Shown here: positions 1-47,738 of the stretch, one piece after another
Layout: the number at the start of each line of letters is the position of its first letter
How positions within the stretch are numbered: the first letter of the stretch is position 1
From: an uncultured Clostridium sp.
GTDB taxonomy: Bacteria; Bacillota; Clostridia; TANB77; CAG-508
Direction: 5' to 3'
Assembly (NCBI GenBank): GCA_946496115.1
Contig: CAMMFK010000001.1
Coordinates: 1-47,738, forward strand
DNA: 47,738 bases
Made by a program: the position numbers and the translations under genes
The notes under the pieces: model-generated
Databases searched by the model: none
Told to the model about the DNA's origin: nothing
What the model saw: only the letters and a program-made list of their open reading frames with translations

Positions 1-95
1 CTTTACATTTTAGTAACAAATTTATTACAGCTGTAGGCTTTTAGCTGATTTTATTCAAAAAAGTATTAAACAGTAACACAAATTTAATCAGAAAT

Positions 96-123
96 TTGAC
101 ATTTTATTAATTTGTGTTAAAAT
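96..123 (+). promoter_or_regulatory. sigma-A-type promoter with extended -10 for the small plus-strand unit
   Basis: TTGACA at 96-101, a 16-nt spacer, then TGtTAAAAT ending at 123. Read directly from the sequence. Confidence 0.55.
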
Positions 124-151
124 AAATTTAAGATTTTTTGAGAGAAAGGGG

Positions 152-418
152 TTGTATTTTTTGGCTATTACTACATTTTCGTTTAATACTTTTGGCTACA
201 GATACACCTATGAAGTAGCTAATGATTTGTCAGACAAAGAAGCTTTACATTTTGCCTGTTTCTTAAGGAATAATATTTTACAGTTTTTTAATCATCAGAG
301 TAATGTTTTTCCAATGTTCTTTGATGTTTCCACAAAACTCCAAGAGCAAGGGTATTCTTCTTTGATTAATCGGATCGGTCGTTTAGTTACATTCACGTAT
401 CTTTCAAAATGGGAGTGA
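152..418 (+). CDS. hypothetical small protein (85-88 aa), no recognised family
   Basis: Track ORF. AAAGGGG (145-151) fits an in-frame TTG at 161 better than the TTG at 152. The stop codon lies inside a terminator stem. An open frame of this length is unusual in such AT-rich DNA. Confidence 0.4.
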   Translation: MYFLAITTFSFNTFGYRYTYEVANDLSDKEALHFACFLRNNILQFFNHQSNVFPMFFDVSTKLQEQGYSSLINRIGRLVTFTYLSKWE

Positions 419-441
419 CGCCTGTCACCCCCCTGTTTTTT
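411..441 (+). terminator. rho-independent terminator
   Basis: GGGAGTGAC-GCCT-GTCACCCCC hairpin followed by TGTTTTTT. Confidence 0.65.
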
Positions 442-468
442 ATACTATAGGAAAAATCGAATATTTTT

Positions 469-1191
469 CTAAACTTTATATAACTTGAAATCTAAATAAT
501 CACTACTTACTAGTTTGAAATTTATGCCTTCAATAATGCCTTCAAAAGCTTCTTTATGTGATTCACCGTGTAGATGGCCATAAAGACATGTTTTTACATT
601 GTAGTCTTTCATTATTTGAACATAGTTTGAAACTTTTAAGTTTTTGCTCTGATTGTTTGCATCATTCTTATTTTCTTCTATTATTGGTGGGTAATGCATT
701 ATACATATTATTTCTTTATCTCCAAAATTATCTACTCCACTTTGCAATGAAAGTTTTAGTCTTTCTTCTTCCCTGTGGTTCATCTTATCGCTGTTTTCTG
801 TATCATTTAATGCCCAGCCTCTTGTTCCTGCAATTATTTTGTCTTCGAATAAATAACTATTATTGTATACAAAGTCTATATTTTCAAATTTGTTTTCTTG
901 TAAAAATTCTCTCATTTTTGCAAGAGTTGTCCACCAATAATCATGATTCCCTTTTAGTAAAAGCTTTTTTCCTGGCAATTCATTCAAATATGCAAAGTCA
1001 TTATACATATCCTTTAAATGCATTTCCCATGAAAAATCTCCTGGAAGTATTACTAGATCATTGTCTTGTACAGTATTCTTCCAGTTTTCTTTTATTTTTT
1101 GTTCGTGATTTTTCCAGTTACCGCCAAATATGTCCATTGGCTTTTCTCTATTCAAAGATAGGTGTAAATCTCCTATTGCATATATTGACAT
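469..1191 (-). CDS. metallophosphoesterase (calcineurin-like phosphoesterase family)
   Basis: Motifs GDLH, GDF, GNHD, HYPP and GHLH in order. The preferred start is MSIYAIGDLH (ATG 1191), preceded by GGAG. The longer track start would overlap the palindrome at 1210-1261. Confidence 0.85.
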   Translation of the reverse strand: MSIYAIGDLHLSLNREKPMDIFGGNWKNHEQKIKENWKNTVQDNDLVILPGDFSWEMHLKDMYNDFAYLNELPGKKLLLKGNHDYWWTTLAKMREFLQENKFENIDFVYNNSYLFEDKIIAGTRGWALNDTENSDKMNHREEERLKLSLQSGVDNFGDKEIICIMHYPPIIEENKNDANNQSKNLKVSNYVQIMKDYNVKTCLYGHLHGESHKEAFEGIIEGINFKLVSSDYLDFKLYKV

Positions 1192-1209
1192 TTGTTCTCC
1201 AATCTCTAC

Positions 1210-1261
1210 ACACAATATATGTGCTTCCGCTACGCTAAAAGCTTTATAACATATATTGTGT
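1210..1261 (-). repeat. short member of the CAATATATGT...ACATATATTG nested-palindrome family
   Basis: Perfect 13-bp arms ACACAATATATGT / ACATATATTGTGT around a GC-richer core. On the minus strand it shares CAATATATGTT..CTTTTAGCG with the copy at 42815-42964. Confidence 0.6.
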
Positions 1262-1266
1262 TATGA

Positions 1267-2253
1267 TTATAATTTTAAATTTGGAACTGCATTTAATGTT
1301 AAGTCGTCTATTTTTCCATTTATGTAGTTGTAATACCCAGCTGATGCTATCATTGCCGCATTATCTGTACATAGATTTAAATCTGGCATGTAAACTTTAA
1401 TTCCTTGGTTTTGTAATTTTTCAAATTCACTTCTTATATAAGTATTTGCAGAAACTCCACCAGCTAGCACTATTTTATTTGCATTTGTTTTTTCTACTGC
1501 TAGTTTTACTTTTTCCATTAACATATCTGTAACTGCTTTTTCAAAACTTGCACATAGATTTTCTTTATTTATGTCTGGTTCTTTATGATGTAAGTTTATT
1601 ACAGCTGTTTTTATTCCGCTAAAACTAAAGTCCATTCCCTCTATATGTGTTTTTGGTAATTCTATATTTGGTATGCCTAAAGTAGCCATTTTATCTATTT
1701 TAGGACCTCCTGGGTATCCGAGTCCAATTACTCTTGCTACTTTATCAAATGCCTCTCCTATAGCATCATCCTTTGTTCTACCTAGCACTTCAAAATCCAA
1801 ATAATCTTTTACATATACTATTTGTGTATTTCCACCTGACATCATTACACATAAAAAAGGTGGCTCTAAATCTGGATAAGTTATGTAATTACCTGCAATA
1901 TGACCTTGTATGTGGTTTACTCCAACTAAAGGCTTTTTTAGAGCATAGCTTAAAGCTTTACCATAGGAAAGTCCTACAAGTAAAGCTCCAACTAAGCCTG
2001 GTCCGTATGTGCAGGCTACTGCATTTATTTGATTTAAGTCTATTTTAGCGTCTTGTACTGCTTTTTTTGTTACATCAGATATATTGTCTATGTGATTTCT
2101 TGAAGCTATTTCAGGTACAACACCGCCATATACAGTATGTATTGGTATTTGTGTGTTTATTACATTAGATAAAACTGTTCTGCCGTTTTTTACTACTGAA
2201 ACTGCTGTTTCATCACAACTAGACTCTATGCCTAATATGTATACATCCTCCAT
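1267..2253 (-). CDS. tsaD: tRNA N6-adenosine threonylcarbamoyltransferase TsaD
   Basis: ILGIESSCDETA N-terminus, GVNHIQGH metal site, Kae1/TsaD length (328 aa). Confidence 0.95.
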   Translation of the reverse strand: MEDVYILGIESSCDETAVSVVKNGRTVLSNVINTQIPIHTVYGGVVPEIASRNHIDNISDVTKKAVQDAKIDLNQINAVACTYGPGLVGALLVGLSYGKALSYALKKPLVGVNHIQGHIAGNYITYPDLEPPFLCVMMSGGNTQIVYVKDYLDFEVLGRTKDDAIGEAFDKVARVIGLGYPGGPKIDKMATLGIPNIELPKTHIEGMDFSFSGIKTAVINLHHKEPDINKENLCASFEKAVTDMLMEKVKLAVEKTNANKIVLAGGVSANTYIRSEFEKLQNQGIKVYMPDLNLCTDNAAMIASAGYYNYINGKIDDLTLNAVPNLKL

Positions 2254-2266
2254 TTTATTGTCCTTT

Positions 2267-3016
2267 CTATACTAGCATTTCCACAATCGAAGCTATTAAA
2301 TTTAGTAGTCCATTATTTATTAATCCAATAAGTGGACTAATTATTAATGAAGCTATTGGTGTAATCCATATAATTATGAACACTATATATAATATTCTTT
2401 CATGTGATTCAAACCAATTTCTTGCATTTGTTGGTAAAATAGCTACTAATACTTTTGAGCCATCAAGTGGTGGTAGTGGTATTAAATTGAATACTCCTAA
2501 GCCTACATTCATTGATATTATGTATACAATAATAGTAGTAATAATTTCTCCTGTTTGTGAAATCATAAAGGCTGTTCCACCAAAGGCCAGTATTAAAGCA
2601 TAAACAATGCTAAATATTACTGCTAATATTAAATTCATCACAGGTCCTGCTAAAGCTACTAAGGCATTTCCTTTTCTTAGTGTAATTGTTCTGTTAAAAT
2701 TGTTAGGATTAATTTGTACTGGTCTACCCCATCCAAAACCTGCAAATAGAAGCATAAGCATTCCTATTGGTTCCATATGTTTAAATGGATTAAGTGTTAG
2801 TCTTCCTTGTCTTCTTGGTGTATCATCTCCAAGTCTATCTGCCATCCATGCGTGTGCAAACTCGTGAAATGTCATTGCTATAATAACGCCCGGTATGCTT
2901 AGCACTAATGCAAGCAGTGCACCCGGTGTATAGATATAATATCTTAAATTTTCAGCTATTAGGATGATAACTAATATTATCATCCAAGAATTCATTCCAA
3001 ATCCTCCAAAAAACAT
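2267..3016 (-). CDS. site-2 protease family (peptidase M50) membrane metalloprotease
   Basis: HEFAH zinc motif and NLIPLPPLDG motif in a polytopic hydrophobic protein. Confidence 0.85.
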   Translation of the reverse strand: MFFGGFGMNSWMIILVIILIAENLRYYIYTPGALLALVLSIPGVIIAMTFHEFAHAWMADRLGDDTPRRQGRLTLNPFKHMEPIGMLMLLFAGFGWGRPVQINPNNFNRTITLRKGNALVALAGPVMNLILAVIFSIVYALILAFGGTAFMISQTGEIITTIIVYIISMNVGLGVFNLIPLPPLDGSKVLVAILPTNARNWFESHERILYIVFIIIWITPIASLIISPLIGLINNGLLNLIASIVEMLV

Positions 3017-3173
3017 TTTATACTTTCCTCTTATATGTTATTTACATATTCTTTCTTTTAGATTTATAAATTTTATCTTTATGTTTATATAATATTAAAA
3101 ATATCCATAAATATTTTATGAATTATATAATAATTTAGTGGTCTTACTATCTTAATTCAATAGTCGCATTATT

Positions 3174-4655
3174 CTAGTTCAAAGGTTTCATTGTTGGGAA
3201 TAACAGTATATCTCTAATTGATGCTGAATTTGTAAGTAACATTATTAATCTATCTAACCCTATTCCTAAGCCACCTGTAGGTGGAAGACCAATTTCTAGT
3301 GCATTTACAAAGTCTTCGTCCATCATACCCGCTTCTTCATCACCATTTGCTCTAGCTTCTGCTTGTTTCTTTAATCTTTCATATTGGTCTATTGGGTCAT
3401 TTAATTCTGAATAAGCATTTCCATATTCTCTTCCACCAATAAATACTTCAAATCTTTCTGTTAAGCTTGGATTATCTTTCTTTCTTTTTGTAAGTGGAGA
3501 TACTTCAACTGGATAATCCATTATAAATGTTGGTTGAATTAGTGTTTCTTCTACAAATGTTTCGAAGAATTCGTTTATTATATGTCCTCTTGTTGTTTTT
3601 CCTTCTTCTAATTCTACACCTTTTTCATCAGCTAGTTTTCTTGCTTCTTCATCAGTTTTTACTTCATTAAAGTCTATTCCTGTTACTTCTTTTATTGCAT
3701 CAATCATTGAAATTCTTTTCCAAGGTGTAGATAAGTCTAAATCTAATCCTTGATAATTTATTTGTAAAGTTCCATTTACTTTCATACATAGTCTTGTAAT
3801 TATTTCTTCTGTAATATCCATCATATCGTTGTAATCTTCATATGCTGCGTATAGTTCAACATTTGTGAATTCAGGATTATGCTTAATATCCATTCCTTCA
3901 TTTCTGAAGTTTTTGCATACTTCATAAACTTTATCAAATCCACCAACTATTAATCTTTTTAAGTTAAGCTCTGGTGCTATTCTTAGGTACATATCTATAT
4001 CTAATGTGTTATGATGTGTTTCAAATGGTCTTGCTGAGTCACCTGTGATTAGATTGTTTAGTATAGGTGTTTCAACCTCTAAATAGCCTTTTTCATCAAG
4101 TATGTTCCTTAATTCTTTTATTATCATACTTCTTTTGATGAAAGTTTCTCTAACTTCCGGATTAACTATTAAGTCTACATATCTTTGTCTGTATCTTAAA
4201 TCTGTATCCTTTAAGCCATGGAATTTTTCAGGCAATGGTTTTAAAGATTTTGTAAGTAAGGTAACTTCTTTTGCGTGAATAGATATTTCACCTGTACGTG
4301 TTTTAAATACAAACCCTGTTATTCCTATAATGTCGCCGATGTCATCTTCTTTGAATTGTTTGTAGCTTTCTTCTCCTAAATCATTTATACTAACATAACT
4401 TTGGATTTTTCCTTCACCATCTTGAATATGACAAAAAGAAGCTTTACCCATTATTCTTTTAGCCATTAGTCTTCCTGCTATGGTTACGTCTTTGCCTTCT
4501 AGTTCATCATAGTTATCTATTATTTGTTTTGTTGTATGTGTTCTATTAAATTTTGTTATTTGAAAAGGGTCTTTTCCTTCTGCTCTTAATTTATCTAACT
4601 TTTCTCTTCTAACTTGCATTAGATGATCCATATCTAATTCTTGATTCTCTTCCAT
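3174..4655 (-). CDS. lysS: lysine--tRNA ligase (class II)
   Basis: 493 aa. N-terminal OB anticodon-binding region, RYRQRYVDL, class II motifs ([14 protein letters not shown]). Confidence 0.97.
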
Positions 4656-4760
4656 AATATTCAGTCCTTTCTCAACTACAAAATTTTATAATTATAACTA
4701 AGCATATTTCTTATAAAATTCTGAGTTTTTACATTTATTCTCTTTTCTAACCATGGTATT

Positions 4761-4789
4761 ATTATACCTTATATTCCACTTTTTGTAAA
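4761..4789 (-). promoter_or_regulatory. candidate lysS promoter
   Basis: Minus strand TTTACA (4784-4789), 17-nt spacer, TATAAT (4761-4766). It lies downstream of the terminator at 4801-4827. Confidence 0.45.
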
Positions 4790-4800
4790 CCTTTTTTAAC

Positions 4801-4827
4801 AAAAAGCCCCCTCAAAAGAGGGGGCTT
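4801..4827 (-). terminator. strong rho-independent terminator
   Basis: Perfect 10-bp stem AAGCCCCCUC-UUUU-GAGGGGGCUU followed by U5 on the minus strand. Confidence 0.85.
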
Positions 4828-5095
4828 CCAAAGTCTCTGTACGAATTTGCTATTGCAAAAACAAAATAGGGCAAGTAGGTCATATACCAGCTATAAGTAA
4901 GCTCATGGACCGGCCAACAATGTGGCAAAACTAGATAATGTGCCCGAGACTTTGTAATGCTTCTACATTTCTGTTTTTTACTTGGAGGTAAGTATGAGCT
5001 TTGCAACGTCGTAGGGGGTTTTGATGTATATCAAAGCTTGTACTTATAAGGTATGCTTACAGAAATGTATTTTAATCGAATAATCGATCAGCACT
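4801..5095 (-). ncRNA. unclassified structured RNA (~295 nt) bounded by a consensus promoter and a terminator
   Basis: No credible ORF. Long-range perfect complementarities pair 5059-5068 with 4965-4974, 4946-4954 with 4829-4837, and 4941-4945 with 4869-4873. There are also several local hairpins. Confidence 0.55.
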
Positions 5096-5101
5096 GGAAA
5101 T

Positions 5102-5130
5102 ATTATACCATTTGTTTGCATTTATGTCAA
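5102..5130 (-). promoter_or_regulatory. consensus sigma-A promoter of the non-coding unit
   Basis: Minus strand TTGACA (5125-5130), 17-nt spacer, TATAAT (5102-5107). Confidence 0.7.
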
Positions 5131-5200
5131 CAGTTTATTTAATTTTTTCCTCACTTCATTAGAAAACTTTGTAAGAAAAAAATAATAATATTTATTTATT

Positions 5201-6820
5201 TTATGCTGATTTTCTTAATTCTATTGCATGCATTCTTGCAGTTTCAGTTATTTCACCATTAGATATTCTAGCAACTTCATTAATTACCTCATCTTCATTT
5301 AGCTTTTTAATTTGAGTGAATGTTCTACCCTCTTTAGATATTTTACTTATATAAAAGTTTTCATCACCTTTAGCACAAATGCTTGGTTGATGTGTAATAC
5401 ATAATACTTGATGGTTTTTTCCTATTAATTTAAGTTTTTCTCCAACAGATTTTGCAGCTTTTCCACTAATACCTGTATCAATTTCATCAAATATAAGTAC
5501 TGGTGTGCTGTCTGTATTGGCAAGAACCGTTTTTATTGCAAGCATTATTCTAGACATTTCTCCACCAGATGCTATTTTAGCCAATTCTTTTTCACTTTCA
5601 CCAATATTAGTTGATATATAATATTCTACTTCGTCTGTACCATTTTTGTTAAATTCTACTTGATTTATATGCGTTATAAATGTACTATTAGGCATTTCTA
5701 AGTCTGCTAATTCTTTGTTTATTTTGCTATCTAATATTTTAGCATTTGCTGTTCTAATTTCATGCATTTTATCTGCCAAATTTTGCATTTTGCTTTCCAC
5801 TTGTGCCAGATCTTGCTTTAATTTGTTATTATATTCATCTAAATTATTTATTCTGTCTATTTCTTTTTCTGTTTTTTCTTTATATTCTAGTATTTCTTCT
5901 ACACTGTTCCCATACTTTCTTTTTAAAGAATAGATTAAATCTAGTCTTTCTTCAACTTCATTTCTTTCATTTTCATCAAAATACATATCTGAATTAAGTG
6001 AAGATATATCTCTTGAAAGTTCTTGCACTTCATAATAAATGCCTTTTAGATTATTTAATGTATCATCATACTTTTTGTCTAAATCACTTATTTTTTCTAT
6101 TGCTCTTATTGCTTCATTAATTTTATCTATTGCACCTTCTCCAAGCGATAGATCTGCTTGATTTAAGCTTTTGCCTATCTTTTCTGAATTCATAAAGAAT
6201 TTTCTTTTTTCTTCTAGCTCTTCTTCTTCGCCTGATTTTAACTCTGCGTTTTCTATTTCATCAAATTCATATTGCAGAAGGCTTAATTGTCTTTGCTTTT
6301 CTTTGTCATCCCCTAGGTTAGCTTTTAATTCCTTTTTTATATCTTGTCTTTTATTATATAATTCTTTATATTCATCTTTTACTTGAAGTAAATCTTTACC
6401 TATAAAGTTGTCTAGATATTTTATATGATGCTTTGGATTTAATATTTTTTGATTGTCATTTTGACCATGTATGTCTATTATATTGCTCATAAAATCTTTT
6501 AGCTCTGTCAAAGTTACTAATCTACCATTTATTTTGCAAGAATTTCTACCATTTGAATGGATTTCTCTACTTACTATTATATTATTTTCTATTGCTAAAT
6601 CATTGTTTGGTAAATATAAATTTAGCTCAACAAAAGAATAATCCTCGCCTCTTCTTATCATTTCTTTTGAGAATCTTCCTCCACATATTATATTAATAGA
6701 GTCTATTATTAAAGTTTTACCTGCACCTGTTTCACCAGTAAGTACATTAAAGCCTTCTCCTAGCTCAATGCTTAAATCATCTATTATTCCTATATTTTTA
6801 ATATGTAGAGTTGTTATCAT
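5201..6820 (-). CDS. recN: DNA repair protein RecN
   Basis: The true start MITTLHIKNIGII follows AGGAGG. Walker A GETGAGKT, long coiled coil, C-terminal SGGE signature and Walker B LIFDEID. Confidence 0.93.
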   Translation of the reverse strand: MITTLHIKNIGIIDDLSIELGEGFNVLTGETGAGKTLIIDSINIICGGRFSKEMIRRGEDYSFVELNLYLPNNDLAIENNIIVSREIHSNGRNSCKINGRLVTLTELKDFMSNIIDIHGQNDNQKILNPKHHIKYLDNFIGKDLLQVKDEYKELYNKRQDIKKELKANLGDDKEKQRQLSLLQYEFDEIENAELKSGEEEELEEKRKFFMNSEKIGKSLNQADLSLGEGAIDKINEAIRAIEKISDLDKKYDDTLNNLKGIYYEVQELSRDISSLNSDMYFDENERNEVEERLDLIYSLKRKYGNSVEEILEYKEKTEKEIDRINNLDEYNNKLKQDLAQVESKMQNLADKMHEIRTANAKILDSKINKELADLEMPNSTFITHINQVEFNKNGTDEVEYYISTNIGESEKELAKIASGGEMSRIMLAIKTVLANTDSTPVLIFDEIDTGISGKAAKSVGEKLKLIGKNHQVLCITHQPSICAKGDENFYISKISKEGRTFTQIKKLNEDEVINEVARISNGEITETARMHAIELRKSA

Positions 6821-6832
6821 AATTTTACCTCC

Positions 6833-6846
6833 TGAACTTCTGTTCG
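6833..6846 (-). promoter_or_regulatory. LexA (Cheo-type) SOS box in front of recN
   Basis: Minus strand CGAACAGAAGTTCA matches CGAAC-N4-GTTC(G). It lies between the -10 and the SD of recN. Confidence 0.7.
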
Positions 6847-6851
6847 TATAT

Positions 6852-6880
6852 ATTATACATACATTTGTTTGTGATGTCAA
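6852..6880 (-). promoter_or_regulatory. recN promoter
   Basis: Minus strand TTGACA (6875-6880), 17-nt spacer, TATAAT (6852-6857). Confidence 0.7.
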
Positions 6881-6933
6881 GATATTTATGCAAAAAAATA
6901 AGCATGCATTATTGCATACCTATTTTTGTATTA

Positions 6934-6964
6934 TTTTACGAAAAGGACCGTCCCCAGCGTAAAA
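6934..6964 (+). repeat. 31-nt TTTTACG-N17-CGTAAAA unit (copy 1)
   Basis: TTTTACGAAAAGGACCGTCCCCAGCGTAAAA. The first 21 nt are identical to the reverse complement of 44963-44983. Confidence 0.7.
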
Positions 6965-6966
6965 TA

Positions 6967-7488
6967 TTAAACTAATTTTAAGATAACTGTTTCTGCAGCA
7001 TCCCCTCTACGTTGACCTAATTTTATTATTTGTGTATATCCACCAACTCTACCTGTATATCTTGGTGCAATTACATTAAATAATTTATCTGTTAAGTCTA
7101 TTGGAGTACCTTCATTATCTTTTACTTTATTTAATTTTGTCATCATTTTTCTTCTAGCATTTAATCTTGATGGCTTGTCTTTTTGTCTTTTTTCCATCTT
7201 TTCTTCTTTAACAACTTTTAGGAATTCTTTTCCATTTTTGCTTTTTACTAATTCAGTTTCTTTATTTCCTTTGCTGTCACGTTTTGCTTTAACAACTTTT
7301 ACTTCAACTTCTTCAAAGTTGTCTTTTTCTTTAACAGCAAGTGCTATTAAGCTATCTACTATAGCTTTAACTTCTTTAGCTCTAGCTTCAGTTGTTTGTA
7401 TTTGCTCATGCCAAATTAGGTCTGTTGACAAATTCTTTAGCATTGCTAGTCTTATGTCAGTAGTTTTTCCTAATTTTCTATTTGCCAT
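6967..7488 (-). CDS. rplQ: 50S ribosomal protein L17 (bL17) with a large Lys/Glu-rich internal insertion
   Basis: The N-terminus (RKLGKTTDIRLAMLKNL...TTEARAKE) and C-terminus (APRY..GGYT.I.KLG.RRGDAA) are canonical L17. It is 173 aa, against about 115-130 aa usually. Confidence 0.93.
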   Translation of the reverse strand: MANRKLGKTTDIRLAMLKNLSTDLIWHEQIQTTEARAKEVKAIVDSLIALAVKEKDNFEEVEVKVVKAKRDSKGNKETELVKSKNGKEFLKVVKEEKMEKRQKDKPSRLNARRKMMTKLNKVKDNEGTPIDLTDKLFNVIAPRYTGRVGGYTQIIKLGQRRGDAAETVILKLV

Positions 7489-7559
7489 TTTAACTTCCTC
7501 CTATTCTTGGTTACATTTCATAACCTTCGTTTTAGAAGATTATGAATCTATCTACTTGC

Positions 7560-8507
7560 TTATTCTTCTTCTTTGGCTAAATCTAAGCCTAAGTCATGTA
7601 ATTTTGCAATTACTTCTTCTAATGATTTTTTACCTAAGTTTTTAACTTTCATCATATCTGTTTCTGTTTTATTAGCTAAATCTCCAACTGTTGATATTCC
7701 TGATCTCTTTAAGCAGTTGAATGATCTTACAGATAGTTCTAAGTCTTCTATAGGCATTTCTAATATTTTTTCTTTCTTATTTTCTTCTTTTTCAATCATT
7801 ATTTGAGTATTTTTTGCTGTTTCTGATAAATCAACGAATAGTTTTAAATGTTCAGTAAAAACTTTTGCTGCTAAGCTTAATGCTTCATAAGGTTCTAAGC
7901 TTCCGTCTGTCCATAATTCTATTGTTAGTTTATCATAGTCAACCATTTGACCAACTCTAGTATTTTCTACTGAGTAGTTTACTTTTTTTACTGGTGAATA
8001 GATAGAATCTATTGCTATTACTCCAATTGGTTGATTTTGTGTTTTATTCTTTTCTGCAGTATTGTATCCTCTACCCATATCTGCAACCATTTCCATATTT
8101 AGCTTTCCGCCTTTTGAAACTGTTGCTATATGTAAGTCTGGATTTAATACTTCTACTGTACCATCAGTAATGATGTCTCCTGCTTTAACTTCTCCTTCAC
8201 CTTCGAAATTAATTCTAAGTGTTTTTTCTTCGTTTTTATCCATTTTTATTCTAACCATTTTTAGGTTTAAAACTATTTCAGGAACATCCTCTACTACATT
8301 TGGTATTGTAGTGAATTCGTGTTGAGCACCGTCAATTTTAACACTCTTTATTGCACATCCTGGTAATGATGAAAGTAGTATTCTTCTTAAAGAATTTCCG
8401 ATAGTGATACCATAACCACGTTCTAGTGGCTCACATACAAATTTTGCATATTTTTTTTCATCATCTATCTCCAAACATTTAATATTTGGCTTTTCGAATT
8501 CTATCAT
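7560..8507 (-). CDS. rpoA: DNA-directed RNA polymerase subunit alpha
   Basis: [11 protein letters not shown] motif, C-terminal alpha-CTD ([12 protein letters not shown]), position in the alpha operon. Confidence 0.97.
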
Positions 8508-8623
8508 TTTTACCTCCTAATAATTTGAGATTTATTCTCTTTATATATCCTTAGTAGTAATAAATTTTATAGTTATAATGATATAAAACTAAAAATTTTA
8601 AAATTATACTAATTAAAAACTTA

Positions 8624-9250
8624 TTATTTAGAGTAAAGCTCTACTATTAAATGCTCTTCAACTGGTAGATCTACATCTTCTCTATCAGCTAATCTGACTA
8701 CTTTACCGCTTAATTTTTCGCTATCTTTTTCTAGCCATGTTGGAACTGGTCTTGAAGCGTTTGATTCAAGTGCTTGTTTAATTGTTCCATTATCTCTTTT
8801 AATTTCTCTTACAGAGATTACATCTCCGGCTTTTACAATGTATGATGGAATATTAACTTTCTTTCCATTTACATCAAAAGCTCCATGTGTTACAAGCATT
8901 CTTGCTTGTGTTCTGGAACTAGCAAAACCTAGTCTGTATACTACGTTGTCTAGTCTGCTTTCTAGTAATTGTAGTAAAACTTCACCTGTTTTACCTTTTG
9001 TATTAGATGCCATTTCAAAGTATTTTCTGAATTGTTTTTCTCCAACACCATAGAATGACTTTGTTTTTTGTTTTTCTCTTAATTGTGTACCGTATTCAGA
9101 TAATTTTGATTTCTTTTGACCATTTTGTCCTGGAGCATAGTTTCTTCTGCTTATGCTACATTTGTCTGAATAACATCTTTCGCCTTTAAGGAATAATTTT
9201 TGTCCTTCTCTACGGCATATACGGCACTGTTCGTCCTTATATCTTGACAT
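8624..9250 (-). CDS. rpsD: 30S ribosomal protein S4
   Basis: N-terminal Cys cluster CRICRREG...CYSDKC, S4 domain, operon position. Confidence 0.96.
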
Positions 9251-9271
9251 TTTATTTCCTCCTTTTTAGAA

Positions 9272-9670
9272 TTAAACTCTTCTTCTTTTTGGTGGTCTAC
9301 AACCATTATGTGGGATTGGTGTTACATCTTTGATTGATGTAATTTCTAATCCTGCTGTTTGTAAAGCTCTTATTGCAGATTCACGTCCTGCCCCTGGGCC
9401 TTTAACAAATACTTCTACTGTTTTTAGTCCATGTTCCATTGCTGCTTTTGCTGCTGTTTCAGCAACTTCTCCAGCTGCAAATGGTGTACTTTTTCTTGAA
9501 CCTTTGAATCCTAGTCCTCCAGCACTTGCCCAAGATATTGTATTACCTTGAACGTCTGAAATTGTAACTATTGTATTATTAAAACTAGAATGAATATGTG
9601 CTTTTCCACTTTCAATGTTTTTGCTTACTCTTCTTCTAGTTGTAACTTTTTTTGCTGACTTTGTAGCCAT
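9272..9670 (-). CDS. rpsK: 30S ribosomal protein S11
   Basis: [15 protein letters not shown]...[13 protein letters not shown]...[13 protein letters not shown]. Confidence 0.97.
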
Positions 9671-9778
9671 TATTTTTCTCCTTTCACAATATTTACTTTA
9701 TTGTTTTATAATACTTGTTTTATTTTAGCTTAATGCTTTTTAATTAATAAGCTAAATTTTGTTCGTCATTTTAGTTTA

Positions 9779-10150
9779 CTATTTTGCTGTTTTGCTCTTG
9801 CTAACCAATTTTCTTGGTCCTTTTCTTGTACGAGCATTTGTTTTTGTTCTTTGTCCTCTAACTGGTAAACCTTTTCTATGTCTTGTTCCTCTGTAGCAAC
9901 CCATTTCAACAAGTTGTTTTATGTTTAAAGCTACTTCTCTTCTTAAATCACCTTCAACAGTGTATCCATCCATAGCTTTTCTTATTGCTTGTTCTTGTTC
10001 TGCTGTTAAGTCTTTAACTCTAGTATCTGGGTTTACTCCAGCTTCTTTTAGTATTTTTTGAGAACTTTTTAAACCTATACCATAAATGTATGTTAGTCCT
10101 ATTTCTACCCTTTTTTCTTTAGGTAAATCAACTCCTGCTAAACGAGCCAT
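9779..10150 (-). CDS. rpsM: 30S ribosomal protein S13
   Basis: [27 protein letters not shown]-terminus, basic C-tail. Confidence 0.97.
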
Positions 10151-10304
10151 ATTTGCACCTCTTTCTTAAAATTTTGTATTGTTTGTTTATTTTTTGTTCT
10201 AAAGGTGAAATGCATTAAATACTTTGATATAAATATACTTAGAAAGGTTTTTGCACATTTATAGCAACCTATTTAATCTTTAGAAAAAAATAAGCATATA
10301 TATA

Positions 10305-10343
10305 AACACAAATCTAAAATCAGCCGCTTGCTAGATTTGTGTT
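10305..10343 (-). promoter_or_regulatory. perfect 12-bp hairpin between rpmJ and rpsM (processing/attenuation element?)
   Basis: AACACAAATCTA / TAGATTTGTGTT arms around a 15-nt loop containing GCCGCTTG. There is no immediately adjacent U-tract. Confidence 0.4.
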
Positions 10344-10364
10344 AATACCTAAATAAATATAAAA

Positions 10365-10478
10365 TTAACCTTGTCTTTGTTTATGCTTTGGATTTTCGCA
10401 TATAACTCTTATTACACCTTTTCTTTTGATTACTTTGCACTTATCGCACATTTTCTTTACAGATGGTCTTACCTTCAT
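10365..10478 (-). CDS. rpmJ: 50S ribosomal protein L36
   Basis: Not in the ORF track. Hand translation gives [37 protein letters not shown], preceded by AGGAGG. Confidence 0.93.
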
Positions 10479-10505
10479 TTTGAACACCTCCTATTTGTTT
10501 CTATA

Positions 10506-10724
10506 CTATTTAGCTCTCCAAGTTATTCTTCCTTTTGTTAAGTCATATGGTGATAATTCTACTTTAACTTTGTCTCCTGGTAATATCTTGATATAGTTCA
10601 TTCTTAATTTACCAGAAATATGAGCTAGAATTTCATGTCCATTTTCTAATTTTACTTTAAATAAAGTGTTAGGTAATGCTTCTGAAACAACACCTTCAAC
10701 TTCAATAACATCTTCTTTAGACAA
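10506..10724 (-). CDS. infA: translation initiation factor IF-1
   Basis: 72-aa S1-like OB fold with the canonical IF-1 sequence. Confidence 0.97.
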
Positions 10725-10885
10725 AATTTATTCCCCCTATATTATTTAAAATAAAATGATAAAGATTTTAATAAGTTTAAAATATGTATTTATCAGTCTT
10801 TATGTCATTTTATTCATTTATAAGTTTACATATTGAAAAACTATAAGACAGTTTTCCACAATAGCTATTATATTATATAATATTT

Positions 10886-11656
10886 TTATACTAATGTCAA
10901 GATTTCTGGCTCTTTTTCTGTAATTAAAATTGTATTTTCATAATGTGCGGACAAGCTTTCATCTACTGTCCATATTGACCAGCCATCATCGCCTTCGCAA
11001 ATTTCTGGTGAGCCTGCTACAACCATTGGTTCAATTGCTAGAGTCATGCCAGGTTCAAGTCTTATACCTTTGCCTGCTTTACCGTAGTTTGGAATTCCCG
11101 GGTCTTCGTGCATTTCTCTACCTATGCCATGTCCTTGAAATTCTTTTATAACGTCAAATCCATTTGCTTGTACAAATTCTCCTATTGCATGACTTATGTC
11201 ACCTAATCTATTACCTTTTTTAGCATATTTTATGCCTTCAAAAAAAGCTTGTTTTGTAACCTCTATAAGTCTTTTTGCTTCTTCTGATACTTCTCCTACA
11301 CAATATGTTCTTGCGCAATCACCATTAAATCCATCTTTGTAAGCAACTAAGTCAACACTTATAATATCACCTTCTCTTAATATTGTATGCTTTGATGGTA
11401 TTCCGTGAATAATGTTGTCATTTACTGATGCACAAATAGATGCTGGAAAATCTGGAACTCCTTTCATTCCACTTGGATACCCTTTTTCTGCTGGTATTGC
11501 TCCGTTTTCTTTCATTGTAGTTTCAGCTATTCTATCTAGCTCCCAAGTAGAAACACCTGGCTTTATAGCTCTTTCTATTGCTTTTTGTGCCAAGTTTGCT
11601 ATTCTACAGGCTTCTCTCATCTTTTCTATTTCATTTTTTGATTTAATATATACCAT
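10886..11656 (-). CDS. map: type I methionine aminopeptidase
   Basis: Canonical start MVYIKSKNEIEKMREA (ATG 11656). Metal ligands in the D..D..H..E..E pattern. The track N-extension was rejected. Confidence 0.93.
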   Translation of the reverse strand: MVYIKSKNEIEKMREACRIANLAQKAIERAIKPGVSTWELDRIAETTMKENGAIPAEKGYPSGMKGVPDFPASICASVNDNIIHGIPSKHTILREGDIISVDLVAYKDGFNGDCARTYCVGEVSEEAKRLIEVTKQAFFEGIKYAKKGNRLGDISHAIGEFVQANGFDVIKEFQGHGIGREMHEDPGIPNYGKAGKGIRLEPGMTLAIEPMVVAGSPEICEGDDGWSIWTVDESLSAHYENTILITEKEPEILTLV

Positions 11657-11809
11657 TTTCTTGATCCCTTCTGATTTAAATGTTTTTGGGGGTGTTTTTA
11701 GGGACACATTCCGAGATTTTTAGGGTTCTTTCTAAAACACGTGGTTTAGATGTTTTTTTGAAAGTCTTACCTATTTTTTGAACATGTCCCTAAAAACAAC
11801 CTCAAAGCA

Positions 11810-12469
11810 TTATTTTCTATTATTGATCCTTCTCTCTGCCTCAGCTGTTGTATCTTCTTTTGTTGTTTCTGAATATATATTTATTTTTATTGATTCTAAT
11901 AAATTTTCATTTTTATAATATTCAATTAATGGTTCTGTATTTTGATGATAAACTTCTAATCTTTGTCTAATTGTTTCTGGTTCATCATCTTTTCTTTTTA
12001 TGAGCTCTGACCCACATCTATCACATATACCTTCTACTTTTGGTGGCATAAATACTGTATTGTATGATGCTCCACATTCTTTGTTTGAACAAATTACTCT
12101 ACTTGATGTTCTTACGACTATGTCTTCATCTGGAACGTCTAAGTTAATTACTGCTGTAATCTTTTTGCCCTTTTCAGCTAAATATTTATCTAAAGCTTCT
12201 GCTTGTGGTATAGTTCTTGGAAAACCATCTAGTAAGACATTTTCAAGCTCATCAAGTTTTCCTTCAACCATTGCTATTGTAATTTCATCTGGTACTAACT
12301 TTCCTTGTGACATATATTCTTCTGCCTTTTTTCCTAGTTCTGTTTGTCTTTTCATTTCATCTCTGAATATATCTCCTGTTGCTAAATGAACTAAATTATA
12401 TTTTTTGCAAATTTCATTTCCTATTGTTCCTTTTCCGCTTCCCGGAGCACCTAACATTATAATATACAT
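11810..12469 (-). CDS. adk: adenylate kinase (zinc-lid type)
   Basis: P-loop GAPGSGKGT, lid Cys pairs CSNKEC...CDRCG. Confidence 0.96.
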   Translation of the reverse strand: MYIIMLGAPGSGKGTIGNEICKKYNLVHLATGDIFRDEMKRQTELGKKAEEYMSQGKLVPDEITIAMVEGKLDELENVLLDGFPRTIPQAEALDKYLAEKGKKITAVINLDVPDEDIVVRTSSRVICSNKECGASYNTVFMPPKVEGICDRCGSELIKRKDDEPETIRQRLEVYHQNTEPLIEYYKNENLLESIKINIYSETTKEDTTAEAERRINNRK

Positions 12470-12487
12470 ATTTTTCTTCCTTTCTTT

Positions 12488-12518
12488 TTTTACGAAAAGG
12501 ACCGTTCCTTTCGTAAAA
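12488..12518 (+). repeat. 31-nt TTTTACG-N17-CGTAAAA unit (copy 2) in the adk leader
   Basis: TTTTACGAAAAGGACCGTTCCTTTCGTAAAA, with one mismatch to the 21-nt core. It is self-complementary (13-bp stem with one bulge). Confidence 0.7.
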
Positions 12519-12540
12519 TCTCGTGTTTTTTGCCGTATAT

Positions 12541-12569
12541 ATTTTAGTACATTTTTTTTTGATTGTCAA
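12541..12569 (-). promoter_or_regulatory. adk-map-infA-rpmJ promoter
   Basis: Minus strand TTGACA (12564-12569), 17-nt spacer, TAAAAT (12541-12546). Confidence 0.65.
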
Positions 12570-12570
12570 T

Positions 12571-12604
12571 AAAAAAAAGAACTTTAGGATTTGCCCCAAA
12601 GTTC
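12571..12604 (-). terminator. rho-independent terminator after secY
   Basis: 10-bp stem GAACUUUGGG/CCUAAAGUUC (one G-U) followed by U8 on the minus strand. Confidence 0.8.
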
Positions 12605-12614
12605 AAATTATAGT

Positions 12615-13937
12615 TTATTCTAAGAAACCTTTGTAATGTCTCATTACTAATTGTGATTGTAATTGTTGACTTAGTTCTATTGCAACACCAACAACAATTA
12701 ATATTGATGTTCCGCCAAATGCTGTATTAAATCCTGTGAATCTTGTTAGCATTGGAAGTATTGCTATTGCTGCTAAGAATAATCCACCAAATAATACTAC
12801 TTTTGATAATACTGATGATAAGTAGTCAGCAGTTGGTTTTCCAGCTCTAATTCCTGGAATGAATCCACCATTTTGTTTTATGTTGTTTGCAACTTCTGCT
12901 GGATTAAATGTTGCATAAGTATAGAAATAAGTAAATCCTACAATTAACAATAAGTATATAATAGCATTTATTATTGTATATTGCCATCCAACACTTGATG
13001 ACGATGTTGCTATTGATAGATTGTATATTACTCTCCAGAAACCTGTTTGAGTTTCTATATCACTTACAAATAATTGTATTATCATTGCTGGGAATGTCAT
13101 AAATGATGAAGCAAATATTATTGGCATAACACTTGCCATTGCTGGCTTAATTGGAATATGTGTATTTTGAGCTCCAACCATTCTTCTTCCAACAACTTTT
13201 TTAGAATATTGTACTGGTATTCTTCTTTCTGCTAATTGTACAAATACTACTCCTGTTATAAGTACAAGTACACCTATTAAAATTCCTATAGCAGTTAAAA
13301 GTCCTGTTGTGCTAAACTGTCCATCTACAATTATTCCACTTGCTACTGCAACAACTGCACTTGGTAATGATGATACTATACCTGCAAATATTAGCATTGA
13401 TATACCATTACCAATACCTTTTGATGTGATTTTATCTCCTAACCACATAAGTAGTGATGTTCCAGCCATTAATGAAACTACTACAATTACTCCTGTTAAA
13501 GCACTTTCATCTACGAATATTCCTGAAGATCTGTATGATAGATATATACCTAATCCTTCTATTAAAGCAAGAATTAATGTGATTATTTTTGTATATCTAT
13601 CAATTTTCTTTCTTCCTTCTTCTCCACCCTCTTTAGTTAATCTTTCTAAAGCAGGTATAATCATTCCTAGTAATTGAATTACTATTGATGCTGTAATGTA
13701 TGGTGTTATAGACATTGCAAATATTGATAATCTTGAGAAAGCACCTCCAGATATCATATTTATCATACCTGTAACACTATTTGAATATGCATCCATTGAA
13801 GATTCTAATGTTACTATATCAACGCCTGGTATTGTTATGTAACAACCTAATCTAAAGATTACTAATAACAATAATGTATATAGTATTTTTTTCCTTATTT
13901 CAGGAGTTTTAAGCGCGTTTTTAATTGTCTTAAGCAA
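12615..13937 (-). CDS. secY: preprotein translocase subunit SecY
   Basis: 440 aa, 10-TM pattern, canonical N-terminus ...PEIRKKILYTLLLLVIFRLG, operon position. Confidence 0.97.
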   Translation of the reverse strand: MLKTIKNALKTPEIRKKILYTLLLLVIFRLGCYITIPGVDIVTLESSMDAYSNSVTGMINMISGGAFSRLSIFAMSITPYITASIVIQLLGMIIPALERLTKEGGEEGRKKIDRYTKIITLILALIEGLGIYLSYRSSGIFVDESALTGVIVVVSLMAGTSLLMWLGDKITSKGIGNGISMLIFAGIVSSLPSAVVAVASGIIVDGQFSTTGLLTAIGILIGVLVLITGVVFVQLAERRIPVQYSKKVVGRRMVGAQNTHIPIKPAMASVMPIIFASSFMTFPAMIIQLFVSDIETQTGFWRVIYNLSIATSSSSVGWQYTIINAIIYLLLIVGFTYFYTYATFNPAEVANNIKQNGGFIPGIRAGKPTADYLSSVLSKVVLFGGLFLAAIAILPMLTRFTGFNTAFGGTSILIVVGVAIELSQQLQSQLVMRHYKGFLE

Positions 13938-13938
13938 G

Positions 13939-14373
13939 CTATATCACCTCTGCCTTTCCGCCTAAAGCTTCGATTTGTTCTTTAGCAGATTTAGTGAATC
14001 TTACAGCTTTGACATTTAATTTTTTGTCAAGTTTTCCAGTTGCTATAACAACTATTCCGTCATTCTCTTTGCTTATTATTTTATCATTTATTAAGCTTTC
14101 AGCTGTAACATCTGTTACTGTAGATTTGTTAAGCATTGTTAATGTTACTTCTGTATAATTTTTAGCAAATTTGTTTGTGAATCCTCTCTTTGGTAATCTT
14201 CTATATAATGGTGTTTGACCACCTTCAAATCCACGTCTAACTCCTCCGCCAGATCTTGCTTTTTGACCTTTATGTCCTCTACCAGATGTTTTTCCAAGGC
14301 CTGAACCCATTCCACGTCCGACTCTTGTTTTTGCTGTTTTTGCTTGTGCTGGTTTTAATTCGTCTAATTTCAT
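13939..14373 (-). CDS. rplO: 50S ribosomal protein L15
   Basis: [24 protein letters not shown] motif. Confidence 0.97.
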
Positions 14374-14476
14374 ATGGATTACACCTCCTTAATTTATTAT
14401 TAAGTTATAAATATTCTTTCATATTATGACTTTGTTTGTCAATACTTAAAAGTGTAGAATTATATAATTGTTTTAA

Positions 14477-14965
14477 TTACATAATGTCTTCTACTTTCTT
14501 TCCTCTTTTTTTAGCTACTTGTTCAATAGTTTGCATGCTCTTTAATCCTTCTATTGTTGCATATACAACATTTCTAGGATTGTTTGTTCCTAGAACTTTA
14601 GTTCTAACATCTCTGTATCCTGCAAGTTCTAGTACTGGTCTTACACTACCTCCAGTAATAAGTCCTGTACCTTCTGTAGCTGGTTTAAGCATTACGCTTG
14701 CACTACCGAATTTTCCTATATATTCATGAGGTACTGTTGTTCCTACTATTGGAACTTCTACTAAATTTTTCTTAGCATCTTCGATTGCTTTTTTGATAGC
14801 ATCTGGAACTTCAGCAGCTTTTCCATTTCCTACACCTACTTTTCCTTTTCCATCTCCAACAACAACTACTGCGCTAAATCTGAAAGTTCTACCACCTTTT
14901 ACAACTTTAGCAACTCTGCTGATGGCTACAACTTTTTCTTTTAATTCAGTTTCGTTTTCTTGCAC
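14477..14965 (-). CDS. rpsE: 30S ribosomal protein S5
   Basis: [24 protein letters not shown] motif. Confidence 0.97.
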
Positions 14966-14983
14966 TTGATTTTCCTCCTTCTC

Positions 14984-15343
14984 TTAAAAATTTAATCCGC
15001 CTTGTCTTGCACTTTCAGCTAATTCTTTTACAACTCCATGATACCTATATCCACTTCTATCAAATACAACGTCAACTATTTTCTTGTCTTTTGCTCTTTT
15101 TGCTATTAGAGCTCCAACTTCTTTAGCTGCTTCTTTATTTGCGTGTTTTGTTTTTACTTCTTTGTCCATTGTTGAAGCACTTACTAAAGTATTTCCATTA
15201 ACGTCATCTATAATTTGAGCATAGATATTTGTATTACTTCTGTACATACAAAGTCTTGGGCATTCAGGTGTTCCACTGATTTTTCTACGAACTCTTATAT
15301 GTCTTCTATCTCTTTCAAATTTTCTATCTGTTTTAGAAATCAT
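14984..15343 (-). CDS. rplR: 50S ribosomal protein L18
   Basis: [12 protein letters not shown]...[17 protein letters not shown]-terminal GLNF. Confidence 0.97.
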
Positions 15344-15382
15344 TGATTTTCTCCTTTCTTATATTTTTTAAGTTGTTAGATT

Positions 15383-15916
15383 TTATTTTTTACCAGTCTT
15401 ACCTTCCTTACGTCTAATATGTTCTTCCACATATTTGATACCTTTTCCTCTATAAACTTCTGGTGGTCTCTTGCTTCTTACAACAGCAGCTGTTTGACCA
15501 ACTAGTTCTTTGTCTACACCTCTAACAATTATAGAGTTTGCACTTGGTACATCAAATGTAATTCCTTCTGGTGCTACCATCTCTACTGGATGTGAGTAAC
15601 CTAAATTCATTACTAATTTTGTTCCTTGTTTTTGTGCTCTGTAACCTACACCATTGATTTCAAGTGCTCTTGTAAATTCTTTTGTTACACCTTCAATCAT
15701 GTTGCTTATTAATGTTCTTGTTAGTCCGTGTAAGTTTCCATATTCTTCTGATGGAATTTCTACTTTTACTTCTTTGTCTTCTACTTTTACAGTAACGTTG
15801 CTGTTTAAGTCTCTTTCTAATGTTCCTTTTGGTCCTTTTACAGAAATGTGACTTCCATTAACTGTTACTTCAACACCATCAGGTATTGCTATAGGTTTCT
15901 TTCCTATTCTTGACAT
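15383..15916 (-). CDS. rplF: 50S ribosomal protein L6
   Basis: MSRIGKKPIAIPDGVEV N-terminus, 177 aa. Confidence 0.97.
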   Translation of the reverse strand: MSRIGKKPIAIPDGVEVTVNGSHISVKGPKGTLERDLNSNVTVKVEDKEVKVEIPSEEYGNLHGLTRTLISNMIEGVTKEFTRALEINGVGYRAQKQGTKLVMNLGYSHPVEMVAPEGITFDVPSANSIIVRGVDKELVGQTAAVVRSKRPPEVYRGKGIKYVEEHIRRKEGKTGKK

Positions 15917-16365
15917 TTGGATTTTCCTCCTTCTTTTAATTTTTTTGATTTTTTATTTATGAGTGTATATAAAATAATGTTTAGTATTGTCGGTATTATA
16001 TTAAGTATTATCAACGCTAGAATATTGCCTTCTTCTGAAAAGCCTCCTGCCATATTCCTTACTGCCAAATAAAACTTAAACGTGATAACTAGAAGTATTG
16101 CTATTAAAATCATATAGACAAAATATTTAATTTTTGTACTCTTGTCTTTAATCTTTATATTTTTAATAATCGATTTTACTATAATTACTATATTAGTTAA
16201 CACTAAAGCTATTTCTAAGACATATCTTATCCAAACTATAACTGGTATATTTTGATTTGATACATCCGATACTGGTGGTACAGGTAATGAACTTGCCATT
16301 ACTTGACTTGATAGTATGATTGCTATAACTAGTATAAAGCTAATCTTCTTCACTATTTTTTTCAT
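15904..16365 (-). CDS. signal-peptide plus 3-TM membrane protein, paralogue B, embedded in the spc operon
   Basis: MKKIVKKISFILVIAIILSSQVMAS leader, three hydrophobic segments, AGGAG SD. It overlaps the rplF start by 13 nt and resembles the upstream ORF. Confidence 0.7.
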   Translation of the reverse strand: MKKIVKKISFILVIAIILSSQVMASSLPVPPVSDVSNQNIPVIVWIRYVLEIALVLTNIVIIVKSIIKNIKIKDKSTKIKYFVYMILIAILLVITFKFYLAVRNMAGGFSEEGNILALIILNIIPTILNIILYTLINKKSKKLKEGGKSKCQE

Positions 16366-16822
16366 CAGCTATTCTCCTATTTATCTTATCTCTTTTATTT
16401 ATTCGTATTAATAAGATAATATTTAATATTATTGAAACTATCAACATTGTTATTCCTGTTATGATAAAAGGAGTATAGTTAATAGGTTTTACTCCTATTC
16501 CTTCGGCATAACCATTCGTTAGCTGCAAAATACTTACTGATGATAAGCCTAATAACATTATTAAGAATGCTAATATAAAATATTTAATCTTATTATTTAT
16601 TTTCGAAATAATAATTTTAATTACATTAATTATAAAGAATAGTATGCTAATTATAACTGCTCCAATTTCCATCAAATATATAATCATACGTGTATAATCC
16701 ACCACTTCTGGTACTGTCTGTGAAAGATTTGGTATTGGTGGCTGACTTGCTATTACTCCTGTTGACGAAAATAATAATATTATTATCAATACTACACTAA
16801 GTTTTTTTACTAATTTTTTCAT
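16340..16822 (-). CDS. signal-peptide plus 3-TM membrane protein, paralogue A, embedded in the spc operon
   Basis: MKKLVKKLSVVLIIILLFSSTGVIAS leader. It starts 27 nt after the rpsH stop and shares KIKYF and ILNIIL motifs with paralogue B. Confidence 0.7.
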   Translation of the reverse strand: MKKLVKKLSVVLIIILLFSSTGVIASQPPIPNLSQTVPEVVDYTRMIIYLMEIGAVIISILFFIINVIKIIISKINNKIKYFILAFLIMLLGLSSVSILQLTNGYAEGIGVKPINYTPFIITGITMLIVSIILNIILLIRINKRDKINRRIADEKNSEED

Positions 16823-16849
16823 TATTTTATCCCACTTTTAATTTACCTA

Positions 16850-17248
16850 TTACCAAACATAAGCTAAAACTTCTCCACCTAAGCCTTCTTTTCTAGCTTC
16901 TTTATCTGTTTTTATTCCTTTAGATGTTGAAATTAATGCTATACCTAAACCATTTAATACTTGTGGTAATTCATCTTTGTTAACATATATTCTTAAACCT
17001 GGTTTACTAATTCTTTTTAAACCATCTATTACTCTTTTTCCGTTTTCATCGTATTTTAGAGTAATTCTTAACATACCTTGTTTTTCATCTTTTATTTCTT
17101 CAAAAGATGCTATATATCCTTCATCAACTAAGATTTGAGCTATAGCTCTTTTCATATTTGATGCTGGAACGTCAACTTCCTTATGCTTAGCACTATTTGC
17201 ATTTCTTATTCTTGTTAGCATATCTGCTATTGGGTCTGTTGTATTCAA
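16850..17248 (-). CDS. rpsH: 30S ribosomal protein S8 (TTG start)
   Basis: (M)[26 protein letters not shown] upstream of TTG. Confidence 0.96.
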
Positions 17249-17431
17249 TTCTTTTCCCTCCTTTTTTAATTTTTATTAAAATGCTTTTATTTGCTTTATT
17301 GTTTAAACTTATTTAAATTAGTATATTGCAAGGAAAGCAAGTAAAAAATTTTGAAATTATATTATTATATATTGAAAAATTTTTTACGCCGCTTGACGAA
17401 GCAAGATGCTGATTAAAATAAGTTTATGTGA

Positions 17432-17617
17432 TTACCAACTTGCCTTCTTAACACCAGGAATTTCACCCTTATGTGCTAATTCTCTAAAGCATATACGGCA
17501 AATTCCATATTTTCTTATATAAGCATGTGGTCTTCCACAAATTTTGCATCTATTGTATTCTCTTGTCTTATATTTTTGTGGTCTTGCTTGTTTTACTTTT
17601 AAAGATTTTTTAGCCAT
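17432..17617 (-). CDS. rpsZ: 30S ribosomal protein S14, type Z (zinc-binding)
   Basis: 61 aa, CKICGRP...CRIC zinc ribbon, ends KKASW. Confidence 0.97.
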
Positions 17618-17645
17618 TTGCTTTTAATTTCCTCCTTCAATAAAT

Positions 17646-18185
17646 TTATTTCTTGAATGGCATTCCAAGAAGAGTTAATAATTCTTTTGCCTCTTCATCT
17701 GTCTTAGCAGTTGTAACAAATATTATGTCCATGCCTCTAACTTTATCTACTTTATCGTATTCGATTTCTGGGAATATTAATTGTTCTTTAATACCCATTG
17801 AGTAGTTTCCTCTTCCATCAAATGAATCGCTTGATACTCCTCTAAAATCTCTAACTCTAGGAAGTGCTACATTGAATAGTTTGAATGCAAAATCATACAT
17901 TTTTCCTTTTCTTAATGTAACTTTAACTCCTACATTTACACCAGCTCTTAGTTTGAAAGCTGCTATTGATTTTTTAGATTTTGTTATAACTGGTTTTTGA
18001 CCTGTTATTGCCATAATATCTCTTACAGCTCCGTCTAATGATTTAGGGTCTTCTTTTGTATCGCCTAAACCTATATTTAAAACTATTTTTTCTAATCTTG
18101 GAACTTCCATAACTGATTTATAGTTAAATTTTTTCATCATTGCTGGAATAATTTCTTTCTCATATTGTTCTCTTAAAATTTCCAT
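17646..18185 (-). CDS. rplE: 50S ribosomal protein L5
   Basis: Canonical L5 sequence ([14 protein letters not shown]), 179 aa. Confidence 0.97.
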
Positions 18186-18212
18186 AAGTCTTAAATAGAC
18201 CTCCTTTCCCTA

Positions 18213-18530
18213 CTATTTAACTTTTTTTAATTCTGCTCCGCAAGATTTGCATACACGTACTTTGCCACTTTCTGTTACTTTGTAACCTACTCTAACTGCT
18301 TTTCCGCATTTTGGGCATACTATTGCAACATTACTTGAATTGATAGGATGTTCTGATGCAATAATTCCACCTTCTTCTCCTGCTTTTCTTGGCTTTGTTG
18401 CTCTTTTTCTTATATTAACGTCTTTTACAACGATTTTATTTTTCTTAGGAATTACTTCAAGTATTTCTCCAGTTTTTCCTTTATCGTTTCCAGATAATAC
18501 TTTTACATTATCTCCTTTTCTTAATTTCAT
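18213..18530 (-). CDS. rplX: 50S ribosomal protein L24 (with CxxC...CxxC ribbon)
   Basis: MKLRKGDNVKVLSGNDKGK KOW motif. The ATG at 18530 follows AGAGGTGA. The track start at 18539 is a GTG. Confidence 0.95.
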   Translation of the reverse strand: MKLRKGDNVKVLSGNDKGKTGEILEVIPKKNKIVVKDVNIRKRATKPRKAGEEGGIIASEHPINSSNVAIVCPKCGKAVRVGYKVTESGKVRVCKSCGAELKKVK

Positions 18531-18548
18531 GTATTTCACCTCTTTCTA

Positions 18549-18917
18549 TTATAAAACTTCTGGTGCTAGAGATAATATTTTCATGTAATCATTATCTCTT
18601 AATTCTCTTGCAACAGGTCCAAATATACGTGTTCCTCTTGGTGTTTTGTCATCTTTTATTATAACTGCTGCGTTTTCATCAAATCTTACCATTGTTCCAT
18701 CTGCTCTTCTAATTGGTTTCTTTGTTCTAACAACAACTGCTTTAACAACTTCACCTTTTTTTACAACGCCACCTGGTGTTGCGCTTTTAACAGAAGCAAC
18801 TACTACATCACCAACTGATGCATATTTTCTATATGAACCACCTAGAGCTCTTATAACCATTATTTCTTTTGCTCCAGTGTTATCAGCTACTTTTAGTATA
18901 CTTTGTTGTTGTACCAT
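18549..18917 (-). CDS. rplN: 50S ribosomal protein L14
   Basis: [19 protein letters not shown]-terminus, 122 aa. Confidence 0.97.
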
Positions 18918-19010
18918 AGCTTGATTTCCTCCTTCTTACTTATTTTCAAACTTTTATTACATTATGCAACTATTGTTTGAAGTTGTTTTACTTTGTAAAA
19001 AAGTTTTGGC

Positions 19011-19274
19011 TTATTTTATTACTGCCTTTTCAGTTATTTCAACAACTCTCCATCTTTTATCTTTAGATAAAGGTCTTGTTTCCATAACTCTAACTGTATC
19101 TCCAACTTGGCATTTATTTTCTTCGTCATGAGCTTTTAATTTGTATGTTGATTTTTTGATTTTTCCGTATGTCTTATCCATTTTTCTTGTTTCAACAGCT
19201 ACAACTACTGTTTTATCCATTTTGTCAGATACAACTTTTCCAACCATTGTTTTACGAAGATTTCTCTCTACCAT
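19011..19274 (-). CDS. rpsQ: 30S ribosomal protein S17
   Basis: [14 protein letters not shown]...[13 protein letters not shown]. Confidence 0.97.
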
Positions 19275-19291
19275 TATGGTATCTCCTTTCT

Positions 19292-19495
19292 TTATTTTTT
19301 ACTTTCTTCTAACTTTCTTTCTGTTAGAATTGTATTTATTCTTGCAATGTCTTTCTTTACTTCCTTGATTTTCATAGGATTATCTAATCCGTTTGTAGCT
19401 AAACTAAATCTTAATTTGAATAATTCAGTCTTTAGTTCGCTTAATTCTTTTTCTAAATCAGGTGAAGACATTTCTCTTATTTTACTAATCTTCAT
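19292..19495 (-). CDS. rpmC: 50S ribosomal protein L29
   Basis: [18 protein letters not shown]... The ATG at 19495 follows GGTGGTGA and overlaps the end of rplP by 11 nt. Confidence 0.93.
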
Positions 19496-19925
19496 CTTTA
19501 TCACCACCTATTTCAGTTTCTTTTTTAACAAATTTAGCTTTAACAGATAGTTTGTTTCCAGCAAGACGTAATGCTTCTCTTGCAACATCTTCTGAAACTC
19601 CTCCCATTTCAAACATTATTCTTCCTGGTTTAACAGGTGCTACCCAATATTCAACATTACCTTTTCCTTTACCCATACGAGTTCCGATAGGTTTGCTTGT
19701 TATTGGTTTGTCTGGGAATATCTTAATCCAAACTTTTCCACCTCTTTTAATATATCTTGTCATAGCAACACGGGCTGCTTCTATTTGATTTGAGGTGATT
19801 AATCCTAATTCTAATGCTTGTAAACCATATTCTCCATCTGTTACTTTATTTCCTCTAGTAGCTTTTCCTCTAATTCTACCTTTTTGCATTTTTCTATATT
19901 TAGTCTTTTTTGGCATCAATGGCAT
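19485..19925 (-). CDS. rplP: 50S ribosomal protein L16
   Basis: [12 protein letters not shown] start after GGAGGAG. The track N-extension was rejected. It overlaps the rpsC 3' end by 26 nt. Confidence 0.95.
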
Positions 19926-20586
19926 GATTATCTCCTCCTTCCGCTTTATTCTTTTTTGCTGGAAGAACTTCTCCTTTATATATCCAAACTTTAACACCAA
20001 CTTTTCCATATGTTGTATTTGCTTCTGCAAATCCATAGTCTATGTCTGCTCTTAAAGTTTGAAGAGGAACTGTTCCTTCTTTATAGAATTCAGTTCTAGC
20101 CATGTCTGCTCCACCTAATCTTCCAGATACTGAAGTTTTTATACCTAAAGCACCTGCTTTCATAGCTTTTTGCATACATTGTTTCATAGCACGTCTGAAT
20201 GAAATTCTTCTTTCTAATTGTCCAGCGATGTTTTCTGCTACTAATTGAGCATTTGTATCAACATCTTTTACTTCGACAATATTTAAATTTACTTGTTTAT
20301 TAATCATTTTTTCAAGTTCTGATTTTAAACTTTCAGCTAAGTTTCCACCTTTACCAATTACTAGACCTGGTTTTGCTGTGTAAACATTAACTTTAACAAA
20401 TTTTGGTGTTCTTTCAATTTCTATTTTTGAAATTCCACTAACATATAACTTTTTCTTAACATATTCACGGATTTTGTGGTCTTCAACTAGATAGTCGCTG
20501 TAATGTTTTTTATCTGCATACCATTTTGAGCTCCAATCATTGATAACACCAACTCTGTATCCACGTGGGTCTACTTTTTGTCCCAT
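19900..20586 (-). CDS. rpsC: 30S ribosomal protein S3
   Basis: [15 protein letters not shown]-terminus, KH domain, 228 aa. Confidence 0.97.
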
Positions 20587-20610
20587 TTGTCTATGCCTCC
20601 TTCTTTATTT

Positions 20611-21225
20611 TTATACACGTTCTTTTAATACTATTGTAGTATTACTTGTTCTTTTTCTAATTCTAACAGCTGAACCTTTTGCTGCTGGTCTTATTCTCTT
20701 TAATGTAGGACCTTGGTTTGAGTATATTTCAGCTATATATAATTTTGAATGATTCATTTGGTTATTGTTTTCAGCATTTGCTATTGCTGATTTTAATAAT
20801 TTTTCTAGTACTTCTGCTCCTGCTTTTGGTGTGAATTTTAATATTGCTAATGCTTCATCAACATTTTTTCCTCTAATTAAGTTTGCAACAATAGCAATTT
20901 TTCTGCTAGAAATTCTTGCATATTTAACTGTAGCTTTTGCTACTAATTCTTCAGTTTCAGATTCTTTTTGAACTTTAACTGCTTTTTTTGCATTTTCTGT
21001 TTTCTTTTCAGCTGTTTTTGTTTCTGTTTTAGCTGTTTCTTTATTTTCTGCTACTTTTGTTTCTGCTTTCTTTGTTGCAGCTTTTGCAGTTTTAGCTTCA
21101 GCTACTTTCTTTTCAGCTGTTTTACTTTCTGTTTTATTTGAAGATTTTGTTTCAGCTTTTGCTGTTTTTGTTTCTTCTGATTTTTTAGAAGCAGTTGTTA
21201 CTTTCTTTTCTTTCTCGTCTGCCAC
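20611..21225 (-). CDS. rplV: 50S ribosomal protein L22 with a ~90-aa Lys/Ala/Glu/Thr-rich N-terminal extension
   Basis: The C-terminal ~110 aa are canonical uL22 (ATVKYARISSRKIAIVANLIRGK...). The N-terminus is repetitive (TKTAEKK-like). Confidence 0.93.
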   Translation of the reverse strand: MADEKEKKVTTASKKSEETKTAKAETKSSNKTESKTAEKKVAEAKTAKAATKKAETKVAENKETAKTETKTAEKKTENAKKAVKVQKESETEELVAKATVKYARISSRKIAIVANLIRGKNVDEALAILKFTPKAGAEVLEKLLKSAIANAENNNQMNHSKLYIAEIYSNQGPTLKRIRPAAKGSAVRIRKRTSNTTIVLKERV

Positions 21226-21305
21226 TGTAAATTACCTCCTTTTTTGTAATTTTGAAATTTTATTTTTGTAATACCTTATTTTCTTGTTCTTGATATTACT
21301 AATTA

Positions 21306-21587
21306 TTATTGATTTGTAGTTGTTGTTTTGTCTCCTGAATGTCCTTTGAATGTTCTTGTAGGAGCAAACTCACCTAATTTATGTCCAATCATTTCTTCTG
21401 TAATGTAAACTGGAACATGTTTTCTTCCGTCATGAACAGCTATTGTGTGTCCAACCATTTGTGGGTATATTGTTGAAGCTCTTGACCATGTTTTTAAAAC
21501 TTCTTTGTTTCCACTTTCGTTCATAGCTTCAATTCTTTTTAATAATTCTGGTGCTACATATGGTTTTTTCTTGCTTGATCTTGACAT
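21306..21587 (-). CDS. rpsS: 30S ribosomal protein S19
   Basis: [35 protein letters not shown]. Confidence 0.97.
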
Positions 21588-21614
21588 TTTATTCTCCTTT
21601 CTACTAACTTCTTA

Positions 21615-22442
21615 TTATTTTCTTCTCTTTGTAATTAATCTATTAGATTTTTTGTGTTTTGCTCTTGTCTTATATCCAAGTGCTGGTTTACCCCAAGGAG
21701 TCATTGGTCCAGCGTGACCAACTGGTGCTCTACCTTCACCACCACCATGTGGGTGATCTACTGGGTTCATTACAGAACCTCTAACTGTAGGACGTACTCC
21801 TAAATGTCTTGTTTTACCAGCTTTACCTAATTTTATGTTTTCGTGTTCTTCGTTTCCTATAACACCGATTGTTGCTTTGCAACAAGCTAAAACTAGTCTC
21901 ATTTCTCCTGATGGTAATCTTAAATGAGCATATTTGCCTTCTTTAGCCATTAATTGAGCTGATTGTCCAGCTGCTCTAACTAATTTACCACCTTGATTTG
22001 GATTGATTTCTACATTATGAACTAATGTACCAACTGGTATGTTTTCTAATTTTAAGCAGTTACCTGGTTTGATGTCTGCTGTATCACTTGATACAACTTT
22101 ATCTCCATCTTTTAATCCTTTTGGAGCTAATATATAGCTTAATGTTCCATCTGTATATTTGATTAAAGCTATATTTGCACTTCTGTTTGGATCGTATTCG
22201 ATTCCAATAACTTCTGCTTCCATATCTAATTTATTTCTTTTGAAATCAATTTTTCTGTATTTTTGTCTGTTTCCGCCACCTTGATGTCTAACTGTGATTT
22301 TTCCTTGTGCATTTCTTCCTGCTTTTGATTTCTTTACTTCTAGTAAAGATTTTTCAGGAGTCTTTTTTGTTATTTCAGAAAAATCTGATACAGCCATTCC
22401 TCTAAGTGATGGAGTAACTGGTCTAAATTTCTTTGTTCCCAT
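21615..22442 (-). CDS. rplB: 50S ribosomal protein L2
   Basis: 275 aa, [16 protein letters not shown] motif. Confidence 0.97.
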
Positions 22443-22717
22443 TTTATTATTCTCCTTTTTATTTTAAGATTAAGCTATCTAAATATGATTGCTTATCTTT
22501 CTATTAGTAGATTTTTTCCTGCTCTACTTAGCAGATATTTTTTATTATCCGAGTTCTTTCTCGATACTTTTCTTTACCGTTGTAATTATAAGCTACGTCT
22601 TACGTCGTTAAACCTCACTTAAAATTCCTCAAAGTATCAAAAATACATTTCCGGATTTTAAGTTCGGTTTGCTTAAGTCAAACTTGCTTCTAATTTCAAC
22701 TAATGTTTTGCATTCTC

Positions 22718-23065
22718 TTAAGCTCCTGCAAATTCATCAATTGAATCTCTGAATTTCTTATTAATTTTTCTTACTTCCCCACCTTTAGCAATGTAAGATA
22801 AATCCTCTGGATTTGTATCTATTGTAACAATTGCTTTTTTCCAGTCAGAAGTTTTGCCTACGCTTCTTCCAACTCTTTTTTCTTTTCCTTTTACTGTCAT
22901 TGTATTAACTTTTAATACTTTAACTTCAAATAATTTTTCTACTGCTCTTGCAATATCTACCTTTGTAGCATTTTTATTAACTTTAAAGGTATACTTACCA
23001 AGATTTATTTGGTCATTGCTCTTTTCTGTAACAACTGGAGCAATTATAACATCTTCTGGTCTCAT
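22718..23065 (-). CDS. rplW: 50S ribosomal protein L23 (C-terminally extended)
   Basis: [11 protein letters not shown]...[26 protein letters not shown]. It is 115 aa, about 20 aa longer than usual at the C-terminus. Confidence 0.94.
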
Positions 23066-23688
23066 TATGCGTACACCTCCTCTAATTTTTTAACAGTGTC
23101 CTCTGTTACTACTAAGCCCTTGTATTTTACTAAATCATAAGCATTGATTGTGTCAACTGTTAATGTTTTTACACCTTCAATATTTCTTGATGATTTGCAT
23201 ACATTTTCATTATTTGCTGGTAATAATATTAATGTTTTTCCTTCTGCTTTAACATTGTTTAATACTTTTACCATGTTAGCTGTTTTGATTTCTTTTAATT
23301 CTAATTTATCTAAAACAATTAATTCTTTTTCTGCAACTTTTGAACTTAGTATTGATTTGATTGCTAATCTCTTTTCTTTCTTATTAATTTTGTAAGAATA
23401 TGAACGAGGTCTTGGTCCTAATGCTATACCACCTTTAATCCATTGTGGAGCTCTTATTGACCCTTGTCTTGCACGACCTGTTCCTTTTTGTCTCCATGGT
23501 TTTCTTCCACCACCAGAAACTTCTGCTCTAGTTTTTGTATTTTGAGTTCCTTGTCTTTGATTTGCTAAGTAATTAACTATTGCACCATGAACTATGTTTT
23601 CATTTGGTTCTATACCAAATACATTTTCATTAAGTTCTAGTTCTTTAACTTTCTTTCCTTCTATGCTTAATACGTCTACTTTAGGCAT
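23065..23688 (-). CDS. rplD: 50S ribosomal protein L4
   Basis: [20 protein letters not shown] motif, 207 aa. Confidence 0.97.
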
Positions 23689-23704
23689 TTTACTTCCTCC
23701 TTCC

Positions 23705-24334
23705 TTATGCTTTTACGCTTGATTTTACTTTTAATATTGCACCTTTAGTTCCAGGAACGCTTCCTTTTACTAAAATTACATTTTTGTCTAAATCAACTTT
23801 TACAACTTCTAAATTTTGAATTGTAACTGTTTCTACCCCCATATGTCCTGGTAAGTTTTTACCTGGAAATACTCTACCTGGTGTAGATGTTGGTCCCATT
23901 GAACCTGGTCTTCTATGATACATAGAACCATGTCCCATTGGTCCTCTTGATTGTCCATGACGTTTGATAACACCTTGGAAACCTTTACCTTTAGAAGTTC
24001 CTTGAACGTCAACTTTGTCACCTACTGCAAATACGTCTGCTTTAAGTTCATCGCCAACTTTCATTCCTTCTACTGAATCTAATCTAAATTCTCTTAAATA
24101 TTTTTTTGGAGCTAATTTGTTTTTGCTTAAATGTCCTAGCTCAGGTTTGTTAAGCTTTCTTTCTTTAACTTCTCCAAATCCTAATTGAACAGCTGTGTAT
24201 CCATCTTGTTCTACAGTTTTGATTTGTGTAACTGTACATGGTCCAACTTCTATTGCTGTTACTGGAATAACTTTTCCTTCTTCATCGAAGATTTGTGTCA
24301 TTCCAACTTTTCTTCCTATTAATGCTTTTTTCAT
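23705..24334 (-). CDS. rplC: 50S ribosomal protein L3
   Basis: [15 protein letters not shown]-terminus, 209 aa. Confidence 0.97.
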
Positions 24335-24418
24335 ATTTCCCTCCTATTGGCTGACAGTTTGTTTTGTGCTATTTGAAGTTTGCATTTTTCTTTCTTATGC
24401 ACACGCCAGCATAGCTAA

Positions 24419-24775
24419 TTATAATTTGATTTCTATATCTACACCAGCTGGTAAGTCTATTTTCATAAGACTGTCAACTGTTTTTTGTGTTGGATAAAGA
24501 ATATCAATAACTCTTTTATGAGTTCTTAATTCAAATTGTTCTCTTGAATCTTTGTCTTTGTGTGGAGAACGAATAACTGTTACAACTTCCTTTTCTGTTG
24601 GAAGTGGAATAGGTCCTGAAACTTTTGCTCCTGTTTTCTTAGCAGTATCTACTATTTTCTCAGCAGACTGTTCTAAAACAACATGATCATAAGCTTTAAG
24701 TCTTATTCTGATCTTCTCGCTTTTTGCAGCACTTGTTTTTGTAACTGTTTCTTTTGAATTTTTCTTTGTTGCCAT
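24419..24775 (-). CDS. rpsJ: 30S ribosomal protein S10 (16-aa N-terminal extension)
   Basis: [11 protein letters not shown]...core is canonical. It is preceded by [20 protein letters not shown]. Confidence 0.95.
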
Positions 24776-24845
24776 ATTTTTACCTCCTTAAAACGTTATT
24801 TTAGTCGGAAGTTATAAACGCACCCTTGTGTTTCTTTTAGATTTA

Positions 24846-24890
24846 ACATAAAATCCCAAGTTTGCATGATAATCTTGGGATAAGTGCTAT
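24846..24890 (-). terminator. terminator-like attenuator hairpin inside the S10-operon leader
   Basis: UCCCAAG-N23-CUUGGGA followed by UUUU on the minus strand, about 70 nt upstream of the rpsJ ATG. Confidence 0.5.
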
Positions 24891-25014
24891 AAAATTTATA
24901 CTTACCGCCTTGGTCTTAGCCAATGACATACTCCATAGAAGTTCCCTCCATCGCCCACTCGCTGTAGGTGTGTAGCCACATTCTACTTCAACGCATCTCT
25001 TTACATGCTTTTTT

Positions 25015-25043
25015 ATTATATAATAAATGTAGGCTAAAGTCAA
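25015..25043 (-). promoter_or_regulatory. S10-operon promoter
   Basis: Minus strand TTGACT (25038-25043), 17-nt spacer, TATAAT (25015-25020). Confidence 0.65.
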
Positions 25044-25079
25044 GGGTTTTGGAGAACTTTACTTCAATTTTATTTGTAT

Positions 25080-25204
25080 TCACATTATTCTCTTTTCTGC
25101 CAAATTTTCTAACATTTCTATATATCTAGTTTTATCTACATAATAATAATTATCTTCTACTAGCTCCTCATAATTACTTATTCCATAAGGCAATTTTTTA
25201 TCAT
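25080..25204 (-). pseudogene. 5' remnant of an AAA-ATPase-like/PD-(D/E)XK (PF09820-type) gene, frameshifted and truncated
   Basis: Hand translation gives KKLPYGISNYEELVEDNYYYVDKTRYIEMLENLAEKRIM*. This is the characteristic N-terminus of that family. It is out of frame with the ATG/SD (GAGGGGA...ATG at 25204) by one A in an A-run and stops after about 40 codons. Confidence 0.5.
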
Positions 25205-25282
25205 ATTTTTTTATCCCCTCTTTTAAGAGTTTTATCAATAAAATTTGTATATTATCATAAATAGATTTTTTTTAACAATAGT

Positions 25283-27253
25283 TCAACGAAAACAGTGAAA
25301 AAAAGAGGAAGTTTTACCTTCCTCCTCCACCACCACCGGCCTCCGCCGCCGACCGCCTCCTCCGGAGAAGCCACCGCCTCCACCAGATCCTGACGAGAAT
25401 GATGATGACATTGCATTACTTACTGATCTAAAACTACTTGAAAAGTCCATATGTGACATTATAAATATTGTTGGATATATATTGTAATCATAGTTATCAA
25501 AGTCAGGGTATACAATTTTTAATTCTTTTATTACTTTTTCTGATATACCAAATGCAGTAGCATATACCAAGTATTTTTCCCATATTGCTAAGTCCGGTAC
25601 ATCTTTTTCTTTAAGAAGTGAAAAGTCTTCCATATACTTTTTAAATGCTTTCCACTTGTCTTGTTCATCTACACCTTCTTGAGTGTATACACTTATTCTG
25701 TTATTTGCTCTATTTATTAAAATAAAGTCAACTATAAGCCATATTAATGCTATAACTAACAAATACCATGGAATTCCTATGCTGTTTACTGTATTTGTAA
25801 CAAAGTCCATATTATCTAGTAAAAATACTAAAACAAATGGTATAAATACACCTATAGAACAGCCTGCCATGTTGGCGTTTCTTCTTTTAATTCCTTTTAA
25901 ATCTAGTATTCTATTTGATGTTAGTTTTGATTTAATTGCTTTATCTATTGCACTCTTTAATGATACAACTTTTGAGCTATTATTGCTTATATATTTTTTT
26001 AGCTCTTTCATTGTAATTTCATTTGGATTATCTGTTTCTTTACTTCCACCAAATATTGATTTAGATTTATTTTTGCAAGCTGTAATTAAAAAGTTTAATA
26101 TTATTATTTCATCACTATTTAAGCTAACATTATTTGCATCTTGAGGTAAAATAGTAATTTTGCTATCTTTTTTACCTCCATCCGGTATTTCTTCTATTTT
26201 TATTATTTTTTTCAAAGATAGATCTAAAATTGTTGATGAAAATACTTTTCCTATATCATATTGTGTAAATCCTTGATATTTACCATCCAAAATATACAAA
26301 GCTTCTGCTGGTGAGCAAGTCTCACGTGGTAAATCTCTAAAATAGTCAAAATGTGTAGTTGGAACTACAGGCTTTACTTTTAATAGTATTCTTATGTTTT
26401 TCACCATAAAATATAGTAAAATTCCAAATATAATTAAACAAACAATAGCACTAATAATAATCTTAAATATTCTTGAGCTATTTGCTTCATTTGCCCATTC
26501 GTTTTCTTCTTGAAGAATATAGTTTAGCCTATTTGCATTATAAGTTCTTCCTGAATAAGTAATTAAGTCATTAGGCATAGCAATTCTTACTTCTACCATT
26601 TTTTGTGCTTTGTTATTGTTTACCTCAAATGTTACTGTGTCATTACTTGCCTTTGTAATTGTTCCATTTAAATCAGGAGTATGTCCCCAAATTCTTAGGT
26701 CATCTAGATTTGTCACTTCAGCCGGTAATTTTATAGTACCTGTAATTTTTTTGGCGGGTATTTCAAAGTCTGAGCCCAAAAACTGCCAATACATTTCTGC
26801 ACAATCATTATAAACTGCTATGGCATCTTCTACATGATAACTAATTTTGTAAGTTTCAGTTCCAGAAGAATTTTCATATCCTGTGCCCCATGCCACTTCG
26901 TAGTTTGACCCCATACTTATGAAATAATACTCATCTGTTGGTACATGGTAAGCATAGTCTCCATAGTCATCCATTGGAATCTCTACACCACTACTTGTTA
27001 TTCTACTTACAGATCCATCTGTTATGCTTGTATACTTAGTTGAATCTCTTTTGAATGTTTTAAACAAAGTGTTTGTGTCGCTTATATCAATATTCCATGT
27101 TTCTACAACATCCATAGAACCATCACTATTAATTTGTACATCAAAGTTTAAACTATTCAAATATAAATCTGAACTTGCTTGCACACTATTAAATATTGAT
27201 AAAGCTCCAAGTAAAAATACAATTAAAATAATTGCTCGTTTTAAAATTTTCAT
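25283..27253 (-). CDS. DUF2207-like membrane protein
   Basis: Signal/TM N-terminus, large extracytoplasmic domain, central and C-terminal TM segments, Gly-rich C-terminal tail (SGSGGGGGFSGGGG). The family was assigned from memory of this architecture. Confidence 0.6.
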   Translation of the reverse strand: MKILKRAIILIVFLLGALSIFNSVQASSDLYLNSLNFDVQINSDGSMDVVETWNIDISDTNTLFKTFKRDSTKYTSITDGSVSRITSSGVEIPMDDYGDYAYHVPTDEYYFISMGSNYEVAWGTGYENSSGTETYKISYHVEDAIAVYNDCAEMYWQFLGSDFEIPAKKITGTIKLPAEVTNLDDLRIWGHTPDLNGTITKASNDTVTFEVNNNKAQKMVEVRIAMPNDLITYSGRTYNANRLNYILQEENEWANEANSSRIFKIIISAIVCLIIFGILLYFMVKNIRILLKVKPVVPTTHFDYFRDLPRETCSPAEALYILDGKYQGFTQYDIGKVFSSTILDLSLKKIIKIEEIPDGGKKDSKITILPQDANNVSLNSDEIIILNFLITACKNKSKSIFGGSKETDNPNEITMKELKKYISNNSSKVVSLKSAIDKAIKSKLTSNRILDLKGIKRRNANMAGCSIGVFIPFVLVFLLDNMDFVTNTVNSIGIPWYLLVIALIWLIVDFILINRANNRISVYTQEGVDEQDKWKAFKKYMEDFSLLKEKDVPDLAIWEKYLVYATAFGISEKVIKELKIVYPDFDNYDYNIYPTIFIMSHMDFSSSFRSVSNAMSSSFSSGSGGGGGFSGGGGRRRRPVVVEEEGKTSSFFHCFR

Positions 27254-27456
27254 ACTTTCCCCTTTGCATTTTGCCTTTATGCAATTGCTAATAATTATTT
27301 TTGAAATCTATGTTAACTTTTTAATTCTGCTTTTTTCTTAATAATTTTTTGCTTAAGCAAAATGCTTTTTAATATTATTATTTTATTCTCACAATTATAT
27401 TACACTATTTTTATTTTTTTGTCTATTGCAAAATGAAAATTTTATTTTTTAGAAAA

Positions 27457-27485
27457 TTGTATTTTCTCCGTTTTTATTGTATAAT
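27457..27485 (+). promoter_or_regulatory. candidate mutS2 promoter
   Basis: TTGTAT (27457-27462), 17-nt spacer, TATAAT (27480-27485). Confidence 0.45.
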
Positions 27486-27516
27486 ACCTAATATACAAGC
27501 GAAAGGATCAATTACA

Positions 27517-29700
27517 ATGTTTAATTTAGACAAATTAGAATTTAATAATATACGTGAAAATTTAGCAAAATATACACAAACATTCGAAGGTAAAAATTTA
27601 GCTTTAAATTTAGAGCCTTCTTATAAAACTATGGAAGTTAAATCTTGGCTTAATGAAACTAACGAATGTTTGCAAATTAGAAACATAAAAGGTGAATTAC
27701 CTATTTCACAAATAGATGATGTAAGTTTTCTTATAAAAAGTCTAAAGAGCTCTCTTTCATTATCTGCAAAAGGATTACTTGAAATGAGCAATATTTTAAG
27801 AACAGCTAGAGAACTTACTGAATATATTAAAGATTTGGAAGCCCCATTACCTACTATCAAAGATTATTTTTCTATGCTTTATTCAAATAAAGATATTGAA
27901 AACAAAATTAGCTCTCGCATTATTTCTGAAGATACCATTGCTGACAATGCCTCTTCAAAACTTTATAGTATTAGAAATAGTAAAAAATCTTTAGAAAGTG
28001 ATATTAAAAATAAACTAAATCAAGTTATGCACCAAAATAGCAAATACATAATGGACCAAGTTATTACAATTAGAGATGGAAGATATGTTATACCTGTAAA
28101 AGATGAATACAAAAGCTTTGTAAAAGGATTTATACATGATACATCAAGTAGTGGCTCTACCGTTTACATTGAGCCTATGGCAGTTTTTGAGATTAATAAC
28201 AAAATAAATAATTTAAGTTTAGAAGAAAGTAAAGAAATAGAAAGAATTTTAAGCGAGCTTTCTGGCTTACTTTTCCCTATTGTTTATCAAATAGAAAAAA
28301 ATGTTGAAATTATATCTAAACTTGATTTTATAAATGCCAAAGCAAAGCTTGCAATAGAAATGGAAGCAAATTTACCTATAATTTCAAATGAAATAAATTT
28401 GATTAAATCAAGACATCCTCTAATTCCAAAGGATAAAGTTGTTCCAATAGATATTTACGTTGGCAAGGACTTTACTACATTAGTTATTACTGGACCAAAT
28501 ACTGGTGGTAAAACTGTTAGCTTAAAAACTGTTGGACTACTTTGTTTAATGGCTCAATCAGGTCTATTTATACCTGCCGGAGAAAATTCTACTGTTAAAA
28601 TATTCGAAAATATATTTGCAGATATTGGAGATGAACAAAGTATTGAGCAATCTTTAAGTACATTTTCTAGCCATATGACTAATATTGTAAAAATTGTTGA
28701 AAAAGTAAATGATAAAAGTCTAGTTTTGGTTGATGAATTAGGCTCTGGCACAGACCCAATTGAAGGTGCAAATTTAGCTTTAGCACTTCTTGAATATTTT
28801 CATAATCAAGGAGCATTAACTGTTGCTACAACTCATTATCACGAAATAAAAAATTATTGTATAACACATGATGGATTTGAAAATGCAAGTTGTGAATTTG
28901 ACATAGAAAAATTAGAACCAACATATCACTTACTTATAGGTATTCCTGGCAAAAGTAATGCTTTTGCCATAAGTAAACGCTTAGGTTTAAAGCAATCTAT
29001 TTTAGATAGAGCAAATAATTTAATGGAAAAACCTGACACAGATGTTGAAACTTTAATGAAAGAAATTTATGATGACAGAATATCTATTGAAAATTTGAAG
29101 AAAGAAGAAGAAAAAAATCTTAATCAAGTAACTCTTTTACGAAAATCTCTAGAAAAGCAATTATCAGATAAGCTAGCTCATGAAGAAGAAAAAATAGAAA
29201 AAGCTAAAAAAGAAGCTAGAGAGATTTTGCTTGATGCTAAGGAAGAAGCAAATAAAGTTATTCGCGAATTAAGTGGTCTAAGCTCAAAGGATCTTAAAAA
29301 AGCAAATGAATTAAGAAATAAATTAAATAGCGATTTAAAAGAAACTGAATCAAATCAAGGCTTAGATTTAAGTGTATTATTAAAACTAAATAATCAAGAA
29401 ACAAATAAGCCAAGTAGCAAAGCTAACGTTCATATTGAAAATACTGCCTCAAAAAGTATTTCTTCTGAAATAAATCTTATTGGTGAAAACGTAGATACTG
29501 CAATAATGGCACTTGATAAATATCTAGATAATTGCACAATGGCTCATCTAAAACAAGTAAGAGTAATTCACGGTAAAGGCACTGGAAAGCTACGTGAAGG
29601 CATACACAATTACTTAAAGAAATCTAAATATGTTAGTTCATATAGAATTGCAGGCTATGGTGAAGGTGACTATGGTGTAACAATTGTGGAATTGAAATAG
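27517..29700 (+). CDS. mutS2: endonuclease MutS2 (MutS-family ATPase with C-terminal Smr domain)
   Basis: The start MFNLDKLEF is typical. Walker A GPNTGGKT, DELGSGTDP, C-terminal Smr (VRVIHGKGTGKLR). Confidence 0.94.
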   Translation: MFNLDKLEFNNIRENLAKYTQTFEGKNLALNLEPSYKTMEVKSWLNETNECLQIRNIKGELPISQIDDVSFLIKSLKSSLSLSAKGLLEMSNILRTARELTEYIKDLEAPLPTIKDYFSMLYSNKDIENKISSRIISEDTIADNASSKLYSIRNSKKSLESDIKNKLNQVMHQNSKYIMDQVITIRDGRYVIPVKDEYKSFVKGFIHDTSSSGSTVYIEPMAVFEINNKINNLSLEESKEIERILSELSGLLFPIVYQIEKNVEIISKLDFINAKAKLAIEMEANLPIISNEINLIKSRHPLIPKDKVVPIDIYVGKDFTTLVITGPNTGGKTVSLKTVGLLCLMAQSGLFIPAGENSTVKIFENIFADIGDEQSIEQSLSTFSSHMTNIVKIVEKVNDKSLVLVDELGSGTDPIEGANLALALLEYFHNQGALTVATTHYHEIKNYCITHDGFENASCEFDIEKLEPTYHLLIGIPGKSNAFAISKRLGLKQSILDRANNLMEKPDTDVETLMKEIYDDRISIENLKKEEEKNLNQVTLLRKSLEKQLSDKLAHEEEKIEKAKKEAREILLDAKEEANKVIRELSGLSSKDLKKANELRNKLNSDLKETESNQGLDLSVLLKLNNQETNKPSSKANVHIENTASKSISSEINLIGENVDTAIMALDKYLDNCTMAHLKQVRVIHGKGTGKLREGIHNYLKKSKYVSSYRIAGYGEGDYGVTIVELK

Positions 29701-29735
29701 AGTAGGAGCTTTTGCCCCTACTCATTTACCTTATT
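29700..29735 (+). terminator. terminator after mutS2
   Basis: GAGTAGGAGC-TTTT-GCCCCTACTC hairpin followed by a T-rich run. Confidence 0.55.
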
Positions 29736-29855
29736 TTAGTATTTTATAAATACAAGGCTAAGGATTTCCTCTTGTAATATTATAAAATATTACATTAACA
29801 GTATAATCATTATACTACCTTTTTATACCAATGTCAACATAATTTTTTGTATTTT

Positions 29856-30536
29856 CTACACTCTTCTTAAGCAATTTCTAAATTGTCTTTGACAAGCACA
29901 AGTTCTACAAGCTGTAGTATTGGGGTCACCATTTCTCAAAGTGCCACACCCACAATTACAATTGTTTCCGCTTCTGTTTTGTCTGCTATTATTTGAATTA
30001 CAGCATAATGGACAATTGTCATCGTCTTCATTTTGACTATTAATTGTGTCTGCTAAGTCATCAATGCTATTACTCAAAGCTACAACATTTTCATTAAAGC
30101 AAGCTAAATTTCTGCTAAAACCATTATTTCCATTGCAACAATTTGAGCCACTTCTGTTGTTACCGCTTCTAGCATTTTCATTATTACATGATGAACATCT
30201 ACCCTCACCTGTTCTTGAGCTATTACAGTTATTGCAACAAGATGAATTATTATCACCGGCTCTTCCGCTTCCGCTATTACCTATAAAATTAATTTCAATA
30301 GTTCTATTAGCAATTCTGCAGAAGATGCTAACAATGTATGCCGTAATTAAAGCTATAATTGCATATATAAATGCTGCTATTAAGAAGCTTACACCATATA
30401 CGGTAAATGTAACAATTAAGAAAATTGCAAGTACAATTGCCGATACTAAGTATGGGTTACAAAGTATTTTTTGTAGAGCAATTGCAAAAATTATAGTTGC
30501 AATAGGAAATATAAATAAAAATAAAATTATATCCAT
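29856..30536 (-). CDS. membrane-anchored Cys/Asn/Ser/Gly-rich protein, unknown function
   Basis: The N-terminal ~80 aa are hydrophobic (2-3 TM). The C-terminal ~140 aa carry about 18 Cys (hand count) in CC, CxxC and CxC patterns. AAGGGGA SD. Confidence 0.65.
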   Translation of the reverse strand: MDIILFLFIFPIATIIFAIALQKILCNPYLVSAIVLAIFLIVTFTVYGVSFLIAAFIYAIIALITAYIVSIFCRIANRTIEINFIGNSGSGRAGDNNSSCCNNCNSSRTGEGRCSSCNNENARSGNNRSGSNCCNGNNGFSRNLACFNENVVALSNSIDDLADTINSQNEDDDNCPLCCNSNNSRQNRSGNNCNCGCGTLRNGDPNTTACRTCACQRQFRNCLRRV

Positions 30537-30585
30537 ATTATCCCCTTGTATATTTTATGTCAATCTTACGATTTTTGACACTAAA

Positions 30586-30669
30586 ATTCCAATATACATT
30601 CTCTCCCATTTCACGGCGCGGGTCGCTGCTTGCTCCAACTTGTGAAATATCGAGAACATATATTGGAAT
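30586..30669 (-). repeat. member of the CAATATATGT nested-palindrome family (84 nt)
   Basis: 18-bp arms ATTCCAATATATGTTCTC / GAGAATGTATATTGGAAT (minus strand, two G-U pairs), an inner 7-bp stem ATTTCAC/GTGAAAT, and a GC-rich apical loop. Confidence 0.65.
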
Positions 30670-30676
30670 ATTTTAA

Positions 30677-31432
30677 TTAACTCGTTAAATTGACATCTCC
30701 ATACTCCACATTAACCAAATAAAGTCCCGTAGGTGGCAATGTTTTTCCTGCTTTTAGCCTATCTTTTGCCTCCAATATTTCTTTTACATCAGATGGTTCT
30801 ATCTTTCCTATACCAACATCAACTAGAGTCCCAGCAATAATTCTTACCATGTTATATAGAAATCCATTGCCAGTAAGTTCAATGGTTACAATTTCACCAT
30901 TTCTTGTAACTTTAGCGTCATATATTGTTCTTACACTACTTTTGCTACTTGTACCACTTGCTTTGAATGATTTGAAATCATGCTCACCTATTAAAAATTT
31001 TACTGCTTCGTTCATTTTATTTTCGTCTAATTTTTCTGGAAAATGATATTGCAGATATCTATAAATTGCTGTTCCTTGAACTGAATTATTTATTACATAT
31101 CTATATGTTTTCCTTTTACAAGTATATCTACTATGAAATTTTTCCGGTACTTCTTCTGCCTCTTTTATCCTAATAGATTTTTTTAGTTTTGAGTTTAATG
31201 CATATGGTATTTTTTCTATTGGAAAATCTTTTTCTAATCTAAAATTTGCAACTTGACCAAGTGCATGTACTCCTGCATCAGTTCTTCCAGATGCAATTAA
31301 ATCCACCTTTTCTCCTGTTACTTCCTCTATTGCTCTTTCAATTTCTCCCTGAATATTTAGTTTATTAGGTTGCTTTTGCCACCCATTAAAGTCTTTTCCA
31401 TCATATTCAATTGTTAATTTTATGTTTCTCAT
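30677..31432 (-). CDS. truA: tRNA pseudouridine(38-40) synthase TruA
   Basis: IEYDGKDFNGWQKQ, GRTDAGVHALGQV catalytic Asp motif. Confidence 0.96.
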   Translation of the reverse strand: MRNIKLTIEYDGKDFNGWQKQPNKLNIQGEIERAIEEVTGEKVDLIASGRTDAGVHALGQVANFRLEKDFPIEKIPYALNSKLKKSIRIKEAEEVPEKFHSRYTCKRKTYRYVINNSVQGTAIYRYLQYHFPEKLDENKMNEAVKFLIGEHDFKSFKASGTSSKSSVRTIYDAKVTRNGEIVTIELTGNGFLYNMVRIIAGTLVDVGIGKIEPSDVKEILEAKDRLKAGKTLPPTGLYLVNVEYGDVNLTS

Positions 31433-32330
31433 TTTGCTTTTCAGCCTTTCTGTTTGCCCATTTTTCTTTCATTTTGTTAATTTTACTAACTCTTTGTTCT
31501 GAGCCAAATTTAGCAGTAACCAAATTTTTGATTAAAATACGTTTAAGTGCATCTTCTTTAACATCTGCAATTAAAGTTCCGTCTTTTGCAATTGATATTT
31601 TTCCAGTCTCTTCTGAAACTACTACTGCAATTGCGTCAGACTCTTTAGATATACCTATTGCTGCTCTATGTCTTGTGCCTAATTCTCTTGCAATATCTTT
31701 ATCATCTGCGAGTGGCAATATACAAGCTGCTGCTGTTATTTTATTATTGCTTATTACTACTGCTCCATCATGAAGTGGTGTTTTTGGAACAAATATATTT
31801 ACTAACATTTGAGGCGATATTTCTGCATCTAGTTTTATACCTGTTTCTATTATATCTTGTATTTTTATATCTCTTTCAAATACTATTAGAGCACCTGTTT
31901 TAGATTTTGCCATTTCTTCTGCTGCAATTACCACTTTGTATATATCTTCTTTTGTTTTATCTCTTAAGCTTTTATCTATTCCAAAAAGTTTTGAAAATGT
32001 ACTAGAGCCTAATTGTTCTATTGCTCTACGTAGTTCTGGTTGAAATATAATAAGTAGTGCAATTACTCCATAATTCATAAATGAAGTTAATATAAAATAT
32101 AATAGTCTTAATTCAAATAAATTACTTAAAACTGTAATAATTACGAGTAAAACAATACCTTTTAATAACTGCCATACTCTTGATTTTTTAGCTACTTTAA
32201 CAAAATAAACTAATAAAAATATAACTATTGTTATATCTAAAACAAAAGTAACAATCTGCCAAGGATGTAATGATAAATCGCTTATATAGTCTGCAAAATC
32301 AAAATTTAAATTTGATAAATTTTCAAACAT
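31407..32330 (-). CDS. cdaA: diadenylate cyclase CdaA (membrane-anchored DAC domain)
   Basis: The start MFENLSNL follows AAGGAGAA. Three N-terminal TMs, DGAVVI and GTRHRAA DAC motifs. Its 3' end overlaps the truA start by 26 nt. Confidence 0.9.
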   Translation of the reverse strand: MFENLSNLNFDFADYISDLSLHPWQIVTFVLDITIVIFLLVYFVKVAKKSRVWQLLKGIVLLVIITVLSNLFELRLLYFILTSFMNYGVIALLIIFQPELRRAIEQLGSSTFSKLFGIDKSLRDKTKEDIYKVVIAAEEMAKSKTGALIVFERDIKIQDIIETGIKLDAEISPQMLVNIFVPKTPLHDGAVVISNNKITAAACILPLADDKDIARELGTRHRAAIGISKESDAIAVVVSEETGKISIAKDGTLIADVKEDALKRILIKNLVTAKFGSEQRVSKINKMKEKWANRKAEKQNEKHKINN

Positions 32331-32341
32331 CTTTTTTCTCC

Positions 32342-32551
32342 TTAATCCATATACCACATTAAGTAAAATATTAGTGTAGCTGATGATGCTAATAATAAGC
32401 AAATTACTATTATTAAAGCCACTAATCTTCCTAAATTTTTCTTAATGTTAAATTTTTTATGTACTCTTTTTTTTGATTTGTTTTGTTCACTTTTTTCTGT
32501 TATAACTTCTTTTTCTTCTATTTTATTCTTCTTTTTCTTGCCCTTTGCCAT
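32342..32551 (-). CDS. small basic protein with a single C-terminal TM helix
   Basis: 69 aa with a Lys-rich N-terminus then LVALIIVICLLLASSATLIFYLMWY. It ends 11 nt before the cdaA ATG. Confidence 0.45.
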   Translation of the reverse strand: MAKGKKKKNKIEEKEVITEKSEQNKSKKRVHKKFNIKKNLGRLVALIIVICLLLASSATLIFYLMWYMD

Positions 32552-32723
32552 TTTTAATTCCTTGTATAATTATTTAGGTTTTTACAGGTCCTATAACCCT
32601 TTATATATTAAAATTATAATTAACTTACACATTATTGTCAATAATTGATTTCTAAATTTAATTAAGATTGTTCTTAATAGAGAAATTATTACTAAACTGT
32701 AATCTTCTTATTTTAAATTTTGC

Positions 32724-33767
32724 CTAATGAGATAATATTTTTCCACCGCCAAGTACTGTATCTCCGTCATAAAATACAACAGACTGTCCTGGAGTAATAG
32801 CTCTTTGAGGCTCATCAAAAATCACCCTTGCATAACCTCTTGAAATTAATATTAACTTTGCTGTTTTTTCTTCAGCTGCATATCTTATTTTTGCTTTAAC
32901 CTTCATTCCACTTTTTACATCATCAACAAGCCAATTAATGTTTGCTGCCTGTAAACTTTCTTTATATAAATCTTTTTCTTCTCCTACAATAAGTTCATTT
33001 TTTAATTTATTGTAGTCTATTACAAATAATGGTTCTGAATTTGATATACCTAATCCCTTTCTTTGGCCAATAGTATATTTATACAGCCCAGTATGTTTTC
33101 CTAGAACATTTCCTTTTTTATCAACAATATTTCCTTCTTTTGGCTTAAATTTTGCCTTTGTTTCTAAAAACTCTTTATAATCTCCATTTTCTATAAAGCA
33201 AATATCTTCACTGTCTGGCTTATTTGCTACCTCTAGTCCATACTTTGTTGCTATCTCTCTTATTTCTTCTTTAGACTCAAATTTTCCTAACGGAAAAATA
33301 ATATGATCTAATAATTCTTTTCGAATATTATATAAAACATAGCTTTGATCTTTTTTTAAATTCTTTGCTTTTTTTAATACATTAGCATTACGCTTTTCGT
33401 CAAACTCAATATTTGCATAATGTCCAGTAGCTATGTAATCACATTTTAATTCTTTTGCTCTTGTATACATAGCTCCAAATTTCATAAATTTGTTGCACAT
33501 AATACATGGATTAGGAGTATGGCAAACTTTATATTCTACAATAAAATCTTGAATAACAGCTTCTTTGAATTTATTTCTTAAATCTAAAAAAGTAAATGGT
33601 ATTCCTAATTTTTTGCAAACTTTGCTTGCATCAGATGCATTTGATGTGTCTTCTCCCCAAAGTAGCATATTTACACCGATTACATCATATCCTTGCTTTT
33701 TTAGTAAAATGGCTGAAACAGCACTATCTACTCCTCCACTCATTCCTAATAAAATTCTTTTATTCAT
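32724..33767 (-). CDS. mnmA: tRNA 2-thiouridine(34) synthase MnmA
   Basis: PP-loop GMSGGVDSAV, catalytic Cys region, 347 aa. Confidence 0.96.
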   Translation of the reverse strand: MNKRILLGMSGGVDSAVSAILLKKQGYDVIGVNMLLWGEDTSNASDASKVCKKLGIPFTFLDLRNKFKEAVIQDFIVEYKVCHTPNPCIMCNKFMKFGAMYTRAKELKCDYIATGHYANIEFDEKRNANVLKKAKNLKKDQSYVLYNIRKELLDHIIFPLGKFESKEEIREIATKYGLEVANKPDSEDICFIENGDYKEFLETKAKFKPKEGNIVDKKGNVLGKHTGLYKYTIGQRKGLGISNSEPLFVIDYNKLKNELIVGEEKDLYKESLQAANINWLVDDVKSGMKVKAKIRYAAEEKTAKLILISRGYARVIFDEPQRAITPGQSVVFYDGDTVLGGGKILSH

Positions 33768-33931
33768 TTTTTAAATCCTTTTTATAAATTTAGCATAATT
33801 ATATCATAAAGTTATTAGGTTTACCATAATTTTTTGTAATTTTATTTGCTATTTTTCATATAATATAGTATAATAATAAGTGTACCCAAATGATACACTT
33901 GTGCAATGTTTTAACTCATAAAAATTTACAT

Positions 33932-34290
33932 GGGGGTGTAAATGGTTTCGACAGTTTTTTAGAAGTATTTATAGCGAGTAGTGGATGGTTGCTTTGGCCA
34001 CTTAAAATCAAGCAAATTAAATATAAAGGCTAACGATAGAGAATTAGCTTACGCTGCTGCTTAAGTAACAGCGTCGTCTTACCCAAGAGCCTACTGCTTG
34101 GAATAAGGCGTCGATTAAAGTAGGAAACGAAGTTGCTTATTCCACTTAAGCAATGGGTAATTTAAATGGATATGAATAAAATGCTTTGTTCATTTGCTAT
34201 TTTATTTAGAATTTTAAAAATGAACTGCACTCGGAGAAGTAAATATGGAAAAATAATTGGACGCGAGTTCAACTCTCGCCACCTCCACCA
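33932..34290 (+). ncRNA. ssrA: tmRNA (SsrA)
   Basis: 5' GGGGGUGUAAAUGGUUUCGACAG, 3' GGACGCGAGUUCAACUCUCGCCACCUCCACCA. Tag reading frame 34029-34064 is GCU AAC GAU AGA GAA UUA GCU UAC GCU GCU GCU UAA = (A)NDRELAYAAA. Confidence 0.95.
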
Positions 34291-34348
34291 ATTAAGCATA
34301 ATTTGTAAAACTTCACATTTAACCATATGCTCAAATATAATTAATATA

Positions 34349-34385
34349 AAAAAAGACATGAGTTTGTTCATGCCTTTTCTTTTTG
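34349..34385. terminator. bidirectional terminator between ssrA and the dGTPase gene
   Basis: A-run, GACATGA-GTTTG-TTCATGCC hairpin, T-run. Confidence 0.5.
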
Positions 34386-34387
34386 TT

Positions 34388-35590
34388 TTAGAAATGTATA
34401 ATTTCATTATACATTTCAATTGCAAATTTATCTGTCATACCTGATATATAATAAATAATTGATTGAATGTAATCTTCTTTTTTATTAATATCGAAAATTA
34501 TTTTATTTTTCAATTTTTCACGCTTGCCCATGTTCCAATATTTTTCTATCCAACTATAAAAATTATTTAATAAATTAGGATAATATTTAACCATATTCTT
34601 AATTTTATTTGGTGTATTTATTCCATCATAACTATCCTTTAATATATCAAATAATTGGTTTATTACTACCTCAAAATATTTATTAGAAGGATCCATTCTT
34701 TTTGCACCATAAATGTATTTGTAATTAAAAGCCTTGATTTTGTCCATCATCTCTACAGCATTTTTAGATAATTTTATTCCTTCTTTTGGCGAAGAATTTT
34801 CGCAAATATCTGTTACTAGAGTATTTATTATAACTGAATTACTTGTTTTACTAGGAATACCAGTGATGTCTGATAATTCATTTAACATATCCTCTGTTAA
34901 AAAGTTTTCTTCTATGGCATCTTCTATATCTCTACCTAAATAAGATATTTTGTCTGATACTTTTACTATACATGCTTCCCATGTATAAGGAGCATATTCA
35001 TTTGGCTTTGTATAATTATTTAAATCTATTGCTTCGTTCCTTGGCTTTAAACTATTTTCATCAATTTCTCCACAATGAGATATTATACCATCTCTTACCG
35101 CATATGTTAAATTCAAGTTTTGTTTATTTCCATCATAATCATCTAAAAGTTCTATATTATCCACTATATTAAGTCCATTTTGCTCATGCCAAAATGGCTT
35201 TCCTAATTCTCTTTGAGATATACTTGATAAAACTATTTCACCCTTATGACCAAAGGGTCCATGACCTACATCATGTCCACATGCAATGGCTCTAGTTAGT
35301 TCACTATTTAGCCCTAGATAATTAGAAATTGTATAACTTATGGATTCAACATAATTAACATGGTCTATTCTTGTAGAAATATGGTCATTTTCTGGTGAAA
35401 AGAATACTTGTGTTTTGTGCTTTAGCCTATTATATGCATTTGTATGTAAAATTCTATTAAAATCTCTTTCAAAAGGAGAACGTATATCTCCAGCTTTTGA
35501 ATATAATTCATTTTCTCTTTTTACCATTTGACTCCATTTAAAATTGTTTTCACTTGCTGAATACTCTTTAAATAGATATTTATTACTCAT
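34388..35590 (-). CDS. HD-domain dGTPase-like deoxynucleoside triphosphate triphosphohydrolase
   Basis: The start MSNKYLF follows AAGGAGAA. RSPFERDFNRILH, HDVGHGPFGH HD motif. Confidence 0.88.
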   Translation of the reverse strand: MSNKYLFKEYSASENNFKWSQMVKRENELYSKAGDIRSPFERDFNRILHTNAYNRLKHKTQVFFSPENDHISTRIDHVNYVESISYTISNYLGLNSELTRAIACGHDVGHGPFGHKGEIVLSSISQRELGKPFWHEQNGLNIVDNIELLDDYDGNKQNLNLTYAVRDGIISHCGEIDENSLKPRNEAIDLNNYTKPNEYAPYTWEACIVKVSDKISYLGRDIEDAIEENFLTEDMLNELSDITGIPSKTSNSVIINTLVTDICENSSPKEGIKLSKNAVEMMDKIKAFNYKYIYGAKRMDPSNKYFEVVINQLFDILKDSYDGINTPNKIKNMVKYYPNLLNNFYSWIEKYWNMGKREKLKNKIIFDINKKEDYIQSIIYYISGMTDKFAIEMYNEIIHF

Positions 35591-35633
35591 AAAATTTTCT
35601 CCTTTTTGGTTTGTGACTTTCATAGTGACATTC

Positions 35634-36062
35634 TTATTTGCTACTTGTTTTCTTAAATGCGAAAAACTTACTTATAAAAAAGTTTAATATTACCACTACA
35701 ACAGTTACAATTAATTTAGAAATCATTTGAGGCATAGGTGTTAAAAACAAAAGTGCTCCTCCTATCCATTCTATTATCATTGTAAATGCTCTTCCTGAAA
35801 TAAACTTGGCAAATTCTTTCCATTTTTCTTTTAATGTTTTTGCTTCTGAATGGAATACCAAATCTTTATTTGTAAAATATGCAAATAAAACAGCTGTAAT
35901 TATAGCTATTATGTTTGATAAGTTTTCATTCAAATTTAATAAATCTGTTAATACATAAAAAACTCCTAAATTAATAACTGTTGTTAATACTCCAAAAATT
36001 ATGTAAAATATAATCTCTTTAGTTAATACTTTTCCAATTAATTCAGATATTTTTTCTTTCAT
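35634..36062 (-). CDS. GtrA-family membrane protein
   Basis: 142 aa, 4-TM small protein with a GtrA-like pattern (F..NK..VF after TM2). Confidence 0.7.
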   Translation of the reverse strand: MKEKISELIGKVLTKEIIFYIIFGVLTTVINLGVFYVLTDLLNLNENLSNIIAIITAVLFAYFTNKDLVFHSEAKTLKEKWKEFAKFISGRAFTMIIEWIGGALLFLTPMPQMISKLIVTVVVVILNFFISKFFAFKKTSSK

Positions 36063-36123
36063 TTAATTAACCTCTCTTATTTAGTCCATTTTAGAAATCT
36101 AACCCGTGCCCAACTGAAATAAA

Positions 36124-38721
36124 TTATTTACCATAGTAACTATCTAATAAAATTTGTTTAATTTCGCTTACTAGTGGTACTCTTGGATTTGCTGATGTAC
36201 ATTGGTCTTCAAATGCTCTATCTGCTAAAATATCTACTTTAGCAAGCCATTCTTTTTCATCTATTCCAGCCTCTTTAAATGATTTTGGAATTCCTATATC
36301 TGCTCTAAGCTTATCTACTTCCCTAACCAATGACTCTAATCCTTCATCATCTGTAAATGCTGGGAAGTTCATTCTTCTTGAAATTTCTGCATATTTGTGT
36401 TTTGCAACATAATATTCATATTTGGGGAATGACACAAATTTTGTTGGGTCATCTACTCCATTATATTTGATTACATATGGAAGTAAAATTGCATTTATTC
36501 TTCCATGTGGTAAATGAAATTCAGCACCAATTTTATGTGCCATTGAGTGGCATACACCTAAGAACGCATTTGTAAAAGCCATACCAGCTATTGTACTAGC
36601 GTTGTGCATTTTTTCTCTTGCATATTTGTTACTTCCATCATTGTACGCATCTCTTAAATTTTTAAATACTAATTCTACTGCTTTTTCGGCCAATCCATCT
36701 GTATAATCTGATGCCATATTTGATACATAAGCCTCTAAGGCGTGTGTTAAAACATCCATACCTGTATCTGCAGTGATACTCTTTGGAAGACTCATAACTA
36801 AGTCCGTATCAACAATTGCAACATCAGGTGTTAATTCATAATCTGCTAATGGATATTTTTTGTTTTTCTCTTTATCTGTTATTACAGCAAAAGATGTAAC
36901 TTCTGAACCTGTTCCTGAAGTTGTAGGTATTGCAACCATTTGAGCTTTAGTGCCTAACTTAGGAAATTTATATGTTCTTTTTCTAATATCCATAAATTTA
37001 AGCTTCATACCTTCAATATCTGCATCTGGATGCTCATAAAATAACCACATTCCTTTTGCTGCGTCTATAGGGCTACCACCACCAAGTGCAATAATAACAT
37101 CTGGCCTAAAGTTATTCATCATTTCAACACCCTTTTTTATAGTTTCAAAAGATGGGTCTGATTCTACCTCTGCAAATATTTGTGAATGCACATATTTTTC
37201 TCGTTTTCTTAAATAGTATAAAACTTTATCTACATATCCTAATTTAACCATTCCTTCATCTGTTACTATGAAGGCTTTAGAAATGTCAGGCATTTTTTCT
37301 AAATACCCAAGTGAACCTGCTTCAAAATATATTTTATTTGGAATTTTAAACCATTGCATATTAACTCTCCTTTTTGCTACTCTTTTAATATTTATTAAAT
37401 TAACACTTGAAACATTTGATGTTGTTGAATTTCCTCCAAATGTTCCACATCCAAGTGTAAGTGAAGGCATATTTGTGTTGTATATATCTCCAATTGCACC
37501 ATGAGTAGATGGTGAGTTCACTATAATTCTTCCAACTTTAACTTTCTTTGAAAATTCTTGAATAACATTCTCATCTTCTGAATGAATTACTGCTGAATGT
37601 CCCATTCCACCAAATTCAATTAGCTTTTCTGCTAAATCAATACCTTCTTTAGAATCTTTAACTACATAATATGCTAGAACTGGACTTAATTTTTCCTTAG
37701 AGAATGGATATTCAATTCCTACTCCATTTTCTTTTAAAACTAATACTTTTGTTTCTTTTGGTACTTCTATATCTGCCATTTTTGCAATAAAATATGGAGA
37801 TTTGCCAACTACAAAACTATTAAGTTTATCTTCATCAAACATTTTCTCTCTTAATCTTTTTGTTTCATCGGCATTTAAGAAATAACATCCCGCTTCTTTC
37901 ATAAGTTTTTCAAATTCTTCATGAATTTCCTTATCTACAATTACAGATTGTTCAGATGCACAAATCATACCATTATCAAAAGATTTAGACATAACTAAAT
38001 CATTTACTGAAGTTTTTAATTTTGCTGATTTTTCAATATAGCAAGGAACATTTCCAGGACCAACTCCAAGTGCTGGTTTTCCGCATGAATAAGCAGCTTT
38101 AACCATTCCTGTTCCACCTGTTGCAAGAATCAAATTAACATCCGGATGATTCATAAGCATATTAGTTGCTGTTATAGATGGCTTTTCAATCCATAAAATA
38201 CAATCTTTAGGTGCTCCAGCAGATATTGCTGCATCTCTAACAATCTCCGCTGCACGAGTACTACATTTTTGAGCACTTGGATGGAATCCAAATATTATAA
38301 CATTTCTAGTTTTTGCTGAAATAAGTGATTTAAACATAACTGTTGATGTTGGGTTTGTTACTGGTGTTACACCTGCAATTATTCCAACTGGTTCAGCAAT
38401 TTCTTCATATCCTTCTTCTTCATTTTGGCTAACTATACCAACTGTTTTATCATATTTTATACTGTGATAAATATATTCTGTTGCAAACATATTCTTAGTT
38501 ATTTTATCTTCATATATTCCTCTATCTGTTTCTTCAACAGCTAGTTTTGCAAGTTCCATGTGATGTTCTTCACCAGCCATAGACATTGCTTTAACTATTC
38601 TATCAACATCCTCCTCAGATAGTTTCATGTATTCCTCAGATGCTTTTTTAGCTCTTTTTACTAAGTCATCAATCATATTTTTGATTTCTTGTTCTTCTGT
38701 TTTAGTAATTTCTTTTGCCAT
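36124..38721 (-). CDS. adhE: bifunctional acetaldehyde-CoA/alcohol dehydrogenase
   Basis: 865 aa with an N-terminal ALDH domain and a C-terminal iron-type ADH domain (GGGSPIDAAK). Confidence 0.97.
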   Translation of the reverse strand: MAKEITKTEEQEIKNMIDDLVKRAKKASEEYMKLSEEDVDRIVKAMSMAGEEHHMELAKLAVEETDRGIYEDKITKNMFATEYIYHSIKYDKTVGIVSQNEEEGYEEIAEPVGIIAGVTPVTNPTSTVMFKSLISAKTRNVIIFGFHPSAQKCSTRAAEIVRDAAISAGAPKDCILWIEKPSITATNMLMNHPDVNLILATGGTGMVKAAYSCGKPALGVGPGNVPCYIEKSAKLKTSVNDLVMSKSFDNGMICASEQSVIVDKEIHEEFEKLMKEAGCYFLNADETKRLREKMFDEDKLNSFVVGKSPYFIAKMADIEVPKETKVLVLKENGVGIEYPFSKEKLSPVLAYYVVKDSKEGIDLAEKLIEFGGMGHSAVIHSEDENVIQEFSKKVKVGRIIVNSPSTHGAIGDIYNTNMPSLTLGCGTFGGNSTTSNVSSVNLINIKRVAKRRVNMQWFKIPNKIYFEAGSLGYLEKMPDISKAFIVTDEGMVKLGYVDKVLYYLRKREKYVHSQIFAEVESDPSFETIKKGVEMMNNFRPDVIIALGGGSPIDAAKGMWLFYEHPDADIEGMKLKFMDIRKRTYKFPKLGTKAQMVAIPTTSGTGSEVTSFAVITDKEKNKKYPLADYELTPDVAIVDTDLVMSLPKSITADTGMDVLTHALEAYVSNMASDYTDGLAEKAVELVFKNLRDAYNDGSNKYAREKMHNASTIAGMAFTNAFLGVCHSMAHKIGAEFHLPHGRINAILLPYVIKYNGVDDPTKFVSFPKYEYYVAKHKYAEISRRMNFPAFTDDEGLESLVREVDKLRADIGIPKSFKEAGIDEKEWLAKVDILADRAFEDQCTSANPRVPLVSEIKQILLDSYYGK

Positions 38722-38832
38722 AATACCCTCCTTATTAATCGCATTATATATGAAAGAAATGAAAATGTAAATGGAAAATATAAATTTGAACTAAAATGAG
38801 CATCTCATCTTTTTTATTTTATTGCAAAAATT

Positions 38833-39762
38833 TTATACATGTTGTAATGATTTTTCTAATTTTGCTATTTTTGCATAGCTCAAACCTGTACATTTTTGTA
38901 TCATTTTTTTATCACATTTTTCTTTTAGCATATTAATCGCTACTTGTGTTATCCCAGATTCACTACCTTCCCTTTTTCCATCCTCAATCATTTCTATTAT
39001 TGTTTGTCTTAACATACTATTCTCTCCTCCTTCATCTTTATTTATTTTCTTTATAACTTCATCTAGTTGCTCATTATTTATAAGTTCTGTTAATGATGAT
39101 CTTATGTAATTTTCTATTATTTCTTTTTCTTCTGCATTTTTTAATGTTTTATAAATTTCTAATATTATTTCATTCATATTATATATTATTTTTCTTTTGT
39201 TTAATCTGTCTAATACTATCACTTTCGAAACTGTTCCTTCTCTTTTTATTAAATCATCGTCACTGTAATAACTTGTGTCTATTACAATGTGTTTTCCTAT
39301 TTTGTTTTTAAAGTCTTTTATACAATCTTTTATTTCTATTGACATTTTTGCATTCCATCGTCTTGTTCCTGTGTATAAAACTATAGTTATAATGCTTGGA
39401 TACTCATATGATTTATTATGCATTTTCTCTTTATCTACTAGTTGTCTTAGCATTTCAAATGTATATTCTTCTGTCCTATATGGCATAGAATAATCTATTA
39501 ATGATTGATGCTCTATTATGATGAATATTTTATGTTCTTTTAATTTTATTATTACATCTGACTCTCTATCTTTTTGTTTTGATGTAACAAATCTTGTGTT
39601 TATATATTCTATTTCTTGTGGTATTATTTTTTCTTTAAAATTTATCTCTTGATTTAAAAATATGGCTAATGCAGTTTTATTCATTAAAACTCCACGAATA
39701 GCTGTATCATGTATATTTCCTTTAGGCTTGGCCTCTTTTGTTATATGCATTTTTTGTTTCAT
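38833..39762 (-). CDS. Rpn-family recombination-promoting nuclease / putative transposase (PD-(D/E)XK, YhgA-like)
   Basis: HDTAIRGVL N-terminus, ESDVIIKL...IIIEHQS core, C-terminal helical repeat region. Confidence 0.8.
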   Translation of the reverse strand: MKQKMHITKEAKPKGNIHDTAIRGVLMNKTALAIFLNQEINFKEKIIPQEIEYINTRFVTSKQKDRESDVIIKLKEHKIFIIIEHQSLIDYSMPYRTEEYTFEMLRQLVDKEKMHNKSYEYPSIITIVLYTGTRRWNAKMSIEIKDCIKDFKNKIGKHIVIDTSYYSDDDLIKREGTVSKVIVLDRLNKRKIIYNMNEIILEIYKTLKNAEEKEIIENYIRSSLTELINNEQLDEVIKKINKDEGGENSMLRQTIIEMIEDGKREGSESGITQVAINMLKEKCDKKMIQKCTGLSYAKIAKLEKSLQHV

Positions 39763-39776
39763 TTAATACCTCCTTA

Positions 39777-39805
39777 ATTATACTATTTTAGTGATACTTC
39801 GTCAA
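39777..39805 (-). promoter_or_regulatory. promoter of the Rpn gene
   Basis: Minus strand TTGACG (39800-39805), 17-nt spacer, TATAAT (39777-39782), immediately followed by AAGGAGG. Confidence 0.5.
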
Positions 39806-40107
39806 GATTTTTGAGCACAATTAATAAACCTAGTTATTTTTTAGAATTACTCAAATATCTTATTTTAACTAGTATATTACCGAATTTAACTAATGCTTTT
39901 ATATAAAAAATTTATTATTCTCTGAATTTATCTTGTGTAGAGTTTAGAAAGCAAATAATTTGAAATAAAATTTAATAGCGCTATTCTTTAAATCTTTGAA
40001 ATTAAAACTTATTAATTATATTCTTAAATACTGTGCTATTAAGTATATTACGTTTTCCAGTTTATGTCAATGCGTTTTAATAAAATTGTTGTGCTTTTTC
40101 GTTGACG

Positions 40108-40136
40108 TTTTACGACAAATTTCGACAAAAGTAAAA
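40108..40136 (+). repeat. degenerate copy of the TTTTACG...GTAAAA unit
   Basis: TTTTACGACAAATTTCGACAAAAGTAAAA. It shares TTTTACGA and AAAAGTAAAA with the 44953-45014 copy. Confidence 0.4.
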
Positions 40137-40145
40137 GTAAATAAC

Positions 40146-40174
40146 TTTACATATATCTAATATAGTGGTACAAT
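40146..40174 (+). promoter_or_regulatory. promoter of the orphan plus-strand gene
   Basis: TTTACA (40146-40151), 17-nt spacer, TACAAT (40169-40174). Confidence 0.55.
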
Positions 40175-40211
40175 TAAATATGTAACATTTTTGAAAGAGG
40201 AGGGTTTCTTC

Positions 40212-40514
40212 ATGCCCGCAATAACTCGCCCATCCATCAGAAAACTCGTTACATGCTACAAAGGTGGATATGAATTTCACGTAGTCCATGCAACTGAGCT
40301 TTCTCGGAAACTCTGTAATGACTTTTTAAGAGAATTTATCTATCAGTTTGATGGTCACAACTTTAAACCTGCTCTCAAAAAGGCTTCAGAAATATATCAT
40401 ATCACAGGCATCATCTCGTACGATTGTAACTCGGACGGCAAAAAATCGGACCACAAGAAAACCGAATACAAACTCACCATAGTACCTCTTGGTGATGATG
40501 AGCAACACGCTTGA
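40212..40514 (+). CDS. hypothetical 100-aa protein, compositionally foreign (GC-richer)
   Basis: The ATG at 40212 follows GAGGAGGG. Codon composition is visibly richer in G/C than the neighbouring genes. It is followed by an 18-bp perfect terminator. No family recognised. Confidence 0.65.
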   Translation: MPAITRPSIRKLVTCYKGGYEFHVVHATELSRKLCNDFLREFIYQFDGHNFKPALKKASEIYHITGIISYDCNSDGKKSDHKKTEYKLTIVPLGDDEQHA

Positions 40515-40559
40515 GCAACGAATATTGCTAACACTGCTTTTATTCCTTGCTCATACAAA

Positions 40560-40606
40560 CCAAAACTGACTAGGAATCTCCTTATTCCTAGTCAGTTTTG
40601 GTTTTA
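40560..40606 (+). terminator. very strong rho-independent terminator
   Basis: CCAAAACTGACTAGGAAT-CTCCTT-ATTCCTAGTCAGTTTTGG followed by TTTT. Confidence 0.85.
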
Positions 40607-40678
40607 AATTTATTTATTAAGCATAACTTTAAAACTTTATATTTTGTTCATATTTTCAAAGTCAAAAATTTAATATTG

Positions 40679-41158
40679 TTATCTTCCATCGTCATTGCGG
40701 TCGTCTGTTGTTATATTTAATCCCTGTATAGATTTTGCACTATTTCCGTCCATAGAATTATTTGTTTTATCTGTCTGACCACCTGCATTTCTAACTCTAT
40801 TTAATTGACCTCTTTTGGTATTTATAGAACTTGCCTCTTTTATCCATTCTAAATATAATCCGTATTTACTTCTTTCTTCGCTATTGTCAGCTTTTTGATA
40901 CTTTCCTAATAATTCTGTCCTTAATATATCACTTTCGTTCTTATCTTCTAATAATCTTGCTAGCATTTGTTTTAATCCATTTAATTGCTCTCTTTTTTCT
41001 GTTTTTTCAGTCTCAAGCGCCCTTTCCTCCATTAATTCTTTTGCCGTATATGGTCTATTACGTACATTACTATCAATTCCATCAATCTGTCTTTCTATAT
41101 TTTGCATATCATGTAAAATACCTTCCATATCCATTAAAACACCCATTGCTTTGCTCAT
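40679..41158 (-). CDS. hypothetical coiled-coil protein with a disordered Asn/Asp-rich C-terminus
   Basis: 159-aa track ORF with a GAAAGGAAA SD. It is the last gene of the methyltransferase-rluA unit. No family recognised. Confidence 0.55.
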   Translation of the reverse strand: MSKAMGVLMDMEGILHDMQNIERQIDGIDSNVRNRPYTAKELMEERALETEKTEKREQLNGLKQMLARLLEDKNESDILRTELLGKYQKADNSEERSKYGLYLEWIKEASSINTKRGQLNRVRNAGGQTDKTNNSMDGNSAKSIQGLNITTDDRNDDGR

Positions 41159-41203
41159 AATTCATTTCCTTTCATATTAAAAATTTTGCTCCAAACTTTT
41201 TTG

Positions 41204-41905
41204 TTATTTTGTTTCGTTTATCTTATCTTGTGCTCCATTTTCATATAGCAATTTCCACATTCCTTTTGGCTCTGGTAAATCTATAAAACTCATTTCTTCT
41301 TTTGTAGTTGGATGAACTATTGTAAGTTTATATGCCCATAAGCAAATATCAGTTCCAGCTCCTCTTCCATGATATTTACTATCTCCATATATTGCATGCA
41401 TTCTACTTGAGAGTTGAACTCGAATTTGATGATGCCTTCCTGTATGCAAATTTATTCTTAGTATTGAAAGATTTTCTTTTTCATTATATCCTAATACTTC
41501 ATAATCTAAAACTGCTTCTTTCGCATTCTTCTTGGTTGGTTTTACTACATAACTTGTATTAGTCTTTTCATCTTTCCACAAATAATCTACAAGTGTATCT
41601 TTTTCTTTTTCCATTTTGCCATTACATATAACTAAATATTCTTTTTTAAATGTTTTATTCCTTACTTCTTCACTTAGTCTTGATGCTGATTTTGAAGTTT
41701 TTGCAAATACCATTACTCCACCAACTGGCCTATCTAGTCTATGTACTAAGCCCAAATATACATTTCCTGGTTTTTGGTATTTTTCTTTTAAGTATTCCTT
41801 AATAAGTGTAAGCATATCTTTGTCACCAGTTTTATCTGATTGCGATGGTATATTTACTATTTTTTCTACTACTATTATGTGATTATCTTCATATAAAATT
41901 TTCAT
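41204..41905 (-). CDS. RluA-family pseudouridine synthase
   Basis: MKILYEDNHIIVV start (ATG 41905, 2 nt after the upstream stop) and HRLDRPVGGVMVFAKT catalytic motif. The track start at 41920 is an alternative. Confidence 0.9.
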   Translation of the reverse strand: MKILYEDNHIIVVEKIVNIPSQSDKTGDKDMLTLIKEYLKEKYQKPGNVYLGLVHRLDRPVGGVMVFAKTSKSASRLSEEVRNKTFKKEYLVICNGKMEKEKDTLVDYLWKDEKTNTSYVVKPTKKNAKEAVLDYEVLGYNEKENLSILRINLHTGRHHQIRVQLSSRMHAIYGDSKYHGRGAGTDICLWAYKLTIVHPTTKEEMSFIDLPEPKGMWKLLYENGAQDKINETK

Positions 41906-41907
41906 AT

Positions 41908-42771
41908 TTACTCTTCCCATCTACCATAAATTCCACAAGGTAAAATCAATTTTGAATTAGTCATAGGCAATCCTAATTCTCCATGGCTAAACTTACCACC
42001 AACTTTTTTAGAAATGTTTATTCTTAACAAATTTTCTAAAACTTGACTTGAAATTCCTGTTGTATATGAATTAATTAAGAAAAATAAAGGTTTATCTGAG
42101 AGTACATTTATACATAGTTTTACTAAATCAGCTATATTTTCTTCAAACTTCCATACCTCACCATTTGCTCCTCTTCCATAAGAAGGTGGGTCCATAATTA
42201 TTCCATCATATTTATTTCCTCTTCTTATTTCTCTGTTAACAAATTTTACAACATCATCAATTAAAAATCTAATTGGTCTTTCTCTTAATCCTGATGAGGC
42301 TACATTTTCCTTTGCCCATTCGCACATTCCTTTTGAACTATCTACATGGCAAACAGAGGCACCAGCTTTTAAACAAGCTACACTAGCACCTCCGGTATAA
42401 GCAAATAAATTTAATATCTTTGCTTCCCTATTGCTATTTCTTATTTTGTCCATCATCCAGTCCCAATTTACTGCCTGCTCTGGAAAAATACCTGTATGCT
42501 TAAATCCCATTGGTTTAATATTGAAAGTTAAATCTTTATATTTAATCTGCCAAGATTTTGGTAATGGTTTAATAAAATTCCAATTTCCACCACCAGTGTT
42601 ACTTCTATTATATTTGGCATTTGCATTCTTCCATTTTTCAGGAAAAGATTTTTCTTTCCATATTATTTGTGGGTCTGGTCTTATTAGTGTAATATTTCCC
42701 CATCTTTCTAGCTTTTCACCATTTGCCATATCTAGTATTTCGTAATCTTTCCAATCTTTTGCTACGTCCAT
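41908..42771 (-). CDS. class I SAM-dependent (rRNA) methyltransferase, RlmI/RlmK-like catalytic domain
   Basis: LNLFAYTGGASV SAM-binding motif I and IIMDPPSYG motif IV. Confidence 0.85.
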   Translation of the reverse strand: MDVAKDWKDYEILDMANGEKLERWGNITLIRPDPQIIWKEKSFPEKWKNANAKYNRSNTGGGNWNFIKPLPKSWQIKYKDLTFNIKPMGFKHTGIFPEQAVNWDWMMDKIRNSNREAKILNLFAYTGGASVACLKAGASVCHVDSSKGMCEWAKENVASSGLRERPIRFLIDDVVKFVNREIRRGNKYDGIIMDPPSYGRGANGEVWKFEENIADLVKLCINVLSDKPLFFLINSYTTGISSQVLENLLRINISKKVGGKFSHGELGLPMTNSKLILPCGIYGRWEE

Positions 42772-42814
42772 TTCTACAATCCTTTCTAAATTTTAATATG
42801 ATTCTAAATTTTGC

Positions 42815-42964
42815 AAAGACCAATATATGTTCTGGAACTTTTAGCGACCTGAGGCATCATTAAAATTTGAATAATAACTAAGTATAACTGCCGAAGTGAG
42901 CGTGCGAGCGTTTTCGCTTAAGTGAAACCGTGAAGCAAATGTGGAAGAATGTATATTGGTCTTT
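42815..42964 (+). repeat. longest member (150 nt) of the CAATATATGT nested-palindrome family
   Basis: 19-bp arms AAAGACCAATATATGTTCT / AGAATGTATATTGGTCTTT (two G-U pairs on the plus strand only). The GC-rich interior shares AGCGACC and CCGTGAA with 30586-30669. Confidence 0.65.
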
Positions 42965-42975
42965 TCTAATAATTT

Positions 42976-43080
42976 TTACAATGTATTAAGTACTTGTACG
43001 AATTGATATAATAAAGAAAACAATATTGCTTGTACAATTACAGAACTTATTACTAAACCTGTTATTATTTTTTTGCTCAT
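42976..43080 (-). CDS. 34-aa hydrophobic peptide (not in ORF track)
   Basis: Hand translation gives MSKKIITGLVISSVIVQAILFSLLYQFVQVLNTL. Strong SD AGGAGGGG 4 nt upstream. It starts 49 nt after the uvrC stop. Confidence 0.45.
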   Translation of the reverse strand: MSKKIITGLVISSVIVQAILFSLLYQFVQVLNTL

Positions 43081-43129
43081 AATCCCCTCCTAATAACTTA
43101 AGTATACTAAATTATATTCAGGGCTTATC

Positions 43130-44941
43130 TTAATTATTACTTAATTCGTCCTTTATTTTTTGAGCTAATTCTTCATTAATTCCCTTAACTTTAGCAATTT
43201 CACCAATATCCGCTTCTTTTATTTTTTGCACACTTCCAAACTTCTTTAGTAATAAAGCCTTTTTAGTCGTTCCTACTCCTTTTATATCATCTAAAGCAGA
43301 TTTACTCATTGACTTATCTCTTAAAAACTTATGATAGCCTATCGCTGTATCATGCACTGTATCTTGAAACTGTGTAATTAAATTAAACATTTCATCAGAT
43401 ACTTGTATTTCATTTCTATTTTCATCAATTAAAGCTCTTGTTCTGTGTTTGTCATTTTTTACCATACCAAATACTCTTATTTCAAGCTGTTTTCCACTTT
43501 CTTTCTCCACATTGTGGATGGCTGTAAGGATTGCTCTTATTTGAGTAATACCTCCATCTGCAAATATTAAGTCTGGTAATTTTCCAAATCCATCATCTTC
43601 CTTATCTATTGAATGCCTTAATCTTCTTTCAACAACTTCCCTCATACATCTAGGGTCATCTTGCTCAAATACTGTTTTAATTTTAAATCTTCTTGATAAA
43701 TTCTTTTTTATAATGCCATCTATCATAACACACATTCCAGCAACCATATAGGTTCCAGAAATATTTGATATATCAAAACACTCAATCTTTCTAGGTAATT
43801 TATCCAATTTAAGTGCATCTTTCATTTCCACAATTATATGTTGATTGCTCTTTTGCTTATTTTTTAAAGTAATCTCTGCATTATTTTCAGCCATTTCTAC
43901 TAATCGTAATTTTTCGCCTTTTTGTGGAACTTTGATTTCAACTTTTCTTTCAGCCATTTGAGTAAGCCATATTTCTAGAAGTTCCCTATCTTCAATATCT
44001 TCTTTTATCATAATCTTATTAGGAAAGAAACTTCTTCCCATATAATATTGTTTTATAAAGTCAGATATTATTTCTTTATCATCCTCATCATTTAAACCTT
44101 TTAAAAAGAAATTATCTCTTCCTACCATTTTACTATTTCTTATGTAAAAAATCTCTATGCAAATTTCGTATTCATCTTTATAAAGTCCTATAACATCTAT
44201 GTCATTTTCAGATATATTTGAAACTTTTTGCCTTTGTGAAATTCTGTCAATTGCATTTATTTGGTCTCTTAATTCTGCTGCCTTTTCGTAATCCATCTTT
44301 TCTGATGCTTCTTTCATACTTTGCTCTAATTCTTTTCTTACACCATCAGTCTTACCATCTAATATAGATATAATTTGATTAATTTGTTTATGATAATCTT
44401 CTTTACTAATATATCCTTGGCATGGTGCAGAACATCTTTTTATGTGATAATTTAAGCATGGTCTATCTTTATACTTAAAACTTTTGCATTGTCTGATTTT
44501 AAACTTAGATTTTATAAATTCACACATTTCTTTTGCAGCACCAGAATTAGGATAAGGTCCAAAGTACTTTGCACCATCATTAAGCACTCTTCTAGTCATA
44601 TACACATCAGGAAAATCTGCTTTAACATTTATTTTTATATATGGATATGTTTTATCATCTTTTAAAAGTACGTTAAATTTAGGCATATTCTTTTTAATAA
44701 GGTTACACTCTAAAACTAAAGCCTCCGCTTCATTATCACAAACAATATATTCAAAATGGTCTATTAGTGCAACCATATTAAGTATTCTTTGTGTTTTTTT
44801 AGTTTTCCTAAAGTATGATGTAACCCTTCTCTTTAAATTAACTGCCTTGCCAACATATATTATTTTATCATTTTTATCGTGCATTATATACACGCCCGGT
44901 TTATTAGGTAATTTTTTTAATTCTTCTTCTATGTTAAACAT
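43130..44941 (-). CDS. uvrC: excinuclease ABC subunit C
   Basis: The canonical start MFNIEEELKKLPNKPGVYIM gives the GIY-YIG domain. UVR domain, C-terminal (HhH)2. The track N-extension runs through the leader repeat and was rejected. Confidence 0.95.
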   Translation of the reverse strand: MFNIEEELKKLPNKPGVYIMHDKNDKIIYVGKAVNLKRRVTSYFRKTKKTQRILNMVALIDHFEYIVCDNEAEALVLECNLIKKNMPKFNVLLKDDKTYPYIKINVKADFPDVYMTRRVLNDGAKYFGPYPNSGAAKEMCEFIKSKFKIRQCKSFKYKDRPCLNYHIKRCSAPCQGYISKEDYHKQINQIISILDGKTDGVRKELEQSMKEASEKMDYEKAAELRDQINAIDRISQRQKVSNISENDIDVIGLYKDEYEICIEIFYIRNSKMVGRDNFFLKGLNDEDDKEIISDFIKQYYMGRSFFPNKIMIKEDIEDRELLEIWLTQMAERKVEIKVPQKGEKLRLVEMAENNAEITLKNKQKSNQHIIVEMKDALKLDKLPRKIECFDISNISGTYMVAGMCVMIDGIIKKNLSRRFKIKTVFEQDDPRCMREVVERRLRHSIDKEDDGFGKLPDLIFADGGITQIRAILTAIHNVEKESGKQLEIRVFGMVKNDKHRTRALIDENRNEIQVSDEMFNLITQFQDTVHDTAIGYHKFLRDKSMSKSALDDIKGVGTTKKALLLKKFGSVQKIKEADIGEIAKVKGINEELAQKIKDELSNN

Positions 44942-44952
44942 TTCTTTTCCTT

Positions 44953-45014
44953 TTTTACTTTTGGGACGGTCCTTTTCGTAAAATTTTACGTTTTGCTCCG
45001 TCCCCAAAGTAAAA
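44953..45014 (-). repeat. two inverted 31-nt TTTTAC(G/T)-N17-(C/A)GTAAAA units in the uvrC leader
   Basis: The minus strand reads TTTTACTTTGGGGACGGAGCAAAACGTAAAA followed by TTTTACGAAAAGGACCGTCCCAAAAGTAAAA. The units are mutually complementary and abut the SD. Confidence 0.7.
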
Positions 45015-45034
45015 TCTCTATTAATCATAATTAT

Positions 45035-45063
45035 ATTTTATCAAAAAAATGCGATAATTTCAA
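45035..45063 (-). promoter_or_regulatory. uvrC promoter (extended -10)
   Basis: Minus strand TTGAAA (45058-45063), 17-nt spacer, TGaTAAAAT (-10 at 45035-45040). Confidence 0.55.
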
Positions 45064-45084
45064 CTGTTTTATTTATTCTATCCA

Positions 45085-45148
45085 GAACAAAAGCGGGCTT
45101 CTTTAACTTTGTTCTACTTTTAAATTTACATCGCCCGCGTCTTTGTTC
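45085..45148. repeat. imperfect long inverted repeat with GC clamp
   Basis: GAACAAAAGCGGGC ... GCCCGCGTCTTTGTTC around a 34-nt AT-rich loop. Confidence 0.45.
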
Positions 45149-45190
45149 GTGCGCCAATTTTACAAATGTAAAATTGTGTGCAATGCTTTT

Positions 45191-45225
45191 ATTGTATAGG
45201 AAAAACTTGATTTTTCCTATACAAT
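45191..45225. repeat. perfect 15-bp palindrome
   Basis: ATTGTATAGGAAAAA-CTTGA-TTTTTCCTATACAAT. A second 9-bp palindrome, CAATTTTAC-AAAT-GTAAAATTG, lies at 45155-45176. Confidence 0.55.
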
Positions 45226-45257
45226 GAAAAAGATGCTATTTTTATAGCACCTTTTTT
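45226..45257 (-). terminator. terminator after the 45273-46163 gene (bidirectional shape)
   Basis: GGUGCUAU-AAAA-AUAGCAUC followed by UUUUU on the minus strand. There is also a T-run on the plus side. Confidence 0.65.
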
Positions 45258-45272
45258 GCATTATATTAATAA

Positions 45273-46163
45273 TTAATTATTATATATCTCAAACTTTTCT
45301 ACACTTATTACTTCTATTTGAGCTGGATAAGTATCTCTAATTAATCCTGTAAAAATTACTCTTACAGTATCTCCTACTTCAAAATCGTTTCCTTGGGTAT
45401 TAATTAATAATTTGTCTCCTAATCCTTCTCCATTTTCTATTGGCTTAATCCACATTACATTGTCAAATACCTCTAAAACCTCTGCTCTAAATTCAGGGGC
45501 AACTGGGTATACAGTAGCATTTAATGGATAAGATACAATATTAATATCTTCGTATATTTTTCCTTCTTCTTTTTGGCTTGCTTCTGCTGTAAGTATCAAT
45601 TCTAATCTAATAGTTTCTCCATCTTGTCTTAAAGCTATTGTATAAAACCTTCCTGGAATATCATCATTAATTACAACTTTTCTATCATCTTCTGCCATAT
45701 ATTTATCTCTTGTATAATCAGATTTTAAAGTATACTTTTCTCCATCAAAAATTAAATCGTATAAAATCAAATCTCCCTCTACTGTTGAAGCAGCTATTCT
45801 AATCGAATCAGCCTCCCTATTAGTATTATTTACAGATGTTTTTTCTATAAAATCATCTAAATTTTCTTTATTATACACAGCATAATATGTTACAGTAAAA
45901 CATCCGTCTTTTATAGCCTGCTCAATTGTATAATTTTGTGGTAATTCTTCTAAGCTTGCATTTTTTGTATCTATTTGATTTCCAGTAACATTATTACCAA
46001 CTTCGTTATTATTTAAAGTATTATAATTAGTTTCAATTCCGTTATAAATATTATTAGCTTTAGTGTCATCATCTTTAAAAAACCCCAAGCTAAATAGCAC
46101 CAATCCTATCGTCACAGCTAAAGCAATAAATATAATAATTCCTATTAAAATTTTGTTTTTCAT
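45273..46163 (-). CDS. membrane-anchored/exported protein with DUF4362-like and DUF3221 (YobA-like) regions
   Basis: N-terminal TM/signal anchor, central region ...IAASTVEGDLILYDLIFDGEKYTL..., C-terminal ...VGDTVRVIFTGLIRDTYPAQIEV. Domain names are from memory. Confidence 0.55.
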   Translation of the reverse strand: MKNKILIGIIIFIALAVTIGLVLFSLGFFKDDDTKANNIYNGIETNYNTLNNNEVGNNVTGNQIDTKNASLEELPQNYTIEQAIKDGCFTVTYYAVYNKENLDDFIEKTSVNNTNREADSIRIAASTVEGDLILYDLIFDGEKYTLKSDYTRDKYMAEDDRKVVINDDIPGRFYTIALRQDGETIRLELILTAEASQKEEGKIYEDINIVSYPLNATVYPVAPEFRAEVLEVFDNVMWIKPIENGEGLGDKLLINTQGNDFEVGDTVRVIFTGLIRDTYPAQIEVISVEKFEIYNN

Positions 46164-46231
46164 AAGTACCTCCTAAAAATAGATTTTATTAAAACTTTTA
46201 TTTATCCTTAAATATATTTTGTTTTAATATT

Positions 46232-47284
46232 CTACTTACTAGACAATTTATTTTTTCGTTTTAGTTGGTATTTTATAAATTTTATCAAAAATATAATAGA
46301 TAATACTAAAAATAATATTGTTAAAAAATAAAGTGGCAACTTTGTAGTTGTATTAAAAGTAGCATTTTCTATTGTTTGAGTGGTCTCTTCTAAATCATCA
46401 CTACTTGAACTTTCATTAATATTATTTTCATTAATTGCATTATTATTTTCTGAAATTATTGAATCTGTAATTATTGTATCCAATTCATTTTCAATAAAGC
46501 TGTCTGGCCAATCCATTTCATTTTTTTGTGAACTATTTTCTGTGTTTGCATCATTTTCAATTGCACTATCTAATTCTTGGTTCTCTTGTGAACCATTTTT
46601 TTCTGCATCTATTGTATTTTCACCATCTTGACCATTTATTTCATCACTATCAGTTATAATTTCATTACCATTTTGACCATTTATTCCATCATCATTACTT
46701 TGTTGCTCCTCGTGCATATTTTTATCCATTAATTTTACAATACTTGTACATATCACAAACAAGCACAAGTTTGTTATAAATAGCTTTAGTGTATGAATAG
46801 CCGAATAATATTTCCATTTAACAGTATTTTCATTCTTACCTAGTATTTTAGCTATTTCTTTAAAAGTAAAATTCGACTCCGTTTTTAACTTTACTATAAG
46901 CTCTTCTTCTGAATTTAACTTTTTCATTAATTCTTTGTAGCTAGCTTCATTAATTAAGTTGGAAATTTCCACATCAGCTTTGTAAATTTGAAGATCATCT
47001 ATATTTATATCTTTTCTTTTTGATTTTATATAATTTAAAGTTTCATTTTTTGCAACTGTATATAACCAAGAAGCTTCATTTCTGCTTGGTAGCTTATCTT
47101 TTGGTAATTTATATATTTTTAAGAATAAATTTTGCACAATGTCTTCACTATCTTCTTTATTTTTTATAATGCCAAAAGCTATTTTGAAAGCATAGTCTTT
47201 ACACTCTTTGTAAAACATTTCAAAATTCTGCTCTTTATTTTCTATTACCATTTGCATTGCTATATGAAGCTTATTTTTATTCAT
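46232..47284 (-). CDS. sigma-70-family (ECF-like) sigma factor fused to a TM segment, an acidic Asn/Glu/Asp-rich region and a second C-terminal TM
   Basis: Region 2 (DIVQNLFLKIYK...WLYTVAKNETLNYIKSKRK) and region 4 (FTFKEIAKILGKNENTVKWKYYSAIHTLK), then LFITNLCLFVICTSIV, a low-complexity stretch and LPLYFLTILFLVLSIIFLI. The preferred start is the ATG at 47284; the track start is TTG 47320. Confidence 0.75.
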   Translation of the reverse strand: MNKNKLHIAMQMVIENKEQNFEMFYKECKDYAFKIAFGIIKNKEDSEDIVQNLFLKIYKLPKDKLPSRNEASWLYTVAKNETLNYIKSKRKDINIDDLQIYKADVEISNLINEASYKELMKKLNSEEELIVKLKTESNFTFKEIAKILGKNENTVKWKYYSAIHTLKLFITNLCLFVICTSIVKLMDKNMHEEQQSNDDGINGQNGNEIITDSDEINGQDGENTIDAEKNGSQENQELDSAIENDANTENSSQKNEMDWPDSFIENELDTIITDSIISENNNAINENNINESSSSDDLEETTQTIENATFNTTTKLPLYFLTILFLVLSIIFLIKFIKYQLKRKNKLSSK

Positions 47285-47364
47285 CAAAAATACATTCCCT
47301 TCTACAAAGTTTTTACGCAAACCTTTTTAGTATCAATTTTCTCTAAATTTTTTTGAATAATATC

Positions 47365-47721
47365 CTATAAATTTTCTCTTTCCAACTCTAATAATTTTTC
47401 TTTAACGTCTAACCCACAGGCATATCCAACCAACTTCTTATTGCTTCCAATTACTCTATGACAAGGAACTATAATTATTATTTTATTTTTATTATTTGCC
47501 ATTCCTACTGCTCTAGATGCTTTCGGATTTCCTATACGTTTTGCAATATCTAAATATGAACAAGTCTCGCCATATGGTATTTTTAAAAGCTCTTTCCATA
47601 CATTTATTTGAAAATCTGTGCCATCTAGCTTTATTGGAATATCAAATTTCTTTCTATTGCCTGCAAAATATTCATCTAATTGCTTTCTTGTGTTATTTAT
47701 TAAATCTGTTTCTTTTAGCAT
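47365..47721 (-). CDS. ogt: methylated-DNA--protein-cysteine methyltransferase (possibly N-terminally truncated by the window edge)
   Basis: PCHRVIG active site and GT.FQ..VW..L..IPYGET.SY motif. The frame stays open to the window end. Confidence 0.88.
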   Translation of the reverse strand: MLKETDLINNTRKQLDEYFAGNRKKFDIPIKLDGTDFQINVWKELLKIPYGETCSYLDIAKRIGNPKASRAVGMANNKNKIIIIVPCHRVIGSNKKLVGYACGLDVKEKLLELERENL

Positions 47722-47738
47722 ATAACTTTTTTTATCAA

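Follow-up and report, generated by a model that had tools for sequence, protein, structure and literature searches.

A structured small RNA gene predicted downstream of recN in a narrow clade of uncultured gut Clostridia

The small RNAs RoxS and RsaE are widely conserved in Firmicutes and are much shorter than the 193- to 305-nt RNAs described below. These Firmicutes RNAs carry several C-rich regions for G-rich targets (PMC5419742; PMC6158497), and RoxS pairs with G-rich target sequences through its C-rich regions (PMC5419742). The locus considered here lies between recN and lysS on the minus strand of a 47,738-nt stretch of DNA (the window, meaning the whole stretch that was analysed) from an AT-rich, uncultured gut member of the Clostridia. 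The RNA encoded there resembles RoxS/RsaE in its independent transcription, its intrinsic terminator and its several C-rich motifs that are predicted to be unpaired. It differs from them in lacking sequence similarity or an Rfam RsaE match at E ≤ 10, in having a three-way junction and a second domain, in carrying the C-rich motifs within a hypervariable arm, and in its confinement to one narrow clade.

Two other kinds of system come close. With 6S RNA, which is non-essential, and with Ms1 the RNA shares a strong, constitutive-looking promoter, a length of ~200–300 nt, a structure better conserved than the sequence, and dispensability; unlike these RNAs, it has no stem closing the 5' and 3' ends, no central bubble, a separate 3' domain (in 6 of 6 homologues) and no match to their Rfam models at E ≤ 10. 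T-box and other leaders of aminoacyl-tRNA synthetase genes are similar in that the RNA stands upstream of lysS in the window, is a few hundred nucleotides long and ends in a terminator. They differ in that the RNA carries no T-box or L-box signature, a promoter precedes lysS, and the association with lysS is not conserved.

Computational analysis showed positions 5130–4801 (minus strand) to be an independently transcribed, non-coding, structured small RNA gene, the features of which are collected in Table 1. The gene very probably belongs to a real family of structured sRNAs and is not a leader of lysS. This family is previously undescribed; all members detected come from a single narrow clade of uncultured, AT-rich gut Clostridia, and each lies directly 3' of recN. 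To our knowledge, no regulatory RNAs have been described from this group of uncultured, small-genome gut Clostridia, to which the locus adds a covariation-supported and fairly large structured RNA family, although its narrow distribution limits the reach of the finding.

Table 1. Coordinates of the RNA unit and of the adjoining lysS promoter in the window.
Feature	Position	Strand	Basis or conservation
−35 hexamer TTGACA	5125–5130	−	Unchanged in 6 of 6 distinct homologues
Extended −10 TGgTATAAT (TATAAT at 5107–5102; 17-nt spacer to −35)	5102–5110	−	Promoter scan
Predicted 295-nt primary transcript; putative start site A5095, 7 nt past the −10	4801–5095	−	
P1 5' strand AGUGCU, pairing with 4961–4956	5090–5095	−	MFE fold
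P2 hairpin GAUCGA-UUAU-UCGAUU	5074–5089	−	MFE fold
P3, long irregular hairpin; base helix structurally conserved, interior hypervariable	4964–5069	−	Folds, complementarity
CCCCC, P3 apical loop	5014–5018	−	Predicted unpaired probability 1.00
CCUCC, anti-Shine-Dalgarno-like, internal loop on the 3' side of P3	4984–4988	−	Predicted unpaired probability 0.99
P1 3' strand AGCAUU, within invariant block GCAUUACA	4956–4961	−	Alignment, consensus structure
3' domain closed by P4, CAAAGUCUC (4954–4946) with GAGACUUUG (4837–4829)	4829–4954	−	Folds, complementarity
Intrinsic terminator directly adjoining P4	4801–4828	−	Present in all homologues; 3 compensatory pairs
lysS promoter TTTACA-17-TATAAT; outside the RNA unit, marks its 3' boundary	4761–4789	−	Conserved in L001 and L002, which lack the RNA

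The boundaries of the unit had been proposed in an initial annotation made from the letters alone, which placed a TTGACA-17-TATAAT promoter at 5102–5130 and a 10-bp GC hairpin followed by U5 at 4801–4827. Both elements held up. The promoter agrees with the consensus at 12 of 12 positions and carries, in addition, a TG just 5' of the −10 hexamer. TTGACA, TATAAT and the 17-nt spacing do not vary in the six versions of the RNA described below, while the letters of the spacer differ, a pattern that points to purifying selection on expression of the RNA. In the terminator, the arms AAGCCCCCUC and GAGGGGGCUU form 10 perfect GC base pairs (4827–4818 with 4813–4804) around a UUUU loop, and the U-run extends to 4801. 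A scan of positions 3000–7000 returned this site (4827–4801) as the only terminator-like one. The RNA segment also stands out in base composition, with a GC fraction of 0.39–0.42 (~40%) as compared with 0.24–0.30 in the flanks. The start site, the 3' end and the presumed abundance of the transcript are all deduced from the DNA.

The predicted transcript folds with unusual stability. Its minimum free energy (MFE) is −93 kcal/mol (z = −6.5), a value equalled by 0 of 200 dinucleotide shuffles, and the RNA without its terminator still reaches z = −5.0. The initial annotation had pointed out two long-range complementarities, 5059–5068 with 4965–4974 and 4946–4954 with 4829–4837; these are real and were recovered as matches of 11 nt at 100% (5059–5069 with 4964–4974) and of 12 nt at 92% (4946–4957 with 4826–4837). 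A further complementary pair links 5032–5046 with 4989–5003. Two helices, P1 (5095–5090 with 4961–4956) and the P2 hairpin (5089–5074), had been overlooked. In the modelled layout, P1 closes a three-way junction with P2 and P3, a 1-nt linker leads into the P4-closed 3' domain, and the terminator follows directly. In the 3' domain, a ~100-nt insertion is specific to the RNA type of the window and of L094, its closest distinct homologue. One additional match, in which RNA positions 5054–5045 are perfectly complementary over 10 nt to the −10 region of lysS (4773–4764), is not conserved in L094 and is treated as chance.

The unit had at first been labelled an orphan, which proved wrong, since homologues exist downstream of recN in relatives. 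They came from contigs retrieved for encoding a RecN 84–98% identical to that of the window. Just 3' of recN, these contigs contain five further distinct versions of the RNA, 193–305 nt in length, and the six versions are 48–77% identical to one another. The version in L094–L097 (RecN 95% identical) is 305 nt long and 77% identical to the window RNA; those in L101–L104 (RecN 90%), L108 (84%), L093 (98%) and L098–L100 (91%) measure 234, 204, 211 and 193 nt, respectively. The RNA of L119–L121 (RecN 94%) differs from that of the window at 1 of 295 positions. No family member follows recN in L114–L118 (RecN 89–91%). In L105–L107 (RecN 93%), only a pseudogene remnant is left (4618–4710 in L105), which retains the −35 with the first part of the spacer at one end and the terminator with the 3' strand of P4 at the other, the −10 and the entire P1–P3 body having been deleted. 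In L114 (3118–3415) and L117 (3118–3425), a mini unit occupies the place of the RNA after recN. It consists of a promoter, TTGACA (L114) or TTGAAA (L117) with TAAAAT, and ~30 nt beyond it a terminator, GGGGAG...CUCCCC (CUCUCC in L117), and an ABC-transporter operon, not lysS, lies downstream.

Outside this group of close relatives, the searches were negative. The RNA was absent from the recN–lysS interval and from within 3 kb of lysS in 80 of 80 genomes of related GTDB species (nhmmer/blastn), and Rfam searches of 20 of these 80 lysS loci yielded only tRNAs. Where recN and lysS are adjacent, most of these relatives have a spacer of 108–303 nt, reaching ~2 kb with intervening DNA, and no homologue was found inside it. 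In L001 and L002, the two closest of the 80, ~40 nt separate recN from the lysS promoter that they share with the window, so that the segment 5198–4798 is an insertion relative to them. The window itself contains no second copy of the RNA. Phage and plasmid collections returned promoter-like chance matches only; viral contigs gave 12 chance matches to 16-mers and 0 matches to the 18-mer conserved core; and two metagenome scans gave 0 matches and then 5 unrelated, GC-rich chance matches. Searches with a 3'-domain covariance model returned the L105 remnant (E 0.017) and members of the family, and nothing else in the window or the 80 loci. Among related species, the recN–lysS spacer is itself a variable hotspot (L003, L013, L025, L029, L030, L049): it holds a tRNA gene in L049 (2402–2473), a GC-rich 396-nt insert in L029 and an apparent small ORF, judged by eye, in L025, and several of these spacers share a recurring CCGTCCCC/TGTCCCC motif.

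Comparison of the six versions established that the structure has been maintained. Each sequence, folded independently by MFE, adopts the same P1/P2/P3/P4/terminator layout. In the homologues, the P1 5' strand AGUGCU pairs with an AGCAUU located ~100–135 nt downstream, and P2 is a short helix with a U-rich loop immediately past the P1 5' strand. A consensus was derived with RNAalifold from a MAFFT alignment of 7 rows from closely related genomes, representing six distinct sequences. The consensus contains 42 pairs and recovers P1, P2, the base of P3, P4 and the terminator. Covariation of the helices among related spacers, the check that had been suggested for this locus, was found in 17 of the 42 pairs, which show compensatory changes. 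The proportion of paired cells was 94.8%, as opposed to 37–56% when the 3' partners were slid by 1–3 columns. The covariation score of 0.424 (0.08–0.16 for slid partners; reached in 0 of 500 shuffles) is strong but not independent of phylogeny, because the rows are few and closely related and an inherited change is counted repeatedly.

Compensatory pairs occur in all five helices. In P1, 97.6% of cells are paired and a single pair is compensatory (L108 has C-G in place of U-A); compensatory pairs make up 4 of 5 in P2 and 7 of 11 in the P3 base helix; and in P4, where 100% of cells are paired, 2 pairs are compensatory. G-U pairs are frequent, in keeping with an RNA that has the sequence of the minus strand. 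The maintenance of five helices by compensatory change indicates purifying selection on RNA structure. Two sequence blocks are invariant, GCAUUACA, comprising the P1 3' strand and the linker, and UUUGG, which precedes the terminator. The sequence GGGGAGA follows the P4 5' strand in 4 of the 6 sequences.

Searches for known families likewise agreed with the initial annotation, in which no recognisable signature had been found. Rfam 15 was searched at gathering thresholds with the whole window and at E ≤ 10 with positions 4600–5300 and with the homologues L093 and L108. At gathering thresholds, tmRNA at 33932–34290 was the only match in the window; this is a full-length tmRNA gene on the plus strand (RF00023, 176.6 bits, E 2.4e-70). 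Within 4600–5300, cmscan yielded terminator-driven noise only, the best match scoring 27.8 bits against a gathering score of 55. At E ≤ 10, no Rfam family matched both the L093 and the L108 RNA, and no match was obtained to the T-box, the lysine riboswitch, SRP, RNase P, 6S or RsaE.

An mRNA or a dual-function RNA for a small protein would offer another account of the transcript, since ORFs of 20–64 aa exist on both strands. The candidates are a 64-aa ORF at 4812–5006, the 23-aa MTYLPYFVFAIANSYRDFGSPLF inside it, which was read by eye only, and a type I toxin on either strand. As had been described for the 64-aa ORF, it has no Shine-Dalgarno (SD) sequence and runs into the terminator, inside which it ends; its start codon is TTG. 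It has no homologue among 5.8e9 predicted proteins, and exact-protein look-ups for LysS, RpoA and this ORF were without record. In L094 (77% identical), the reading frame is disrupted, and domain 2, which contains most of the ORF, is deleted in L101, L108, L093 and L098. No ORF is conserved among the six homologues, either by frame or by sequence. A role as a small-protein message is extremely improbable. The locus instead has the generic attributes of an sRNA gene, namely its own promoter, its own terminator, an intergenic location and no conserved ORF.

The position of the RNA in front of an aminoacyl-tRNA synthetase gene, together with its terminator, had suggested two options, a stand-alone structured sRNA or an atypical leader or riboswitch of lysS. 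The first of these is borne out by the promoter, the terminator, the covariation in five helices and the lack of an Rfam match. For the second, in which the RNA would serve as a cis-acting leader, riboswitch or attenuator, a C-rich stretch at 5011–5019 had been pointed out as mimicking the 5' arm of the terminator, and would act as an antiterminator by competing for the 3' arm; read directly from the sequence, CCCCCU (5018–5013) could indeed pair with AGGGGG of that arm. This stretch, however, falls within the hypervariable, non-conserved interior of P3, and its antiterminator potential is not conserved. The RNA matches no T-box, L-box or other riboswitch. The candidate lysS promoter at 4761–4789, which had also been noted earlier, is real; it stands past the terminator, separate from the RNA, and is kept in genomes without the RNA. 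Downstream of the RNA in L098–L100 is a gene for a MucBP-domain protein, not lysS, and the RNA stays with recN. Most relatives possess lysS without the RNA, among them close ones in which the RNA is missing or has been deleted and lysS is kept. The non-lysS neighbour in one relative and the retention of the lysS promoter where the RNA is missing thus identify a stand-alone sRNA, and the lysS-leader reading, largely refuted, is very improbable. This removes a false lead, in that the locus is not a new lysS riboswitch. The LysS protein of the window is 90–91% identical to the LysS proteins of two MAGs. The lysS 5' untranslated region is ~70 nt longer than in L001 and L002 and includes an AU-only hairpin of ~17 bp at 4674–4727 (minus strand), the stability of which is ordinary (z −1.4).

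How the stand-alone sRNA might function is suggested by its C-rich motifs. Base pairing through C-rich loops is taken as the likeliest mechanism because RoxS/RsaE pair with G-rich targets via C-rich regions. According to this model, the RNA would act in trans: the variable P3 arm displays 1–3 C-rich or anti-SD-like motifs predicted to be unpaired, these motifs would pair with the G-rich ribosome-binding regions of mRNAs in the manner of the RoxS/RsaE C-rich regions, and the scaffold of P1, P2, P4 and the terminator would confer stability or provide a protein-binding site. Pairing of the C-rich motifs with mRNAs is put forward tentatively, as a mechanism that we consider possible but rather doubtful. 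For the combined reading of a structured sRNA family that uses C-rich base pairing in trans, our confidence falls somewhat short of even.

The variable P3 arm of every version exposes C- and U-rich stretches predicted to be unpaired. Five of the 6 homologues have C-rich motifs with predicted unpaired probabilities of 0.76–1.0. CCUCC occurs, largely unpaired, in 4 of 6, with values of 0.79–0.96 in L094, L101 and L093. Beyond CCUCC, L093 has unpaired UCCCCC and CUCC; the unpaired motifs of L098 are CCUC and CUCC; and L108 is without CCUCC, CCC being its sole unpaired C-run. In the window, UUACCUCC is exactly complementary to GGAGGUAA, which serves as ribosome-binding site for rpoA, recN and other genes, and the duplex between the CCUCC loop and GGAGGUAA is predicted at −16.4 kcal/mol, compared with −11.6 ± 1.9 kcal/mol for shuffled loops. 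Duplex prediction against the 48 translation-initiation regions of the window gave generic SD pairing only and no standout target; short C-rich motifs complement essentially every SD, which is why no specific mRNA emerges.

Certain features weigh against base pairing. A multi-helix RNA of 200–300 nt with a conserved scaffold exceeds typical base-pairing sRNAs in size and complexity and fits a protein-binding RNA equally well. Such an RNA might sequester or scaffold a protein, as 6S RNA or Ms1 does with RNA polymerase, or act as a sponge for an RNA-binding or ribosome-associated protein, a role to which, as the main rival, we assign a definite but minor probability. In a more specific form, held to be no less doubtful, the core of P1, GCAUUACA, P4 and GGGGAGA would constitute the binding site and the P3 arm would drift freely. 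The strong, invariant consensus promoter is consistent with such a role, as are the length of 193–305 nt with a conserved scaffold, the dispensability of the gene, a property shared with 6S RNA, and the location of the invariant blocks in unpaired positions or in pairs that never vary (GCAUUACA, and GGGGAGA in 4 of 6). Furthermore, the arm that would carry the seeds is the least conserved part of the RNA. On the other hand, no 6S, Ms1 or similar family matched at E ≤ 10; the 5' end has its pairing partner mid-molecule rather than at the 3' end, and no rod with a central bubble is formed; and no conserved gene for a partner protein travels along, recN being the only constant neighbour, in closely related genomes.

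A new class of modular, abundant RNAs of ~200–300 nt can also be envisaged, although we regard it as improbable. Its scaffold (P1/P2/P4, GCAUUACA and GGGGAGA) would bind the ribosome or RNA polymerase, and P3 would be a hypervariable specificity arm that is swapped under diversifying selection, e.g., against phages or competitors. If this were so, anti-SD-like sequences such as CCUCCACUCCUUUCUA of L093, which we take to resemble the 3' tail of 16S rRNA, would mimic that 3' end and would not be ordinary seeds.

Whichever way the RNA acts, its gene has an unusual history. Between the window and L119, identity is 84–94% over rpoA, rplQ, recN and lysS and 98–100% over 5200–4801, and the RNA itself is 99.7% identical. 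The reverse holds for L093, in which the flanks are 93–100% identical to the window and the RNA is a different, unalignable allele (46–66% in sliding windows, 53% over the whole RNA). A nearly identical allele within diverged flanks and different alleles within similar flanks indicate that the RNA cassette recombines between lineages. Relative to L119 and L120, positions 5400–4800 form an apparent recombination tract, 94–100% identical within recN and lysS surroundings of 84–94%. In the same comparison, identity falls to 76% over the lysS 5' untranslated region (4800–4700). The gene has been lost at least 2 times, by internal deletion in L105 and through absence in L114/L117, and its loss or deletion in several close lineages shows that it is dispensable. 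The locus thereby furnishes a clear example of an sRNA gene that behaves as an exchangeable cassette and bears on the origin, spread and death of sRNA genes. A mobile element was considered and rejected, given that no flanking direct or inverted repeats and no target-site duplications were found around the unit.

These dynamics might also reflect a fast-decaying or selfish cassette that has no current cellular function, persists by recombination between strains and is in the process of being lost. Its absence from the loci of 80 of 80 related species, the internal deletion in L105–L107, the lack of the gene in L114–L118 and the mosaic distribution of alleles are compatible with such decay, as is the faster divergence of the interior than of the coding flanks (77% versus 87% in L094). 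Nevertheless, the perfect hexamers and spacing and the compensatory changes in five helices are signs of purifying selection, and terminal repeats, target-site duplications, a second copy in the window and phage or plasmid matches are all lacking. There is only a slim chance that the RNA is a functionless cassette.

Several further observations concern the neighbourhood. The recN ORF was listed from a TTG at 6880, and its true start is the ATG at 6820 (minus strand): the family match begins at residue 21, and the ATG is preceded by a good SD, CAGGAGGUAAAAUUAUG. Just upstream of this ATG, at 6880–6852 (minus strand), lies a second perfect TTGACA-17-TATAAT promoter. The gene for ribosomal protein L17 (6967–7488, minus strand) encodes 173 aa as compared with a profile of ~112 positions, and its match is split in two, suggesting an extension or insertion of ~60 aa; the length of 173 aa recurs in nearly all relatives fetched. 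Finally, positions 130–209 of L093, upstream of recN, form a long, near-perfect hairpin that produced microRNA-precursor-like cmscan matches (best E 1.2e-4, all below gathering thresholds) and that may represent a repeat or terminate the rplQ operon.

Follow-up and report, generated by a model that had tools for sequence, protein, structure and literature searches.

The S14-S8-L6-L18-S5 gene order is often regarded as nearly immutable, which raises the question of what two additional reading frames are doing between the S8 and L6 genes of the locus described here. In the window, i.e., the whole 47.7-kb stretch of DNA that was analysed (47,738 nt) and to which all positions refer, the gap between rpsH and rplF is filled by two minus-strand open reading frames, ORF A and ORF B (Table 1); a literature search turned up no account of genes lying in that gap. 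The explanation we favour, to which we give a probability of roughly 0.55, is that ORF A and ORF B form a variable cassette of zero to three tandem genes for orphan, lineage-restricted small membrane proteins, and that this accessory cassette, shuffled by recombination, is lodged in the rpsH-rplF spacer.

Two overlapping genes inside the spc operon

Table 1. Positions of the cassette, its parts and its flanking genes in the window.
Feature	Position	Strand	Basis
rpsH (ribosomal protein S8), upstream flank of cassette	16850..17248	-	ORF listing; Pfam Ribosomal_S8 on the L001 and L006 orthologues
Spacer from rpsH stop to ORF A start, 27 nt	16823..16849	-	Read directly from sequence
ORF A, 160 aa, "A-type" cassette gene	16340..16822	-	ORF listing, orthologues, AF2, hydropathy, dN/dS
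ORF A predicted Sec signal peptide	16748..16822	-	Family alignment, charge counts, AF2
ORF B Shine-Dalgarno AGGAG, within the ORF A coding sequence, 8 nt 5' of the ORF B ATG	16374..16378	-	
Overlap of ORF A 3' end and ORF B 5' end, 26 nt	16340..16365	-	Fits translational coupling
ORF B, 153 aa, "B-type" cassette gene	15904..16365	-	ORF listing, homologues, AF2, dN/dS
49-nt direct repeat copy over the coding region of TM3 "ILNIIL...INK"	15951..15999	-	Repeat family D1
Insertion/deletion unit, 895 nt, in the window but not in L010	15942..16836	-	Comparison with L010
rplF ribosome-binding region (GGAGG 15926..15930, ATG 15914..15916)	15904..15930	-	Read directly; L010 comparison
rplF (ribosomal protein L6), downstream flank of cassette	15383..15916	-	ORF listing

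The flanking genes are strongly conserved at the nucleotide level (rpsH 98–99.5% identical to relatives, rplF 97–99% to close relatives), and the cassette is interlocked with both. ORF A is preceded by a weak Shine-Dalgarno-like GTGGGA 8 nt before its ATG, the sole such signal in the short spacer; this spacer and the first 16 ORF A codons are 93–95% identical in the single-copy relatives L006 and L011, and in some relatives the ATG of the first cassette gene overlaps the rpsH stop. The ORF A C-terminus, DEKNSEED, is an alternative frame of the ORF B N-terminus, MKKIVKKIS, and the identical 26-nt overlap recurs in relatives L001, L004, L090 and L092. At the other end, the ribosome-binding region of rplF also encodes the last ORF B codons (KEGGKSKCQE and the stop), the overlap between the two genes being 13 nt (15904..15916). 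This tail of ORF B was borrowed from the native rplF leader, because the same bases are present in L010, a relative whose site is empty: its spacer ends in AAAAGAAGGAGGAAAATCCAAATG, the bases that form the ORF B tail and rplF leader in the window, and positions 15941..15816 of the window are 100% identical to L010.

Our scans of 15000..18000 found no minus-strand terminator-like sites and promoter-like matches only at shuffle expectation (17 found versus 16.6 expected). As the cassette is without a promoter or terminator of its own, its transcript would come from read-through within the highly expressed spc operon. No Rfam matches were found in 12000..28000, so no known ribosomal protein leader or riboswitch accounts for the spacers. 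The start of secY lies ~2 kb downstream. The cassette appears to sit inside the spc transcription unit, and its overlapping ends fit translational coupling, by which each gene would be translated through its neighbour: the ORF A stop falls 26 nt inside ORF B and the stop of the last gene 13 nt inside rplF, running over the rplF Shine-Dalgarno sequence. A preliminary description of this DNA, made from the sequence alone, had given the same coordinates, the two overlaps, the 27-nt spacer and the AGGAG at 8 nt, had seen no terminator or promoter around the ORFs and had placed them ~2 kb upstream of secY within the spc unit; all of this proved correct.

The two proteins match each other over their full length in BLASTP (31% identity, E 3e-9), and both open with MKK(L/I)VKK(L/I)S, a hydrophobic core and then VIA/S or VMA/S (slash, predicted cut); KIKYF and ILNIIL motifs are common to both, and Kyte-Doolittle plots gave each a signal-peptide core plus three more hydrophobic segments. 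The predicted ORF A signal peptide (residues 1–25) comprises an n-region MKKLVKKL (+4), the hydrophobic core and V-I-A/S, with the cut after VIA, and is followed by an outside, Pro-rich segment (26–40), TM1 (~41–70), a cytoplasmic Lys-rich loop (71–80), TM2 (81–102), an outside loop (103–118), TM3 (119–141) and a charged cytoplasmic tail. The predicted architecture of ORF B is the same: signal peptide 1–24 (cut after VMA), TM1 44–70, the loop KIKDKSTKIKY, TM2 82–104, TM3 116–137 and a Lys-rich tail. AF2 models of ORF A (pLDDT 75; helices 2–21, 39–72, 78–107 and 117–159, with 22–36 disordered) and ORF B (pLDDT 75.8; helices 2–22, 42–70, 75–104 and 111–148) have an identical four-helix layout, and the charge distribution of both proteins follows the positive-inside rule. 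Across the family alignment, V-x-[A/G] at -3/-1 is present in every member, and the Lys-rich loop K..K.KY and ILNIIL..INK are conserved. From these features, each product would be a Sec substrate, exported and then cleaved after V-x-A, giving a mature N-out/C-in three-helix membrane protein that exposes only a 15–20-residue N-terminal segment and a 10–17-residue loop. The preliminary description had called the ORFs tandem paralogues with a signal peptide and several TM segments, a view that BLASTP, hydropathy and AF2 all uphold.

In the 25.5% G+C stretch the longest open run is 160 codons and the other five frames hold 21–41 stops; in 2000 dinucleotide-preserving shuffles the longest run averaged 48 codons (maximum 118), and none reached 150. 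ORF A has orthologues that are 49–99% identical, ORF B has 26 homologue clusters (51–100% identical), and the frames stay open in orthologues at 49–52% identity and dS > 0.5. Whole-gene dN/dS was 0.25–0.75, nearing 1 in the most distant pairs. Partitioned dN/dS, calculated from few codons and non-independent pairs with uncertain loop alignments, was 0.24 for TM2, 0.43 for TM1 and 0.05 for the cytoplasmic tail of ORF A, and 1.57 and 1.70 for its predicted outside N-terminal segment and loop; in ORF B it was 0.14 for the cytoplasmic loop, 0.4–0.5 for the TMs and 0.96 for the outside N-terminal segment. By this measure the predicted cytoplasmic and TM parts are under purifying selection and the predicted outside segments evolve at or above the neutral rate. 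On these sequence criteria ORF A and ORF B are genuine protein-coding paralogues, and the combination of missing orthologues and neutral evolution that the preliminary description had held out as telling against its proposal is not what we found, orthologues being present and dN/dS non-uniform (0.05–1.7). Among the 22 window genes examined, ORF A and ORF B rank last in codon adaptation (0.52–0.53, versus 0.61–0.85 in the others). Such low values are surprising inside the most highly expressed operon, and would also suit ORFs that are very young or poorly translated.

This last result bears on a reading in which the proteins themselves do nothing: an AT-rich insert, or DNA that became coding de novo, would be kept translatable for the hand-over of ribosomes to rplF, end-to-end translation avoiding polarity and mRNA decay, and the peptides would be functionless and maybe degraded. 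Such a by-product would suit an orphan family with the lowest codon adaptation and with whole-gene dN/dS of ~1 in distant pairs, a cassette that is dispensable (L010) and whose ends are fixed while its middle is free, and a G+C content of 25% that favours Ile, Leu, Lys and Asn codons (AT-rich DNA by default yields TM-like ORFs rich in these residues); spacers of the spc operon in this lineage also accept other insertions, e.g., a palindromic element. We nonetheless consider it unlikely, since constraint tracks the predicted topology (0.24 for TM2, 0.14 for the loop and 0.05 for the tail versus 1–1.7 outside), and since V-x-A/G, the positive-inside pattern and ILNIIL..INK survive 50–80% sequence divergence. 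Moreover, coupling to rplF is not needed, because a strong GGAGG of its own serves rplF, which in L010 functions with no cassette present, and a deletion as in L010 would be easier than keeping 300 codons open.

Presence, copy number and allele exchange at the junction

A survey of the junction in relatives, foreseen in the preliminary description, recovered the same junction with zero to three copies. At least 15 assemblies, independent of one another and drawn from different samples and projects, have one to three cassette genes between rpsH and rplF, contigs of 75–365 kb and the long-read-style contig L094 among them: one gene in L006–L009 and L011, two in the window, L001–L003 and L090–L095, and three in L004/L005, with L013/L015 carrying single, very divergent cassette genes, also between rpsH and rplF. 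In the loci found, family members were seen at this junction only; the ends of the array are fixed by the rpsH and rplF overlaps and the middle varies. As the window is a metagenome-assembled contig, an assembly or binning chimera at 15916 or 16850 had to be weighed, and the preliminary description had raised an assembly break as a concern; the recurrence of the junction in that many independent assemblies, with frames that overlap rpsH and rplF seamlessly, leaves a chimera a negligible probability.

The cassette is dispensable: in the near-identical relative L010 the rpsH-rplF spacer is empty (48 nt), and ten neighbouring genes, including secY, are 98.6–100% identical at the nucleotide level to those of the window, with the exception of rpsN (94.6%). 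Both flanks could be placed in 79 related GTDB species representatives; 73 of these also lack the cassette, with rpsH-rplF gaps of 17–231 nt and no ORF in the gaps inspected. A pattern-seeded profile scan of genome contigs with the family alignment returned nothing, yet L011, L013 and L015, which carry the cassette, are among those contigs; this blank reflects the pattern seeding of the method and is not evidence of absence, and it was the L6-baited scan of genome contigs that proved productive.

At the 895-nt unit that separates the window from L010 we found no terminal inverted repeats or clear target-site duplication, and blastn found no second copy or source DNA for the insert in the window or the loci; on these grounds a mobile-element origin was rejected. 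Short A/T-rich similarity at the junctions (AAATTAAAAG-like) is uninterpretable in 25% G+C DNA. The only long direct repeat is the 49-nt pair of which the second copy lies at 16393..16441 (73% identical, spacing 442 nt); it is the trace of the tandem duplication that made ORF A and ORF B.

At synonymous sites the divergence of the cassette alleles is ~10-fold that of their flanks, and their protein sequences can differ by as much as 50% beside flanks of 97–99% identity. Between the window and L006/L011, for instance, flank dS was 0.04–0.07 and cassette gene dS 0.77–0.86 (dN 0.35), and the nucleotide identity to L006 was 97.8% for SecY and 97.1% for Adk. Divergence of the two parts is not in step: L092 has more diverged flanks (dS 0.10–0.14) yet a near-identical ORF B (dS 0.036), whereas L090 has near-identical flanks (dS 0.04) yet a diverged ORF B (dS 0.35), i.e., by sequence comparison the relationships of the cassette conflict with the flank phylogeny. 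In addition, the homolog P0034 is an intragenic mosaic, with an N-terminal half 96% identical to the window ORF B and a C-terminal half that is 58% identical to ORF B versus 72% to P0036/P0037. Alleles are reshuffled by homologous recombination, also within genes, and the near-invariant flanking ribosomal protein genes would act as homology arms that move alleles, deletions and duplications between strains.

The preliminary description had offered two suggestions on the nature of the genes, the first a lineage-specific factor associated with the ribosome or translocon. Such a factor would gain stoichiometric co-expression with the ribosome or SecYEG from the spc operon, or would anchor the spc-secY mRNA at the membrane as it is co-translationally inserted. 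The position inside the spc operon ~2 kb upstream of secY, the overlapping ends and the missing internal terminator would agree with this, and translating ribosomes would be drawn to the membrane by a signal peptide with TM segments. We regard such a factor as highly improbable, as the genes are missing in L010 despite 98.6–100% identical neighbours that include secY, occur in 0 to 3 copies, have mosaic alleles and diverge by as much as 50% at the protein level, against near-invariant proposed partners, are missing from 73 of 79 GTDB representatives and have low codon adaptation. Absence in L010, variable copies, divergence, mosaics and low codon adaptation together speak against the suggestion and mark the cassette as a dispensable accessory locus, not a partner of conserved machinery.

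Family searches and a lead to VirB2-like pilins

The preliminary description had recognised no family, and our profile and structure searches bear this out. A profile search over 1.84 billion representatives found just 8 clusters at E ≤ 1e-3. Pfam hmmscan (E ≤ 10) of ORF A and ORF B listed no family above threshold and neither PF04956 nor PF18895; NCBIfam gave nothing that reached a curated cutoff for either ORF, PHROGs no match below E 0.08, PADLOC no match, and a PDB sequence profile search nothing below E 0.29. Foldseek searches with the AF2 models found only generic three-helix bundles in the PDB (the best being DgkA, E 0.56) and no significant match among viral structures (BFVD, best E 0.19); tblastn searches of 50,697 phage and 72,556 plasmid records were blank, and a JGI metagenome scan found no relatives. 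The sole curated hit below E 1e-3 was that of ORF A residues 66–159 to NCBIfam NF045996 MAG0920, a family of mycoplasma membrane proteins (E 5e-5); this match covers the Ile/Leu/Lys-rich TM region only, scores 22.8 bits versus a cutoff of 43 and has no counterpart in ORF B, and membership was rejected as compositional. By these searches the family is an orphan, restricted to one group of uncultured, low-G+C gut Clostridia.

The second suggestion of the preliminary description, a domesticated insertion, is the nearer of its two. An origin as cargo of a prophage or mobile element, or as what is left of one (e.g., a gene for a holin, for superinfection exclusion or for bacteriocin immunity), would agree with the presence/absence polymorphism and with a G+C content below that of the neighbouring genes, and in general form small and variable membrane proteins whose C-terminal tail is charged would resemble holins and immunity proteins. 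This too is very unlikely: the phage, plasmid, PHROGs (E 0.08), PADLOC and viral-structure searches were blank, so that the match to a mobile-element cargo family named in the preliminary description as a counter-case did not appear; neither terminal inverted repeats nor a target duplication, an integrase, an endolysin or a bacteriocin partner accompany it, the neighbours being ribosomal protein genes only; and the family is seen nowhere outside the rpsH-rplF junction. Holins are also not known to carry cleavable signal peptides.

One distant relationship stood out. An hhalign comparison of the family with 55 T4SS_pilin/TrbC-like proteins gave a probability of 95% (E 3.7e-8), which had climbed from 78% through 90% with deeper profiles, and reversed or block-shuffled controls reached at most 15%. 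About half of the score comes from the generic signal peptide, however, and because the probability falls to 22–38% when signal peptides are trimmed (scores of ~25 versus 8–14 in controls), we downgraded the match to a lead. An exhaustive profile search found P0040, whose family carries PF18895/PF04956, at a library-wide E of 1e-4, and against a pilin HMM built here the family members score ≤13 bits. Pilin-like tandem arrays occur on the gut Firmicutes-like contigs L096–L099, and the start of ORF A has 79% nucleotide similarity over 61 nt to the start of a pilin-like gene in L096. The 47.7-kb window held no further pilin-profile matches, and no VirB4, VirB3, VirB6 or other T4SS genes were found in it or near the cassette in the loci; some pilin-like arrays (L096, L098) are likewise without a nearby ATPase.

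Like VirB2/TrbC pilins (PF04956, PF18895), the cassette proteins have a length of 120–160 aa, a Lys-rich N-terminus, a long Sec signal peptide that ends V-x-A, a variable linker and two hydrophobic helices joined by a short Lys-rich loop, and like pilin arrays they are low-identity tandem paralogues at a very highly expressed chromosomal site. In Patescibacteria, tandem and highly variable VirB2-like arrays lie at highly expressed loci (bioRxiv 10.1101/2025.01.22.634366). Unlike VirB2, the cassette proteins have a third TM helix and a charged cytoplasmic tail, with the C-terminus predicted inside, lie in a ribosomal protein operon and not beside virB4, and fall below Pfam thresholds. The cassette may descend from VirB2/T4SS-pilin-like secreted membrane proteins. 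Its genes being outright diverged VirB2/TrbC pilins with a third helix, which serve a T4SS or related apparatus elsewhere and gain constitutive expression from spc, is a specific version of our main explanation that we likewise consider unlikely. The P0040 link, the rising hhalign probability with failing controls, the 61-nt similarity (79%), the common layout and the shared habit of variable tandem arrays at highly expressed sites point towards it; the 22–38% for mature parts, the Pfam blank at E ≤ 10, the HMM scores of ≤13 bits, the absence of a pilin among Foldseek matches, the extra TM3 and tail outside the match and the lack of VirB4/VirB3/VirB6 in the window point away.

Proposed role and comparison with known systems

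Returning to the accessory cassette, we infer that its products are most likely non-essential envelope proteins in a strain-specific interaction (with phage, with bacteriocins or in cell contact). A fuller proposal, which we think quite unlikely, is that a Sec-exported family, pilin-derived or born de novo, was captured in the spc operon, is expressed at ribosomal protein levels and is reshuffled via the rpsH/rplF arms as a miniature surface-interaction locus under diversifying selection. If true, a diversifying cell-surface locus would be hidden in the most conserved bacterial gene cluster, in parallel to the essential, highly expressed pilin arrays of epibiotic Patescibacteria. More generally, a spacer inside the spc operon of at least one gut lineage tolerates, and keeps reshaping, an accessory cassette interlocked with essential genes. 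This would be a model for accessory genes that exploit an essential operon, taking expression from it and using conserved genes as homology arms that enable spread; it illustrates the speed at which small membrane proteins diversify beside near-invariant neighbours, and may show how membrane proteins, whether pilin-like or born de novo, arise and persist. In practice, such cassettes break up the block of ribosomal protein markers that phylogenomics and the strain typing of MAGs draw on, and could act as strain markers. The significance of the locus is, for now, moderate.

Three known systems invite comparison. Vakirlis et al. are said to have described, in Nat Commun in 2020, de novo membrane-protein genes arising from AT/T-rich non-coding DNA. 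Like de novo genes, the cassette is orphan, extremely AT-rich, TM-prone and of low codon adaptation, and its relatives have a short non-coding spacer; unlike them, it has no ancestral non-coding homolog that we could find, the empty site being 48 nt and not 900, and the weak pilin similarity points to divergence from an existing family. The published non-ribosomal insertions in the conserved translation-gene cluster are, like the cassette, not retained in all descendants. The four that were analysed in detail, three of them between operons, all bring in ordinary metabolic genes; the cassette, by contrast, lies inside the spc operon between adjacent ribosomal protein genes with which it is translationally overlapped, and it is an orphan family that is polymorphic among near-identical genomes. 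The strain-variable "flexible islets" or replacement cassettes are variable surface or immunity loci that lie between core genes and are exchanged by homologous recombination. Compared with these, the cassette is tiny (0.45–1.4 kb), lies within an essential operon, lacks genes for mobility or for partners and is known from sequence alone, but it shares with them conserved flanks around a hyper-diverged centre, polymorphism in both presence and copy number, mosaic alleles, and relationships of islet and flank that disagree.

Arrangement and family of the cassette genes

The minus strand of the window holds a standard S10-spc-alpha block, in which two genes for small membrane proteins, ORF A and ORF B (together, the cassette), lie between rpsH and rplF. 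As the preliminary description stated, 27 nt separate the rpsH stop from the ORF A ATG, an AGGAG lies 8 nt before the ORF B ATG, the overlap is 26 nt between ORF A and ORF B and 13 nt between ORF B and rplF, and both proteins share an MKKxVKKxS start and KIKYF and ILNIIL motifs. The tandem paralogy proposed there is borne out by a full-length alignment (31% identity, E 3e-9) and, at the DNA level, by a direct repeat of 49 nt (spacing 442 nt) that marks the duplication. Since the longest open run of this 25.5% G+C region (160 codons) exceeds the maximum of 118 codons in 2000 dinucleotide-preserving shuffles (mean 48), ORF A and ORF B are not chance ORFs; the remaining five frames contain 21–41 stops. 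Around the ORFs, where neither promoter nor terminator had been noticed before, we found no terminator-like site on the coding strand of 15000..18000 and no excess of promoter-like matches over shuffle expectation, and an Rfam scan of 12000..28000 gave no match. For its C-terminus (KEGGKSKCQE, then the stop), ORF B uses the Shine-Dalgarno region and start codon native to rplF, bases that are also present in a cassette-free relative; likewise, the start of ORF B, read in another frame, supplies the C-terminus of ORF A.

Among 5.8 billion proteins, word-seeded searches identified homologues of ORF A in 11 clusters and of ORF B in 26, with identities from 100% down to 49–52%, all from metagenome or MAG sources and none with a name or Pfam domain. 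Because an exhaustive HMM search with the family profile gave just eight matches (E≤1e-3) among 1.84 billion cluster representatives, the family is very narrow; it is also new to curated databases. Structure searches returned nothing more specific than a generic three-helix bundle, and neither a second family copy nor source DNA was found elsewhere in the window.

Coordinates of features in the window and in contigs of relatives (L numbers)
Feature	Contig	Position	Strand	Remark
rplF	window	15383..15916	-	downstream flank of cassette
ORF B	window	15904..16365	-	153 aa
ORF A	window	16340..16822	-	160 aa
AGGAG	window	16374..16378	-	upstream of ORF B ATG
rpsH	window	16850..17248	-	upstream flank of cassette
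Insertion/deletion unit	window	15942..16836		895 nt, by comparison with L010
rpsE-rplO gap	window	14374..14476		103 nt
Palindromic element	window	17284..17414	-	about 105–130 nt, in 183-nt rpsN-rpsH spacer
rpsN	window	17432..17617	-	divergent patch adjoining palindromic element
rplV (L22)	window	20611..21225	-	204 codons from GTG start; called at 185 aa in relatives
Extra A	L011	2545..2575		start of cassette gene
Short rpsN	L094	1882..2022		called at only 46 aa
Short A-type gene	L094	2673..3026		117 aa, starts at TM1 Met
Spacer length differences	L090	853..982; 4495..4651
Spacer length difference	L094	3984..4155
Spacer length difference	L002	2073..2274
Pilin-like array	L096	255..1559
Pilin-like array	L097	211..1476
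Pilin-like array	L098	7247..8799
Pilin-like array	L099	8001..10147

The rpsH-rplF junction and other variable sites in relatives

When we fetched the contexts of family members spanning the whole identity range, the cassette genes lay between rpsH and rplF in every contig that extended far enough to include a neighbour, in one copy (L006–L009), two copies (the window, L001–L003 and L090–L095) or three copies (L004 and L005). A search with L6 as bait yielded 80 related GTDB species representatives, all uncultured gut 'Clostridia', with Ca. Merdicola, Clostridium sp. CAG:575 and closed 1.5-Mb genomes as distant relatives; the rpsH-rplF gap, measured in the 79 in which both genes could be located, was mostly 17–110 nt. 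One cassette gene occupies the gap in L011, and L013 and L015 (L6 84–85% identical) have one very divergent gene each, its ATG overlapping the rpsH stop (MYGNKK...) and its end overlapping rplF, with a GASIPPIPS segment that resembles IASQPPIPN of ORF A. The cassette is absent from L012 (L6 89% identical) and from the near-identical relative L010, which has a 48-nt spacer and whose neighbouring genes, secY included and rpsN excepted, are 98.6–100% identical to those of the window at the nucleotide level. The survey of this junction that the preliminary description suggested reveals relatives with zero to three cassette genes. It had also raised the possibility of a chimera; as many independent assemblies share the same junction, we consider the chance of an assembly artefact negligible. 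That the cassette is cargo of a mobile element, a clear family match to which the preliminary description had named as grounds for refutation, is very improbable: searches for known phage, defence, plasmid or mobile-element proteins gave no match, and the unit that distinguishes the window from L010 has neither terminal inverted repeats nor a clean target duplication.

The contigs of two relatives show altered coding sequences. In L011 the cassette gene has one extra A in a ATGAAAAAA run relative to the intact single-copy allele P0036, which shifts the frame after eight codons, and an in-frame TTG could rescue translation; this could be a homopolymer assembly error, a pseudogene or slipped-strand on/off switching. 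The short rpsN of L094 (a long-read-style contig) and its A-type cassette gene, which has no signal peptide, may be truncated alleles or homopolymer errors.

Elsewhere in the block, the palindromic element of the rpsN-rpsH spacer forms a long hairpin (-29 kcal/mol, z = -5.6) with compensatory changes in 9 of 31 predicted pairs; it has no Rfam match and is single-copy in the window. Copies in relatives (76–90% identical) lie in differing spacers, namely rpsN-rpsH (L011, L006, L094), rpsH-rplF (L016, L018) and rplF-rplR (L090, L094, L013, L070, L047), so that spc-operon spacers of this lineage accept insertions; the element could be MITE-like or a structured intra-operon RNA. The S17-L14, L6-L18 and S14-S8 spacers differ by 100–200 nt between near-identical relatives, partly due to this element, and the S10/spc block of this clade appears to vary generally in the length of its spacers. 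The window rpsN is 93.5–94.6% identical to that of every close relative, versus 97–100% for neighbouring genes, and this patch may be a recombination tract. Further, about 90 additional N-terminal residues of low complexity, with KTAEKK-type repeats and much Lys, Ala, Glu and Thr, precede the normal domain of L22. The usual rpmD (L30) is not found between S5 and L15, nor is it there in L006 and L090.

Predicted topology, exchange and selection

Hydropathy, charge counts and two AlphaFold2 models (pLDDT 75 and 76) agree in predicting a signal peptide and three further TM segments in each protein, as had been read from the sequence earlier. The charge layout obeys the positive-inside rule, consistent with an exported N-out/C-in protein of three helices, and both proteins are predicted to be Sec-exported and cut by signal peptidase I; in the alignment, every family member, even the most divergent, retains the V-x-[A/G] motif.

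Predicted segments of ORF A and ORF B, with partitioned dN/dS values that rest on few codons and non-independent pairs
Segment	Character in both ORFs	dN/dS ORF A	dN/dS ORF B
n-region and core	Lys-rich (+4), then hydrophobic core to V-I-A↓S (ORF A) or V-M-A↓S (ORF B)
Outside N-terminal segment	disordered, Pro-rich, without Lys or Arg	1.57	0.96
TM1		0.43	0.41
Cytoplasmic loop, TM1-TM2	Lys-rich, +3 to +5	0.56	0.14
TM2		0.24	0.54
Outside loop, TM2-TM3	short, 0–1 positive charge	1.70	0.44
TM3		0.71	0.49
Cytoplasmic tail	Lys/Arg-rich, +6 to +7	0.05 (part clear of ORF B overlap)	n/a (4 codons only)

By Nei-Gojobori estimates, the window differs from L006 and L011 by a dS of 0.04–0.07 in the flanks (rpsH, rplF) and of 0.77–0.86 in the cassette (dN 0.35), and nucleotide identity to L006 is 97.8% for SecY and 97.1% for Adk; against L001 the flank dS is 0.14–0.21, with ORF A at dS 0.51 and dN 0.33 and ORF B at dS 0.66 and dN 0.15. 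Cassette relationships conflict with those of the flanks: L092 has more diverged flanks (dS 0.10–0.14) yet an almost identical ORF B (dS 0.036), and L090 has near-identical flanks (dS 0.04) yet a diverged ORF B (dS 0.35). The latter allele (P0034) is an intragenic mosaic, its N-half 96% identical to the window ORF B and its C-half 58% identical to ORF B versus 72% to the single-copy alleles P0036 and P0037. The single-copy genes match ORF A over their first 16 codons (93–95% nucleotide identity) and are ORF B-like beyond (about 77%), and another family member, P0038, joins an A-type body to a B-type tail; position therefore fixes the ends of the array, and the interior is exchanged.

Whole-gene dN/dS is 0.25–0.75. 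Partitioned by predicted topology, the dN/dS that the preliminary description had proposed to estimate is strongly uneven, which argues for protein-level selection on the cassette, with the fastest change in the parts predicted to be exposed. We put at about 55% the probability of our main reading in its descriptive core, in which accessory genes for small exported membrane proteins would hitch-hike in the spc operon. Read-through would transcribe them, coupling at the overlaps would allow their translation, and homologous recombination with rpsH and rplF as arms would spread and reshape the cassette. The outward-facing segments of its proteins would be under relaxed or diversifying selection, suggesting a strain-specific envelope interaction, a role that we propose with less confidence than the core. 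In the main rival reading the spacer has to remain translatable and the peptides arise from it without any function. We think this unlikely, as constraint depends on predicted topology, the cleavage and loop motifs are conserved, and rplF carries a strong ribosome-binding site of its own and functions without the cassette in L010. The ribosome- or translocon-associated factor first suggested is even harder to sustain and has, in our estimate, only a slight chance of being correct: the cassette is dispensable, hypervariable, variable in copy number and poorly codon-adapted (0.52–0.53 with the window r-protein genes as reference, versus 0.61–0.85 for the 20 other window genes, SecY among them at 0.76), and its proposed partners are almost invariant.

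Precedents and a possible link to pilin-like proteins

No description of genes between rpsH and rplF turned up in the accessible literature. Brandis (PMC8046335) analysed four insertions in the conserved cluster in detail, three of which lie between operons. The accessory cassette is a genuine and uncommon departure from a gene order that textbooks present as conserved, and its population genetics are of interest. There are precedents in kind, since conserved genes can flank variable cassettes elsewhere and arrays of pilin-like genes occupy loci of high expression.

The weakest significant match of the exhaustive profile search, P0040, belongs to a pilin-like family of ~105 clusters, most with precomputed PF18895 (T4SS_pilin) and/or PF04956 (TrbC) domains. 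In hhalign comparisons of the two families the probability rose from 78% to 90% and 95% with deeper profiles (best E 3.7e-8 over 112 columns), versus ≤15% and scores ≤26 for controls with one profile reversed or shuffled in 15-column blocks. With signal peptides trimmed, the probability fell to 22–38%, at a score of about 25 versus 8–14 for controls; the match stops short of TM3 and the tail, and the pilin HMM gives ≤13 bits on individual cassette-family members. For these reasons the idea that the cassette family descends from VirB2-like secreted proteins is to us a tentative lead, more likely wrong than right, and not a case of family membership.

Tandem trios or quartets of small T4SS_pilin/TrbC-like genes also occur on gut-metagenome chromosomal contigs. 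Those of L096–L098 stand beside a MurD-like (Mur) ligase with no T4SS ATPase nearby, and the L098 contig has sporulation genes; that of L099 immediately precedes genes for TraC/VirB4-like ATPases near the parAB-gidAB origin region. In Patescibacteria, variable tandem VirB2-like arrays with an average identity of 25% have been reported at highly expressed sites (bioRxiv 10.1101/2025.01.22.634366). As variable tandem genes, the patescibacterial and gut pilin-like arrays offer an instructive analogy to the cassette.
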